The position numbers were made by a program, and so were the translations under genes. From sequence record DRR723986_3008: a DNA stretch of 57,188 nt; one strand, written 5' to 3'. The number at the start of each line of letters is the position of its first letter. Position 1 is the stretch's first letter. Positions 1-57,188 of the stretch are shown one piece after another. The notes beneath the pieces were generated by a model. It worked only from the letters and a program-made list of their open reading frames with translations, did no database searches and was not told where the DNA came from.

Positions 1-489
1 AGCCACTATACTGACTGGACCATTGGGCATGTTCACTCTGGTGCCCTTGGCTGGGTGGCCTTCATTACCTTTGGCGCTGTCTATCATTTGGTGCCTGTGC
101 TCTGGAAACGATCTGGCCTTTATTCCCTAAAGCTCGTGAATACACACTTGTGGATCGCGACAATTGGCATTGTGCTTTACATCGCCGCCATGTGGGTTAC
201 CGGCATTATGGAAGGCCTGATGTGGCGCAGTTATGACGAGCTCGGCTTCCTTCGCTGGAGCTTTGTTGAAACAGTTCAGGCCAAACATATCCCGTATCTC
301 ATTCGGGCCTTCGGCGGCATCTTGTTCCTCGTAGGGGCATTGATCATGGTTTATAATGTTGTCCGCACAATACGCGGCGACAGTGCGGGCGAAGCCGTTC
401 AAGACCCTGTTCACAACCCAAACCTGAATGATGCCCAAAATAGTGGCCAGAATAGTGGCCAAAACAAAGGGGAGGCAGTTCATGCTTAA
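1..489 (+). CDS. ccoN: cbb3-type cytochrome c oxidase subunit I, 3' part (truncated by window edge)
   Basis: Frame open from base 1: [18 protein letters not shown] (haem-ligating HxH), then hydrophobic helices; followed by ccoO. Confidence 0.97.
436..465 (+). repeat. 12-bp tandem repeat, 2.5 copies, encoding [10 protein letters not shown] in the CcoN tail
   Basis: caaaatagtggc cagaatagtggc caaaac. Confidence 0.85.
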
Positions 490-1216
490 TAAACACGCCG
501 CTTTAGAGAAAAACTCTATCCTTATGCTGATTTTTGTGGTGATCACCATTTCAATTGGCGGGCTGGTTGAGATTGTGCCTTTGTTTCGTATGGAAACCAC
601 GATTGAGCCTGTGGAAGGCATTAGGCCCTACACGCCGCTGGAGCTTGCCGGTCAGAATGTTTACCTTCGCGAAGGCTGCTACGGTTGCCATAGCCAACAG
701 ATCCGAGCATTGCGCGACGAAGTTGAGCGCTATGGTCACTATTCTCTGGCTGCGGAAAGCATGTATGACCATCCGTTCCAGTGGGGCTCCAAGCGAACGG
801 GCCCTGACTTAGCACGTGTTGGCGGCAAATATTCCGACGATTGGCATGTTGCCCACACAATTGACCCGCAGTCTTTGGTGCCAGAATCGATCATGCCGGG
901 CTACGCCCATTTGGCACGGCGCGCTGCACCACTGGAGCATATTGCTGAAGATCTGCAAGCCCTTAAAATGGTCGGCGTTCCCTATACCGACGAGATGATT
1001 GAAAATGCCTATGCCGATGCTTTGGCACAGGCCACATCTGACGGCGACGGAATTGACGGTCTAATGGCCCGTTACTCCAAAGTTAATGCCCGAAATTTTG
1101 ACGGCGCAGCCGTAACCTCGGAGCTTGATGCCCTAATCGCGTATCTTCAGGTTTTGGGCACCATGGCGGAATTACAAGACTATAAGCATGACGGCAGCAA
1201 AAGGAGCGGACAATGA
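482..1216 (+). CDS. ccoO: cbb3-type cytochrome c oxidase subunit II (monohaem)
   Basis: [10 protein letters not shown] haem motif and [12 protein letters not shown] signature; ATG 482 after GGGAGG, overlapping the ccoN stop. Confidence 0.97.
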
Positions 1217-1365
1217 TAGATTGGCTTTCCGACAATGCTGGCATGACCGGCCTCTTGTTCTTTTTCACAATATTCTGCGGCATCGTCTATTGGGCGTTTA
1301 GGCCAAGTCAGAAGAAAACCATTGAAGACCATAAATATATTCCTCTCAAAGGGGACGAGCAATGA
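1213..1365 (+). CDS. ccoQ: cbb3-type oxidase small subunit CcoQ (50 aa; not in ORF track)
   Basis: Hand-translated [50 protein letters not shown]; one TM helix and WA.RP motif; ATGA overlaps at both ends. Confidence 0.92.
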   Translation: MIDWLSDNAGMTGLLFFFTIFCGIVYWAFRPSQKKTIEDHKYIPLKGDEQ

Positions 1366-2234
1366 GCAACATTGATAAAGACGAACACACCGGCATCGAG
1401 ACCACCGGACACGAATGGGACGGCATTAAAGAGCTGAATAACCCAGCGCCGCGCTGGTGGCTCGGCGTTTTCATCATTACAGTTATTTGGTCCATTGGTT
1501 ACTGGGTGGTATATCCTGCATGGCCAACCCTGTCCGGCGACGGCGAACGAGGCGGCACGACCGGTAACACCGGCTGGACGCAATATAGCCAGCTAGCGGA
1601 AAGCCAAGCAGAGATTATGGCACGCCGGGCTGCATACCTAGACCGATTTAACACATCAGACTTTGGCGAAATTCAAGCAGATTCAGGCCTGTATGCCTTC
1701 GCGATTGCGGGCGGTGCCTCGGCCTTTAAAGACAATTGCGCTACCTGCCACGGAACCGGCGGCGCAGGGGCCAGCGGTTACCCTAATCTAAATGATGATG
1801 ATTGGCTTTGGGGCGGCACAGTCAGTGCTATTGAAGAAACAATCAAATTTGGCATCCGGGCAAACCATGACGAAACCCGCTATTCAGAAATGCCTGCTTT
1901 TGCAGATATGCTGGGCGAAGGTGAGATTTCTGACGTTGCTGACTATGTTCTGAGTTTTAGTGCAGGGGGCAGTTTCCCTGAGCGCGGCCAGACCGTCTAC
2001 AGCGAGCAATGCGCTTTCTGCCATGGTGACGATGGCACCGGTGACCAGTTTCAAGGGGCGCCCAATCTCGCAGATGCCATCTGGTTCTACGGCGATACAA
2101 AAGCAGATTTGGCAGCGCAAATTCGCAAGCCGAAACACGGCATGATGCCAAACTGGAATGCCCGGTTGAGCGATAGCACCATTCGGCAGCTAGCAATTTA
2201 TGTCCATTCGCTTGGCGGCGGTGAGACGGAGTAA
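1362..2234 (+). CDS. ccoP: cbb3-type cytochrome c oxidase subunit III (dihaem)
   Basis: TTGHEWDGIKELNNPAPRWW N-terminus; two CxxCH motifs (CATCH, CAFCH). Confidence 0.97.
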   Translation: MSNIDKDEHTGIETTGHEWDGIKELNNPAPRWWLGVFIITVIWSIGYWVVYPAWPTLSGDGERGGTTGNTGWTQYSQLAESQAEIMARRAAYLDRFNTSDFGEIQADSGLYAFAIAGGASAFKDNCATCHGTGGAGASGYPNLNDDDWLWGGTVSAIEETIKFGIRANHDETRYSEMPAFADMLGEGEISDVADYVLSFSAGGSFPERGQTVYSEQCAFCHGDDGTGDQFQGAPNLADAIWFYGDTKADLAAQIRKPKHGMMPNWNARLSDSTIRQLAIYVHSLGGGETE

Positions 2235-2240
2235 ACAAGC

Positions 2241-3656
2241 ATGTCGGATTCGGCACAGCCGATAAAATATTTCGAGAAGCGGGAACGGGCTTACCCCAAA
2301 AGAATTTGGGGTAAGTACCGAAAGCTGAAATGGATCGCGATGATCTTGACCCTCGGTATATATTATCTGGCTCCCTTTATTAGATGGGACCGAGGGCCAC
2401 ACGCGCCCGACCAAGCCATCCTTATCGATATGTCAGCCCAGCGTGGGTATTTCTTCTTTATCGAAATATGGCCGCAGGAAGTTTACTACCTGACAGGTAT
2501 TTTGGTGCTAGCGGCGGTTGCCTTATTTTTCGTGACCAGTCTCGCAGGCCGGGTGTGGTGCGGTTATACATGCCCGCAAACTGTATGGACCGACCTGTTT
2601 GTTTGGGTTGAACGTATTGTGCAGGGTGACCGCACCAAACGTATGAAACTGGCAAAAAGCCGCTGGACCTTTGAAAAAATCTGGAAATTCGCCCTTACAC
2701 ACTCCCTATGGATTGTTATCGGCATGCTGACCGGCGGCGCATGGGTGTTTTATTTTAACGACGCCCCAACACTGCTTGAGCAAATACTTCATTTGGATGT
2801 GCCGTGGAGCACTGGCGGTTGGATTGTTGCGCTGACATTCTCAACATATCTGATGGCAGGCTTCGCCCGTGAACAAGTGTGCATGTATATGTGCCCCTAT
2901 TCCCGGTTTCAATCTGCCATGTTTGACAAAGACACCATGATCATTGGGTATGATGCTGACCGCGGCGAACCAAGAGGCAAACACAAAAAAGGCGATAGCT
3001 GGGAAGGGCGAGGCGACTGCGTTGATTGCACCATGTGCGTTCAGGTTTGCCCTGTGGGTATCGACATCCGTGACGGTCTTCAAATGGAATGCATCGCCTG
3101 CGGCTTGTGCGTGGATGCATGCAACGAAATTATGGACAAGGTTGAGCGACCACAGGGACTTATCCGGTATGACACAACCCACAACCGCGAAGCCCGCTTA
3201 ACTGGGAAGCCCGAGACCACCCATGTGATGCGACCGCGCACTTTTTGGTATATTTCAATTCTTACGGTGGTTGGGTCTATAATGCTGTTTGGGCTTATTA
3301 ACCGCAGCGCTTCAGAGCTGCATGTCTTGCACGATCGTAACCCGCTGTATGTGCAGCTTTCCGACGGTACTATCCGCAATGGTTATGATATTCGCATTCT
3401 CAATAAAACCCATGAAGATATAGAGTTTGCATTAACCGTTGATGGTATTGAGGGGGCGCAGGTGCGTGTGCAAGCCGCAGGCGACCCGGACCCGTCTGCG
3501 CTGCTGGTTTATGCAGACAGCGTGGCACATTTCAGGGTTTTTGTTTCAGCGCCCAAGCCAGCAACAGGTCGCACGCCCCTTACCTTCACCGCTAAAAGTG
3601 CAGACGGCGAAATTATTGAGACATACTCGGGTATATTCCTGAGCAAAGGACGGTAG
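2241..3656 (+). CDS. ccoG: Cytochrome c oxidase accessory Fe-S membrane protein CcoG/FixG
   Basis: GRVWCGYTCPQTVW, CMYMCPY, and two ferredoxin-like motifs CVDCTMCVQVCP / CIACGLCVDAC. Confidence 0.96.
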   Translation: MSDSAQPIKYFEKRERAYPKRIWGKYRKLKWIAMILTLGIYYLAPFIRWDRGPHAPDQAILIDMSAQRGYFFFIEIWPQEVYYLTGILVLAAVALFFVTSLAGRVWCGYTCPQTVWTDLFVWVERIVQGDRTKRMKLAKSRWTFEKIWKFALTHSLWIVIGMLTGGAWVFYFNDAPTLLEQILHLDVPWSTGGWIVALTFSTYLMAGFAREQVCMYMCPYSRFQSAMFDKDTMIIGYDADRGEPRGKHKKGDSWEGRGDCVDCTMCVQVCPVGIDIRDGLQMECIACGLCVDACNEIMDKVERPQGLIRYDTTHNREARLTGKPETTHVMRPRTFWYISILTVVGSIMLFGLINRSASELHVLHDRNPLYVQLSDGTIRNGYDIRILNKTHEDIEFALTVDGIEGAQVRVQAAGDPDPSALLVYADSVAHFRVFVSAPKPATGRTPLTFTAKSADGEIIETYSGIFLSKGR

Positions 3657-3666
3657 GAGAGAGTTT

Positions 3667-4197
3667 ATGACGCCAGAAAATAACAACGCTGCCGCCACAC
3701 CGCATCAAGTCGAGCCTAACCGCTCTGGCCCAAGAAAGTCGGATCGGTTTATTCCGTGGTATTTTGTTGGCTTCTTTGCTCTTCTCTTTATGTTTGATGG
3801 GGTTTTTGTCTATTTGGCAACCAGCACACATACGGGCGTGGTCACTGAGCAAGCCTATCAAAAAGGCTTGGATTACAATAAAACCATTGCAGCTGCTGGC
3901 GCCCGCGATGCACTTGGCTGGGAAGGCAACATTACCTATGGCGACAATGGTCAGCTTAATTTCGCAGTACAAGACAATACGGCTACCAAGATAAGCGGTG
4001 CCAAGGTGGTTGCCGAAATGACCCGGCCCACCCATAATGGTGTTGACTTCGAGCAGCCGCTTGCGGAAATTTCTCCTGGCTTCTATCAAGCGCCGGTTGA
4101 CTTTCCCTTGGACGGCGTATGGGATGTTAGGATTTACGTAACGTGGCAGCAGAAACAATTTCAAACTGCGCAGAGGATCATTGTACAGCAACAATGA
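3667..4197 (+). CDS. ccoH: FixH/CcoH family assembly protein
   Basis: Single N-terminal TM helix, GVVTEQAYQKGLDYN motif, position between ccoG and ccoI. Confidence 0.88.
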   Translation: MTPENNNAAATPHQVEPNRSGPRKSDRFIPWYFVGFFALLFMFDGVFVYLATSTHTGVVTEQAYQKGLDYNKTIAAAGARDALGWEGNITYGDNGQLNFAVQDNTATKISGAKVVAEMTRPTHNGVDFEQPLAEISPGFYQAPVDFPLDGVWDVRIYVTWQQKQFQTAQRIIVQQQ

Positions 4198-6443
4198 CAT
4201 GCCAGCACTGCGGCGAACCCTCAGGCGAAAATGATTTTTGTTGCAGTGGGTGCGCCGCCGCATACGAAGCGGCCAAAACCATCAGTGCGTCTAATATATA
4301 TGCACCGCTTGCTCGTCCACAAAGCGACGACAGCTATCAACTTGACTTAATTGTTGAAGGCATGCACTGCGCGGCTTGTGTTCGGTTGATTGAAAACGCT
4401 TTGGCCGCAAACGACGATATTCTCTCGGCCCGGGTTAATATGACAACAGAGCGGCTAACCTTCCGTTGGAAAGGCACACCGGCGCGCGGCGACGCCTTGG
4501 CCGAACAAATTATCAAGCTTGGCTACAAATTACATGACCCCGGCGAAAGTGCTGCCGCAGACCATGCCCAAAACTCAGAAAAGCAATTATTGAAAGCGAT
4601 TGCAGTCGCGGGCTTTGCTGCCGCCAACCTGATGCTTATCTCTATTGGGCTTTGGTCCTCCAGTGAGGAGACAATGGGGTTTGCCACGCGCGAGTTTTTT
4701 CACTGGGTATCAGCCCTCATAGCCCTGCCCACCGTTGCCTATGCTGGCCGGCCTTTTTTCCATTCAGCATTCTCGGCCTTGAAAGAACGCCACACCAACA
4801 TGGATGTGCCTATTTCGCTGGCGGTTATACTTGCGTCTTTGATGAGCATATCCGAAGCGGCCCGGCAGGGTGAATATGTCTATTTTGATTCGGCCGTCAT
4901 GCTATTATTTTTCCTGCTTATTGGTCGGTATCTTGATGCGCGGGCCAAAGGCAAAGCGCGCGAATCTGCCTCGCGCCTCCTGTCTAAGCTTGCGGGGTCT
5001 GCCACCGTTATTACCGATGGCGACGTTAACCGCATTGCGATTAAAGACTTAAAGGCAGGTATGCGGCTATTGGTTGCGGCAGGCGAAAATATTCCCGCTG
5101 ACGGTACGATCGTAAAAGGCGAAACGGATATCGATCATTCCTTGATATCCGGTGAAACCATACCAACCCATGCAAGCGTCGGGGCTGCCACACTTGCTGG
5201 CACACTCAACCTAACAGCACCGATCGAAGTCTCTGTTACCAAAGCAAGTGAGCAAAGCCTGCTGAGCGAAATTGTTCGCATGATGGAAACCGCCGAGCAA
5301 GGCGCAGCAAAATATGTACGCTTGGCTGACCGTGCTGCCACGCTTTACACGCCTGTTGTGCATTTTCTCAGTGCAGTCACTTTCATTGGTTGGCTATTAT
5401 GGGGCATACCGTGGCAGGCGTCCTTATTAAACGCTGTTACCGTTCTCATCATCACTTGCCCCTGTGCACTTGGGCTGGCTGTACCTGTGGTTCAGGTGCT
5501 GGCCAGCGGCACACTTTTGAAAAACGGTGTTTTATTAAAGTCGGGGGACGCTCTTGAGCGCCTGGCAGGCGTCGACACCATTGTATTTGACAAAACAGGC
5601 ACACTGACAATCGGCAAGCCACAGCTTGAGGGCGGTGACTATCAACCTGAAGACTTAAAACTGGCGGCTTCGCTTGCAGTCAACAGCCGCCATCCGCTCT
5701 CGGTCGCGCTTTTTGAACATCACAAAGACGCAGTGACCGAACTTGAAGTTACCGAAATTGCAGGCAAAGGTTTGACCGCAACATATGAAGGCAAAGCGAT
5801 TAAACTTGGAAGCCGCCAATGGTGCGGCCCCAAAGAAACCGGCGAAACCAACGCTTTGGAGCTTTGGCTTTCAGTGGACGGCAAACCCAAAGCGCACTTT
5901 GTGTTTGCAGACGCTGTTCGACCAGATGCAGCCCAGGTGATTTCGGCACTACACGAAAAAAACATTGATATTCACTTATTGTCAGGGGACCGCGCTGCTG
6001 TGGCAAACACCATCGCGGCAGAGCTTGGCATTAATCAAGTAACCGCAGAAACCTCACCGCTTGAAAAATGCGACTATATAAATGCTTTAAAGCGCCAAGG
6101 CAAAAGCGTGCTTATGGTGGGTGACGGGTTGAATGATGCGCCAGCACTTGCAGCCGCCACTGTCTCAATGTCACCGTCAAGTGCCGTTGATATCACGCAA
6201 AATACCGCCGATATTGTATTTCAAGGCGCGCAGCTCATGCCGGTTTTCGAAACAATGCAAGTTGCAAAACAGTCTAATAGTTTGGTTAAACAAAATTTCG
6301 CTCTCGCAATCGTCTATAATATCTTTGCCATACCGCTGGCTGTTTTTGGATATGTCACTCCCATGATTGCCGCGGCGGCGATGTCGGGATCATCATTAGT
6401 CGTTATTTTAAATGCTTTCAGGCTAAAGTTAGGGCGAAGATAG
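4194..6443 (+). CDS. ccoI: Copper-translocating P1B-type ATPase CcoI/FixI
   Basis: CQHCG...FCCSGC N-terminal domain, GMHCAAC HMA motif, CPC, DKTGT, GDGLNDAP; ATG 4194 overlaps the ccoH stop (ATGA). Confidence 0.95.
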   Translation: MTCQHCGEPSGENDFCCSGCAAAYEAAKTISASNIYAPLARPQSDDSYQLDLIVEGMHCAACVRLIENALAANDDILSARVNMTTERLTFRWKGTPARGDALAEQIIKLGYKLHDPGESAAADHAQNSEKQLLKAIAVAGFAAANLMLISIGLWSSSEETMGFATREFFHWVSALIALPTVAYAGRPFFHSAFSALKERHTNMDVPISLAVILASLMSISEAARQGEYVYFDSAVMLLFFLLIGRYLDARAKGKARESASRLLSKLAGSATVITDGDVNRIAIKDLKAGMRLLVAAGENIPADGTIVKGETDIDHSLISGETIPTHASVGAATLAGTLNLTAPIEVSVTKASEQSLLSEIVRMMETAEQGAAKYVRLADRAATLYTPVVHFLSAVTFIGWLLWGIPWQASLLNAVTVLIITCPCALGLAVPVVQVLASGTLLKNGVLLKSGDALERLAGVDTIVFDKTGTLTIGKPQLEGGDYQPEDLKLAASLAVNSRHPLSVALFEHHKDAVTELEVTEIAGKGLTATYEGKAIKLGSRQWCGPKETGETNALELWLSVDGKPKAHFVFADAVRPDAAQVISALHEKNIDIHLLSGDRAAVANTIAAELGINQVTAETSPLEKCDYINALKRQGKSVLMVGDGLNDAPALAAATVSMSPSSAVDITQNTADIVFQGAQLMPVFETMQVAKQSNSLVKQNFALAIVYNIFAIPLAVFGYVTPMIAAAAMSGSSLVVILNAFRLKLGRR

Positions 6444-6445
6444 AC

Positions 6446-6595
6446 ATGGACGTTCTCCTGTATTTAATTCCAATCGCCATTGGCCTTGGCCTAATTGGTC
6501 TGGTCGCTTTTTTATGGACTTTGCGCAGCGGGCAGTATGATGATTTAGACGGCGCACCGCACCGAATTTTATACGATGATGAAGATGAAGCATAA
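6446..6595 (+). CDS. ccoS: cbb3 oxidase maturation protein CcoS/FixS (49 aa; not in ORF track)
   Basis: Hand-translated MDVLLYLIPIAIGLGLIGLVAFLWTLRSGQYDDLDGAPHRILYDDEDEA; SGQYDDL signature. Confidence 0.95.
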   Translation: MDVLLYLIPIAIGLGLIGLVAFLWTLRSGQYDDLDGAPHRILYDDEDEA

Positions 6596-6627
6596 TCATA
6601 GCTAAAGCGCTGAAAAAATTAAGAATT

Positions 6628-6669
6628 TTGACTAAAATCAAAGCTGAAAACTGGATATTTTGACATAGT
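6628..6669 (+). promoter_or_regulatory. FNR-type box with class II promoter for ompW
   Basis: TTGAC-TAAA-ATCAA at 6628-6641 (consensus TTGAT-N4-ATCAA); 22 nt later TG-n-CATAGT extended -10 at 6661-6669. Confidence 0.8.
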
Positions 6670-6696
6670 CCTCTCATCCCCAGATGAGAGGAAAAG

Positions 6697-7326
6697 ATGA
6701 TGATTAAAAACCCTGTTTTCAAAAGTATTTTATGTGCAGCAGCCCTGCAGTTTTCAGCGGGTGTTGCCGCGGCCGATGACAAAAGCCCTTGGCTTGTGCG
6801 GGTGCGTTTGGTTGATGTTGTTCCCCAGGAAAATGGCACAACATCTATTGGCGGCGATGTTACCGTGGGCGACAGAATAGTGCCCGAGTTAGACATCAGC
6901 TATTTCTGGACAGATAATTTTGCCACTGAGTTAATTCTGGCAACCAATAGCCATAATGTTGGCGCCGTTGGCACAGCCTTGGGCGACCTTGATGTTGGCA
7001 ATGTTTCGCTGCTGCCGCCAACACTTTTAGCGCAATATCATTTCAATCCAGACGGTAAGCTTCGGCCTTATCTGGGCGCAGGCATCAATTATACATTTTT
7101 CTATGATGCGGATGCAGGCGATCTGACCAGCATTAGCTACGAAGACGGTTTCGGCTTTGCACTTCAGGCTGGTATTGACATCGGCATTGACGAAAACTGG
7201 GCGCTGAACGCTGATGTTAAGAAGCTATATCTGAATACCGACGCCAGTATTAACGGCGGTGCTGTAACAGCGGATGTAGATCTTAACCCCTGGATTTTCG
7301 GTGTAGGCTTAGGCTACCGTTTCTAA
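6697..7326 (+). CDS. ompW: OmpW family outer membrane beta-barrel protein
   Basis: Signal peptide, LLPPTL motif, RPYLGAGINYT, C-terminal LGYRF. Confidence 0.95.
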   Translation: MMIKNPVFKSILCAAALQFSAGVAAADDKSPWLVRVRLVDVVPQENGTTSIGGDVTVGDRIVPELDISYFWTDNFATELILATNSHNVGAVGTALGDLDVGNVSLLPPTLLAQYHFNPDGKLRPYLGAGINYTFFYDADAGDLTSISYEDGFGFALQAGIDIGIDENWALNADVKKLYLNTDASINGGAVTADVDLNPWIFGVGLGYRF

Positions 7327-7343
7327 AAACCGACGAACAAAGT

Positions 7344-7374
7344 AAGAGGCCCAGACGATGTTTGGGCCTCTTTT
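7344..7374 (+). terminator. Intrinsic terminator after ompW, between convergent ompW and hemN
   Basis: aagaggcccagac-gat-gtttgggcctctt followed by T-rich tail. Confidence 0.8.
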
Positions 7375-7409
7375 CATTTATGCTCTATCCTGCTTTAAAA
7401 CTATAAGCC

Positions 7410-8768
7410 TTAAGCGACTTGAGCATGTTGCTGTTTTTTGGATTGGAGATATTTATCAAAAACTGACGCCACAACCCGGCAGGCTTGAACCGCATTTTCA
7501 TCAACAGTGATCTGATCACCAGAGAGCGTTACAAGCCCGTCTTCTTCCAACAGCTTCAACCCCTTAAGCTCATCCTCAAAATTCGGGGCTATGGCTTCAT
7601 ATTTTGCAAGTATATCAGCCAAATTAGCGGCACCGTAACTCATTATCTCGGATATGATTAACCGGCGCAGTCTGTCATCATCGGAAAGTTCAATGCCTTT
7701 TTCCACAGCGATACTGTCTGCGTCCAGACGCGCTGTGTAGCGCCGCATATCAGGTGTGTTTTGGCAGTATCCTTCGGCGTAACTGCTGATGGCCGAGGGG
7801 CCAAATCCAATAAGCGTTTCAGCGCGGTCGGTTGTGTAGCCCTGGAAATTACGCTGCATGCGGCCAGCCTTGTAGGCAAGGGCCATGGCATCATGCTCAC
7901 GGACAAAATGGTCCAGCCCAATCTGTACATACCCTTTTCCGATCAGCACTTTACGCGCTTCTTCAAACTGCTCCAACCGACATGACGGGTCAGGCAATGC
8001 CTCATCATCAATCAGGCGCATATGTTTTTTCATCCACGGCACATGTGCATAGCCAAATAACGCAATACGGTCAGGTTTCATTGCCGCTGCAAGTGATGCA
8101 GACTCGCGCACAATTTCAACGGTTTGATTGGGTAGGCCGTATAGCAGGTCAAAACTGACCGCCTTAATCCCGTATGACCGTAATAAAGCTGCAGCCTGAT
8201 AAACCTGCCGTACAGGCTGCACCCGGTTGATCGACTTTTGAACGGTGGGGTTAAAGTCCTGCACGCCAAGGCTTGCACGCGTTATGCCCACTGCGGCATA
8301 AGCCGCCACTTTTATTTCTGTAATTTCACGCGGATCGAGTTCAATGGCAACTTCTGCGCCTGGCAAAACATTAAAATTGCTTCGAACATGCTCCATCAAC
8401 AACCTGAAATCATCGGCGCTAACATAACTGGGAGAGCCGCCACCGAAATGGATGTGGCTAACATCCAGCGGTCGATCATGCCTCGCCGCCATCAAAGATA
8501 TTTCTTTCTTGAGATAGGCCATGTAATTTTCGACCGGGCTATATTTAGCCGTCGCCTTGGTATTGCACCCGCAGTACCAGCACATTTTTTTGCAGAAAGG
8601 CACATGAAAATACAACGAAACAGGCGAGCCGGGCGTTATGTTTTCCATCCAATGGATAACAGTATCTTTCGCCAAAGACGCTGAAAAATTAGGGGCTGTC
8701 GGGTAACTCGTATACCGGGGTACAGGTTGGTTATGCTTCAAGAGTGCCGCATGATGAAAGTTGGTCAT
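7410..8768 (-). CDS. hemN: Oxygen-independent coproporphyrinogen III oxidase (radical SAM)
   Basis: PRYTSYPTA, YFHVPFCKKMCWYCGC (CxxxCxxC), HFGGGSP, RNFQGYT. Confidence 0.97.
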   Translation of the reverse strand: MTNFHHAALLKHNQPVPRYTSYPTAPNFSASLAKDTVIHWMENITPGSPVSLYFHVPFCKKMCWYCGCNTKATAKYSPVENYMAYLKKEISLMAARHDRPLDVSHIHFGGGSPSYVSADDFRLLMEHVRSNFNVLPGAEVAIELDPREITEIKVAAYAAVGITRASLGVQDFNPTVQKSINRVQPVRQVYQAAALLRSYGIKAVSFDLLYGLPNQTVEIVRESASLAAAMKPDRIALFGYAHVPWMKKHMRLIDDEALPDPSCRLEQFEEARKVLIGKGYVQIGLDHFVREHDAMALAYKAGRMQRNFQGYTTDRAETLIGFGPSAISSYAEGYCQNTPDMRRYTARLDADSIAVEKGIELSDDDRLRRLIISEIMSYGAANLADILAKYEAIAPNFEDELKGLKLLEEDGLVTLSGDQITVDENAVQACRVVASVFDKYLQSKKQQHAQVA

Positions 8769-8799
8769 GAATGGTCCTTTTTCTGCTCATTGAAGCAGC

Positions 8800-8841
8800 A
8801 CCATAAGCCAAAGCAAATTTGCCGGAATTGACGCCGGTCAA
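8800..8841 (-). promoter_or_regulatory. FNR-type box with class II promoter for hemN
   Basis: Palindrome TTGAC-GCCG-GTCAA at 8828-8841; -10-like TATGGT (8805-8800, minus strand) 22 nt away, the same spacing as at ompW. Confidence 0.8.
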
Positions 8842-8930
8842 ATTAGAAAGAAACAACTTAGGGTAAATGAATACCGTGCTGAGTATGGACCAATTCAACA
8901 TGCTGCATAAAACCAAATAAACTTCACCAA

Positions 8931-8946
8931 TTTGACTCAAGTCAAA
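8931..8946. promoter_or_regulatory. Second FNR-type palindrome, upstream of the hypothetical gene at 8996
   Basis: TTTGAC-TCAA-GTCAAA. Confidence 0.75.
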
Positions 8947-8995
8947 GGCGCATCCTGAAATTTCTGTTTTCGTGTTAAACAAGGAAAAGTTTAAC

Positions 8996-9388
8996 ATGCA
9001 CGCTAATCGCAACAATCAAACCAATGCTACGCTGTATGATAGCCTTTGCAGCTATATTGCGCTTTGCAATGACGTTATGGATGCCAATCAGAACCGGTTT
9101 CCTTTTGTACAAATTTGGCGTGCGTTAGAATCAGAAATTGCGGGAAGACATATAGAATATTCCGTTGCACGGGACGGCGAATTCGCGCACGTGACAGCAA
9201 AATTTATTGACCTGAAAATCAATATCGTTCCATCAGGGCCGGAAAGAAACTGGCCCAAAGTCACCCAAAAACTTGAGTGGCCTTATATGTCCAGCGTGCT
9301 TGATAAGCCGGCAAAATATATCGCCAACCCTGCACTGGTGGATTGGAACGTAAAAATCAATACAACGGTGGTGCAGCTTTTCAGTTAG
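8996..9388 (+). CDS. Hypothetical protein (130 aa)
   Basis: ATG 8996 after AAGGA; protein-like sequence (CNDVMDANQNRFPFVQIW...YIANPALVDW); FNR-type box upstream; 4-nt overlap with the convergent regulator stop. Confidence 0.75.
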   Translation: MHANRNNQTNATLYDSLCSYIALCNDVMDANQNRFPFVQIWRALESEIAGRHIEYSVARDGEFAHVTAKFIDLKINIVPSGPERNWPKVTQKLEWPYMSSVLDKPAKYIANPALVDWNVKINTTVVQLFS

Positions 9389-10140
9389 TGGAGATCACTA
9401 CAGGGAAATTCTTGCGAACACTGGCTGCATGCGTAGGTTGCCAGTGCATTAATATCTGGTACAGCAACAACAGAGCCTTTGATTGTGATAGATGTTTCTT
9501 TTTGCAGCTTGTTTAGCGCCCGCGAGAAAGTCTCAGACTTCATACTCAATCGCGCCGCTATCAATGATTTGTCATAGGGCAGCTTTAAAGATACATCTCT
9601 TGTTTGATGAGCTTGGCACATACGCAGCAAAAAACATGCAATGCGCTGGGACGTATTCTGCAAACTTAATTTTTCAATATCTTGCGATTGATGACGCCGC
9701 TCGCGTGAAACAGACGCCAGCATACCAAGGGCAACTTCATGATTTTTTGTTATTGCACTTTTTAACAAAGAAATCGGCAACCGCACGACCACCGCATCTT
9801 CAGCAACGGCTGCACCAACGGTATGTATGCCGCCATCAAAAACTGCCGCCTCGCCGAAAATATGCCCTTTTGTCAGCACGTCCAAAACGGCTTCGTCGCC
9901 GTCCACTGTCTCACGGAACAGTTTTATCCATCCAGAAACAATGCAGTAAAACCATTCCGCCGAATCGTCCTGTAAGAAAAGCTGCTCGCCTTTCTTAAGG
10001 GCAACAACAGTGGCCGCCGATATGAAAGAGGCTGTCATTTCTTCAGGCATGGCAGAAAACAGAGAATGGTGCTTTAGCACTGCAAATGCATCGTTTGATT
10101 CAACGCGGCGTTTTTCGCTCAAATTAACCAATTCCGCCAT
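9385..10140 (-). CDS. Crp/Fnr family transcriptional regulator (DNR-like) with C-terminal Cys cluster
   Basis: cNMP-like domain (GHIFGEAA), HTH LIAARLSMKSETFSRAL with E-x-x-S-R; tail CSQCSQEFPC; strong GGGGAGG RBS. Confidence 0.92.
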   Translation of the reverse strand: MAELVNLSEKRRVESNDAFAVLKHHSLFSAMPEEMTASFISAATVVALKKGEQLFLQDDSAEWFYCIVSGWIKLFRETVDGDEAVLDVLTKGHIFGEAAVFDGGIHTVGAAVAEDAVVVRLPISLLKSAITKNHEVALGMLASVSRERRHQSQDIEKLSLQNTSQRIACFLLRMCQAHQTRDVSLKLPYDKSLIAARLSMKSETFSRALNKLQKETSITIKGSVVAVPDINALATYACSQCSQEFPCSDLH

Positions 10141-10308
10141 TACAACCTCCCCATTTGATCACAACTAGGAAACCATCCTCTTAATTAGGTGTATTTGGTA
10201 ATTATTACCCTACAATTCAATGCGACAGACTACCGCATACACTGTTACATCCTCAGGTACATTCTTGAGTATACTCACAGACAAGCTTTTGTCTGCCATT
10301 CATTCTGC

Positions 10309-10575
10309 TTACTCTGCGGGTTCAGGCAATTGACCGCCTTCAATTGCATGTAAATATACATCCAATAAGGCTTCCTGTTCCTGCCGGTCTGCACGGTCCA
10401 TTTTCCGTATCGCAATAACTTTGCGCATAACCTTCACGTCAAAGCCAACGGCCTTGGCACCAGCAAAAACCTCTTTAATATCGTCGGCAATGCCTTTTTT
10501 TTCTTCCTCCAAACGCTCAATACGCTCAATAAAAGACCTAAGCTGATCGCCTGCAACACCGCCTGCCTGTACCAT
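10309..10575 (-). CDS. gapR: DUF2312 / GapR nucleoid-associated protein
   Basis: [30 protein letters not shown]...GFDVK signature; ATG 10575 after GGGAG. Confidence 0.9.
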
Positions 10576-10715
10576 AGAAATACTCCCAAAATATTTCGCC
10601 AAAACATACCGACGAAACTTCCTAAATTAAAATACGAAGCGCACCATAGCCATGCCAACGATGCTGTGCAATCGAGGATTACAGATTTTGAATTTATGCT
10701 TTAACCAGCGCTCAC

Positions 10716-11579
10716 TCAAGTAGGAATTGGCAGCGATTCCGGCTCTGCAGCCAAGCGCTCATCGGCGGCACAAGCGCCGTAATCAGCCCGAATGGCATCA
10801 TGCCGTGCATCAATATACGCTAACATTGAAGGATGTGTGAAAATATAGAATCGCTGAGCCTCTATACAGTCCACAGTCCATTCACCAACAAGCTCCGGTG
10901 CAATACCACTTTCAACCACTTGTTGCATGGCGGAAAGCGTGCCTTCATCTCTTGGTGTCCCATTGCCCGACTTACTTGTCGGACTGCTTAAATGGCTTTT
11001 ATAAATTTGCGTCCGAACCCATGCCGGGCACAGCACACTTATGCCAATATCACTTTGGGCTAAGTCATCTTTAAGCGCTTCGGTGTAGCCAACAACAGCA
11101 AATTTAGTTGCATGATAGGGCGCCATCGCAGGGCTGGCTATGTGCCCTGCCATAGATGCCGTATTAACAAAATACCCACCTTCCCCGTGGGATTTGATCA
11201 GGGGTGTGAAAATCTCAACACCGTAGACAACACCCATCAGATTGATGTCGACAATCCAGCGCCAGTCTTCAATCGCAACCTCACCCGCACGGCCACCCGC
11301 ACCTACACCAGCGTTGTTCACGACAATATGCACTTTGCCAAACCGCTCTATAGTTGCTGTGGCAGCATCCCTAACAGCTTGCTCATCTCCGGCGTCACAA
11401 ATAACCGTGCCAACATCAGCGCCTGACGCGCGCAAGGTAGACGCCGCCGTTTCTAGTTGCGCACCATCAATGTCAGCCAGCATAATTTTCGCACCGCGCG
11501 CCGCAAGGGCGGTGGCAATGCCATACCCTATGCCACTTGCGCCGCCGGTTATAAATGCAACTTTACCAGAAACGTCCAT
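10716..11579 (-). CDS. Short-chain dehydrogenase/reductase
   Basis: TGGASGIG, NNAG, YHATK (YxxxK); start could be 11600 instead. Confidence 0.92.
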   Translation of the reverse strand: MDVSGKVAFITGGASGIGYGIATALAARGAKIMLADIDGAQLETAASTLRASGADVGTVICDAGDEQAVRDAATATIERFGKVHIVVNNAGVGAGGRAGEVAIEDWRWIVDINLMGVVYGVEIFTPLIKSHGEGGYFVNTASMAGHIASPAMAPYHATKFAVVGYTEALKDDLAQSDIGISVLCPAWVRTQIYKSHLSSPTSKSGNGTPRDEGTLSAMQQVVESGIAPELVGEWTVDCIEAQRFYIFTHPSMLAYIDARHDAIRADYGACAADERLAAEPESLPIPT

Positions 11580-11675
11580 AATCAATACTTTCTCATTCAC
11601 TAATAGAGGGCTCGCGCAGACATTTGAATAATGTCAGCAGCGACAATCTAAGGTGTGATATGTATCGCTTATGGG

Positions 11676-11996
11676 TTAGGGCAACTTGTTCTTTTTGTTC
11701 TTGGCAACACTTTCGTTCATCAGCGCTAATTGAGCGTCCGTGGCCTTGGTTTGATACTGGCTTTTATAATCGCCGTAGGGCATGCCGTATACGCGTTCGC
11801 GCGCACTTTCACGGTCAACCGTCAAACCCTGCGCCTCTGCAGCCTCGGCATACCAATCAGACAAGCAGTTTCGACAAAAACCGCTATGGCCCATAAGGTC
11901 AATATTTTGAACATCCTTGCGGTGATCTAGATGCGCCAGCAAACGCCGGAATACAGCCGCCTCAATTTGAGCTTGTTTTGGGTCAATATTTGTCAT
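11676..11996 (-). CDS. DUF1244 domain protein
   Basis: EAAVFRRLLAHL...DVQNIDLMG.SGFCRNCLSDWY...VYGMPY signature; ATG after AGAGGA. Confidence 0.88.
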   Translation of the reverse strand: MTNIDPKQAQIEAAVFRRLLAHLDHRKDVQNIDLMGHSGFCRNCLSDWYAEAAEAQGLTVDRESARERVYGMPYGDYKSQYQTKATDAQLALMNESVAKNKKNKLP

Positions 11997-12036
11997 GATT
12001 AAATCCTCTCTAAATGCCACCAACAGGGCAATTGTA

Positions 12037-12807
12037 TCAGGTATAATATTTCCGCTGAATAAGGTCTTCGCGCGACAAACACTCATCCAACATATCGGCA
12101 ATTAAAGCGGCCCATTCGGTGGTTTTGGCGTCGCTATCCAGCAGGTCCTGACGAATTTCCAGCGTGGTTTGCGGCAAGCCATGGTCAGCGCCGTGCCGCT
12201 GCATTGTATGATACAAGTCTGTACCTGAATAGGGTAGATTATCACCAATAGTCAGGTCCGTTTCCCGCTCCAACAAACCAATTAAGGCTTGCGCCAGGCG
12301 CGGATCTTTGTTCCACAAAAAACCCACGTGCCATGGGCGCTTCTCGCCGTTCATAGACGGCGTGTAACTATGCACACCCATCACCATCGGCACCTGACCA
12401 GCGGCCAAATGATCTGCAACAAGCTGCTCACACGCATTGTGAAACGGATAATAATAGGCATTTTTTCTTGCCTCAATCGCTGCTGGTGTAAGGTCTTGGT
12501 TTGCCGGGATGATTACACCGTCACTTTCGACTGGAACAAGCGACCGACGGTCATGTTCCCGGTTGCAGTCAATCAACAACCGCGATACTGGCCCAAGCAC
12601 CGCAGCCACCCCCATAAGCTCGCATATTTTTCTGGTAACCGCCTCGGCGCCGATATCATAGGCGATGTGGTCAGCAAAATGCTTATCTTCAAGGCCCAAA
12701 TTGTCATAGCCTTCAGGCACATGGTTGGTTGCATGGTCACAAAGCAGAATAACGCCTGTGCGCGCCTCACCATTTATTAACACTGGCTGTTCCATTGTAT
12801 GCGGCAT
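12037..12807 (-). CDS. N-formylglutamate amidohydrolase family protein
   Basis: LCDHATN, HIAYDIGA, SRLLIDCNR, HSYTP, LEIRQDL. Confidence 0.9.
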   Translation of the reverse strand: MPHTMEQPVLINGEARTGVILLCDHATNHVPEGYDNLGLEDKHFADHIAYDIGAEAVTRKICELMGVAAVLGPVSRLLIDCNREHDRRSLVPVESDGVIIPANQDLTPAAIEARKNAYYYPFHNACEQLVADHLAAGQVPMVMGVHSYTPSMNGEKRPWHVGFLWNKDPRLAQALIGLLERETDLTIGDNLPYSGTDLYHTMQRHGADHGLPQTTLEIRQDLLDSDAKTTEWAALIADMLDECLSREDLIQRKYYT

Positions 12808-12948
12808 TAGGATACCAATCTTTTTTAAGAAATAAGGTGGAAAGACAACGGCGGCGGCTATAATGAGATAAAGACCTCATATAACTGTCATCAAAACCTA
12901 GTAATTCAAATCAGTCTGTCAACAACACAAATCGGAAAACCGGAACTT

Positions 12949-14409
12949 ATGTCGGATAATGCAGAAACAGATTTTGGTACCAGCCGCGATCGCAAAACAC
13001 GCATTGTCGCGACCCTTGGCCCTGCGTCCAGCACGCTTGATGAAATCAGGGCATTGTTTCAGGCAGGCGTTGATGTTTTCAGGCTGAACATGAGCCACGG
13101 TGATCATGCCGACAAGGTCCAACTGTTCAAAAATATTCGCGCTGTCGAAAAGGAAATTGGCAGACCAATTGCAATTCTCGCAGACCTTCAAGGCCCGAAA
13201 CTTAGAGTTGGAACGTTCAAGGGGGGCAAGGCCGAATTAACACAAGGCCAAGACTTTACGCTTGATCTGTCCATAGAACCCGGCACTAGCCAGCGTGTTG
13301 GTCTTCCCCATAAAGAAATTTTTGCGGCCATTGATGTGGGTACTCATATTTTGCTTGATGACGGCAAAGTGCGATTAAGTGTCGAAGAATTCACTTCTTC
13401 TACAGCGCGGTGCAAAGTGGTCGTGGGTGGCACATTGTCGGACCGCAAGGGCGTCAATGTACCCAATGCCGTGCTCCCGCTGGCAGCTCTTACCCCCAAA
13501 GACCGAAAAGATCTAACCTTCGCCCTGAAAGAGGGCGCCGACTGGATAGCGCTTTCATTCGTTCAGCGGGCAGCAGATGTTGCTGAAGCCCGCAAGCTGG
13601 TATCTGGCAAGGCCGCCATCATGGCCAAAATTGAAAAGCCTGCTGCTGTTGCAAGCCTGGACGAAATTCTGGAACTTGCAGACGGCGTCATGGTTGCGCG
13701 CGGAGATTTGGGCGTAGAGGAGCCGGTAGAGAATGTACCCGGCATTCAAAAACACATCATTGCCAAGGCTCGCGAAACCGGTAAGCCGGTTGTTGTTGCG
13801 ACCCAAATGCTAGAGTCGATGATCAATTCACCTGTGCCAACCCGGGCAGAGGTTTCTGATGTTGCCACTGCCGTCATGGACGGCGCTGACGCGGTTATGC
13901 TCTCGGCTGAATCTGCCATGGGTGACTATCCCACAGAAGCCGTCGGTGTCATGAACCGTGTCGCCATAAGAATTGAAGGCGAACCAACCTATTTTGCCAA
14001 CCGCAAAGACGACAATATTGTCATGAACGATTCCACCGCCGAAGCCATAACAGCGGCAGCGAGGCAGGTTTCCGGCAGTATTAGCGCCAAGGCGATTGTC
14101 ACCTTCACCACCTCAGGGTCTACCGCTCTGCGCGCCGCGCGCGAGCGGCCCTCTGCCCCAATATTGACCTTGACACCTGAAATGTCCATTGCCCGCCGCC
14201 TGAGCATTGTTTGGGGCTTACATACGGTTAAGACCAAAGACATTGACACATTCGAAGACATGATTGGCAAGTCAAAGCGCATGGCCATGCGCCAAGGCCT
14301 TGCCGGTGCGGGCGACCGCATTGTGGTAACCGCTGGCGTGCCTTTCGGCACACCGGGTGCCACCAATGTTTTGCATATCGCCTGGATTAGCGGGAATGAG
14401 CTAAAATAG
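12949..14409 (+). CDS. pyk: Pyruvate kinase
   Basis: TRIVATLGPAS, RLNMSHG, DLQGPKLR, MVARGDLG, ATQMLESM, PTRAEVSDVA. Confidence 0.98.
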   Translation: MSDNAETDFGTSRDRKTRIVATLGPASSTLDEIRALFQAGVDVFRLNMSHGDHADKVQLFKNIRAVEKEIGRPIAILADLQGPKLRVGTFKGGKAELTQGQDFTLDLSIEPGTSQRVGLPHKEIFAAIDVGTHILLDDGKVRLSVEEFTSSTARCKVVVGGTLSDRKGVNVPNAVLPLAALTPKDRKDLTFALKEGADWIALSFVQRAADVAEARKLVSGKAAIMAKIEKPAAVASLDEILELADGVMVARGDLGVEEPVENVPGIQKHIIAKARETGKPVVVATQMLESMINSPVPTRAEVSDVATAVMDGADAVMLSAESAMGDYPTEAVGVMNRVAIRIEGEPTYFANRKDDNIVMNDSTAEAITAAARQVSGSISAKAIVTFTTSGSTALRAARERPSAPILTLTPEMSIARRLSIVWGLHTVKTKDIDTFEDMIGKSKRMAMRQGLAGAGDRIVVTAGVPFGTPGATNVLHIAWISGNELK

Positions 14410-14420
14410 TCACCGCTTGG

Positions 14421-15029
14421 TCAATCAAGTAAACCCAAAACCTGTAAATCTTGCCGTAACCGCGCCGGGTCTATGAACTGGTGGCCAATCATATTGAGTT
14501 GCTCGGCCGCCAAAACATTTTCTGCCCGGTCATCCACATACAGGGTTTGTTCTGGATCCAATTCAAAACGCGATATGGCCAGTTGGAATATGCGCGGGTC
14601 AGGCTTAATCAGCTTTTCTTCCCCGGAAACAACAACGCCTTCAAGATGATTGGTAAAGTCATACTCCCGGCAAAACTCCGGCCATTTTTCAGCAGAGAAG
14701 TTTGTGAGACCGTAAACATTGATGCCCCGCTCAAGAAGTTCAAGCATGATATCAACAGTGCCTTGAATGAGCCCACCTATGGTTTCCGTCCAGCGGGTGT
14801 CATAAAGTCTTATTAATTCTTCATATTTCGGAAATTGCTTAGAGAGAATTTCAACACCATCAGCGAATGTGCGGCCACGATCATGTTCGCTGTGCCACTC
14901 TAAAGTGACGACCTCATCAAGGAAAACTTTTAGCTCATCCTCGTCCGAAATTAGTTTTTGATATAAAAATCGTGGATCCCACGTAACAAAAACATTGCCA
15001 ATATCAAACAAAACCGCAGTTGGCTTCAT
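14421..15029 (-). CDS. HAD family phosphatase
   Basis: VLFDIGNV, LTNFS, KPDPRIF, YVDD motifs. Confidence 0.9.
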   Translation of the reverse strand: MKPTAVLFDIGNVFVTWDPRFLYQKLISDEDELKVFLDEVVTLEWHSEHDRGRTFADGVEILSKQFPKYEELIRLYDTRWTETIGGLIQGTVDIMLELLERGINVYGLTNFSAEKWPEFCREYDFTNHLEGVVVSGEEKLIKPDPRIFQLAISRFELDPEQTLYVDDRAENVLAAEQLNMIGHQFIDPARLRQDLQVLGLLD

Positions 15030-15050
15030 AGCATACACCCCAAAAGATTA

Positions 15051-15081
15051 AGCCGCGCAATCCTATAAAGGATGCACGGCT
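15051..15081 (-). terminator. Possible terminator hairpin downstream of rpmJ
   Basis: Imperfect stem agccg..atcct/aggat..cggct, followed on the minus strand by TAATCTTTT. Confidence 0.45.
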
Positions 15082-15137
15082 AAATCAAATTTACAGCACA
15101 GGTTATATAATCCTGGCTAATTTGCCTTAGGTATAAG

Positions 15138-15263
15138 TTACCCTTGGCGCGCTTTAAAGCGGCGCTGGGTCTTATTGATCACCAAAAGGCGGCCCTTGCG
15201 GCGAATAACACGGCAATCGCGATGACGCGATTTAAGGGACTTCAGGCTATTGCGAACTTTCAT
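15138..15263 (-). CDS. rpmJ: 50S ribosomal protein L36, zinc-ribbon-less (type B) form, 41 aa; not in ORF track
   Basis: Hand-translated [41 protein letters not shown]. Confidence 0.97.
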
Positions 15264-15375
15264 GGCTCGTATCCTAAAAACTATTTAAACGTAATGTTCC
15301 TGCTTTAGCGGCTTAACCGCGTCGGCATAAAACAGGAGCGCCGAATCCGTCACTCCTCGAATCCATTGGTCGCGG

Positions 15376-15404
15376 AACATACTTAGGCACCCTGCGGCTG
15401 TCAA
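15376..15404 (-). promoter_or_regulatory. Sigma70 promoter for rpmJ
   Basis: Minus strand TTGACA-17 nt-TATGTT. Confidence 0.8.
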
Positions 15405-15623
15405 TAGTATGTCGGCTATTTCTTGGCCAGTTTAACACGCGCCATCCAAAAAAATGTAACAAATAGGCGTAAAAGGGCAAAAGACCTGCGGATATCCTAG
15501 CTTTTTTGCATAAATGCCGACTTTGTCTACTACCACTCGCATCCCTTTAGGCATAGCCTTGCTGTCTTATCAGGGTTGCTATACACCCTATTTTATATTT
15601 TTCGGATAGCTACGGAGACCGTC

Positions 15624-16751
15624 ATGTTAATTTCATCGCAGTTTGACAGCGGCAATATTCAAATTGTTGATACCAGCGCCCCTGACAATATTCGGTTGAA
15701 CATTAAGAAAGACAACCAGTCTGATTTTTATCAATGGTTTCACTTTCGTGCATCGGGCCTGCTGGGCCGCGAAAGCCGATTCGTTATCGAAAATGCGAGC
15801 TGTGCTGCTTATGCCGACGGATGGCACGGATATGATGTATGCGCATCTTATGACCGGGAAAACTGGTTCCGTATCGACACCGTGTATGATGACGGCGAAT
15901 TAACCTGGTCGATCATTCCCGAGCAAGACAGCATCTATTTTGCATATTTTGCCCCCTATTCCATGGAACGACATGCGGACCTAATTGCTGAGGTATCGGC
16001 CTCGCCGCTTGTGCAAACTTCTGTACTTGGTCACACTTTGGATGGTCAGGACATGGACCTTGTCGAAGTAGGCCACGGGCCAGAAGGCCGGAAAGCTATT
16101 TGGTTGATCGCGCGCCAACACCCCGGTGAGACCATGGCCGAATGGTGGATGGAAGGGGCGCTTAGTTTCTTATTGGACGCCGACAATCCTGTGGCACGCC
16201 AACTGCTGGAAAAGGCCCATTTTTATATTGTCCCAAACATGAATCCGGACGGCTCCAAGCGCGGCAACCTGCGCACAAACGCTGCCGGCGCTAACCTGAA
16301 CCGTGAATGGAAAGACGCCTCAATGGACCGTAGCCCAGAGGTATACCTTGTGCGCGACAAAATGCATGAAACCGGGGTGGATTTTCACATGGATGTTCAC
16401 GGCGATGAAGACCTGCCCTATAATTTTATCGCTGGTTTTGAAAGCGTGCCATCTGTCACTGAGAAACAATTACAGTTGCTTGATCGCTATCAGATGACCC
16501 TGTGCGCCCTGTCGCCAGACTTTCAGCGTGAACATGGCTACCCGGTGGGCAAGCCCGGGACTTCTGACCTGAAAAAATGCACAGACTATACGGCAGAAAC
16601 TTTTGGCTGCCTCGCCATGACACTGGAAATGCCGTTCAAAGACAATGCGAACTTGCCTGACGACACATGGGGCTGGAGCCCTGAACGCTGTCGCTATCTA
16701 GCCGAAAGCTGTTTGGGCGCGCTGGCACAAATGGTGGATGACCTGCGTTAA
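15624..16751 (+). CDS. M14 family cytosolic-type zinc carboxypeptidase
   Basis: FDSGNI and WFHF N-terminal motifs, ARQHPGE, NPDG, NLNR, DVHG, TLEMPF; ATG 15624 after GGAG. Confidence 0.93.
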   Translation: MLISSQFDSGNIQIVDTSAPDNIRLNIKKDNQSDFYQWFHFRASGLLGRESRFVIENASCAAYADGWHGYDVCASYDRENWFRIDTVYDDGELTWSIIPEQDSIYFAYFAPYSMERHADLIAEVSASPLVQTSVLGHTLDGQDMDLVEVGHGPEGRKAIWLIARQHPGETMAEWWMEGALSFLLDADNPVARQLLEKAHFYIVPNMNPDGSKRGNLRTNAAGANLNREWKDASMDRSPEVYLVRDKMHETGVDFHMDVHGDEDLPYNFIAGFESVPSVTEKQLQLLDRYQMTLCALSPDFQREHGYPVGKPGTSDLKKCTDYTAETFGCLAMTLEMPFKDNANLPDDTWGWSPERCRYLAESCLGALAQMVDDLR

Positions 16752-17410
16752 GTCTTTTCATCAACGGGCGAAAACTGCCGAAAAACGAAATAGGCCAAGT
16801 AAGCGCCAACCAGCTGTGCAGCAATAAACATGGGCATATCGTCACTACGAATGCCCGAAAACGAATCTGTCATGGACCGCGCGATTGTCACCGCCGGGTT
16901 GGCAAAGCTGGTCGAAGCGGTATACCAGTAACCCGCCGTAATATAAAGACCAACGGCATAAGGAATGGCATCAACCCGGTGCCGCAAACAGCCTAAAATT
17001 GCCATCAAAAGCCCAAAGGTTGCCACCGCCTCGGAGATCCATTGGCCAGTGCCAGTGCGCACCTTGGGAGACGCCTGTATAAGCGCCACATCAAACATGG
17101 CATGGGCGAGAAGCACACCGGCAATAGCCGCAATAATTTGAGTGACAATATATATAAAGGCGGTTTTGCGGTCTATGTCGCCGCGGGCCAGAAAAACCAA
17201 GGTAACAGCTGGATTAAAGTGGCCGCCAGAGATTGGTCCAAAAACCAATATAAGCACCACAAGAATAGCACCGGTGGCCGCCGTATTCCCCCAAAGCGCA
17301 AGCGCACTATTACCGCCCGCCAGGTCCTCGGCCATAATGCCGGAGCCAACCACAGTGGCTAGCAAAAAAAGCGTTCCTATAAATTCAGCAAGTATCTTTT
17401 GGCGCATCAT
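16748..17410 (-). CDS. MIP/aquaglyceroporin, AqpS-like (probable arsenite channel)
   Basis: Two NPA motifs (GHFNPAVT, SFANPAVT), AEFIGT...VVGSGIMA; directly downstream of arsC. Confidence 0.9.
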   Translation of the reverse strand: MMRQKILAEFIGTLFLLATVVGSGIMAEDLAGGNSALALWGNTAATGAILVVLILVFGPISGGHFNPAVTLVFLARGDIDRKTAFIYIVTQIIAAIAGVLLAHAMFDVALIQASPKVRTGTGQWISEAVATFGLLMAILGCLRHRVDAIPYAVGLYITAGYWYTASTSFANPAVTIARSMTDSFSGIRSDDMPMFIAAQLVGAYLAYFVFRQFSPVDEKT

Positions 17411-17422
17411 GGTCCCTACCAA

Positions 17423-17920
17423 TCAAAAGGTTACAGGTTCTGCCGCAGCGTGAATTTCAACCAACGCCCTGCGCAAGTCTTCAGCATTCAAGTTCTCCAA
17501 GTCAAGCGCAAGAAACGCCGAGATATTGTTTACAAGCCCTTGGTACACCTTTTCAAATGCCGACAGTTTTTCTGCATCCGCTCCTTCAACACCAGCCGGA
17601 TCAGGAAAACCCCAGTGAACGGTTACAGGCACGCCGACCCAAACAGGGCAGGTTTCCCCTGCCGCATTGCCGCAGACCGTAACCACCAAATCCAACTCCG
17701 GTGCTTCGGCACCCGAAAATTCGTCCCAGCTTTTTGACCGAAAATTGTGAACGTCGTAACCTTCATCTTCTAGCAGCTTTAAAGCAACCGGGTTTACTGC
17801 GCCAACCGGCTTGCTGCCAGCACTATAAGCGGTCAGCCGCTCATCGCCTAGCCGGTTGAAGATGGCTTCCGCCAGAATTGATCTGGCCGAATTGCCGGTA
17901 CAAAGCACAAGTATATTCAT
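17423..17920 (-). CDS. arsC: Thioredoxin-dependent arsenate reductase (LMW-PTP fold)
   Basis: LCTGNSARS P-loop, VCGNAAGETCP resolving Cys pair, HWGFPDPA. Confidence 0.9.
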   Translation of the reverse strand: MNILVLCTGNSARSILAEAIFNRLGDERLTAYSAGSKPVGAVNPVALKLLEDEGYDVHNFRSKSWDEFSGAEAPELDLVVTVCGNAAGETCPVWVGVPVTVHWGFPDPAGVEGADAEKLSAFEKVYQGLVNNISAFLALDLENLNAEDLRRALVEIHAAAEPVTF

Positions 17921-18153
17921 TTCGTTCTCCGTAAAGCCCTGGACACACTTTGTTCACAAAAGTGTGCGGCCCCTTATTTTTGTAACTTTAGCCTTTATGT
18001 TACCTTTTAGAGAACAAGCGATGACAATTTGATGAATCAAGGCAACACTAAAAGTGCGTTGTATTTTTGAAGGTGCCAACTATCAGCGAGATTTTCGTTG
18101 CTTGACAGTTGAGGCCAACGCGCCATAACTGGCAATTAGGGAATAGGGAATTC

Positions 18154-18780
18154 ATGACGCTTACACCGGAAGCACTACTGGCATGGCTTGAGGCCATGGC
18201 GCATGACCCATTTAGTTTGGGTGTGGCCCTTGCGCTTGCAACCTTTGTGACCGAAGACGGAACGCTGATTGCAGGTAGTCTGTTGGTTGGCGGCGGCATT
18301 GCCTCTCCTGTGCTTGTCATAGCGGCGCTGGTGGCGGGCATTGTTGGCGGTGACATCGTTCTTTATGTGGTTGGCTGGAGCGCTCGAGAAATTCGCCAGT
18401 TGCGCAAACGCTTACCCATTAAACAGGCAAGGAAAGTGCGCAATTGGCTAAGGGGCCGGGAAACTGCGATCTTGTTTTTCTCACGGTTTATGCCCGGAAC
18501 ACGACTGATAACATATGTTACATTTGGTTTTCTCAGGTTATCACTCTTGCATTTCATAACAGTAATGACAGCAGCCTGTCTTATTTGGGTGGTATCTATC
18601 GTGCTGTTTATCAGCGAAATTCAAAAAGCATTCAACGGTATCGGCGGCATATATGCTGCAATTGTCGCAGCAGCGATAGCGGTTCTTGTGATCATTTTTG
18701 CCCCTAAATTGCTAGGGCAGCATAAGGCTGTAAAAACGCTCGATGTTGCCGAAATTGAAGGTTCCAAAAACAATGGATAG
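18154..18780 (+). CDS. DedA/VTT family membrane protein
   Basis: ATFVTED, GIVGGDIVLYVVG, SRFMPGTR motifs; multiple hydrophobic helices. Confidence 0.88.
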   Translation: MTLTPEALLAWLEAMAHDPFSLGVALALATFVTEDGTLIAGSLLVGGGIASPVLVIAALVAGIVGGDIVLYVVGWSAREIRQLRKRLPIKQARKVRNWLRGRETAILFFSRFMPGTRLITYVTFGFLRLSLLHFITVMTAACLIWVVSIVLFISEIQKAFNGIGGIYAAIVAAAIAVLVIIFAPKLLGQHKAVKTLDVAEIEGSKNNG

Positions 18781-19900
18781 CACCGAAATGCCACGCACAT
18801 TGGCACCTCATGCAGGCATGCCACCGCTTGATGCTTCTGCAGGCGGCGTTTCCTGGTTCGAGTTTGCGCCTGCGCATTTGTTTTATACGCCCATCGCGGT
18901 CTATTGCGGCTGGTTATCGCTGCGCCATTTCGGACCAACTCTACTGACTAATGCCAACCCATCCCTGCCCTATTCAGGGCTGGTCGGTGAAAGCAAGTAT
19001 GAGGTTTTCTCCGAAGTGAGCGGTGAAGCGCGCGGCTTGATTTCACCGTATGTAAGAGTTTTACGATGGGGCGGTGAAGGCGGGTTGGATAGGGCTGTGT
19101 CTGATGCGATGCATTCCATAACAGATGCCGGGCTATCTTTTCCGCTGGTTGCAAAACCCGACATTGGTATGCGGGGTGTCGGTGTTCAAATCGTCCGCGA
19201 TCAAACTGAATTATGGGCATACGCTGCCACATTCCCTGCCGGGGCCAATTTCATGCTGCAAACCCTCGTAAACGAGGAAGGCGAAGCCGGCGTATTTTAC
19301 ATTCGCGAGCCCGGTGAGAAAAAAGGTCGTATCACCAGCCTTACGCTGAAATATTTCCCGCGCGTTACCGGCGACGGCAAAAGAACGCTGCGCCAACTGA
19401 TCATGGACGATTCTCGCGCAGGCAAACTGGCCCATATATATTTGGAACGCCATAAAGAACGGCTAGACAAAATTGTTGACGAAGGCGAAAGCGTGCGCTT
19501 GGCCTTTGCCGGCAGCCATTCCCGCGGCACCATTTTTCGCAACGGCAATGACCAAATTACCGAAGCCATGACCGAAGCTTTTGACAGGGTGGCGCAGTCT
19601 GTTGATGAATTTTACATAGGCCGTTTTGATGTAAGGTTCGGCGACTTCGATGCCTTCAAAGAAGGCCGTGGTTTTCGCATTATCGAAATTAACGGTGCTG
19701 GCGGCGAACAAACCCATATATGGGACGCACGCACAACGCTGATGGAGGCCTACAAGGCGCTTCTCCAACAATTTGGCGCACTATACCGCATTGGCGCCGC
19801 AAACCGGCGCCGTGGGTTCAAACCCTCTTCATTGAAAACACTCATAAATGCTTGGCTGGGCGAAAAGAAGCTCACCAAACATTATCCCATCACACACTGA
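18773..19900 (+). CDS. ATP-grasp ligase of unknown specificity (not a canonical Ddl)
   Basis: FPLVAKPDIGMRGVGV, PRVTGDGKRTLRQLI, GRFDVRF, IIEING; overlaps the DedA gene by 8 nt. Confidence 0.85.
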   Translation: MDSTEMPRTLAPHAGMPPLDASAGGVSWFEFAPAHLFYTPIAVYCGWLSLRHFGPTLLTNANPSLPYSGLVGESKYEVFSEVSGEARGLISPYVRVLRWGGEGGLDRAVSDAMHSITDAGLSFPLVAKPDIGMRGVGVQIVRDQTELWAYAATFPAGANFMLQTLVNEEGEAGVFYIREPGEKKGRITSLTLKYFPRVTGDGKRTLRQLIMDDSRAGKLAHIYLERHKERLDKIVDEGESVRLAFAGSHSRGTIFRNGNDQITEAMTEAFDRVAQSVDEFYIGRFDVRFGDFDAFKEGRGFRIIEINGAGGEQTHIWDARTTLMEAYKALLQQFGALYRIGAANRRRGFKPSSLKTLINAWLGEKKLTKHYPITH

Positions 19901-19940
19901 AACAGTTGTTCAGATATTTGACAAAACACAGGAGACTAAA

Positions 19941-20378
19941 ATGGACTTTTTGAAAAAACATATCGAGTGGATCCCTATTATTTTGATCGCCATAATTCTT
20001 GGCGGCAGCTTCCCGTTTAAATTTATGGACGCACCGATCACCGTTCATATTTTCAACGTTGTTGGCGAATTCTTAGGTTTGGATTTCTTCAAATCTGTTG
20101 GGGCCTATATTATTGGCGCGGCAGAAGCCGTTGCCATTCTGCTGGTGCTCATGCCTAAAACACGCGGGCTCGGTGGTTTATTGGCTGTGGGCATTATGTC
20201 GGGCGCGATTGTGTTTCACCTTTTCAGCCCGCTGGGCGTCACGGTACAATGGCAAGAAGGTGGCCAAATGATGGAAGACGGCACGCTTTTCTATACAGCC
20301 GTCATTACCTGGATCAGTGGTCTGTTCCTGTTCTTGCGCAACAAAGACCAAGTATTGGGCTTGGTTGACAAGGGCTAA
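19941..20378 (+). CDS. DoxX-like membrane protein
   Basis: Four hydrophobic segments, FKF, IGAAE, MSGAIVFHLFSPLG; ATG after AGGAG. Confidence 0.75.
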   Translation: MDFLKKHIEWIPIILIAIILGGSFPFKFMDAPITVHIFNVVGEFLGLDFFKSVGAYIIGAAEAVAILLVLMPKTRGLGGLLAVGIMSGAIVFHLFSPLGVTVQWQEGGQMMEDGTLFYTAVITWISGLFLFLRNKDQVLGLVDKG

Positions 20379-20404
20379 CACGCCGCACTGTATGGATAGA
20401 TATT

Positions 20405-20431
20405 GGCCATAGGCGGGCATCGTCTATGGCC
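20405..20431. terminator. GC-rich hairpin between convergent genes (no U-tract)
   Basis: ggccataggcg-ggcat-cgtctatggcc, 11-bp stem. Confidence 0.5.
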
Positions 20432-20457
20432 GGGCGATTCTCAAATTTGCGCCCGAA

Positions 20458-21411
20458 CTATGAAGCATTTTCTCGGGCGCTTTTAAGGACACCCAATACA
20501 GCTTGCGCTTCGGCCTTGCTGACTGCTGCCTTCTTCATCAGTGCCACGAAAAGCTCGCTACCACCCCCATGCAGCATGTCTTTTGTGGCTGAAAGAGTTA
20601 ACCCCGACCTGTAAGCTAAGGCACTTTCCAAAAAAGCGATACTGCCCTTCTCTGCCATATCAAGCATAAGGTCGACTGTCAGGCGGTTTTGCGCGCGCAT
20701 GTCGCCCACATATGCGTGAATTTGGCTTTCGCTAGCCTTTTCAATCCGCGCCCACATCGCCTTGGAGGCGCTGCTGCGCATCAATTCGTCAGCGACATCT
20801 CCAGTAACACCGTACTGACCCTCAAGCAAACAACGGAAGCTGTCTGATACTTTATCTATAATGGCGTTTACAACAGATAGCGGCAAATCAGGCCTTGCAC
20901 TCACTTGTTCCATTAACATACGTCGCTCTGGAAACCGTTTTACAATGGAGGAAAGGACATGCTCATTGAGCCGAACTTTGTCGTTTCGCACCAAATAGCT
21001 TACGCTTTTTTCCGACCCAAAAGTGACCAACGCTTCGCAAGTTGTCTCGCCCAAACTACTTCGTTTGGCGATGGCAACATGGGCATGTTCTTCCAAATGC
21101 GGGATTAAACCTGACAATTGGCTGTCAGAAAACACCGGCGTTGCAGCCAGAAAAGGGCTGGAAACACTTTCCACATCAGTTGCAATTTTAGCGGCCAGAT
21201 CATGGGGCAAATAGGCACAATCACGCAGCTCAAACGCTAAAGCTTCTCGCACGGCCAAGGCTACATCTTGCGCCAATGCCCGCGCAACATTTTCGATAAC
21301 TTCGCGCTGTTCCTGGTCTTTTGAACGGTGCAAAAAGTCCGAAACGCGTCGCGTCAAGACAACCTTTTCAACGGTGTCTGCATGCAGCATTTTTACAGGG
21401 TCAATACTCAA
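20458..21411 (-). CDS. DUF2336 domain protein, paralog 1
   Basis: VREALAFEL...IATDVESVSSPFLAATPVFSD.QL...AIAKR pattern; TTG start after GGAG. Confidence 0.8.
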   Translation of the reverse strand: MSIDPVKMLHADTVEKVVLTRRVSDFLHRSKDQEQREVIENVARALAQDVALAVREALAFELRDCAYLPHDLAAKIATDVESVSSPFLAATPVFSDSQLSGLIPHLEEHAHVAIAKRSSLGETTCEALVTFGSEKSVSYLVRNDKVRLNEHVLSSIVKRFPERRMLMEQVSARPDLPLSVVNAIIDKVSDSFRCLLEGQYGVTGDVADELMRSSASKAMWARIEKASESQIHAYVGDMRAQNRLTVDLMLDMAEKGSIAFLESALAYRSGLTLSATKDMLHGGGSELFVALMKKAAVSKAEAQAVLGVLKSARENAS

Positions 21412-21528
21412 GAGTTTGCGCTCCAGTTATAGGTAGACTGTTGCAATAAGCTGCATAATTCAGTCACCAAAACGGCCAATTTGCCGTCATTAAGCAAGAA
21501 TTCTGGTAAAATTACCGTTAACATTTGC

Positions 21529-22482
21529 TCACTTCTTCACTTTGTTTTCAGCCTTTATCAGGCCCAAATACCTGGGTGCCAATGCGTCAGGCACATCTGC
21601 CTGTTTCATCAATTTCACGAATTCTGGTGGATTACTAAGGGTCAATATTCCCTTAATTTTATCAACAGTGTGGCCAGTTTTTAGGGCCAGCGCACTTTCC
21701 AAAAATGTCATGCTGCCACGCGCCGCCATTACCAAAACTATTTCGTGGGTCAAGCGGCGGCTTAATTTCAGGTCGGTCACGAATGCATGAATTTGCGCTG
21801 TAGTGGCGCCTTTAATTTGCTGCCAAATCACTTCATATCCGCTGGCGCTTGACAATTCTTCCGCTACCTCACCATCAAGATAATAATGCTCAACCAGCAT
21901 ATGTTTGAAATGGTCGGAAACTTTCTCAACAATGCGTTCCGCAACCGAAAGTGGCAAATCTTTGCGGGCACCCATGTGGTCCATCACGCGCCGGTTATCG
22001 CTAAACCTGTCAATAACTGTGCGGCAGGCCTGTTCAGGCAGCTCAAGACAATCGTTTCGAAGTAGGGCCGCGATACTGTTTTCATGACCTATTGTAGCCA
22101 GTGCATGAATAACATTTTCGGGCAATTCATTGCGCCGCGCAATCCAGGCACGCACACTATCTTCAAGTTCTGGCACTAGCTGTTCCAGCATGTCATCTGG
22201 AAAAACTCGCGTTGCTTGCAGAAATGGGCCTGAAACTTGTTCAATATCGGTAGCAATTTTTTTTGCCAAATCACGCGATAGCTTGCTGCATCGGCGCAGC
22301 TCGTATGCAAGTACACCGCGCACCTGGCTTGAAATATCTTGCGCTAAAACACGCGCAACATTTTCAACCGTCCGACGCTCAACATCGGCTTGATCGGTCG
22401 ACAGAAACTGGCCAACCTTCTTGGCCAGCAAGATCTTCTCGATCTTGGTGGAATCTATCAGGCTTGCCATTGATAAATCCAT
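21529..22482 (-). CDS. DUF2336 domain protein, paralog 2
   Basis: Colinear with paralog 1 (IATDIEQVSGPFLQATRVFPDD); also 317 aa. Confidence 0.8.
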   Translation of the reverse strand: MDLSMASLIDSTKIEKILLAKKVGQFLSTDQADVERRTVENVARVLAQDISSQVRGVLAYELRRCSKLSRDLAKKIATDIEQVSGPFLQATRVFPDDMLEQLVPELEDSVRAWIARRNELPENVIHALATIGHENSIAALLRNDCLELPEQACRTVIDRFSDNRRVMDHMGARKDLPLSVAERIVEKVSDHFKHMLVEHYYLDGEVAEELSSASGYEVIWQQIKGATTAQIHAFVTDLKLSRRLTHEIVLVMAARGSMTFLESALALKTGHTVDKIKGILTLSNPPEFVKLMKQADVPDALAPRYLGLIKAENKVKK

Positions 22483-22637
22483 ATACCTTCTTTCTATGTT
22501 AAGCGCTTGGCTCAGGCTCAGGGCGCTTGACTAAAACTGGGCATATATTTTCATAAGAAGCTGACAATTTCGTCAACGAACGGATAAAAAACGTCTCAAA
22601 TTTGAATGAAGTCATGCTGCGGGTGGTAACACCAGCG

Positions 22638-23639
22638 CTAGAAACCCGGCTTGTTTCTATCAAAAAAGAATGATGCGGCCTGTTCATGCCAAGGCTGTTT
22701 TTCGCCCCTGACATGAAAACCAACATGCCCACCTGAAGGTGTAATCACCGCGCCGGCTGGTATGTCTGTTGGCCAACTTGCACGATGATAGTCCTCCACG
22801 GGTATCCATGGGTCATTTGCTGCATGGATCGCCAGCGTGGGCGTGGTGATTTTATCTAACAGTGGAAAGCTGGATACACGGGCATAATAATCGGGTGCAT
22901 TTTTAAAGCCAAAAACAGGGGCGATGATCTGTTGATCGAAGTCCCAGACACTGGTTAACGATTGCGGGTCAACAGAGACATGAGGGTGGTCCAGCCCGGC
23001 CAGGTCGGCTTTCATATTATTGACCACATAGCGCGAATAAAAATGGTTGCGACGGCGTTCCAGCTTTTGTTGGCTTGTGGCCAAATCCAGAGGGGCAGAA
23101 ACCGTTACACAGGCTGCCAAAGCATCTGGCACATCACCTTCGCCGAGCATACGTAAGCTTAATTGGCCACCAAGAGAAAACCCCATAAGATAAAGTGCAG
23201 AAGCCGGTGTATGCTTGATAACCCGCCGCAAAACGGCCCTCAGGTCGCTTGTTAACCCAGCGCTGTATGGACCCTCTGACGTGTCAGCCGATGGCCCAAC
23301 GCCGCGGTAACTCATGCGGTAAACATCATATCCTTTAGCCATAAAGGCGCACGCGGCACTTAACATATAGCTGCTGTCTTCACCGCCGCCGAGGCCGTGC
23401 ACCAGCACCAATGCGCGCTCTGCTGGCTGTGCAGGCAACGCACGATTCACTGCAATATTAAGTGCGCCTACATCGATAGGTGCCAATATGCGTTCATCAG
23501 GCTCCAGGCTATTCGGCTTGCCTACAAAGCTGTTGCGCAGGGTTTGCAGGTCGCCGCCAAACCAGGGTGCGCGGGCTTTAAATACAGGCAAATCAGCCGT
23601 CCTAACGGCAGCTTGAAGACCGGCCCCAACAATCTTCAT
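22638..23639 (-). CDS. YheT-like alpha/beta hydrolase
   Basis: GGDLQT, HGLGG..SSY, GFSLGG nucleophile elbow, NDPWI, GGHVGF. Confidence 0.9.
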   Translation of the reverse strand: MKIVGAGLQAAVRTADLPVFKARAPWFGGDLQTLRNSFVGKPNSLEPDERILAPIDVGALNIAVNRALPAQPAERALVLVHGLGGGEDSSYMLSAACAFMAKGYDVYRMSYRGVGPSADTSEGPYSAGLTSDLRAVLRRVIKHTPASALYLMGFSLGGQLSLRMLGEGDVPDALAACVTVSAPLDLATSQQKLERRRNHFYSRYVVNNMKADLAGLDHPHVSVDPQSLTSVWDFDQQIIAPVFGFKNAPDYYARVSSFPLLDKITTPTLAIHAANDPWIPVEDYHRASWPTDIPAGAVITPSGGHVGFHVRGEKQPWHEQAASFFFDRNKPGF

Positions 23640-23663
23640 GCCTCACCGCGCAGATTTTTTATG

Positions 23664-24602
23664 TCAGGTATAAGCAGCACGACCGCCCTTCTGAACGGAC
23701 CCACCAGCATCCATACCGCCAAGGCCGTGCCGTTCATGAAAATAATCGATATGCGCCTGCACACACCCTTCCGCCGCTTTTATCAATCGGGGTGTAAGGT
23801 CTTGGTATAGGCTTTCGACTATAACAGCCGGATTACTTTCACCTTCCCGCAAAAATACATCAACCTGGTTCTGTCGCATCAACCGGTGTGCGCGAATTTC
23901 TTCGATACGAGCGCTGGCATCGCGAACCGGGTCGCCGTGACTAGGCAACAATAAGCTTGCTTCGGTTTGCTGAAGAACATCAAGGCTGTCAAAATAATCC
24001 GATAAATTTCCAAGCGGCGGCGCAATAACAGTTGTTGACCAGCCCATGACATGATCACCGGAGAATAAAACACCCTTTTCCGGCAGTAGGTAACACAGAT
24101 GATTAGGGAAATGCCCCGGTGTATGCAGCGCCTGAATACGCCAAGCTCCTTCGCCCAAAAGATGGCCACATTCCAATAGCTGGTCGGGCATAAAGTCGAT
24201 ATCAACATCTTCCTCACTGGCATCGGCAAATTCAGGAGTTAAACCGCCACGGCCATATATTGGCGCAGAGGTTTTTTCCTGCAGTGCCCGAGCTGCTGCA
24301 CTGTGGTCCAAGTGGGAATGTGTTACCAAAATACCCGCAACAGGCCGCCCTGCCAGCGCCCCGACAACTGCATCAACATGGCTTTCATTATCCGGGCCGG
24401 GGTCAACAATCCAAACCTCATTGTCCCCGACAATATAAGTGTTAGTGCCAGGGCCGGTATAATCTTTTGAATTGTCAGCAAGCAACACGTCAATGCCGTT
24501 AGCCACAGAAATAGGCGCACCGTAAATAGCTTTGTCCCGCAGGGCTTTAGCGGCAATATTGCTAGGCACAAGGCCGGTGGATGTAATGGAATTTTCAGTC
24601 AC
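23664..24602 (-). CDS. MBL-fold metallo-hydrolase (LACTB2-like)
   Basis: GPGTNTY, THSHLDH, TPGH, FSGDHVMGWST; GTG start. Confidence 0.9.
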   Translation of the reverse strand: MTENSITSTGLVPSNIAAKALRDKAIYGAPISVANGIDVLLADNSKDYTGPGTNTYIVGDNEVWIVDPGPDNESHVDAVVGALAGRPVAGILVTHSHLDHSAAARALQEKTSAPIYGRGGLTPEFADASEEDVDIDFMPDQLLECGHLLGEGAWRIQALHTPGHFPNHLCYLLPEKGVLFSGDHVMGWSTTVIAPPLGNLSDYFDSLDVLQQTEASLLLPSHGDPVRDASARIEEIRAHRLMRQNQVDVFLREGESNPAVIVESLYQDLTPRLIKAAEGCVQAHIDYFHERHGLGGMDAGGSVQKGGRAAYT

Positions 24603-24715
24603 AGGAAACTCTTATCAAATTTAGTCAAACACGCGAACGATAATGTAGGTCATGAAAGCAGAATTTCACCAATAACCAATCATCACACTTTGGTGACGCC
24701 TTATTATCATCTTAC

Positions 24716-25147
24716 CTATTGTGCTCGCTCAAACTTTGTCGATAACACAACGCTTGTCTGCGTGCGTTCAACACCCTTAATCCGACCAATTTCATCCAGA
24801 GCTTGATCAAGCGCAGCAGTGCTTTCAGCACGCAAACTGGCAATAAGGTCAAACTCGCCAGAAATGGTGAAAAGCCGGGTAATGGCAGAGTGGCGCTTAC
24901 AGAAAGCAACAATTTCGTCCTGAGCGCGCGGTGATATTTTCAGCATCACCTGCGCCCGCACTTCCCGGCCTGCATAATCACTGCCTAAACGCACAGTGTA
25001 CCCGGCGATGACACCGCTGGATTCTAACTTGCCCAGTCTGTCCTGCACGGTTGAGCGGGATAAGCCCATAACGCGGGAAAGGGCGCTCATCGAAATCCGG
25101 GCATTTTGGCGTAAAACATCAATCAAACGTTTATCTGTTGCGTCCAT
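24716..25147 (-). CDS. Lrp/AsnC family transcriptional regulator
   Basis: D..D..LI..L..NAR HTH, GVIAGYT, ISGEFDL; divergent from the lysine catabolic genes. Confidence 0.93.
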   Translation of the reverse strand: MDATDKRLIDVLRQNARISMSALSRVMGLSRSTVQDRLGKLESSGVIAGYTVRLGSDYAGREVRAQVMLKISPRAQDEIVAFCKRHSAITRLFTISGEFDLIASLRAESTAALDQALDEIGRIKGVERTQTSVVLSTKFERAQ

Positions 25148-25342
25148 TATTATAATTACCGGTTTTTACGTTAAAATTAGTATATATTTACATCATATTG
25201 TATGATCTGGCTATTCAAATCGGCGGGCTGTTGTTTGTATCTTTTTGTCAACATTTCCGGGCTGTGATGGGCTCACGCATCGGAAAATTAGGTTTTACAA
25301 ATACTCGGAACAGAAAAATACTTCGGCTGGAAGGACACCCAA

Positions 25343-26437
25343 ATGCACAACATCCTATTGATGGGCGCCGGGAAAATCGGCGAAATGATTGCCGCGCTAT
25401 TGGCGCAATCAGGCGACTACCGCATTACAGTTGCAGACATTAACGATGCTGCGTTAGCGCGCATTCCAACGCATGACAACGTCAGCACACTAAATTTAGA
25501 CGTAACCAACACCGAAGCGCTGGATAACGCCTTGCAAAACAAGTTTGCCGTTTTATCCGCATGCCCTTACAAAATGACGCGCTTGATTGCCCCTGCTGCC
25601 AAAAAAGCCAAAGTGCATTATTTCGACCTAACCGAAGATGTAGAAGCCACTCGATTAACCAAATCATTGGCAGTTGACAGCGAAAGCGCCTTCATTCCGC
25701 AGTGCGGCCTTGCCCCGGGCTTTATTTCAATCGCAGCATATAATTTGGCCAAAAACTTCGACACTTTGCATAATGTTCACATGCGGGTTGGTGCCTTGCC
25801 AAAATACCCATCAAACGCGCTTAAATATAACCTCACATGGTCCACTGATGGTTTGGTCAATGAATATTGCAATCCGTGCGAAGCCATTATTGGCGGCAAA
25901 CAAGTTGAAGTGCCGCCGCTGGAAGAGTTGGAGGTATTCAACCTGGACGGCATTGAATATGAAGCGTTTAACACGTCAGGCGGCCTCGGCACGCTATGTG
26001 AGACACTGGGCGGCAAGGTGAGAAACCTAAACTACCGCACGGTTCGTTATCCCGGCCACCGCGATATTCTCAAATTGTTGTTGCAAGACCTTCGCCTTAA
26101 CGAACGTAAAGACTTAATGATTGATATTTTTGAGCATGCGCTGCCCGCCACCATGCAAGATGTGGTTCTGGTGTTTGTCAATGTATCCGGCGAAAAAAAT
26201 GGCCGTTTCATGCAGGAAAGCTATGCCCATAAAGTGTATGCCCGTGAAATTGGCGGCAAACGCTGGAGCGCCATCCAGATAACCACGGCTTCTGGCATAT
26301 GCGCTATGCTTGACCTTGTTGCTGATGGAAAATTGCCCCAAAAGGGCTTCGTGCGACAGGAAGATACCAATTTCAACGATTTCATTGAAAACCGCTTTGG
26401 TTCCGCTTATGCCAATTCTGTAGAAGGTGGCATGTAA
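25343..26437 (+). CDS. Saccharopine dehydrogenase-family protein, probable L-lysine 6-dehydrogenase
   Basis: GAGKIG Rossmann motif, YFDLTED, PQCGLAPG, YNLTWSTDGLVNEY, RYPGH; linked to an ALDH7-type gene. Confidence 0.85.
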   Translation: MHNILLMGAGKIGEMIAALLAQSGDYRITVADINDAALARIPTHDNVSTLNLDVTNTEALDNALQNKFAVLSACPYKMTRLIAPAAKKAKVHYFDLTEDVEATRLTKSLAVDSESAFIPQCGLAPGFISIAAYNLAKNFDTLHNVHMRVGALPKYPSNALKYNLTWSTDGLVNEYCNPCEAIIGGKQVEVPPLEELEVFNLDGIEYEAFNTSGGLGTLCETLGGKVRNLNYRTVRYPGHRDILKLLLQDLRLNERKDLMIDIFEHALPATMQDVVLVFVNVSGEKNGRFMQESYAHKVYAREIGGKRWSAIQITTASGICAMLDLVADGKLPQKGFVRQEDTNFNDFIENRFGSAYANSVEGGM

Positions 26438-26479
26438 AATTACTTGCCCCTGTGGCGGGCTCGTAATTTGGGGAAAGTA

Positions 26480-28156
26480 ATGCCGGAACAATCTGACAAT
26501 GGAAAAATCACTGGTGGGCAAGCGCTGATTGAAGCGCTTATTGCCAACGGTTCAGATTTAGCGTTTGGTGTGCCGGGAGAATCGTATCTGGCAGCGCTTG
26601 ATGCCCTGCATGATGCTGGTGATGCATTACGCTTTATAACCTGCAGGCATGAGGCGGGAGCCGCCAACATGGCAGAAGCACACGGCAAGCTTACGGGCAA
26701 ACCCGGCATTTGCTTTGTTACCCGCGGACCCGGCGCTACCCACGCATCCATTGGCTTGCATACCGCCTTTCAAGACAGCACACCAATGATCATGCTCATC
26801 GGGCAAGTTGCCTCGGACCAAGTTGAGCGTGAAGCCTTTCAGGAAATTGACTATCGGCGCTACCTTTCAGAAGTTACCAAGTGGACAGCAGAAATTAACG
26901 ACCCGTCGCGTATCGCCGAATATGTTGGTCGCGCCTACCGGGTCGCCACTTCAGGCAGACCGGGCCCGGTGGCCCTTGCATTGCCGGAAGACATGCTAAC
27001 CACTTTGTGTGACCGGCAAGAAACCATTCCCTACACACCTGCAAAATCATCACCCAGCCCTGATGACATGCAGCAATTAAAACAAATGCTGGAAGCCGCA
27101 AAGCGACCGCTCATCATGCTGGGGGGCAGCGGGTGGTCAGCCGCTTCCATTGCAGGCATTCAGGCATTTGCGGAAAAAAATAGCCTGCCGGTTACAGTTT
27201 CCTTCCGCTGTCAGGACCGGTTTGATAACCGCTTACCCAATTATGTTGGTGACATGGGCATCGGCGCAAACCCGGTACTCATCAAGCAAATGCAAGATGC
27301 GGACGTACTGCTTGTTTTAGGCGCGCGGCTGGGCGAAATGACCACCGGCGGCTATGACCGCATTAAAGCGCCCGTGCCGAAGCAAACCCTTATTCATATG
27401 CATCAAGGCGCCGAAGAATTGGGCCGTGTGTACCAACCGGCTTTGGCGATCAATGCAACACCTGACACCATGGTCCCTGCCTTAATCGCCCTGAATTTAA
27501 AGCCAAACGACACTTGGGCGCAGCAAACCGCTGATGCGCGCGCAGCTTACCTGAGCTGGATCAAACCGCTCAAAAACCCCGGCAGCGTTCAGTTAGCAGA
27601 TTTGTATGCGCACATGCGTGAAAAACTGCCTGTGAATGCTATTTTATGTAACGGGGCGGGCAACTATGCATCTTGGTTGCACCGGTTTTACCAATACCGC
27701 GCATATGGCACCCAGCTTGCCCCAACATCTGGCGCAATGGGTTACGGCGTGCCAGCTGCGATCGCCGCTAAAATTGCACAACCTGAAAGCACCGTTATTG
27801 CCTGCGCTGGAGATGGCTGCTTTATGATGAGCGTTATGGAGCTGGCAACAGCGGTGCGCTACAAAGCCAATGTGGTTTTCCTTGTGTTCAATAACAGCAT
27901 GCTTGGCACCATCCGTATGCACCAAGAGCGCACCTACCCCGATAGAGTTTCAGGCACAGACCTCACAAATCCTGATTTTGTCGCGCTGGCAGAAAGTTTT
28001 GGTGTGCTCGGCTTGCGGGTGAGTGAAACCAGCGAATTTGAAGGCGCGCTTGATCGGGCACTTAAGGCGAACCAGCCAGCACTTATCGAAATTATTGTAG
28101 ATCCAGAGGCAATTGCACCCACAGCTACGCTCTCAAGCCTCAAGAATCAGACATAA
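26480..28156 (+). CDS. Thiamine-diphosphate-dependent enzyme (acetolactate synthase-like fold)
   Basis: FGVPGESYL, CRHEAGA, TRGPGAT, SGAMGYG, GDGCFMM...NNSMLGTIRMHQE. Confidence 0.92.
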   Translation: MPEQSDNGKITGGQALIEALIANGSDLAFGVPGESYLAALDALHDAGDALRFITCRHEAGAANMAEAHGKLTGKPGICFVTRGPGATHASIGLHTAFQDSTPMIMLIGQVASDQVEREAFQEIDYRRYLSEVTKWTAEINDPSRIAEYVGRAYRVATSGRPGPVALALPEDMLTTLCDRQETIPYTPAKSSPSPDDMQQLKQMLEAAKRPLIMLGGSGWSAASIAGIQAFAEKNSLPVTVSFRCQDRFDNRLPNYVGDMGIGANPVLIKQMQDADVLLVLGARLGEMTTGGYDRIKAPVPKQTLIHMHQGAEELGRVYQPALAINATPDTMVPALIALNLKPNDTWAQQTADARAAYLSWIKPLKNPGSVQLADLYAHMREKLPVNAILCNGAGNYASWLHRFYQYRAYGTQLAPTSGAMGYGVPAAIAAKIAQPESTVIACAGDGCFMMSVMELATAVRYKANVVFLVFNNSMLGTIRMHQERTYPDRVSGTDLTNPDFVALAESFGVLGLRVSETSEFEGALDRALKANQPALIEIIVDPEAIAPTATLSSLKNQT

Positions 28157-28202
28157 ACTTGGAAAAATCGGAACTGAAAAGCCGAAAATGGAGATCAAAC
28201 TG

Positions 28203-29714
28203 ATGAAAAACCGCGTCGCAGACATCCTCACATCCATGCAGATCGACCCCAGCAATTTCTCTGGTGGCAACCTTAAAGTTCACTCGCCCATTGATGGTAG
28301 TGAAATGGGCTGTGTGCAGATGGATGACCAAGCATCGGTTGATGCCAAAATTGCAGGCGCACAATCGGCATTTCTGAAATGGCGAACGGTGCCCGCCCCA
28401 AGACGCGGCGAACTGGTGCGTTTGCTAGGCGAAGAATTACGCGAGCATAAAGATGCCCTCGGTGCCTTGGTATCGGCTGAATGCGGTAAAATTCTTGAAG
28501 AAGGCAAAGGCGAAGTTCAGGAAATGGTCGATATCTGCGAATTTGCCGTTGGCATTTCGCGGCAACTTCACGGCTTGACCATCGCATCTGAACGCCCCGG
28601 CCATCATATGCGCGAATATTGGCAGCCGCTCGGCCCTGTGGGCATCATCTCCGCCTTTAACTTCCCGGTGGCTGTTTGGTCGTGGAACACAGCACTAGCA
28701 CTTGCGTGCGGTGACCCGTGCATTTGGAAACCTTCCGAGAAAACCCCGATGACAGCCCTTGCTTGTCAGGCCCTAATGGAGCGCGCTATTGCCAAATTCG
28801 GCAGCGATGCCCCTGAAGGACTGACATCCGTGATTGTCGGCATGCGCGATGTGGGCGAGCAAATGGTTGACGACCCACGCATTGCATTGGTTTCAGCAAC
28901 AGGCTCAACCCGCATGGGCCGCGAAGTTGGGCCGCGGGTGGCTGCCCGCTTCGGCAAGTGCTTGCTTGAGCTTGGCGGCAATAACGCCATCATTGTGGCA
29001 CCCAGTGCTGACTTGGACATGGCGATCCCCGGCATTGTTTTCGGTTCAGTTGGCACAGCCGGACAGCGCTGCACCAGCACCCGCCGGTTAATTGTCCACT
29101 CAAGCGTTTATGATAATCTGATCCCACGCCTCAAGAAAGCCTATGAGGGTATTCGCATTGGCGACCCATTGGCAGATGGCACTTTGGTTGGCCCGGTGAT
29201 TGACGAGGCATCCTTCAACGGCATGGAAAAAGCACTGGATGCCGCGCGCGCAGAAGGCGGTATTGTTAACGGCGGCGGCCGCGTTCTTGAGGGTCAATAC
29301 CCCAATGCTTATTACGTCCAGCCAGCCATTGTAGAAATGCCCGCGCAGAGTGCCAGCATGTGCGAAGAAACTTTTGCGCCCATTCTATACATCGTGAAAT
29401 ACGAAACGCTTGAGGAAGCTATTGCCTTGCAAAACGGCGTACCACAGGGTTTGTCGAGCAGCATCTTCACCACTGACGTGCGCGAAGCCGAAACATTCAT
29501 CAGCGCAGCCGGGTCCGATTGCGGCATTGCCAATGTAAACATTGGCACCTCGGGCGCTGAAATTGGTGGGGCCTTCGGCGGCGAGAAGGAAACTGGCGGC
29601 GGTCGTGAGAGCGGTTCAGATGCATGGCGTGCCTATATGCGCCGTCAGACATCAACCGTGAACTATAGCCATGAACTACCACTGGCACAGGGCATCAAGT
29701 TCGATTTGGACTAA
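28203..29714 (+). CDS. ALDH7-type aldehyde dehydrogenase (aminoadipate semialdehyde / P6C dehydrogenase)
   Basis: AFNFPVAVW, LELGGNN, GTAGQRCT, NIGTSGAEIGGAFGGEKETGGGRESGSD, C-terminal LPLAQGIKF. Confidence 0.93.
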   Translation: MKNRVADILTSMQIDPSNFSGGNLKVHSPIDGSEMGCVQMDDQASVDAKIAGAQSAFLKWRTVPAPRRGELVRLLGEELREHKDALGALVSAECGKILEEGKGEVQEMVDICEFAVGISRQLHGLTIASERPGHHMREYWQPLGPVGIISAFNFPVAVWSWNTALALACGDPCIWKPSEKTPMTALACQALMERAIAKFGSDAPEGLTSVIVGMRDVGEQMVDDPRIALVSATGSTRMGREVGPRVAARFGKCLLELGGNNAIIVAPSADLDMAIPGIVFGSVGTAGQRCTSTRRLIVHSSVYDNLIPRLKKAYEGIRIGDPLADGTLVGPVIDEASFNGMEKALDAARAEGGIVNGGGRVLEGQYPNAYYVQPAIVEMPAQSASMCEETFAPILYIVKYETLEEAIALQNGVPQGLSSSIFTTDVREAETFISAAGSDCGIANVNIGTSGAEIGGAFGGEKETGGGRESGSDAWRAYMRRQTSTVNYSHELPLAQGIKFDLD

Positions 29715-29732
29715 GCTCACATCATACTGGAC

Positions 29733-29765
29733 AAAAAAACCCTCGGAGAAAACTCCGAGGGTTTT
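29733..29765. terminator. Bidirectional intrinsic terminator (ALDH / rpsU)
   Basis: A7-ccctcggag-aaaa-ctccgaggg-T4 perfect stem. Confidence 0.92.
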
Positions 29766-29794
29766 AAAATTCTTTGCATCAGTATTAAAGCGAA

Positions 29795-30007
29795 TTACTT
29801 CGCAACAACACCGTCACGCTCTAAGCGCTTACGCTCTAACTTACGAGCACGGCGCACAGCAGCCGCCTGCTCACGAGCCCTCTTTTCAGATGGCTTTTCA
29901 TAAAAGCGACGCATTTTCATTTCACGGTAAACGCCTTCGCGTTGCAGCTTTTTCTTAAGCGCGCGCAAAGCCTGATCTACGTTATTATCACGAACGGAAA
30001 CCTCCAT
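29795..30007 (-). CDS. rpsU: 30S ribosomal protein S21
   Basis: [25 protein letters not shown]...[11 protein letters not shown] after AAGGAG. Confidence 0.97.
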
Positions 30008-30074
30008 GGGTTTCACTCCTTTCAAAGCCAAAATTTGCAAGTTCCACGTAAAGTGTTCCTCACAGGGCAGGCGC

Positions 30075-30103
30075 GGTATAACAAAGGCCGAATGTCCGCA
30101 CAA
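30075..30103 (-). promoter_or_regulatory. Probable sigma70 promoter for rpsU
   Basis: Minus strand TTGTGC-17 nt-TATACC with TGn extension. Confidence 0.55.
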
Positions 30104-30294
30104 GCCCAAACCTCAAAAAATCTCTGCATCGCAATTATTTAACGCCTTTGAAGACCATTTTCCGCCCATATGAACCGTTTTACAGCTAATTTGCCTGAAA
30201 ATGCGGCAACATGTCCCTCGCGTAAACAGCGGTTCCGTGATATTTGTAGCTTTACTCACGAATCGGAAAACTGGGTATAGTCAAGGTACATACA

Positions 30295-30969
30295 ATGGCA
30301 CCAACCGAAACATTGGCGATAGAAGATAGGACGCCGGAAGAATTGCGGGCACCTCTTCTTGACGCCATGCTCTCGCATGTTCCCTTCGATGGCTGGACCT
30401 CAACAGCGCTGGAAAATGCAGCATCTGACATAGGTATTTCTAAAGAAATGGCAGAGCTTAGTTTTCCCGGCGGTGCAATTGAAATGCTGGAAGTGCATTT
30501 GAATAATGCCAATATCTTGCTGGCAAATGAACTGGCAACGCTGAACCTGCCTGCCATGAAAATTCGCGATCGCATTACACTGGCCGTTCGCACGCGGTTA
30601 GAGCAAAATGCAGATAACCGCGAAATAGTGCGGCGCGGGTTGTTTACCTTAGCATTACCGCAAAACCTGGCGCTTGGCTCCAAAGCATTATGGAATTCCG
30701 CAGACACCATGTGGCGAGCAGCTGGCGACACATCAACTGACCATAATTGGTACACCAAGCGTGCTACCCTTAGCGCTGTTTACAGTGCGGTATTGCTGTT
30801 CTGGCTCAATGACGAATCTGAGGGCTATGAAGACACATGGGCTTTTTTAGACAGACGCATTGAAGATGTAATGAAAATTGAAACGGCTAAATATAAGCTT
30901 CGTCAATCCAGCGCCAACTTCCCGTCCTTTTCCCGCTTTTTAGGTCGGCTGCGATACCGTAGCGAATAA
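30295..30969 (+). CDS. COQ9 family protein (rpsU-divergently transcribed)
   Basis: VPFDGW, FPGG, D.MWRAAGDTSTDHNWYTKRATL, T..FLDRRI. Confidence 0.92.
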   Translation: MAPTETLAIEDRTPEELRAPLLDAMLSHVPFDGWTSTALENAASDIGISKEMAELSFPGGAIEMLEVHLNNANILLANELATLNLPAMKIRDRITLAVRTRLEQNADNREIVRRGLFTLALPQNLALGSKALWNSADTMWRAAGDTSTDHNWYTKRATLSAVYSAVLLFWLNDESEGYEDTWAFLDRRIEDVMKIETAKYKLRQSSANFPSFSRFLGRLRYRSE

Positions 30970-30978
30970 AACGTGGGT

Positions 30979-31938
30979 ATGGACAAAAAGCCAACGTCTT
31001 TTGCCGAACTTAGCCAACTGCCCAATGTTGCCGCCGACACCGTAAACGCCTTGCTGCGATGGCGGCGTTATCTGGAATCTGAGCGCCGGGTGTCAGACCA
31101 CACGCTAGACGCTTACGGCAGGGATGTGGGTGGCTTCATCCTGTTTCTAGGCGAGTATAAAGGCCACACCGTTACGCTGAACATGCTCGCAAGCCTTCAC
31201 GTGCGCGACTTTCGCGCTTTCATGGCGGCGCGCCGAACCGATGGCCTGTCGCCCCAATCAACCGCACGGCTTTTATCCTCCATTCGTAATTTCTACCGAT
31301 ATCTCGCGCGAGCAGAAAACATAGAAAATAACGCTATTGAAGCGGTGCAGTCTCCCAAAAAACCACACCGAGTGCCACGGCCCATAACCGAGGAAGCAGC
31401 GCGCTCTGTGGTTGAGGTGTTACCTGATTTCGCCGAGGAAGACTGGGTGGCCGCCCGCGACATTGCGGTTATTTCGCTATTATATGGCTGCGGCCTTCGT
31501 ATTGGGGAGGCACTGGCCTTAAATAAAGCCGCGCAACCCAAAAGTGATACCATGCGCGTGTTGGGCAAACGCAATAAAGAACGTATTGTTCCAGTATTAC
31601 CCGCGGTGCGAGACGCAATTGATGATTATGTAGCAAAGTGCCCATACCAATTGTCGCCGGGCGGCCCTTTGTTTGTTGGCAAGCGCGGCGGCAAGCTAAA
31701 CCCCCGTGTTATTCAGGGGGTTATGCAAAAAGTAAGGGTTGCGCTCGCTCTTCCAGACACAGCCACACCGCATGCTCTGCGCCACAGTTTTGCCACCCAT
31801 CTTTTGTCGCGCGGCGGCGACTTGCGCACCATTCAGGAACTGCTTGGCCATTCAGACTTGAAGGCAACGCAAGTTTATACGGAAGTGGATAGCGCTCAGC
31901 TAAAGCGTGTGTATGATCAGGCCTTCAAGCGAGGATGA
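30979..31938 (+). CDS. xerC: Tyrosine recombinase XerC
   Basis: S.HT..AY.RD, LYGCGLRIGE, GKRNKER, TPHALRHSFATHLL..GGDLRTIQELLGH, TQVY; near lpdA as is common in alphaproteobacteria. Confidence 0.88.
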   Translation: MDKKPTSFAELSQLPNVAADTVNALLRWRRYLESERRVSDHTLDAYGRDVGGFILFLGEYKGHTVTLNMLASLHVRDFRAFMAARRTDGLSPQSTARLLSSIRNFYRYLARAENIENNAIEAVQSPKKPHRVPRPITEEAARSVVEVLPDFAEEDWVAARDIAVISLLYGCGLRIGEALALNKAAQPKSDTMRVLGKRNKERIVPVLPAVRDAIDDYVAKCPYQLSPGGPLFVGKRGGKLNPRVIQGVMQKVRVALALPDTATPHALRHSFATHLLSRGGDLRTIQELLGHSDLKATQVYTEVDSAQLKRVYDQAFKRG

Positions 31939-31941
31939 TGA

Positions 31942-32304
31942 ATGACAAACGAAAATAGCAATGACCCCAAGGATAAACGCCGCCAGAGAGACATAAAATT
32001 GGCGCGCTTTCGCGGCTGGTCATTAACCGCGCTTTATTTTGCGCTGGCGGTTTGGGCGATCATTTTCTGTTATGTCGCCTATAGTTTTTGGGACTATATG
32101 CTGGAACAGTCAGGCGGTAGCGCTTTACTGCCATCGGTTTTGATGAGTAGCAGTGTCACAACATTTCTATTCTCAGCGCTTGCGGGCAACAAGTTTCTGA
32201 AAGCCATGCAAAGCAAAGCGACATTACCTGCTGTTGACCTTTTGCCCTTCCTATCCATTGCCGCCACAATTGTCATTGCGGGGCAAGCCCTCGGCACTGC
32301 TTAA
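31942..32304 (+). CDS. Hypothetical membrane protein (about 3 TM helices)
   Basis: 120-aa ORF 3 nt after the xerC stop with GAGGA RBS; hydrophobic segments. Confidence 0.7.
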   Translation: MTNENSNDPKDKRRQRDIKLARFRGWSLTALYFALAVWAIIFCYVAYSFWDYMLEQSGGSALLPSVLMSSSVTTFLFSALAGNKFLKAMQSKATLPAVDLLPFLSIAATIVIAGQALGTA

Positions 32305-32372
32305 AAAGCGCACGCCTAAAAAAGGTCCGAAAACAGCGAGTATTTGCCTCTGCTTTAGGCTAATCTCTTTTC

Positions 32373-32975
32373 ATGAACACAAAGATAAACACTGATACAA
32401 ACACCGGTCTAAACTCAAACCCGCATTTGCTGTATCAGGCACTGCTTACTCGTGATGAGCGCTTTGATGGCAAATTGTTTTTTGCCGTCACCAGCACGGG
32501 CATTTATTGCAGGCCTATTTGCCCTGCACCAAAGCCAAAGCCCGAAAATGTGCTCTATTTCGCCGAAGCCTCTACTGCCGCACTGGCCGGGTTTCGGGCG
32601 TGCAAACGGTGCAGACCAGAAAGCAGGCCTGGCAGTCCGGCCTGGCAAGGCACCAAGGCCACTGTGAGCCGCGCCCTGCGCCTACTGGCCGGCACGGATA
32701 GCCCGGATAGTTTAGCCGAGCTAGCCGATAAGCTGGGAGTAACAGACCGGCATTTACGGCGTTTGTTTCATAAACACTTGGGCAAAAGCCCGATGGATAT
32801 GCGCCAGGAGAACCGGCTGTCGCTTGCAACAACTTTGTTGATAGATAGTGATGGTTCCATCGCTGATATTGCTTATGCGTCAGGCTTCCAGAGCCTGCGC
32901 CGGTTTAACGATGTATTTAAAAAAGCCTATGAAATACCCCCCAGCCAATGGAGACAGACATGCCGCGACACTTAA
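32373..32975 (+). CDS. adaA: Ada metal-binding / AraC regulator (AdaA-like methylphosphotriester methyltransferase)
   Basis: RDERFDG, TGIYCRPICP, GFRACKRCRP zinc ligands; AraC HTH SGFQSLRRFN. Confidence 0.88.
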   Translation: MNTKINTDTNTGLNSNPHLLYQALLTRDERFDGKLFFAVTSTGIYCRPICPAPKPKPENVLYFAEASTAALAGFRACKRCRPESRPGSPAWQGTKATVSRALRLLAGTDSPDSLAELADKLGVTDRHLRRLFHKHLGKSPMDMRQENRLSLATTLLIDSDGSIADIAYASGFQSLRRFNDVFKKAYEIPPSQWRQTCRDT

Positions 32976-33466
32976 TCCAAACCACCCTGCCCACACCCGC
33001 AGGCGAAATTACACTTCTACTTGATGGAAACACTGTGTTGATCTGTGAGTTTTCTGACCATGGTGAACGGGTTGCGCGCCAAATTGAGCGTTTTTATAAG
33101 AGCGAAAATATCAAGATCGGTGACTGCCCAAAGCAGGTTTCAGATGTGTTTGCAGCATATTTTGACGGTGTGCTGGGCGCACTGAATGGTTTGCAAACCG
33201 ACCCGCTAGGCACACCCTATGAGCGCACAGTATGGCAAGCCTTACGCGACATTCCTGCAGGGGCCACCGACAGCTACGGTGCATTGGCAAAGCGCTTAAA
33301 TTCGAGCCCGCGTGCGGTAGGCCGGGCCAATGGCCGTAACCCTGTGGCGCTTATTCACCCATGTCACCGCATCATTGGTGCTGATGGCTCGCTGACCGGC
33401 TATGCTGGCGGACTAGACCGGAAAGAATGGTTGCTGAAACATGAAGGCGCGATATTGAACCTATAG
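32960..33466 (+). CDS. ogt: Methylated-DNA-protein-cysteine methyltransferase
   Basis: RAVGRANGRNP, PCHRII active site, LTGYAGG, LLKHE. Confidence 0.92.
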   Translation: MPRHLIQTTLPTPAGEITLLLDGNTVLICEFSDHGERVARQIERFYKSENIKIGDCPKQVSDVFAAYFDGVLGALNGLQTDPLGTPYERTVWQALRDIPAGATDSYGALAKRLNSSPRAVGRANGRNPVALIHPCHRIIGADGSLTGYAGGLDRKEWLLKHEGAILNL

Positions 33467-33469
33467 CGC

Positions 33470-33499
33470 AAAAAAGCCCCGGCAAAACCGAGGCTTTTT
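33470..33499. terminator. Bidirectional intrinsic terminator (ogt / lpdA)
   Basis: A6-gccccgg-caaaa-ccgaggc-T5. Confidence 0.85.
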
Positions 33500-33524
33500 G
33501 TAGAATGCTCAAACCCAACTTAAG

Positions 33525-34931
33525 CTACATATGAATAGTGCGCTTATGCACAGCAAGCGCCGCTTCTTTCATGGCCTCGGTTTCCGTGGGGTGCGCGTGG
33601 CAAGTTAGCGCGATATCTTCCGCTGAAGCGCCGAACTCCATCGCCGTTGCCGCCTGTGCAATCATATTACCCGCATCTGCCCCAATGATGTGAACGCCCA
33701 AAACACGGTCAGTGGTTTTATCCGCCAGAATTTTAACAAAACCATCGGTGGACATATTGGCTTTGGAACGACTGTTGGCGGTGAACGGAAACTTGCCCGT
33801 ATTGTATGAAACACCCGCGTCTTTCAATTCTTCCTCAGATTTGCCAACGCTGGCAACTTCCGGATGCGTGTAAACAACACCCGGAATAACATCATGGTTC
33901 ACATAACCCGTTAGCCCCGCGATATTTTCTGCACAGGCAACGCCCTCGTCTTCAGCTTTATGGGCCAACATCGGCCCTTCAACCACATCACCAATGGCCC
34001 AAACGCCTGCCACATTGGTGGAAAAGTCAGAATTGATTTTCACGCGAGATCGGTCATCCATCTCTACACCAATAGCTTCCAAACCGAGCCCATCGGTATA
34101 GGGCCTGCGTCCGACAGAAACGAGAACACGATCTGCCGTAATAGTTTCCGAGTCACCGCCTTTAACCGGCTCATATGTCACTTTTACGCTGCTTTTAAGA
34201 GCTTTAACGCCGGTCACTTTCGATGACAGTTTAAGCTTCATACCCTGTTTTTTGAGAATACGACCGAATGTTTTGCGCACCTCAAGGTCCATGCCGAACA
34301 GAACCTGGTCCATAAATTCAACAACAGTCACTTCCGCGCCCAATCGCGCCCATACCGAACCCAACTCCAGGCCAATAACGCCGCCGCCAATAACCACAAG
34401 ATGCTTGGGCACTTCCGGCAACTCAAGCGCGCCGGTTGAGGACACAATTCTGTCTTCATCAATTTCGATGCCCGGTAGGCTGGCCACTTCACTGCCAGTG
34501 GCAATGATGGTGTTTTTCGCCTTAACGGTTTGCGTGCCGCCGTCGTTCAAAGCCACTTCAATTGTGTCTTTTGCAGTGAAGCGCCCGGCACCCTTGATCC
34601 AGTCAATTTTGTTTTTCTTAAACAGAAACTCAATGCCGCCCGTAAGGCCGGTAACTGTGTCATCTTTCGCCGCCATCATCTTTTTAAGATCAAAGCTAAC
34701 GCCCTTGGCAGAAAGGCCGAACTTGTCAAAGTCATGCGCGGCTTCATGATACAAATGCGAGGCATGCAACAAGGCCTTAGAGGGCATGCAGCCCACATTC
34801 AGGCATGTGCCGCCCAGTGTTTCGCGCTTATCAATACACGCTGTTTTCAGGCCCAACTGAGCCGCGCGAATTGCAGCGACATAGCCGCCAGGACCCGCGC
34901 CAATAACAACAACATCATAAGTTTCTGACAT
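33525..34931 (-). CDS. lpdA: Dihydrolipoamide dehydrogenase (E3)
   Basis: GAGPGGY, GGTCLNVGCMPSK redox disulfide, HAHPT.TE. Confidence 0.97.
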   Translation of the reverse strand: MSETYDVVVIGAGPGGYVAAIRAAQLGLKTACIDKRETLGGTCLNVGCMPSKALLHASHLYHEAAHDFDKFGLSAKGVSFDLKKMMAAKDDTVTGLTGGIEFLFKKNKIDWIKGAGRFTAKDTIEVALNDGGTQTVKAKNTIIATGSEVASLPGIEIDEDRIVSSTGALELPEVPKHLVVIGGGVIGLELGSVWARLGAEVTVVEFMDQVLFGMDLEVRKTFGRILKKQGMKLKLSSKVTGVKALKSSVKVTYEPVKGGDSETITADRVLVSVGRRPYTDGLGLEAIGVEMDDRSRVKINSDFSTNVAGVWAIGDVVEGPMLAHKAEDEGVACAENIAGLTGYVNHDVIPGVVYTHPEVASVGKSEEELKDAGVSYNTGKFPFTANSRSKANMSTDGFVKILADKTTDRVLGVHIIGADAGNMIAQAATAMEFGASAEDIALTCHAHPTETEAMKEAALAVHKRTIHM

Positions 34932-34942
34932 GGAATTTTGCC

Positions 34943-36205
34943 TTACATATCCAGAAGAAGACGGGTTGGGTCTTCAAGGGCTTCTTTGACCCGCACCAGG
35001 AAGGTTACAGCCTCGCGGCCATCGATCAAGCGGTGGTCGTATGACAGCGCCAAATACATCATGGGGCGAATAACAACTTCGCCGCCCATGGCCATCGGGC
35101 GTTCTTGAATTTTATGCATACCCAAAATCGCAGATTGCGGCGGGTTAATAATAGGGCTCGACATTAACGAGCCAAAAATACCGCCGTTCGAGATGGTGAA
35201 AGTACCACCCTGCATGTCATCAATGGTCAGTTTGCCATCGCGGGCCTTACGACCATATCCGGCGATACCCAGCTCAGTATCAGCGAAGGACATATCCTGC
35301 GCGTCTTTAAGCACTGGCACAACCAAACCGTTCGGCGCCGACACAGCCACGCCGATGTTGGCATAGTTGTGATAAACGATTTCTTCGCCTTCGATAGACG
35401 CATTCACCGATGGCACTTCTTTAAGCGCCAAACAGCAGGCTTTAGAGAAAAAGCTCATGAAACCCAGTTTAATGCCATGTTTTTTCGCGAACATGTCTTT
35501 GTAGCGTGCGCGGGCCTTCATCACTTCCGTCATGTCAACTTCATTAAACGTGGTCAACATGGCGGCTGTGTTTTGCGCATCTTTCAATCGTTCAGCGATA
35601 CGTTTGCGCATACGGGTCATTTTCACCCGCTCTTCACGCGGGCCAGAAGGTACGGCCGCAGCAGCAGCCGGAGCATTAAGCGTGCGCGCGGAACCGCTTT
35701 CAATGGCTTTTATCACATCGCCTTTGGTCAAACGGCCATCTTTGCCGGTGCCGGTAATAGACGCAGGGTCCAGATTATAATCACCGACCATGCGGCGCAC
35801 CGCTGGTGACATGGGCATAAGGTCTTGTGATTGAGCAGGTGCAGCAGCAGGCGCAGGTGTCGGCGCGGCAGCCGGTTCAGCGGCAGGGGCCGTTGCGGGC
35901 GCTGGCGCTTCAGCCTTTTGTGGTGCTGGCGCAGGAGCGGACGCAGGCGCAGAAGCTGCCTTGCCTTCGGTATCCACCCGCGCAATCAATGCACCGATTT
36001 CAACCGTATCACCCTCAGCGACCAGTTGCTCTACCAGCACTCCGGCAACCGGGCTGGGTACTTCCATCGCAACTTTGTCAGTTTCAACCTCAACGATGGG
36101 TTCGTCTTGTGCCACCGCATCGCCGACCTGTTTGAGCCAGGTTCCGATCGATCCTTCAGCCACCGATTCACCCATTTGAGGGATTACGATATCTTCAATT
36201 GCCAC
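34943..36205 (-). CDS. sucB: 2-oxoglutarate dehydrogenase E2
   Basis: Lipoyl domain ETDKV, Ala/Pro linker, [18 protein letters not shown]. Confidence 0.97.
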
Positions 36206-36253
36206 CTTATGTGCTCCTAGTTTCTTTCGTTCAGTTTAGATGCTCTGAAAGCT

Positions 36254-39160
36254 TTACCCTTCGAGCGCCTCATTCACTAATGCTTGTTGTTGTGCCGCGT
36301 GTTTAGAGGCCTGCCCCGTCGCCGTTGATGCACTGGCCGCACGGCCTGCATAGCGCGCGCGGGTTACCGGCATTTTCATGGTTATCAGCAACTCTTCCAG
36401 CGGCTCATTGATCGATGTCCAAGACCCCATGTTTTTAGGTTCTTCCTGACACCAGATAATGCTTTCAACATTTTTAAAACGCTTTAATTCGGTTTGAAGC
36501 GCCCGCGCCGGGAACGGGTATAATTGCTCCACACGCAAAATATATGTGTCGTCCAATCCGCGTGCATCGCGTTCTTCCAATAAGTCGAAGTAGACTTTAC
36601 CTGAACACAGCACGACCTTCTTGATTTTGCCGTCTGCTTTCAGCTTCATTTCCGACACGCCGTTATCCAAATCAGCATCATCCCACAACACACGGTGGAA
36701 CTGCGAGCCTGGGCCAAAGTCTTCCAGCGCAGATACACAGCGCTTGTGACGTAGCAAAGACTTCGGCGCCATAACGATCAAAGGTTTGCGGAATGAGCGG
36801 TGCATTTGCCGCCTCAATACATGAAAATAATTCGCTGGTGTTGTGCAGTTAACAACCTGCCAGTTGTCTTCGGCAGAAAGCTGCAAATACCGCTCTAAAC
36901 GAGCAGACGAATGCTCCGGGCCTTGGCCTTCATAGCCATGCGGCAACAACATCACGAGACCTGACATCCTAAGCCACTTGGCTTCAGCCGAGCAGATGAA
37001 CTGGTCAATAATAATTTGAGCACCGTTGGCAAAGTCACCGAACTGCGCTTCCCATAGCGTAAGGCTATTGGGGTGAGCGGTCGAGAAACCATATTCAAAC
37101 CCTAACACGCCGAACTCTGACAAGTGACTGTCCAGCACTTCAAAATGCTGCTCAGGGTTCACTTCTTTCAGTGGAATATGACGTTCTTCGGTTTTCTGAT
37201 CTACAAACACAGCATGGCGATGACTGAAAGTACCGCGACCACAGTCCTGGCCAGACAGGCGCACATCATGGCCCTCACGTAAAAGCGTACCAAACGCCAA
37301 TGCTTCAGCGGTTGCCCAATCAAAGCCTTTACCGCTTTCGAACATTTTATGTTTGTTATCAAGCACCCGCTTGAGCGTGCGGTGAATGTTAAACTTCTCA
37401 GGGTAGCTGGTTATCTGTTCGCCCACTTCGCGCAACATCAGCTCGCTGACACCTGTATCAGCACGGCGCTTCTCATGGTCTTTGTCGGCAAGGCCCAAGC
37501 CTTCCCATTTGCCTTCAAACCAGTCAGCCTTATTAACCCGGTAATCCTTCGCGGCTTCAAACTCGTCTTCCAGATAGCGAACAAACTCGGATTCCATCTG
37601 GGTAAATTGCTCGTCGGTTAGGACGCCTTCTGCCTTTAATTTATCAGCGTATAATTTTACCACGTCCGGGTGTTTTTTAATAGCTGCATACATTAACGGC
37701 TGCGTGAAAGCAGGCTCATCAGACTCGTTATGGCCAAAGCGTCGGTAACAGAACATATCGATCACCACATCGCGTTTAAATTCCTGACGGAATTCGGTTG
37801 CGATTTTACAAGCAAAAACTACCGCTTCCGGGTCATCACCATTCACATGGAATATGGGCGCCTGCACCATTTTCGCCACGTCAGACGGATAGGGGCTAGA
37901 GCGCGCAAACTGCGGGCTGGTGGTGAAGCCAATCTGATTGTTCACAATGAAATGAATGGTGCCGCCGGTATTATACCCGCGCAGACCAGACATGCCGAAA
38001 CATTCAGAAATAATTCCCTGACCCGCAAATGCCGCATCACCGTGCAGCAAAAGCGACAGCGTATCATTGCGCTTTGTGTCTTCTTTCATTTGCTGCTTGG
38101 CACGCACTTTACCGATCACAACCGGGTTCACTGCTTCAAGGTGCGAAGGGTTAGCATTTAGAGATAAATGCACTTTATTGCCGTCAAACTCCCGGTCGGC
38201 GCTGGTGCCCAGGTGATATTTCACATCACCAGAACCCTGCACATCATCAGGGGTTGAAGCCCCCCCGCGAAATTCATTAAAAATTGCGCGGTACGGTTTC
38301 TGCATAACATTGGCAAGCACGTTCAGACGCCCACGGTGCGGCATGCCCAGAACGATTTCCTGCAGCCCCATTTGACCGCCAGTTTTCATCACCCCCTCAA
38401 GGGCTGGCACCATGGCTTCACCGCCGTCCAGACCAAAACGCTTGGTGCCGGTATATTTTTTGCCGAGAAAACGCTCAAATTGAACCGCTTCAATCAACTT
38501 GTTCAAAATTGCCAGCTTGCCACGGTCTGTAAATTGAATTTCTTTGTCGCGGCCCTCAATTTTACGCTGAATCCAAGACTTTTCGTCCGGATCATTGATA
38601 TGCATAAACTCAACGCCGATATTGGAGCAATAGGTGCGCTGCAAAATGGCGATGATTTCGCGCATAGTGGCGGTATCAAGCCCCAGCACGCCGTCAATAA
38701 AAATAGGTCGGTCCAGGTCGTCAGGGCCAAAGCCATATGAATCCGGTTCCAGTTCCGTATGAACCGGACGATCTTCAAGGCCAAGCGGGTCGAGGTTTGC
38801 CATCAAATGACCCCGCACCCGATACGTGCGCACCATCATCAATGCCCGGATACTGTCTACTGTCGCAGCGCGCACATCTTCCGCGGCCACGCCGCCAGTT
38901 TTCACCGCAGGCGCTTCATGTTCAATGAACATATCCGAGCCATCAAGACCCGATGTCAGATCATCATCCGGGCGTAACGGCCAATCGCTGCGCGCCCAGC
39001 TGGGGCCGCTTACGCGAATACCCGCTTCCAATGTCTGGAAATAGTCTTGCCAGCCTTGATCAACCGACAAGGGGTTTTTGGCATATTGCTCGTATAGCGA
39101 TTCAACAAATTGCGGGCTTACACCCTCTAACGCAGCAATTCGGTCCAGATCAGCACCCAT
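36254..39160 (-). CDS. sucA: 2-oxoglutarate dehydrogenase E1
   Basis: KRFGLDGGE, GDVKYHLG, HGDAAFAGQG, GHNESDEP, WEAQFGDF; start uncertain (ATG 39160 vs GTG 39184/39187). Confidence 0.96.
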   Translation of the reverse strand: MGADLDRIAALEGVSPQFVESLYEQYAKNPLSVDQGWQDYFQTLEAGIRVSGPSWARSDWPLRPDDDLTSGLDGSDMFIEHEAPAVKTGGVAAEDVRAATVDSIRALMMVRTYRVRGHLMANLDPLGLEDRPVHTELEPDSYGFGPDDLDRPIFIDGVLGLDTATMREIIAILQRTYCSNIGVEFMHINDPDEKSWIQRKIEGRDKEIQFTDRGKLAILNKLIEAVQFERFLGKKYTGTKRFGLDGGEAMVPALEGVMKTGGQMGLQEIVLGMPHRGRLNVLANVMQKPYRAIFNEFRGGASTPDDVQGSGDVKYHLGTSADREFDGNKVHLSLNANPSHLEAVNPVVIGKVRAKQQMKEDTKRNDTLSLLLHGDAAFAGQGIISECFGMSGLRGYNTGGTIHFIVNNQIGFTTSPQFARSSPYPSDVAKMVQAPIFHVNGDDPEAVVFACKIATEFRQEFKRDVVIDMFCYRRFGHNESDEPAFTQPLMYAAIKKHPDVVKLYADKLKAEGVLTDEQFTQMESEFVRYLEDEFEAAKDYRVNKADWFEGKWEGLGLADKDHEKRRADTGVSELMLREVGEQITSYPEKFNIHRTLKRVLDNKHKMFESGKGFDWATAEALAFGTLLREGHDVRLSGQDCGRGTFSHRHAVFVDQKTEERHIPLKEVNPEQHFEVLDSHLSEFGVLGFEYGFSTAHPNSLTLWEAQFGDFANGAQIIIDQFICSAEAKWLRMSGLVMLLPHGYEGQGPEHSSARLERYLQLSAEDNWQVVNCTTPANYFHVLRRQMHRSFRKPLIVMAPKSLLRHKRCVSALEDFGPGSQFHRVLWDDADLDNGVSEMKLKADGKIKKVVLCSGKVYFDLLEERDARGLDDTYILRVEQLYPFPARALQTELKRFKNVESIIWCQEEPKNMGSWTSINEPLEELLITMKMPVTRARYAGRAASASTATGQASKHAAQQQALVNEALEG

Positions 39161-39202
39161 GGGCAATCGGCGTGGTGCTTCCACCACGCCCCTCTATATT
39201 AG

Positions 39203-40075
39203 TTATCCAATAGCTTTCAGCAGTGTTGGGCCGAGCGCCGCCGGGCTATCTGACACAACAATACCTGCTGAACGCATCGCTTCAATTTTGTCTTCTGCAC
39301 CGCCTTGGCCGCCAGAAACAATAGCGCCTGCATGGCCCATTGTCCGACCGGGAGGGGCCGTTAGACCCGCAATGAAACCGGCAACCGGCTTCTTCACTTT
39401 GCTTTGCTTCAGAAATTCAGCGGCTTCTTCTTCCGCAGAGCCGCCAATTTCACCGATCATGATGATCGAGTGCGTATCGTCGTCGCCGAGGAACATATCA
39501 AGGCAATCAATGAAGTTGGTGCCGTTAACCGGGTCACCGCCAATACCAATACAGGTGCTTTGGCCAAGGCCGGCCACCGTTGTTTGGTGCACAGCTTCAT
39601 ATGTAAGTGTGCCAGACCGCGATACAATACCAACATTGCCTGGCTTGTGAATATGACCAGGCATAATACCAATTTTGCACGCACCAGGCGTAATCACGCC
39701 CGGGCAGTTTGGACCCACAAGGCGCGTGTTTGAGTTTTTAAGCGCCCGCTTTACCCGCACCATATCCATCACTGGAATACCTTCCGTGATACAAACAACC
39801 AGCTCTATCTCAGCATCTATCGCTTCAAGAATACTATCTGCTGCAAAGGGCGGCGGCACGTAAATCACCGAGGCGTTGGCACCGGTTACATCGCGCGCTT
39901 CACCAACTGTATTGAACACAGGCAAATCAAGATGGTTTTGGCCACCTTTGCCCGGTGTTACACCACCAACCATATTGGTGCCGTATGCAATGGCTTGCTC
40001 AGAGTGGAAGGTGCCTTGCGCGCCTGTGAAACCCTGACAAATAACTTTGGTATCTTTTCCAACAAGTACAGACAT
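39203..40075 (-). CDS. sucD: Succinyl-CoA synthetase alpha subunit
   Basis: QGFTG.QGTFH, GPNCPG, MGHAGA phospho-His motif. Confidence 0.98.
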
Positions 40076-41244
40076 TACGCGGCCTCCTTCACGGCCTTAA
40101 CGACTTTCTCAGCCGCATCATTCAGGTCATCGGCAGCAATAATCGGCAAACCACTGTCTGCCATTATTTGCTTGCCAAGTTCAACATTGGTTCCTTCCAG
40201 TCGCACAACCAGCGGCACTGAAAGCGACACTTCGCGAGCTGCGGCAACAACGCCTTCAGCAATGACATCGCAGCGCATGATACCACCGAAGATGTTCACA
40301 AGAATGCCTTCCACATTGTCGTCGGAAAGAATAATCTTAAATGCTTCGGTTACCCGTTCTTTGGTGGCTCCCCCTCCTACATCAAGGAAGTTGGCAGGCT
40401 CGCCGCCCTTTAGCTTGATGATATCCATCGTCGCCATAGCAAGCCCTGCACCGTTCACCATGCAGCCAATCGAACCATCAAGGCTGATATAATTGAGATC
40501 GTATTTAGACGCCTCAATCTCTTTCGGGTCTTCTTCGCTTTCGTCGCGCAGTTCACGCACATCAGGGTGACGGAAAAGCGCATTGCCGTCAAAAGACATC
40601 TTGCTATCAAGCACCACCATCTCATCGTCTTCGGTGAGCACTAGCGGGTTAATCTCAAGCATGGAGGCATCAAGCTCTGTGTAAGCTTTGTATAGCGAAG
40701 CAACCAGTTTCATGCAGGATTTACCGGCAGCGCCAGAAAGGCCGAGGCCAAAGGCTACGCGCCTGCAATGAAATGACTGAAGGCCAGTTGCGGCATCAAT
40801 CGTAACCGTGAAAATTTTCTCAGGCGTGCTTTCGGCAACTTCCTCAATATCCATGCCGCCTTCGGTAGACGCCATGATCGCCAGCTTGCCAGACGCGCGG
40901 TCCAAAAGCATGGAGAGGTAAAATTCTGATTTGATGGCGCAGCCGTCTTCCACATAAACCCGCTTAACCTCTTTGCCCTCAGGACCAGTTTGATGGGTTA
41001 CCAGCGTTTTGCCGATGAGGTCTTTTGCAACCGCTTCAACATCGTCGAGCGATTTAACAACCTTAACGCCGCCCGCTTTACCGCGGCCACCAGCATGAAT
41101 TTGCGCCTTAACAACCCAAACAGGGCCGCCCAATTTTTTTGCTGCATCAACAGCCTCTGCAGCCGTGTAGGCTACACCGCCACCGAGAACCGGAGCGCCG
41201 TATTGTTTCAAAAGGCTTTTTGCCTGATACTCATGGATATTCAT
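40075..41244 (-). CDS. sucC: Succinyl-CoA synthetase beta subunit
   Basis: [45 protein letters not shown]. Confidence 0.98.
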
Positions 41245-41284
41245 ATATCTACCCGTTCTTTCGTCTCTAAAGGGCTCGGATTAT

Positions 41285-42317
<1,033 letters not shown>

Positions 42318-42335
42318 TTAGAATAATGTCGCTGG

Positions 42336-42364
42336 TTCCTAGCGTGTTTAAGTTGCGGAAACAA
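42336..42364 (-). promoter_or_regulatory. Possible sigma70 promoter for mdh
   Basis: Minus strand TTGTTT-17 nt-TAGGAA (CTTG...GCTA pattern typical of alphaproteobacterial housekeeping promoters). Confidence 0.4.
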
Positions 42365-42734
42365 GCGATGAATATGCTCCTGATGACATGCCAGTTAATG
42401 CTCATAATCCTGCATGAGCAACTGGCAAATTTACACCGAAATGTCAGCTTACAGAATTTTCCAATGCCGTAAACGTCAATTTCCCTTATTTGGCCCGTTT
42501 TCTGCCAGCTTCCACTCATATTTTTGGCAAAATTTCTAAAAAATCCCGAAAAAGTTTCGCGTAATCATAACGCAACCGTATCATTCTCACGGTTATCAAC
42601 CCTTACAGTCCTATCCCGATAGAGTTACCAATTCGCTAATGATGAATGTGTCAATCAGTGCCAACCAGCAAGCATCAGCATAAATGCAGAAGCTTTTGAT
42701 CAAAAATATGCTCGGAGTCGTTTATTTTTTGGTC

Positions 42735-43931
42735 TTAGCCTTCAACTTTACCGTGGCCACGGGCGAGGTAGTCCTCAGACTGCATTTCTATCAACCTCGA
42801 AACGGTACGCTCAAATTCAAAACTGCCATCGCCAGAGGGATACAAGTCTGCCGGAGCAACCGCCGCTGAGCACAGGAACTTCACACCGTGCTCATACAGC
42901 GCATCAATGAGAGTAACAAACCGCTTGGCTTCATTGCGCTTGTCGCGCTCCAACTGCGGTATCGCCACCACAATAACCGTATGATAAGCGCGGGCAATTG
43001 CCAGGTAATCTGCCGACCCCAAAGGGTTAGCGCATAGCCGCTTGAAGGAAAACACGGCCACACCGCGAGCGCACTTTGGCACAAACAGTTTCCGCCCCTG
43101 CACTATAAGTTCACCGGTTGGCACCTTGTCTCGGTCTTCAACGTTACGGTCGGTTAGGCGAAAAAAAGCCTCAGACAATTTGGTACTGGTGGCCTCATTC
43201 ACCGGGGTATAATAGGTTTCCACGCCCTTTAAGCGGTCATACCGATAATCGGTTGGGCCATCGAGGGTCAGAATATCAAAAGACTTTTTGATCATATCGA
43301 TAAACGGCAGAAACAATTGCCGGTTCAATCCGTCTTTATATAAATCGTCTGGTGGGCGATTGGTTGTGGCAACAATAATCACACCGCGCTCCAGAAGCTC
43401 TTTGAACAAACGCCCTAAAACCATGGCATCGGCAATATCAGTTACCTGCAATTCATCGAAACACAAAAGGGTGGCCTCAGCCGCAATTTGGCGCGCCACG
43501 GGCGGAATCGGGTTATCTTCCGTGGCATGGCCGCCGAGGGCCGCTCGCTCTTTGCCCGAAAGGCCGCGCCAAACTTTCATCCGGGCATGCACATCAAGCA
43601 TAAATTCATGGAAATGTACCCGGCGCTTGGCTTTCAGGGGCGCCCCCTCAAAAAACATATCCATGAGCATAGACTTGCCCCGCCCAACGCCGCCGTACAT
43701 ATACAGGCCCTTGGGTGCTGAGGCATTGTCACCCACACGCCGAAAAAAATGTGAAAGGCGCCAATTTTTAATCGAAAGCCCTGTGCCGCGGCCAACAATT
43801 TCGGGGTAGCCGACAAGTTCATCATGCAAGCGCTGCAAACGGTCTACGACCTTTGCCTGATCAGGGTCAGGGCGAATTTCGCCGTCTTGTTCCAGCTTGC
43901 TATAAGCGGCAATGGGGCCGGTTGATGACAC
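42735..43931 (-). CDS. zapE: AFG1/ZapE family ATPase
   Basis: KGLYMYGGVGRGKSMLMD Walker A, LCFDELQVTDIADAM, RFVTLIDALY, FERTVSRL.EMQ. Confidence 0.93.
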   Translation of the reverse strand: MSSTGPIAAYSKLEQDGEIRPDPDQAKVVDRLQRLHDELVGYPEIVGRGTGLSIKNWRLSHFFRRVGDNASAPKGLYMYGGVGRGKSMLMDMFFEGAPLKAKRRVHFHEFMLDVHARMKVWRGLSGKERAALGGHATEDNPIPPVARQIAAEATLLCFDELQVTDIADAMVLGRLFKELLERGVIIVATTNRPPDDLYKDGLNRQLFLPFIDMIKKSFDILTLDGPTDYRYDRLKGVETYYTPVNEATSTKLSEAFFRLTDRNVEDRDKVPTGELIVQGRKLFVPKCARGVAVFSFKRLCANPLGSADYLAIARAYHTVIVVAIPQLERDKRNEAKRFVTLIDALYEHGVKFLCSAAVAPADLYPSGDGSFEFERTVSRLIEMQSEDYLARGHGKVEG

Positions 43932-44100
43932 TGCTGCAAAACCTTTTTGGGTACGTGTAATTTGTCCCTAGCACGAGCGCGCCAAAGCGCCAAACGAAAC
44001 TGATCCTGGTTATCATTTAAGAAAAGTCGGCAGCAGAGTCGCAAGTTGGCCTAATAGACCTATCTCTACTTTGTAGTAAGCAAAAATAAGGACAGCTTTC

Positions 44101-44895
44101 ATGAACCAAGCGCGTATTCATGACATCCCCGGCGTGAAAAACTTTCGGGACATGGGCGGCTACCAAAATAATAACGGACAAACCTTGGCCCATGGCCGTT
44201 TGTTCCGTTCTGGCCATTTTGCTGAAGTAGACGACACAGCTGCTGCGCAAATTGCCCACCACAAGATTTCGACCGTGGTTGATTTTCGCTCTGCCCCTGA
44301 GAAAGAGCGCATGCAAGTTATATGGCACGCACCGTGGCAACCAAGATATGTGGAAAGCCCCATAGGCGGCAATGCAGCCGCGTGGATTAAAGACCTGTTC
44401 GAGCGGGTCGCAAACGCCCCCTTCCCGGCAGACGAGCTGCACGCTCAATTTATTATAGCGTTTCAGACAATTCCCATCGCCAATGCAGGCGGCCTTAAAA
44501 AACTGTTTGATGTTTTAATTGATGAAAATGATGGTGGGGCCGCATTGTTTCATTGCACCGCCGGAAAGGACCGAACCGGCATCGCAGGCGCATTGATCAT
44601 GAAAGCCCTTAATATGCCCGAAGAGGCAATTTTTGCTGATTTTCTTTTAACCAACCAAGCCGTTGATTTAAAAGTGCGGGCCGTAGAAGTTGCAACACAG
44701 GTCAGCGAAAAAATAGGCCGCGATGTAAGCCCAGAGGCAGTTTATCCGCTGATCGGTGTAGAGCCAGACTTTCTGCACGCTGCCTTTACCACCATCACCG
44801 ATAAGTTTGGGTCGGTTGATGCTTATCTCTCGAACGCAATGGGCCTTAACAATGACCGGCGCAAAAAGCTGGCTGAACGTTTCTTGGAAAAGTGA
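44101..44895 (+). CDS. Tyrosine-protein phosphatase (PtpB/IphP-like)
   Basis: NFRDMGGY, LFRSG, HCTAGKDRTG P-loop. Confidence 0.92.
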   Translation: MNQARIHDIPGVKNFRDMGGYQNNNGQTLAHGRLFRSGHFAEVDDTAAAQIAHHKISTVVDFRSAPEKERMQVIWHAPWQPRYVESPIGGNAAAWIKDLFERVANAPFPADELHAQFIIAFQTIPIANAGGLKKLFDVLIDENDGGAALFHCTAGKDRTGIAGALIMKALNMPEEAIFADFLLTNQAVDLKVRAVEVATQVSEKIGRDVSPEAVYPLIGVEPDFLHAAFTTITDKFGSVDAYLSNAMGLNNDRRKKLAERFLEK

Positions 44896-44959
44896 CAACA
44901 GGCCTGCTTTCAGATAATACATCAAGGTAGTAACCCTTGATGAAATAGAGGCTGGCCCC

Positions 44960-45733
44960 ATGAAAGTAACGGTTTGTGAATTAAACCCGGGTGACGAAGC
45001 CCGCGATGATGACTTGAAGGCGTTGGCTGCTCATATCGCCCGAGAAAATTCCACCTTTCTGTTACTGCCCGAAATGACCTTTTCCAATTGGTTGGCGGCT
45101 GACAAAACGCCAAACCCCGTTAAGTGGGCTGAAGCCGTGGAAAGCCATAGCCGCTATATTAATGAGCTGTCATCTCTCGGCGCAAAAGCAATTGTGGGCA
45201 CACGGCCCATAACCCGCACCAATGGCAGCCCGCGCAATCAGGCCTATGTTTGGACCAATCAAGCCGGCGCAACCGGTTTTCATGAAAAATATTATCTGCC
45301 TGATGAGCCCGGTTACTGGGAACATAGTTGGTATGACCGCGGCGAAAAACGGTTTGATACCGCCCGCGCCATGGATATGCGCATCGGTGTGCAAATATGC
45401 ACGGAAATGTGGTTTTTCGAGTGGGCACGCCACTATGCCAAAGCCAAGGTTGACCTACTGTGCGTGCCCCGCGCTACCACCCACGGCGGGCTAGATCGCT
45501 GGCTCGCAGGTGGGCGCACCGCAGCCATATGTGCTGGTGCTTATTGCCTGTCCTCAAACCTGTGGCGGCCAAAGGGTGACACGGCAAACTGCGGCGGCAT
45601 GGGCTGGATTATTGACCCGGAGGGGAATGTGCTGGCAACCACTGACCAAAGCAATAAATTTGCTACTGTTGAGATAGACCTGAAGAAAGCCAGTGCTGCC
45701 AAAACCAGTTACCCGCGCTATGTGCGCGAATAA
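44960..45733 (+). CDS. Carbon-nitrogen hydrolase (nitrilase superfamily)
   Basis: Catalytic E-K-C: LLPEM, HEKYYLP, QICTEMWF. Confidence 0.9.
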   Translation: MKVTVCELNPGDEARDDDLKALAAHIARENSTFLLLPEMTFSNWLAADKTPNPVKWAEAVESHSRYINELSSLGAKAIVGTRPITRTNGSPRNQAYVWTNQAGATGFHEKYYLPDEPGYWEHSWYDRGEKRFDTARAMDMRIGVQICTEMWFFEWARHYAKAKVDLLCVPRATTHGGLDRWLAGGRTAAICAGAYCLSSNLWRPKGDTANCGGMGWIIDPEGNVLATTDQSNKFATVEIDLKKASAAKTSYPRYVRE

Positions 45734-45755
45734 ACGCTAACGGGCTCAGAATGAG

Positions 45756-46184
45756 CTAGTTGCTATCCCCGCCAAACATGGCGAAAATCTCTGCGCCCGT
45801 GAAGTTCTCTGTTTTTTCGGCGAAGTTATAATAAGGCGGTTTTTCATCGATAAAAACCTGGCCTTTTAATTCTAAACCACTGTCATCATCGAGAAGGCCT
45901 ACAGCCATCATGGTTTGGCCGCTTTCTTTCAGTCGGTAAAAAAGGTTAGACCCGCATTTGGCGCAAAAGCCGCGCTCGGCCCAGTCAGATGATGAATAAA
46001 GCGCAATATTTTCCGCGCCTTTAAAGCTAACATCTCCACCACAATCCACTTCCATAAACGGCCCACCACCCCATTTTCGGCACATGGCGCAGTGACATGC
46101 GCCCACATGGAGTTCCGCGATTTTGCCCGTGAAAGTCACCGCGCCGCACAAGCATTTGCCGCTTATATCGGTTTTATCTGTCAT
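45756..46184 (-). CDS. GFA / CENP-V family zinc-binding protein
   Basis: GKCLCGAV, CHCAMCRK, RGFCAKCGS; ATG 46184 after AAGGAG. Confidence 0.92.
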   Translation of the reverse strand: MTDKTDISGKCLCGAVTFTGKIAELHVGACHCAMCRKWGGGPFMEVDCGGDVSFKGAENIALYSSSDWAERGFCAKCGSNLFYRLKESGQTMMAVGLLDDDSGLELKGQVFIDEKPPYYNFAEKTENFTGAEIFAMFGGDSN

Positions 46185-46223
46185 AGTGTTTCTCCTTCCG
46201 TCGCTGTTGGGTATAGTTCCCAC

Positions 46224-47003
46224 ATGCAAACAGGTTATCAGCAAAATGGTTATATACTGAAGCGGCAATTTTTCACTGAAAGTGAACTGAACGCTATTGA
46301 GCCAATACTGCGCCGGTTTCACCAAGCATGGCTTGAGACAAATCGCGCACATTATGACCATCAGGTAATAAACAGTGCTTATATTACTCACGCCGATGCA
46401 CTCACGGCACAGGACCGCGACACGCTGTTTGGTTTCATCGCGACGGATAAACTGGTGGATATTGCCCGCGATATAATACCTGCTGGCCCGGCATTCATGA
46501 ATACACAACTGTTTTTTAACCCAAAAAACAGCGACCAGAAAAACTACTGGCACCGCGACATTCAATACCGCCCCGATAGCATTGCCAAACAGAAAAAAAT
46601 GCTGCGGTCAAAAACAATTCTTCATTTTCGAGCACCTCTTGCGGACGAACCGGGTATTGAATTGGTGCCAGGCACCCATCAGCGCTGGGATGATGCGCAA
46701 GAGTTTGAAACCCGCATGAGTGAGAATGGCCGCGTGCCTTCAGATGACCTGCCATTAGGCAAAGCCATTGCGCTCAATCGCGGCGACCTATTGGTGTTTT
46801 CCGCCAATATGATTCATCGCGGGCTATACGGAAGTGACCGGTTTGCTTTCGACATCATATACTCTGACGCCGACCCTGAACTTCTGGAGTTCGTTGACCC
46901 CAAATGCCTGCCTGAACCGGAAATGTTACAAAAAGTGGCGCGATCTGATGTGTTCACTGCAACGCAGCAAGTCTTAAACTTACCCCAAGGCCATACAGAT
47001 TAA
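46224..47003 (+). CDS. PhyH-family Fe(II)/2-oxoglutarate dioxygenase
   Basis: YQQNGY N-terminus, WHRD (HxD), VPGTH, GDLLVF...IHRG. Confidence 0.85.
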   Translation: MQTGYQQNGYILKRQFFTESELNAIEPILRRFHQAWLETNRAHYDHQVINSAYITHADALTAQDRDTLFGFIATDKLVDIARDIIPAGPAFMNTQLFFNPKNSDQKNYWHRDIQYRPDSIAKQKKMLRSKTILHFRAPLADEPGIELVPGTHQRWDDAQEFETRMSENGRVPSDDLPLGKAIALNRGDLLVFSANMIHRGLYGSDRFAFDIIYSDADPELLEFVDPKCLPEPEMLQKVARSDVFTATQQVLNLPQGHTD

Positions 47004-47008
47004 CCGGT

Positions 47009-47470
47009 TTATTTCGGCGCAATGTCAAAGTGGAAAACATTTTCTCGCACGCCCAGCTTTTCATACAAAGCCACCGCGGGGGCATCTATGGGGTCTGCTT
47101 GGACATACATTGTCCAAGCACCACGACTTTTCGCAATTTTGCCCAGCGCTTCAATCAAGGCCGTAGCAATACCTTTGCGGCGATGAGCCCCTGAAACTGC
47201 CAAGTCATAGATGTAGAACTCGCTACGTTCCTGCTCAAACTTCTTAAGCTCGTAGCCTGCAATTGCACCGATTACTTCACCATCTTTTTCCGCGACCAGC
47301 GCAATAAAGCTATCGGAATTCAAGAGGCTTTCAATGTAATGATCGCCCGGCTGGTTGCCAGAATAGGTTTCAACATCTTCAAATTCGCGCCCCAACAGGT
47401 CAAGCATTTGGCGGAACCTTTCATGGTCAGCTGGCTTGAGCGTATAAAGCTGAATACTGCGGTCAATCAT
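47009..47470 (-). CDS. aac(3)-I: AAC(3)-I family aminoglycoside 3-N-acetyltransferase (GNAT)
   Basis: GREFED..TY, KFEQERSEFYIYDLAVSGAHRRKGIATALI, YVQAD..D.PAVALYEKLG.RE.V.HFDI, matching AAC(3)-Ia motifs from memory. Confidence 0.85.
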   Translation of the reverse strand: MIDRSIQLYTLKPADHERFRQMLDLLGREFEDVETYSGNQPGDHYIESLLNSDSFIALVAEKDGEVIGAIAGYELKKFEQERSEFYIYDLAVSGAHRRKGIATALIEALGKIAKSRGAWTMYVQADPIDAPAVALYEKLGVRENVFHFDIAPK

Positions 47471-47486
47471 GACTTAGCTTCCCAAT

Positions 47487-47511
47487 AAAAAAGCGGGCCA
47501 AATAGCCCGCT
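47487..47511 (-). terminator. Intrinsic terminator of the sdh operon
   Basis: Minus strand GCGGGC-TATTTG-GCCCGC-TTTTTT. Confidence 0.85.
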
Positions 47512-47539
47512 CTCATAATATTCAAAAGCCTTATAAAAT

Positions 47540-48316
47540 CTAGCCCTGCCGCTCCACCATCATTTGCTTGATCTCGGCGATTGCCTTGGCTGGGTTCAGC
47601 CCCTTCGGGCAAGCATTGGCGCAGTTCATAATGGTATGGCAACGATACAGCCGGAAGGGGTCTTCCAGATCGTCCAACCGTTCGCCGGTGGCCTCATCGC
47701 GGCTATCAATCAACCAGCGATAAGATTGCAGCAGAACCGCTGGGCCCAAATACTTATCGTCGTTCCACCAGTAGCTTGGGCATGACGTAGAGCAGCAAGC
47801 GCACAAAATGCACTCATAGAGGCCGTCGAGTTTTTCACGGTCTTCATGGCTTTGAAGGCGCTCTTTCTCTGGCGTGGGCGACTGCGTCTGCATCCACGGC
47901 TTAATGGAGGCATACTGGGCGTAAAAATTGCTTAGGTCCGGCACCAAATCTTTAATAACTTCCTGGTGCGGCAGCGGCGTTATGGCCACGTCGCCTTTGG
48001 CATCTTCAATCGCCGTAGTACACGCAAGGCCGTTTTTGCCGTTGATATTCATAGCGCACGAGCCGCACACACCTTCGCGGCAGGACCGGCGGAAAGTGAC
48101 CGTGCTGTCCATTTCATTTTTAATTTTGATCAGCGCATCCAGCACCATGGGGCCGCAGGTGTCCATGTCTACCTCAAAGGTATCCATTTTTGGGTTTTCA
48201 CCGTCATCCGGGTTCCAGCGATACACATGAAACGCGCGGGTATTGGTGGCGCCGTCTGCTTTCACAGTGGTGCCTTTGCCAACTTTGGAGTTTTTGGGAA
48301 GTGCAAATTCAGCCAT
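47540..48316 (-). CDS. sdhB: Succinate dehydrogenase iron-sulfur subunit
   Basis: [36 protein letters not shown]. Confidence 0.98.
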
Positions 48317-48317
48317 T

Positions 48318-50108
48318 TTAATACACCCGCGCTTTTGGTTTGATATATTCAACTTCATCGGTCAGCGTATAGTCATGCACAGGCCGCTCACCTAAGGTCA
48401 CTTTGTTGCCTTCACCCAACCAGCAGGCTGTGTGTTTCATCCAGTTTTTATCGTCCCTATCCGGGTAGTCTTCATGCATATGCGCGCCCCGGCTTTCCTT
48501 ACGTGCCGCCGCACTGTGCATGGTTAGCACTGCTTGGCCCATCAAGTTGTCCAGTTCCAGCGTTTCAATCAGGTCACTGTTCCAGACCAATGAGCGGTCC
48601 GTTGTCTTGATATCATCAAGGCCGCCAGCAATTTCATCAATGTTTTTGACGCCTTCGGCTAGCACTTCCTCGGTTCTGAAAACAGCACAATTGGTTTGCA
48701 TGTTGCGCTGCATCTTCAGGCGAAGTTCCGCCGTCGGCGTGCCACCATCTGCATAGCGAGCCTTATCAAGGCGCCCCAGCGCCATGTCAGCATAGCCTTC
48801 AGGCAATGGTTTTTGCGCTGCACCCGCTGTGACAATTTCAGGCACCCGCTTACCAACCGCCCGGCCAAACACCACCAAATCAATCAGCGAGTTTGACCCC
48901 AAACGGTTCGCACCGTGAACCGATACACAGGCCGCTTCGCCGATAGCGAACAGGCCCGGCACAATATTGTCTGGGTTGTCTTTGGTTGGGTTGATAACTT
49001 CGCCCTGATAATTGGTCGGAATACCGCCCATATTATAATGCACCGTTGGCAAAATCGGGATTGGTTCTTTGGTGACGTCTACACCAGCAAACACTTTGGC
49101 ACTTTCCGAAATACCCGGCAGGCGCTCGTGCAAAATGGCGGGGTCAAGATGGTCCAGGTGCAGATACATATGGTCTTTGTCTGCGCCCACACCGCGGCCT
49201 TCACGAATTTCATTGGATATTGAGCGGGACACAACATCTCGGCTGGCCAGATCTTTGGCCGACGGCGCATAACGCTCCATAAAGCGTTCGCCTTCGGAGT
49301 TAATCAAAATGCCGCCTTCACCGCGCGCGCCTTCGGTGATCAAAACACCCGCGCCGTATATACCGGTGGGGTGGAACTGGATAAACTCAAGATCCTGCAA
49401 ACTAAGGCCGGCACGCAGCACCATGCCGCCACCGTCGCCGGTGCAGGTATGCGCGGATGTAGCCGAGAAGTACGCTCGGCCGTAACCGCCAGTTGCCAGC
49501 ACCGTTGCCTGTGACCGGAACGCGTGCAACGAACCGTCTTCCATATTCATGGCAATTACACCGCGGCATTCGCCGTCTTCCATTATCATATCAATGGCAA
49601 AATATTCGATGTAAAAGTCGCTGTCATACTTGAGCGACTGTTGATAAAGCGAATGCAGCATGGCGTGGCCGGTTCGGTCAGCCGCAGCACAGGTGCGCTG
49701 CGCGGCTGGGCCTTCGCCGAACTCCGTGGTCATGCCGCCGAAAGCGCGTTGGTAAATTTTACCTTCTTCGGTACGAGAAAAAGGCACACCGTAATGCTCC
49801 AGCTCGTAGACCGCAGCGGGCGCTTCGCGCACTAAATACTCAATTGCGTCCTGGTCACCAAGCCAGTCCGACCCTTTGACCGTGTCATACATATGCCATT
49901 GCCAGCTATCTTTACCCATGTTGCCAAGCGAGGCGGCGATTCCGCCCTGCGCCGCAACCGTATGAGAGCGGGTTGGGAAAACCTTGGTGATACAAGCGGT
50001 TTTCAAACCACTTTCTGCAAGGCCCATTGTTGCGCGCAGTCCGGCACCGCCAGCGCCAACAACAACAGCATCATAGGTATGTAATGTAATGGGATAGGCG
50101 TTCGACAT
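48318..50108 (-). CDS. sdhA: Succinate dehydrogenase flavoprotein subunit
   Basis: [20 protein letters not shown]-His, [17 protein letters not shown]. Confidence 0.98.
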
Positions 50109-50114
50109 AATTAC

Positions 50115-50498
50115 TTATCCCCCAAACGCGATACGAAGAATTGAAAAAATACTCAGCGCTGCGATCAACACACAGCTGAAAGTCAAGGCGATTTGGCTGG
50201 CAAACTTGGTGCCGGGATCATAGACATAATCCTCAATCAACACCTGAAGGCCCAGCCGCATGTGGTAAACCATATTGGCCACAAACAGGATCATCAGCAC
50301 AGAAACAAGGGGCTGCTTCAGCCATGCAACCCATTCAGCATGCCCTTTGCCCGCATTACCAACAAAAGACACCACAAAAAACAGCACAAGCGGGATATTG
50401 GCAATGGCGGTTACCCGGTGGCTAAGCCAGTGGTGGGTGCCATCTTTGGCTGAGCCAAGCCCCCGTACCTTCGCGATAGGTGTTTTCATATCTGTCAT
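50115..50498 (-). CDS. sdhD: Succinate dehydrogenase membrane anchor
   Basis: RGLGSAKDGTHHW, HMRLGLQVLIEDY. Confidence 0.96.
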   Translation of the reverse strand: MTDMKTPIAKVRGLGSAKDGTHHWLSHRVTAIANIPLVLFFVVSFVGNAGKGHAEWVAWLKQPLVSVLMILFVANMVYHMRLGLQVLIEDYVYDPGTKFASQIALTFSCVLIAALSIFSILRIAFGG

Positions 50499-50499
50499 A

Positions 50500-50895
50500 T
50501 CAAATTACCCCCATCACTTTATAGGCAGCAAACCAAATGCCCAATGTGGCCACCGCAGCAAACACAAAAGTTGCCTTGGCCGTTAGTGAATTAATTTTTA
50601 GGTCATACAGGCGGCCCATATCCATAAATAAATGGCGGATGCCACTGCCCAAATGCTGCATTAAACTGAAGGTAATACCGAACAGTATAAGCCGCCCGAC
50701 CCACGACCCGGCATAACCCTGCACCGTGCCGAAATATTCATGGCCGGTTGCCATTGCCACCAACCACCATGTTAACAGTATTGCACCAACCGCAAGCGCA
50801 GACCCTGTTGCACGGTGAAGGATGGACACCGCCATATGCGCACCCCAGCGGTAAACCTGAAGATGAGGAGAAAGCGGGCGTTTCGCCTTTGCCAT
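50500..50895 (-). CDS. sdhC: Succinate dehydrogenase cytochrome b556 subunit
   Basis: RPLSPHLQVY, SILHRATG, H..SGIRHL..D. Confidence 0.96.
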   Translation of the reverse strand: MAKAKRPLSPHLQVYRWGAHMAVSILHRATGSALAVGAILLTWWLVAMATGHEYFGTVQGYAGSWVGRLILFGITFSLMQHLGSGIRHLFMDMGRLYDLKINSLTAKATFVFAAVATLGIWFAAYKVMGVI

Positions 50896-51172
50896 GTATA
50901 GTCCCCTGAATTTGTATCAATTTTGGCCCTACCGCCCGATAAACGAGCCGCAGTAATTTTCAGGCACAGGTTTAGCTTGCCTTGCCCTCTGTTCGCAAGC
51001 CCGTAATTCAACTATGCGACGTTATGTACTCACATTATTTTTACATAACTTTTTGGAAGGCGATTTCAGGATCATTTTTATCTGCCAAAATTGTCTGTTT
51101 TGCGTGTTGCCATCACACAATGGTCATGGCTATATTATTTTTAGGGCTAGAATAAAATACCGGGGGGATCAT

Positions 51173-53149
51173 ATGAAACAGCTTTCTGCTGTGCGGCCGC
51201 TTATCGCCGTAGTTATAAACCTAAGTTATTTAATGTTAAGTGCAACTGGTTCGCCAGCGCATGCACAACCACAATATGCAAAACCAGCCGATATTCCTGT
51301 TGAGGTTTTCGCTGCTCTGCCGCAGGTGAGTCAGCTGCGACAATCTCCAAACGGGCAAAAAGTTGCTTTTATGTCCAGTATTGAAGGCCGCAAGGTTGTG
51401 GTGGTTCAAAATTTGGACGGTAGCGACCGTTACATTCAGCCACCCATTGATGATGCAGACCTATATTCATTTCGCTGGGCCAATGATAAACGCCTGTTAA
51501 TGATGTATGAAATGACAGTTGTTCGAAATGAATACGTCAGTTTCAAGAATACAGAAAGCCGTCTAGCGGCCGTTAATGCGAACGGCACCAAAATGAAATG
51601 GATTGTTAAACCAAGTAAGGTCAAAAATGGAACAGGTCGCGGCGCTGTTCATGACAACCCTATGTGGCAAACTGAAATTATTGATATGCTGCACGATGAA
51701 CCTAACCACATTCTTTTATCGGTGGACGGTGATTTCAATGGCCAAGACGAAATTCGTAAAATTGACATAAGAAACGGAAAGTTCAAAGTTCTTGAAGACG
51801 GCTTTAGAGGTGTCCAACACTGGATGACTGACAGCGAGGGCGAGCCTCGCTTCGGGTGGGGCGTATGGCAAGAAGAAGAAATTGCCTATTGGAAGAACGC
51901 AGAAGGCGGCTGGGTACAGGTTACCAACCAAGACTGGTACAAAAATTACAGGTTCTTTGGCTTTGACCACACCCCTAATCACATGATCATATACGCGGCT
52001 GACGAGAAGGGCATGCGGGGCGTATACCGCCTGAATATTGAAACAGGCAAAATTGTAGAAAAGCTTTATTCTCAAGAAAAAGTCGACGTTAATCGCATTA
52101 TATATGACGATACTTCGAATGCGATTGTTGGCGTTGGCTTCGAGACTGATCTTTATCAGCAACATTTTTTCGAAAAAAGCAGAGCCAAACTGCACCGATC
52201 TATTGCAAATGCGCTTAAAGGCTACAACACACAAATCGTTGACTTTGACAAAGAGGCTGGACGTTTTCTCTTTTATGCCACCAGTGACACAGAGCCTGGT
52301 ATCTATTTACAGTTTAATCGTAAAACCAAGCAACTTCAGGAAGTAACACCTACGCGCTTTAATGTTCCTGTTGATTTAGCGGCACCAACAAAAGAAATAG
52401 AAATTACAACAAGAGACGGCGCCGTTATTCCAGCATTTATCACCACCCCTATTGGGAAAGAGGCCAAAAACTTGCCCGCTGTTGTCCTCGTGCATGGAGG
52501 ACCTCATGCTCGCGACGACGCCAGTTGGGATTATTGGGCTCAATTCCTGGCCTCAAGAGGATACGCTGTTTTAAAGCCGAACTTTAGGGGGTCAGAAGGC
52601 TATGGCCTTGATTTTCTTCAGGCTGGATACAACCAGTGGGGCGGCGTAATGCAGCAAGACGTTGCCGATGCAACCCAACAGCTTGTTAATGAAGGCGTTT
52701 TTGACCCAAGTCGCGTGTGTATTGCCGGTGCCTCATACGGCGGATACGCCGCAATGATGGGTGTTATCCAGAATCATGACATGTACCAATGCGCCGTTAG
52801 CGTGAATGGTGCGGTCAATCTACCACGGCTAAAAAATGCAGACGCTGTGTTTTGGGGTACACGAGAGTGGCGCGAAAGAATTGGCTTAACCGGCTCTAGT
52901 GACAGAGACGTTTCGCCGTTCCATCAAGTAGAAAAGATTAATCGCCCGGTGCTGATCATGGCATCAAAAGACGATACACGGCTTAAAATCGTTGATAGCG
53001 AAAATCTTCATGGCCGTCTGAAGTCCCAAGGCAAAGACAGCCAATTTGTGAAAATTGAAGATGGGGGCCATAACATGGACACAGCTGCTTCCCGGCTGAC
53101 CAAGTTAAAGTCTATGGAAAAATTCCTCGCTAAGCATATTGGAGATTAA
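51173..53149 (+). CDS. Secreted S9 family peptidase (prolyl oligopeptidase / dipeptidyl peptidase-like)
   Basis: Signal peptide ending AHA, VHGGP, NFRGSEGYG, GASYGGY, GGH; ATG 51173 after GGGGGGA. Confidence 0.9.
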   Translation: MKQLSAVRPLIAVVINLSYLMLSATGSPAHAQPQYAKPADIPVEVFAALPQVSQLRQSPNGQKVAFMSSIEGRKVVVVQNLDGSDRYIQPPIDDADLYSFRWANDKRLLMMYEMTVVRNEYVSFKNTESRLAAVNANGTKMKWIVKPSKVKNGTGRGAVHDNPMWQTEIIDMLHDEPNHILLSVDGDFNGQDEIRKIDIRNGKFKVLEDGFRGVQHWMTDSEGEPRFGWGVWQEEEIAYWKNAEGGWVQVTNQDWYKNYRFFGFDHTPNHMIIYAADEKGMRGVYRLNIETGKIVEKLYSQEKVDVNRIIYDDTSNAIVGVGFETDLYQQHFFEKSRAKLHRSIANALKGYNTQIVDFDKEAGRFLFYATSDTEPGIYLQFNRKTKQLQEVTPTRFNVPVDLAAPTKEIEITTRDGAVIPAFITTPIGKEAKNLPAVVLVHGGPHARDDASWDYWAQFLASRGYAVLKPNFRGSEGYGLDFLQAGYNQWGGVMQQDVADATQQLVNEGVFDPSRVCIAGASYGGYAAMMGVIQNHDMYQCAVSVNGAVNLPRLKNADAVFWGTREWRERIGLTGSSDRDVSPFHQVEKINRPVLIMASKDDTRLKIVDSENLHGRLKSQGKDSQFVKIEDGGHNMDTAASRLTKLKSMEKFLAKHIGD

Positions 53150-54018
53150 GCCCGAGCCATAGAGGTGGCCATTTTCACAATGCGCCGGGCTTCAGCCACA
53201 TGCAGTTCTTCGATCATGCGGCCATTCAGCACGGCCACGCCTTTGCCCTCTGCCATTGCTGCATCAAATACCTCTATCATAAGCCGGGCCTGCTCCAGGT
53301 CGGCTTTTGATGGCGCAAAAATAGAGTTGGCCGCCTCCACCTGACCGGGATGAATGAGGGTTTTGCCGTCGAAGCCCATATCGCGCGCTTGTATGCATTC
53401 GGCCTCAAAACCCGTTTCGTCTTTAAAGTCACTATACACGCCATCGAGAATATTCAGGCCGTAAGCCCGCGCAACCAACAGCGCGTGCGAAAGCGCATGC
53501 ATCACCGGCGCACGATCCGGCACATGACGCGCGCGCAAGTCTTTAGTTAGATCATTGGTGCCAACAACTAATGTTGTTAGCCTGTCATGGCTGGTGGCAA
53601 TTTCTTCCGCGCGCAAAAAGCCGCGCGGTGACTCCAACATAACCCAAAAGGCACACTGGGTATCAGCGCTGTGCCACACCATTTCCTCAGAAACTTTGTT
53701 CAGGGCTGCGGCGTCTTCCACTTTTGGCAGCAAAATAGCCGCCGGGCTGCATGCCCCAACTGACGCCAAATCATCGCGCCACCAATCTGTGTCTATGCCA
53801 TTAATGCGCACAACAAGCTCACGCTCGCCGTATTCCCCAGACCCAAGGGCAGCAGCCACAAGGTTGCGGGCTTCTGCTTTTGCAGCGGGTGCAACCGCGT
53901 CCTCCAGGTCAAACACCAGCGTGTCTGCCTTTATGGTTTTAGCTTTTTCCAAAGCCCGGGCATTTGAACCGGGCATAAATAGCACGCTTCGCCTTGGTCT
54001 CATTTCCTGTTTTTCCAT
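53146..54018 (-). CDS. CitE/HpcH family CoA-ester lyase (malyl-CoA thioesterase Mcl2-like)
   Basis: RSVLFMPGSNARALEKA, FDLEDAVAP, VRIN, GTNDL, GFDGKTLIHP; start may be 54003. Confidence 0.88.
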   Translation of the reverse strand: MEKQEMRPRRSVLFMPGSNARALEKAKTIKADTLVFDLEDAVAPAAKAEARNLVAAALGSGEYGERELVVRINGIDTDWWRDDLASVGACSPAAILLPKVEDAAALNKVSEEMVWHSADTQCAFWVMLESPRGFLRAEEIATSHDRLTTLVVGTNDLTKDLRARHVPDRAPVMHALSHALLVARAYGLNILDGVYSDFKDETGFEAECIQARDMGFDGKTLIHPGQVEAANSIFAPSKADLEQARLMIEVFDAAMAEGKGVAVLNGRMIEELHVAEARRIVKMATSMARA

Positions 54019-54074
54019 TTACCAACCCTTTTTTCCCAGCTTCAATCACACCCTGAGCGCAGAAAACATGCAAC

Positions 54075-54105
54075 AAAAAAGCGGCGACACGTGCATGCCA
54101 CCGCT
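54075..54105 (-). terminator. Intrinsic terminator after asd
   Basis: Minus strand AGCGGTGGCA-TGCACG-TGTCGCCGCT-TTTTT. Confidence 0.8.
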
Positions 54106-54132
54106 CAATGTACATTTTAACAATGCCAAAAA

Positions 54133-55155
54133 TCAGTCCACGGACATTAAACCTTGATTGAGCAGGCTTTCTGCAATTTGCACTGCATTCAGGGCCGCGC
54201 CCTTGCGCAAATTATCAGACACCACCCATATATTCAGGCCGTTCTTAACGGTTTTATCCGCCCGAATACGGGAAATATACGTCGCAAAATCACCGACACT
54301 GTCCACCGGTGTGATGTAGCCGCCGTCTTCCCGCTTATCGACAACCAAACAGCCCGGTGCGTTGCGCAACACTTCGCGCGCCTCGTCTTCAGTTATCGCA
54401 TCTTTAAACTCAATGTTGATCGCTTCGGCGTGACCTATAAACACCGGCACGCGCACCGCTGTTGCTGTCACCTTTATGTTTGGATCCAGCATTTTGTGCG
54501 TTTCGGCCATTAGCTTCCATTCTTCTTTGGTATAGCCATCATCCATAAACACATCGATGTGTGGAATCACATTAAACGCAATTTGCTTTGTGAAACTTTC
54601 CGGCTCTACTGGGTCATTTACAAAAATCGCCCGTGTCTGCCGGAACAGTTCGTCCATGGCCTGGTTACCTGCGCCAGAAACTGATTGGTAGGTGGAAACA
54701 ACAATCCGCTTAATGATGGCGGCGTCATGCAATGGTTTCAGGGCCACCAGCATCTGTGCGGTTGAACAATTGGGGTTGGCGATAATATTTTTCTTGGCGA
54801 ACTTCTTGAGTGCTTCCGGGTTCACTTCAGGCACAACGAGCGGCACATCCGGGTCCATCCGGTAATGAGACGAATTGTCAATCACCACTGTGCCAGCCGC
54901 CGCGGCCTTGGGGCCAAACTCTTTGGAAACGCTAGAGCCCGCAGCAAACAGGGCGATATCAACACCGGAAAAATCGAATGTGTCGAGTGCGACAATCTTC
55001 AGCTCTTTGTCACCGTAATCAACGATCTGACCAATGGACTTACGAGATGCAATCGCAATAATTTCCGTAGCAGGAAAGTTCCGCTCAGAAAGAATATTCA
55101 GCATTTCACGACCGACATTACCGGTCGCCCCTACAACAGCGACACGAAAACCCAT
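54133..55155 (-). CDS. asd: Aspartate-semialdehyde dehydrogenase
   Basis: VVGATGNVG, IANPNCST, STYQSVSGAG, DNLRKGAALNAVQ. Confidence 0.98.
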   Translation of the reverse strand: MGFRVAVVGATGNVGREMLNILSERNFPATEIIAIASRKSIGQIVDYGDKELKIVALDTFDFSGVDIALFAAGSSVSKEFGPKAAAAGTVVIDNSSHYRMDPDVPLVVPEVNPEALKKFAKKNIIANPNCSTAQMLVALKPLHDAAIIKRIVVSTYQSVSGAGNQAMDELFRQTRAIFVNDPVEPESFTKQIAFNVIPHIDVFMDDGYTKEEWKLMAETHKMLDPNIKVTATAVRVPVFIGHAEAINIEFKDAITEDEAREVLRNAPGCLVVDKREDGGYITPVDSVGDFATYISRIRADKTVKNGLNIWVVSDNLRKGAALNAVQIAESLLNQGLMSVD

Positions 55156-55258
55156 TTTAAATCTCCTATTGGGTATTTAACCCACTTTGAATAGTCGCCA
55201 TGTCTTTAAACGACCATTTTGCCTGAGTCAGCAAAGTTTTTATCGTCTCTCGAATTAG

Positions 55259-56356
55259 TTACTTTTCTAGACAGTTCAAGGCGGCCAATACTGCATCACC
55301 CATGCCGTCAGTGCCGACCTTATTCATGCCTTTGGTCCAGATGTCACCGGTGCGCGCGCCAGACGCCAAAGTATGGTCAACCGCTGCTTCCACCGCGTCC
55401 GCTGCATCGCCCATATCAAGCGAATAACGCAGCGCCATCGCGAAGCTTAAAATCGCCGCGATGGGGTTGGCCAAATTCTGCCCTGCAATATCCGGTGCCG
55501 ATCCATGCACTGGTTCGTACAAGCCCGGCCCGCCGTTCCCCAGCGATGCAGACGGCAACATACCAAGCGACCCGGTTAGCATAGCCGCAGCATCAGAGAG
55601 TATATCTCCGAACAGGTTGTCGGTCAGAATAACATCAAATTGCTTGGGCTCTTTCACCAGTTGCATGGCGCAATTGTCAGCCAGAATATGCTCCAGCTTC
55701 ACGTCAGTATATTCCGCAGCGTGCAGTTTGGTTACTTCTTCGCGCCATAGCACGCCCGCTTCCATTACGTTGGCTTTCTCGGCGCTGTGTACACGGCCAC
55801 CGCGTTTGCGCGCCATGTCAAAGGCCACATGCGCGATACGAATAATCTCGGCATCGGTGTAGCGCTGGGTGTTGATACCCACACGGCCACCGTCAGGCAG
55901 GTCTTCAATACCGCGTGGTTCGCCGAAGTAAACCCCGCCCGCAAGCTCCCGCACAAACAATATATCAAGGCCGGCGACCAATTCGCGCTTTAGGCTAGAG
56001 GCGTCCGCCAGCGCATCAAAACACATGGCGGGGCGCAGGTTGGCAAACAAGTCCAGATCTTTACGAAGGCGCAGCAAACCGGCTTCCGGGCGCTTAGCAT
56101 AATCCACCTTGCCGTCCCACTGCGGGCCACCAACCGCACCCATTAATATGGCATCAGAAGCCTTTGCGGCCGCCAATGTTGTATCTGACAAAGGCACACC
56201 ATCCGCCTCGTAAGCACAACCGCCAATCAGGCCGTCATTTACATTGAAAGAAACGCCGTGCGCGCTTTCAACCCACGTCATGACCCTCCGCACCTGCGCC
56301 ATAATCTCAGGGCCGATGCCATCGCCGGGTAACATTGTTATAGTGAATGTGGTCAT
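55259..56356 (-). CDS. leuB: 3-isopropylmalate dehydrogenase
   Basis: [41 protein letters not shown]. Confidence 0.98.
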
Positions 56357-56369
56357 TCTATTGTCCTGC

Positions 56370-56978
56370 TTATCCCTGACGGTAAAGCCAAGGTGTCATC
56401 ATTTTCTGTTTGGCCTCAAAGTCACTGATCGCTCGCTCGGAACGCAGGGTCTGGCCGATTTCGTCCAGACCTTCCATCAACATGTCTTTGTGCGTTGGGT
56501 TAAAGTCAAACTTATACAGCGCGTTCTCGCACGAGACAGTTTGCGCTTCCAGATCAACAGTAATGGCGTGGCCTGCTTCAGCCGCGATCACTAGCGCATC
56601 AACATCGGTCTGAGGCAGGGCGACGGTTAGAATGCCGTTTTTGATGCAATTTCCCGCAAAAATATCGGCAAAGCTAGGCGCAATGATGCAGCGGAAGCCC
56701 ATTTCACCAATAGCCCACGGCGCATGCTCGCGGCTGGAACCGCATCCAAAATTATCACCCGCAACAAGTATCTGCGCGCCTTTGTAGCGTGGGCCGTCAA
56801 ACACATTGCCTTCAATAGGACTGCCGTCAGCGTTATAACGCACACTTTCAAAGGCACCGGCAGCAAAGCCTGTGCGTTTGATAGACTTGAGAAACTTGGC
56901 TGGAATGATGATGTCCGTATCCACATTTGCACGCGGAAACGGCGTGGCTATTGAGGTAACTTTGTTAAATTTTTCCAC
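56370..56978 (-). CDS. leuD: 3-isopropylmalate dehydratase small subunit
   Basis: [36 protein letters not shown] start. Confidence 0.97.
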
Positions 56979-56992
56979 CGATTCAGCCTTTC

Positions 56993-57188
56993 CTAAAAGT
57001 CGCGCACGTCAACGAAATGACCAGCGATTGCGGCCGCCGCCGCCATGGCAGGGCTTACCAAATGGGTGCGCGCACCCGGCCCTTGCCGCCCTACAAAATT
57101 GCGGTTGCTGGTTGAGGCCACATGCTCACCCGGCAATGCCTTGTCGGCATTCATGGCAAGGCACATGGAACAGCCCGGCTCGCGCCAC
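56993..57188 (-). CDS. leuC: 3-isopropylmalate dehydratase large subunit, 3' part (truncated by window edge)
   Basis: Hand-translated [15 protein letters not shown]...[12 protein letters not shown]...[23 protein letters not shown]. Confidence 0.96.

Follow-up and report, generated by a model that had tools for sequence, protein, structure and literature searches.

Invariant C-terminal cysteines in a Crp/Fnr regulator suggest an undescribed oxygen-sensing route in many alphaproteobacteria

A Crp/Fnr-family regulator encoded beside the genes for cbb3 oxidase and oxygen-independent haem synthesis carries invariant C-terminal cysteines, which suggest a so far undescribed route of O2 sensing in many alphaproteobacteria. 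In the favoured reading, which is given a probability of roughly 55%, the protein would activate the cbb3/hemN regulon from FNR boxes and sense O2 by means of an Fe-S cluster that Cys169 and the tail hold. The gene lies on a stretch of DNA of 57,188 nucleotides, which is called the window here; all coordinates refer to it.

The regulator and its cysteine tail

The regulator gene and the sites within it are as follows.

9385..10140, minus strand: coding sequence of the Crp/Fnr-family regulator (P0001), based on the open reading frame, its translation, Pfam and the AF2 model
9634..9636, minus strand: codon of Cys169, candidate fourth metal ligand by invariance and covariation
9520..9534, minus strand: recognition-helix motif E203-T-F-S-R207 of the FNR/FixK/DNR type, coordinates verified
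9400..9429, minus strand: C-terminal cysteine cluster C238-S-Q-C241-S242-Q-E-F-P-C247, coordinates verified

The feature placed at 9385..10140 by the first-pass annotation proved to be a real open reading frame of 251 amino acids, but its strand had to be corrected to minus, the frame on the plus strand being full of stop codons. The protein starts with MAELVNLSEKRR and ends with YACSQCSQEFPCSDLH, and the segments that had been quoted from it (SETFSR, SLQNTSQRIACFLL and LIAARLS) could all be found in the translation. Pfam identified a cNMP_binding domain (PF00027) at residues 46-131 (2e-17, 63.4 bits, cut-off 27.5) and an HTH_Crp_2 domain (PF13545) at residues 165-235 (3.2e-12, 46.7 bits, cut-off 27). 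The AF2 model, with a mean pLDDT of 86.4, has a Crp fold with a helix at residues 134-160 and an HTH, and the top Foldseek matches to it were all Crp/Fnr proteins. By domains and fold, the regulator belongs to the Crp/Fnr superfamily. A chance or non-coding artefact was ruled out by conservation and synteny.

Six cysteines are present in all, at verified positions 66, 169, 175, 238, 241 and 247. The first of them is residue 66, and the protein is therefore without an N-terminal cysteine cluster, in agreement with the first-pass annotation, which had also noted three cysteines besides those of the tail (C66, C169 and C175). The tail that had been described there, C-x2-C-x5-C after the HTH, is present at C238, C241 and C247 and sits beyond the HTH_Crp_2 domain, whose end is residue 235. 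The AF2 model was poorly confident over the last ∼12 residues (block means 64 and 48).

Conservation of the tail, proposed earlier as a check, was determined in a set of 121 proteins consisting of the query and 120 matches. The tail motif was retained in 87 of them, down to ∼40% identity, and C169, C238, C241, S242 and C247 were unchanged in all 87 tail-bearing homologues, with P246 kept in 99%. All five residues of ETFSR were likewise invariant (87/87), and C66 was conserved in just two of the 87. The homologue alignment also showed strong conservation of the beta-roll residues G70, W71, K73, T78, G81, E83 and D87. At the level of genome loci, the tail motif could be found in 80 of 80 related loci from Kordiimonas, Micavibrio and many MAGs, and one of these that was read by eye (L039) contained both the tail and C169.

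In the AF2 model C169 is located in the helix of residues 163-173, where the DNA-binding domain starts. Covariation of this position with the tail was counted over 268 of 271 alignment rows. Among proteins with a CxxC-type tail, 184 of 185 had Cys at position 169, and the sole exception (P0199) was also without the third tail Cys; of the 13 proteins with a four-Cys LCxYC[DN] tail none had it, and of the 70 without a CxxC tail 14 did. An independent, evenly drawn sample of the class gave 7/7, 0/5 and 4/27, respectively, the covariation being confounded by common descent. Twelve of the 14 exceptions belong to a tail-less 'FV[YD]G' subgroup that retains C169, and C169 can therefore outlast the tail. 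On the strength of the alignment, the fourth ligand is likely the invariant Cys169. A Bacillus-style C-terminal site had been suggested before, without C169 being singled out; its location was borne out, and the likely fourth ligand is Cys169, not an Asp.

At least three types of tail could be distinguished: the C-x2-C-S-x3-P-C type with Cys169 found in the regulator, a Cys-rich 'CC-x2-C-S...' type, and a C-x2-C-[DN]-x7-C-x7-C type. The last of these tails is self-contained, comes without Cys169 and frequently occurs in fusions with a NIT nitrate/nitrite-sensing domain.

Gene neighbourhood and predicted target promoters

The following features were identified around the regulator gene.

1..6595, plus strand: ccoN', ccoO, Q, P, G, H, I and S, cbb3 oxidase and its maturation, by Pfam
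1213-1365, plus strand: ccoQ (FixQ)
6446-6595, plus strand: ccoS (FixS)
6628..6641, no strand assigned: FNR-type box TTGACTAAAATCAA, centred 62 bp upstream of position 6697, the ompW ATG
6697..7326, plus strand: ompW, predicted target (Pfam OmpW, 1.5e-49)
7410..8768, minus strand: hemN, oxygen-independent coproporphyrinogen III oxidase, predicted target (TIGR00538)
8828..8841, no strand assigned: FNR-type box TTGACGCCGGTCAA, centred 66 bp upstream of position 8768, the hemN start
8932..8945, no strand assigned: FNR-type box TTGACTCAAGTCAA, centred 57 bp upstream of position 8996, the orf138 ATG
8996..9388, plus strand: orf138, conserved gene with an upstream box, predicted regulon member

All neighbours that had been named for the regulator, ccoNOQP-GHIS, ompW and hemN, were recovered with Pfam or TIGR matches. 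The cco genes matched COX1, FixO, FixP_N/Cytochrome_CBB3, FixG_C, FixH, E1-E2_ATPase, FixQ and FixS, and hemN scored 437.6 bits against TIGR00538 (cut-off 324.95). The window edge cuts ccoN (ccoN', 1-489), and the cco promoter lies beyond the window. Genes for cco or hemN were present in 70 of the 80 related loci, and ccoN adjoins the regulator in 50. No denitrification gene (nir, nor, nos) and no fixLJ-like gene turned up in the 57 kb window.

A conserved gene of 130 amino acids, orf138, which is absent from the first-pass annotation, is located between hemN and the regulator. Its homologues were found in 32 of the 80 loci, every time convergent to the regulator, and their alignment (A2) contains conserved motifs. 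Searches of Pfam and NCBIfam assigned orf138 to no family, and the Atlas gave no usable match; its AF2 model (pLDDT 86.5) has a weak SCP2-like fold (best Z 5.1).

Perfect TTGAY-N4-RTCAA boxes occur only three times in the window, at the promoters of orf138, hemN and ompW. Sites of the form TTGA-N6-TCAA number five where 1.33 are expected, and this count was reached in 0 of 100 shuffles. The boxes recur in the related loci, where they were observed before orf138 in 30 of 32 cases, before hemN in 19 of 19 (median 68 bp) and before ompW in 16 of 17 (median 63 bp), and a like box precedes the dsbD_2-ccoNOQP operon in relatives. Upstream of the regulator itself no FNR-type box was found, neither in the window nor in Kordiimonas-type loci. 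In its recognition helix and the candidate target boxes, the regulator resembles the FNR type. The earlier suggestion that it regulates cco, hemN and ompW is in keeping with the linkage in 70 of 80 loci and with the boxes before hemN and ompW, at which we infer that the protein binds.

The presence of a canonical FnrL, which had also been proposed as a check, was searched for in five related genomes. No Fnr or FnrL above cut-off was identified in any of them, the best Fnr-like match in each was the orthologue of the regulator, and none of the paralogues of the regulator in these genomes has an N-terminal Cys cluster. One of the five, K. aquimaris (G001), contains a Cys-free FixK-like paralogue (L092) with an ETVSR helix. 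The host genome could itself encode FnrL or FixLJ-FixK.

Comparison with known Crp/Fnr regulators

When families are ordered by score, FtrB, the 3fx3 group and DNR come nearest to the regulator. The closest solved structure is that of SPOA0323 from Ruegeria pomeroyi (3fx3/3h3z), an uncharacterised 'cyclic nucleotide-binding protein' (phmmer E 2.4e-36; Foldseek E 1.2e-20, 33-34% identity), in which a Glu takes the position of C169 and a Cys tail is lacking. Among characterised proteins, the best match by sequence is DNR of Pseudomonas aeruginosa (PDB 3dkw), which is haem/NO-responsive (E 8.1e-26, residues 21-233). The DNR-likeness that had been noted before is real, although the Ruegeria protein is closer. 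DNR has the ETFSR helix and, like the regulator, no N-terminal Cys cluster, but its chain ends at residue 227 without the C-terminal Cys tail. His187 of DNR, which we take to be a haem ligand, and His139 correspond to Arg197 and Arg149 in the regulator, and 97% of the clade have Arg at position 197. The gene context is also different, with cco/hemN around the regulator and denitrification genes for DNR. With His187 replaced by Arg197 and no nir, nor or nos gene in the window, the regulator does not fit the definition of DNR.

FtrB (PRK09392) was the best NCBIfam model, yet the score of 91.6 bits is below its cut-off of 211, as is the 51.1 bits obtained with NF050815 (cut-off 300), and the regulator is not FtrB by score. 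The FixK model NF050806 gave 56.2 bits (cut-off 300). According to Dufour et al. (2010), FixK/FixK2 and the regulator have the box type and the core regulon (fixNOQP/ccoNOQP, hemN) in common. FixK, however, has no Cys cluster and receives the O2 signal via FixLJ, whereas the regulator has four invariant cysteines.

The cysteine spacing is that of the N-terminal motif of E. coli FNR. The structures of FNR from E. coli/Aliivibrio fischeri (PDB 5e44, 5cvr) have the Crp fold in common with the regulator (Foldseek E ∼1e-15, TM 0.74-0.77), and an E-x2-SR helix, boxes of the TTGAT-N4-ATCAA type and a low-O2 regulon are also shared, the boxes of the regulator being predicted ones. The [4Fe-4S] cluster of E. 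coli FNR is bound by Cys20/23/29/122 and Ser24 tunes its O2 sensitivity, and FNR likewise combines a remote Cys with a C-x2-C-x5-C motif that has a Ser after its second Cys. The three-Cys motif precedes the beta-roll in FNR, however, and follows the HTH at the C-terminus of the regulator, while the remote Cys is the beta-roll Cys122 in FNR and C169 in helix αD of the DNA-binding domain in the regulator. A cluster at this C-terminal position would not obviously drive the monomer-dimer switch of FNR. When a 20-column profile of the tail (A3, 76 sequences) was compared with the PDB, 0 matches at E<=10 were obtained, FNR included, and the likeness to the N-terminal motif of FNR is therefore one of spacing only. 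The NCBIfam models for FNR sensu stricto scored 69.3 bits (NF008365, cut-off 228) and 23.1 bits (NF045989, cut-off 300). No Cys precedes residue 66, itself a Cys in just two of the 87 homologues, and the regulator is not FNR sensu stricto.

Asp141 is said to be the fourth ligand of Bacillus Fnr, in the place of which the regulator would use Cys169. According to PMC3520743, Bacillus Fnr has a C-terminal C-x2-C-x4-C motif (Cys227/230/235), compared with C-x2-C-x5-C in the regulator. The ligands of B. subtilis and B. cereus Fnr thus likewise lie in a C-terminal extension, as three cysteines and one remote ligand; these Gram-positive proteins were set beside the regulator by published description. 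The term 'Bacillus-Fnr-style', used for the cluster in the first-pass annotation, holds for its C-terminal location but not for its spacing, which is that of E. coli FNR.

A C-terminal Cys cluster in an alphaproteobacterial Crp/Fnr protein had been supposed to be uncharacterised, and indeed the literature search retrieved no description of this architecture. Following Dufour et al. (2010), the name O2 sensor is reserved among alphaproteobacterial Crp/Fnr proteins for those with the four E. coli-type cysteines, and the rest are assigned to FixK or DNR. A 2026 structure-based review places C-terminal clusters only in Gram-positive Fnr; it is Bacillus Fnr that gives a precedent for the position. 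RedB of Rhodobacter capsulatus could be a relative, and the text of the RedB paper (PMC9603854) nowhere mentions cysteine.

Proposed mechanism, alternatives and implications

The regulator is proposed to be a dimeric transcription activator that would bind the TTGAY-N4-RTCAA boxes ∼57-66 bp before the start codons of ompW, hemN and orf138 and, at low O2, would turn on the regulon for cbb3 oxidase and oxygen-independent haem synthesis. It would itself be the O2 sensor, by means of an O2-labile iron-sulfur cluster, most likely [4Fe-4S], for which C238, C241 and C247 are the predicted ligands, together with C169 from the helix that opens the DNA-binding domain. When bound, the cluster may tie the otherwise floppy tail to the DNA-binding domain and the hinge and so fix the domain in a DNA-binding-competent state, and its destruction by O2 would release the domain. 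In organisms that carry the regulator, it would take the place of FnrL.

That the four cysteines hold a structural zinc or another redox-inert metal, which stabilises the C-terminal extension, is considered unlikely. The regulator would still control the cco/hemN regulon but take its signal from elsewhere, either from haem or another ligand bound in the cNMP-like pocket in the manner of DNR, or at the transcriptional level from another O2 sensor such as FixLJ. Zn(Cys)4 sites typically consist of four cysteines including a CxxC pair, and four invariant cysteines with such a pair are what the regulator has; the spacing, however, matches that of the [4Fe-4S] ligands of E. coli FNR and not the paired CxxC...CxxC of zinc ribbons. 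The strongly conserved beta-roll is compatible with haem or a small molecule as the signal at the sensor domain, and among solved structures the nearest relatives are DNR and the 3fx3 group, but against haem the position of DNR His187 is taken by Arg197, an Arg in 97% of the clade. Control from above could be imagined from the FixK-like paralogue in one related genome; the regulator, however, has no FNR-type box of its own in Kordiimonas-type loci, and a canonical O2-sensing Fnr/FnrL that could act above it was found in 0 of 5 related genomes.

A metal-free thiol/disulfide switch, in which cross-links formed on oxidation, between the tail and C169 or among the tail cysteines, would stop DNA binding, is regarded as improbable. 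Thiol/disulfide redox control is known from CprK and from Cys183 of FixK2, and both the invariant cysteines inside and beside the DNA-binding domain and the predicted flexibility of the tail (AF2) would suit such a switch. Two cysteines would suffice for it, yet four are strictly conserved together with the neighbouring Ser and Pro, and in the LCxYC[DN] type C169 is swapped for a fourth tail Cys (0/13 with C169). The strict retention of four cysteines and this swap speak for a four-ligand site. Scarcely probable, too, is an Fe-S cluster that in the cell responds to nitric oxide or to iron/Fe-S status instead of O2: it would agree with the DNR-like body, with the reactivity of FNR-type clusters towards NO (described in PMC4771820) and with the related paralogues fused to NIT nitrate/nitrite-sensing domains, but the conserved neighbours cbb3 oxidase, hemN and ompW represent a low-O2 regulon and not nir/nor/nos, and the 57 kb window was searched for denitrification genes and none was found.

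If the favoured reading of an O2-labile cluster holds, the primary O2 sensor of whole orders has been missed by regulon reconstructions, the groups affected including Kordiimonadales, predators of the Micavibrio type and many MAGs of marine or groundwater origin. A broader proposal, put forward tentatively and with somewhat less than even odds, is that the regulator represents a large unrecognised Crp/Fnr branch of alphaproteobacteria and relatives in which the O2-sensing Fe-S site has shifted to the C-terminal end in the form of an exchangeable cassette. In the clade of the regulator the cluster would then bridge the tail and helix αD and gate the DNA-binding domain directly, without the monomer-dimer switch of FNR, and the regulator would be the master low-O2 regulator where FnrL/FNR is absent, for example in Kordiimonadales and Micavibrio-like bacteria. 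To our knowledge, the control of the DNA-binding domain by the cluster of Bacillus Fnr still lacks a structure, and the regulator, if its cysteines do hold an O2-labile cluster, would provide another and independent case for testing how a Crp-fold protein is controlled by an Fe-S cluster beside its DNA-binding domain. The four predicted cysteines (C169, C238, C241 and C247) define precise mutants, and cultured Kordiimonas strains make genetics feasible. The combination of a remote Cys with C-x2-C-x5-C has a further parallel in the Wbl proteins.

The regulator and its C-terminal cysteines

The gene of the Crp/Fnr-family regulator P0001 was recovered where the first-pass annotation had placed it; the strand, which had not been stated, is minus.

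9385-10140 (-): regulator gene, P0001, 251 aa; Pfam domains cNMP_binding (residues 46-131) and HTH_Crp_2 (165-235)

The protein starts with MAELVNLSEKRR and ends with ...YACSQCSQEFPCSDLH. Its six cysteines are located at positions 66, 169, 175, 238, 241 and 247, and P0001 therefore has no N-terminal Cys cluster, as had been claimed, the first Cys being residue 66. The claimed C-x2-C-x5-C tail after the HTH could also be identified (C238-x2-C241-x5-C247). P0001 scored below the cut-off of every NCBIfam model, including FtrB PRK09392 (91.6 bits, cut-off 211), Fnr (69.3 bits, cut-off 228), FixK (56.2 bits, cut-off 300) and FnrL (23.1 bits, cut-off 300). The closest solved relative was a Ruegeria pomeroyi protein that is uncharacterised (3fx3/3h3z, E 2.4e-36), followed by P. 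aeruginosa DNR (8.1e-26) and then A. fischeri FNR (about 6e-16), and the structural ranking obtained with Foldseek was the same. His187 of DNR, a presumed haem-binding residue, and His139 are aligned with Arg197 and Arg149 of P0001. The AF2 model, built from 121 sequences (mean pLDDT 86.4), adopted a standard Crp fold, in which residues 134-160 form the dimerisation helix, 163-173 a helix bearing C169 and 230-238 the last helix, which terminates at C238; the final ~12 residues were modelled with low confidence.

Among P0001 and the 120 homologues listed, 87 of 121 carried C-x2-C-x5-C within the last 45 residues. The first-pass annotation had proposed this tail as a sensing site, and all three of its cysteines proved invariant in the 87 tail-bearing homologues, together with C169, S242 and the recognition helix E203-T-F-S-R207. 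CxxCSxx[FY]PC was matched by 85 of the 87; P246 was kept in 99%, C175 in 79, D249 in 78 and E244 in 74, and C66 was non-conserved (2/87). When one genome per species was scanned with search patterns that left out the tail, at least 554 relatives were obtained among 600 candidate stretches. The tail was encoded in all 80 best loci of these (79 by script, L039 by eye), which came from Kordiimonas species, Micavibrio and many alphaproteobacterial MAGs. Searching 1.84 billion cluster representatives gave 161 proteins at E<=1e-30, and the best 150 of these comprised 69 with C-x2-C-x5-C, 32 with the variant C-x2-C-x(3-10)-C, 9 with at least two tail cysteines and 40 with none.

In a quick tree built without the tail columns, 96 of 99 C-x2-C-x5-C proteins formed one group with weak support (81), and the others belonged to a polytomy that was not resolved further and also held proteins with variant tails and a single subgroup without a tail. 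From this sequence comparison, the C-x2-C-x5-C tail may have a single origin. A tail-less subgroup ending in F-V-[YDN]-G (P0085-P0101, P0151, P0153, P0162, P0177; L111, L112) adjoins the tail clade in the tree, mostly retains Cys169 and Cys175, and may have lost the tail secondarily.

C169 and the likeness to known Fe-S sites

The three other cysteines that had been noted (C66, C169, C175) are present; C169, the candidate fourth metal ligand, had not been singled out among them. Position 169 was aligned in 268 of 271 proteins, three fragments being dropped, and in an independent replication sample of 201 genomes drawn evenly from the class, of which 34 held a relative at E<=1e-20 (39 stretches).

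Cysteine at position 169 by tail type (aligned proteins; replication stretches)
CxxC-type tail: 184/185; 7/7
Four-Cys tail C-x-[YFH]-C-[DN]-x7-C-x7-C: 0/13 (W 8, R 4, N 1); 0/5
No CxxC tail: 14/70; 4/27

The sole CxxC-tail protein without Cys169, P0199, also lacks the third tail Cys, and 12 of the 14 Cys169 proteins without a CxxC tail come from a single 'FV[YD]G' subgroup, which the tree places next to the tail clade. C175 says little because it is common across the wider family (30 of 34 matches without a tail). The covariation between C169 and the tail is what a four-ligand site formed by both would predict, and is confounded by shared descent and not proof. The 201-genome sample also contained a distinct 'CS[IV]SEEC' tail subtype.

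The description of the tail as Bacillus-Fnr-style holds for its position after the HTH, but not for its spacing, which is the C-x2-C-x5-C of E. coli FNR. According to PMC3520743 and the review PMC12937710, the Bacillus Fnr ligands are Cys227, 230 and 235 (C-x2-C-x4-C) and Asp141. For E. coli FNR, PMC4214427 gives Cys20, Cys23, Cys29 and the remote Cys122, and assigns control of O2 sensitivity to Ser24, beside Cys23. P0001 likewise combines its tail with one distant Cys, and in its clade a Ser invariably follows the second tail Cys. A tail profile gave no match in the PDB, FNR included, and the FNR likeness is therefore one of pattern and not demonstrable homology.

The view that this architecture is uncharacterised was borne out in the full-text literature searched (main texts of open-access papers), where no Crp/Fnr regulator of proteobacteria was described as having a Cys or Fe-S site at its C-terminus. 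In these papers, alphaproteobacterial FNR is defined by four E. coli-type Cys, the rest being classed as FixK or DNR (Dufour et al., 2010), N-terminal Fe-S motifs alone are mentioned (Matsui et al., 2013), and C-terminal clusters are assigned to Gram-positive Fnr only (2026 review, PMC12937710).

Gene neighbourhood, FNR-type boxes and proposed role

All neighbours claimed for the regulator were found: ccoN' (truncated at the window edge), ccoO, P, G, H and I, ccoQ, ccoS, ompW and hemN, the last on the minus strand (TIGR00538, 437.6 bits, cut-off 324.95). One gene had been overlooked.

8996-9388 (+): orf138, 130 aa, between hemN and the regulator, convergent with the latter; alternative GTG start at 8972

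On the far side of the regulator lies gapR. The remainder of the window is ordinary chromosome, including TCA-cycle genes, and no fixLJ-like gene is present within the 57 kb.

A cco gene or hemN was located in 70 of 80 related loci (ccoN 50, ccoO 47, ccoG 45, ccoP 45, ccoH 39, orf138 32, hemN 19, ompW 17, ccoI 15). The Kordiimonas-type layout, as in the window, consists of the regulator, convergent orf138, hemN divergent from orf138, ompW and ccoSIHG...; in the Micavibrio-type layout the regulator and a DsbD_2-family gene heading ccoNOQPGH are transcribed divergently. In two loci of the latter type (L033:5111-5842 (-), L047:5058-5753 (-)), this membrane protein gene (PF13386) is first in the ccoNOQP operon, with an FNR-type box about 60-70 bp upstream.

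The 80 loci contained 164 TTGA-N6-TCAA boxes per 879 kb (0.19 per kb versus about 0.02 in the shuffled window), with the consensus TTGA[C/T]-N4-[G/A]TCAA. Counted within 250 bp of the gene start, a box was found upstream of hemN in 19/19 loci (median 68 bp), ompW in 16/17 (median 63 bp) and orf138 in 30/32. The regulator's estimated start was preceded by one in 42/80 loci; in the Micavibrio layout this upstream stretch is common to the regulator and the dsbD_2-cco operon. The window itself has five TTGA-N6-TCAA sites versus 1.33 expected. Just three boxes in it match TTGAY-N4-RTCAA perfectly, and these belong to the ompW, hemN and orf138 promoters, with distances of 62, 66 and 57 bp, respectively, from the box centre to the start codon downstream. 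This geometry would be compatible with class II activation. The box scan found none upstream of the regulator in the window, and the ccoN promoter lies beyond the window edge. The matches at 10330-10343 (gapR) and 38480-38493 (2-oxoglutarate dehydrogenase E1 gene) are within coding regions, depart from TTGAY-N4-RTCAA and probably occur by chance.

Five related genomes (four Kordiimonas, one Micavibrio) were searched for canonical Fnr/FnrL. None gave a match above the FnrL or Fnr cut-offs, and the best Fnr-like match in each was the orthologue of P0001. Nine paralogues in these genomes neither reached a curated cut-off nor carried an N-terminal Cys cluster. In K. aquimaris one paralogue (L092) is FixK-like, contains no Cys and bears an ETVSR helix, and in G003 and G004 the orthologue has the only E-x2-SR helix among strong HTH_Crp_2 matches.

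A role as regulator is, taken alone, highly probable, and the predicted four-Cys metal site is likely. The favoured reading, to which a probability of about 0.55 is given, is that P0001 activates the cbb3/hemN low-O2 regulon from FNR boxes and is itself a direct sensor of O2. A predicted Fe-S cluster with the ligands C169, C238, C241 and C247 would do the sensing and would also anchor the tail on the DNA-binding domain. The cysteines might instead hold a structural Zn, with the signal coming from elsewhere, which is considered rather unlikely; a thiol/disulfide switch and an Fe-S site that responds to NO or iron instead are both quite improbable.

Further regulators and window genes

The Micavibrio genome (G005, 2.5 Mb) encodes four ETFSR-type Crp/Fnr paralogues (L085, L086, L093, L097), three of which have Cys-rich C-terminal tails, each different. 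The NIT-fusion regulators L091:148-1809 (K. lacus, G002), P0201 and P0224, of about 500-550 aa, carry cNMP_binding and HTH_Crp_2 fused to a domain for nitrate/nitrite sensing (NIT, PF08376). Besides the ETFSR helix they possess a self-contained four-Cys tail of the type C-x-[YFH]-C-[DN]-x7-C-x7-C, with Trp or Arg at the C169 position, and are candidates for combined nitrate/nitrite and O2 regulators. P0160, P0207 and P0240 are relatives of about 485 aa; P0160 matched both cNMP_binding and HTH_Crp_2 in two stretches each and is therefore a tandem-duplicated Crp/Fnr protein.

The orf138 family (about 118-157 aa) is conserved, and in all 32 loci (of 80) where it occurs the gene converges on the regulator. 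Its members share the motifs Y-L-x-V-C-N...R-F-P-[FY] and Y-I-x-N-P-[AS]-x-I-D-W-x-W, and no Pfam or NCBIfam family was matched. A fold search with the AF2 model (pLDDT 86.5) returned SCP2-type lipid-carrier folds, including UbiJ-SCP2, in 8 of the 11 top VIA rows. That orf138 might carry lipid or quinone as part of the low-O2 regulon is a weak lead, because the best Z was only 5.1.

Further features of the window were as follows.

6429-6896 (-): ORF without Pfam family, opposite ccoS and the ompW promoter, which it overlaps; probably not a gene
16748-17920 (-): MIP-family channel gene adjoining a low-molecular-weight phosphatase (LMWPc) gene, together resembling a putative arsenic-resistance pair
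18048-18356 (-): ORF without Pfam family
18743-19900 (+): 385-aa ORF without Pfam match even at E<=1
19848-20378 (+): ORF without Pfam family
20458-21411 (-) and 21529-22482 (-): adjacent DUF2336 paralogues, 317 aa each
30973-33466 (+): tyrosine recombinase (Phage_integrase and SAM-like domain), a small ORF of no assigned family, then an Ada-type Zn-binding AraC regulator and an O6-methylguanine methyltransferase
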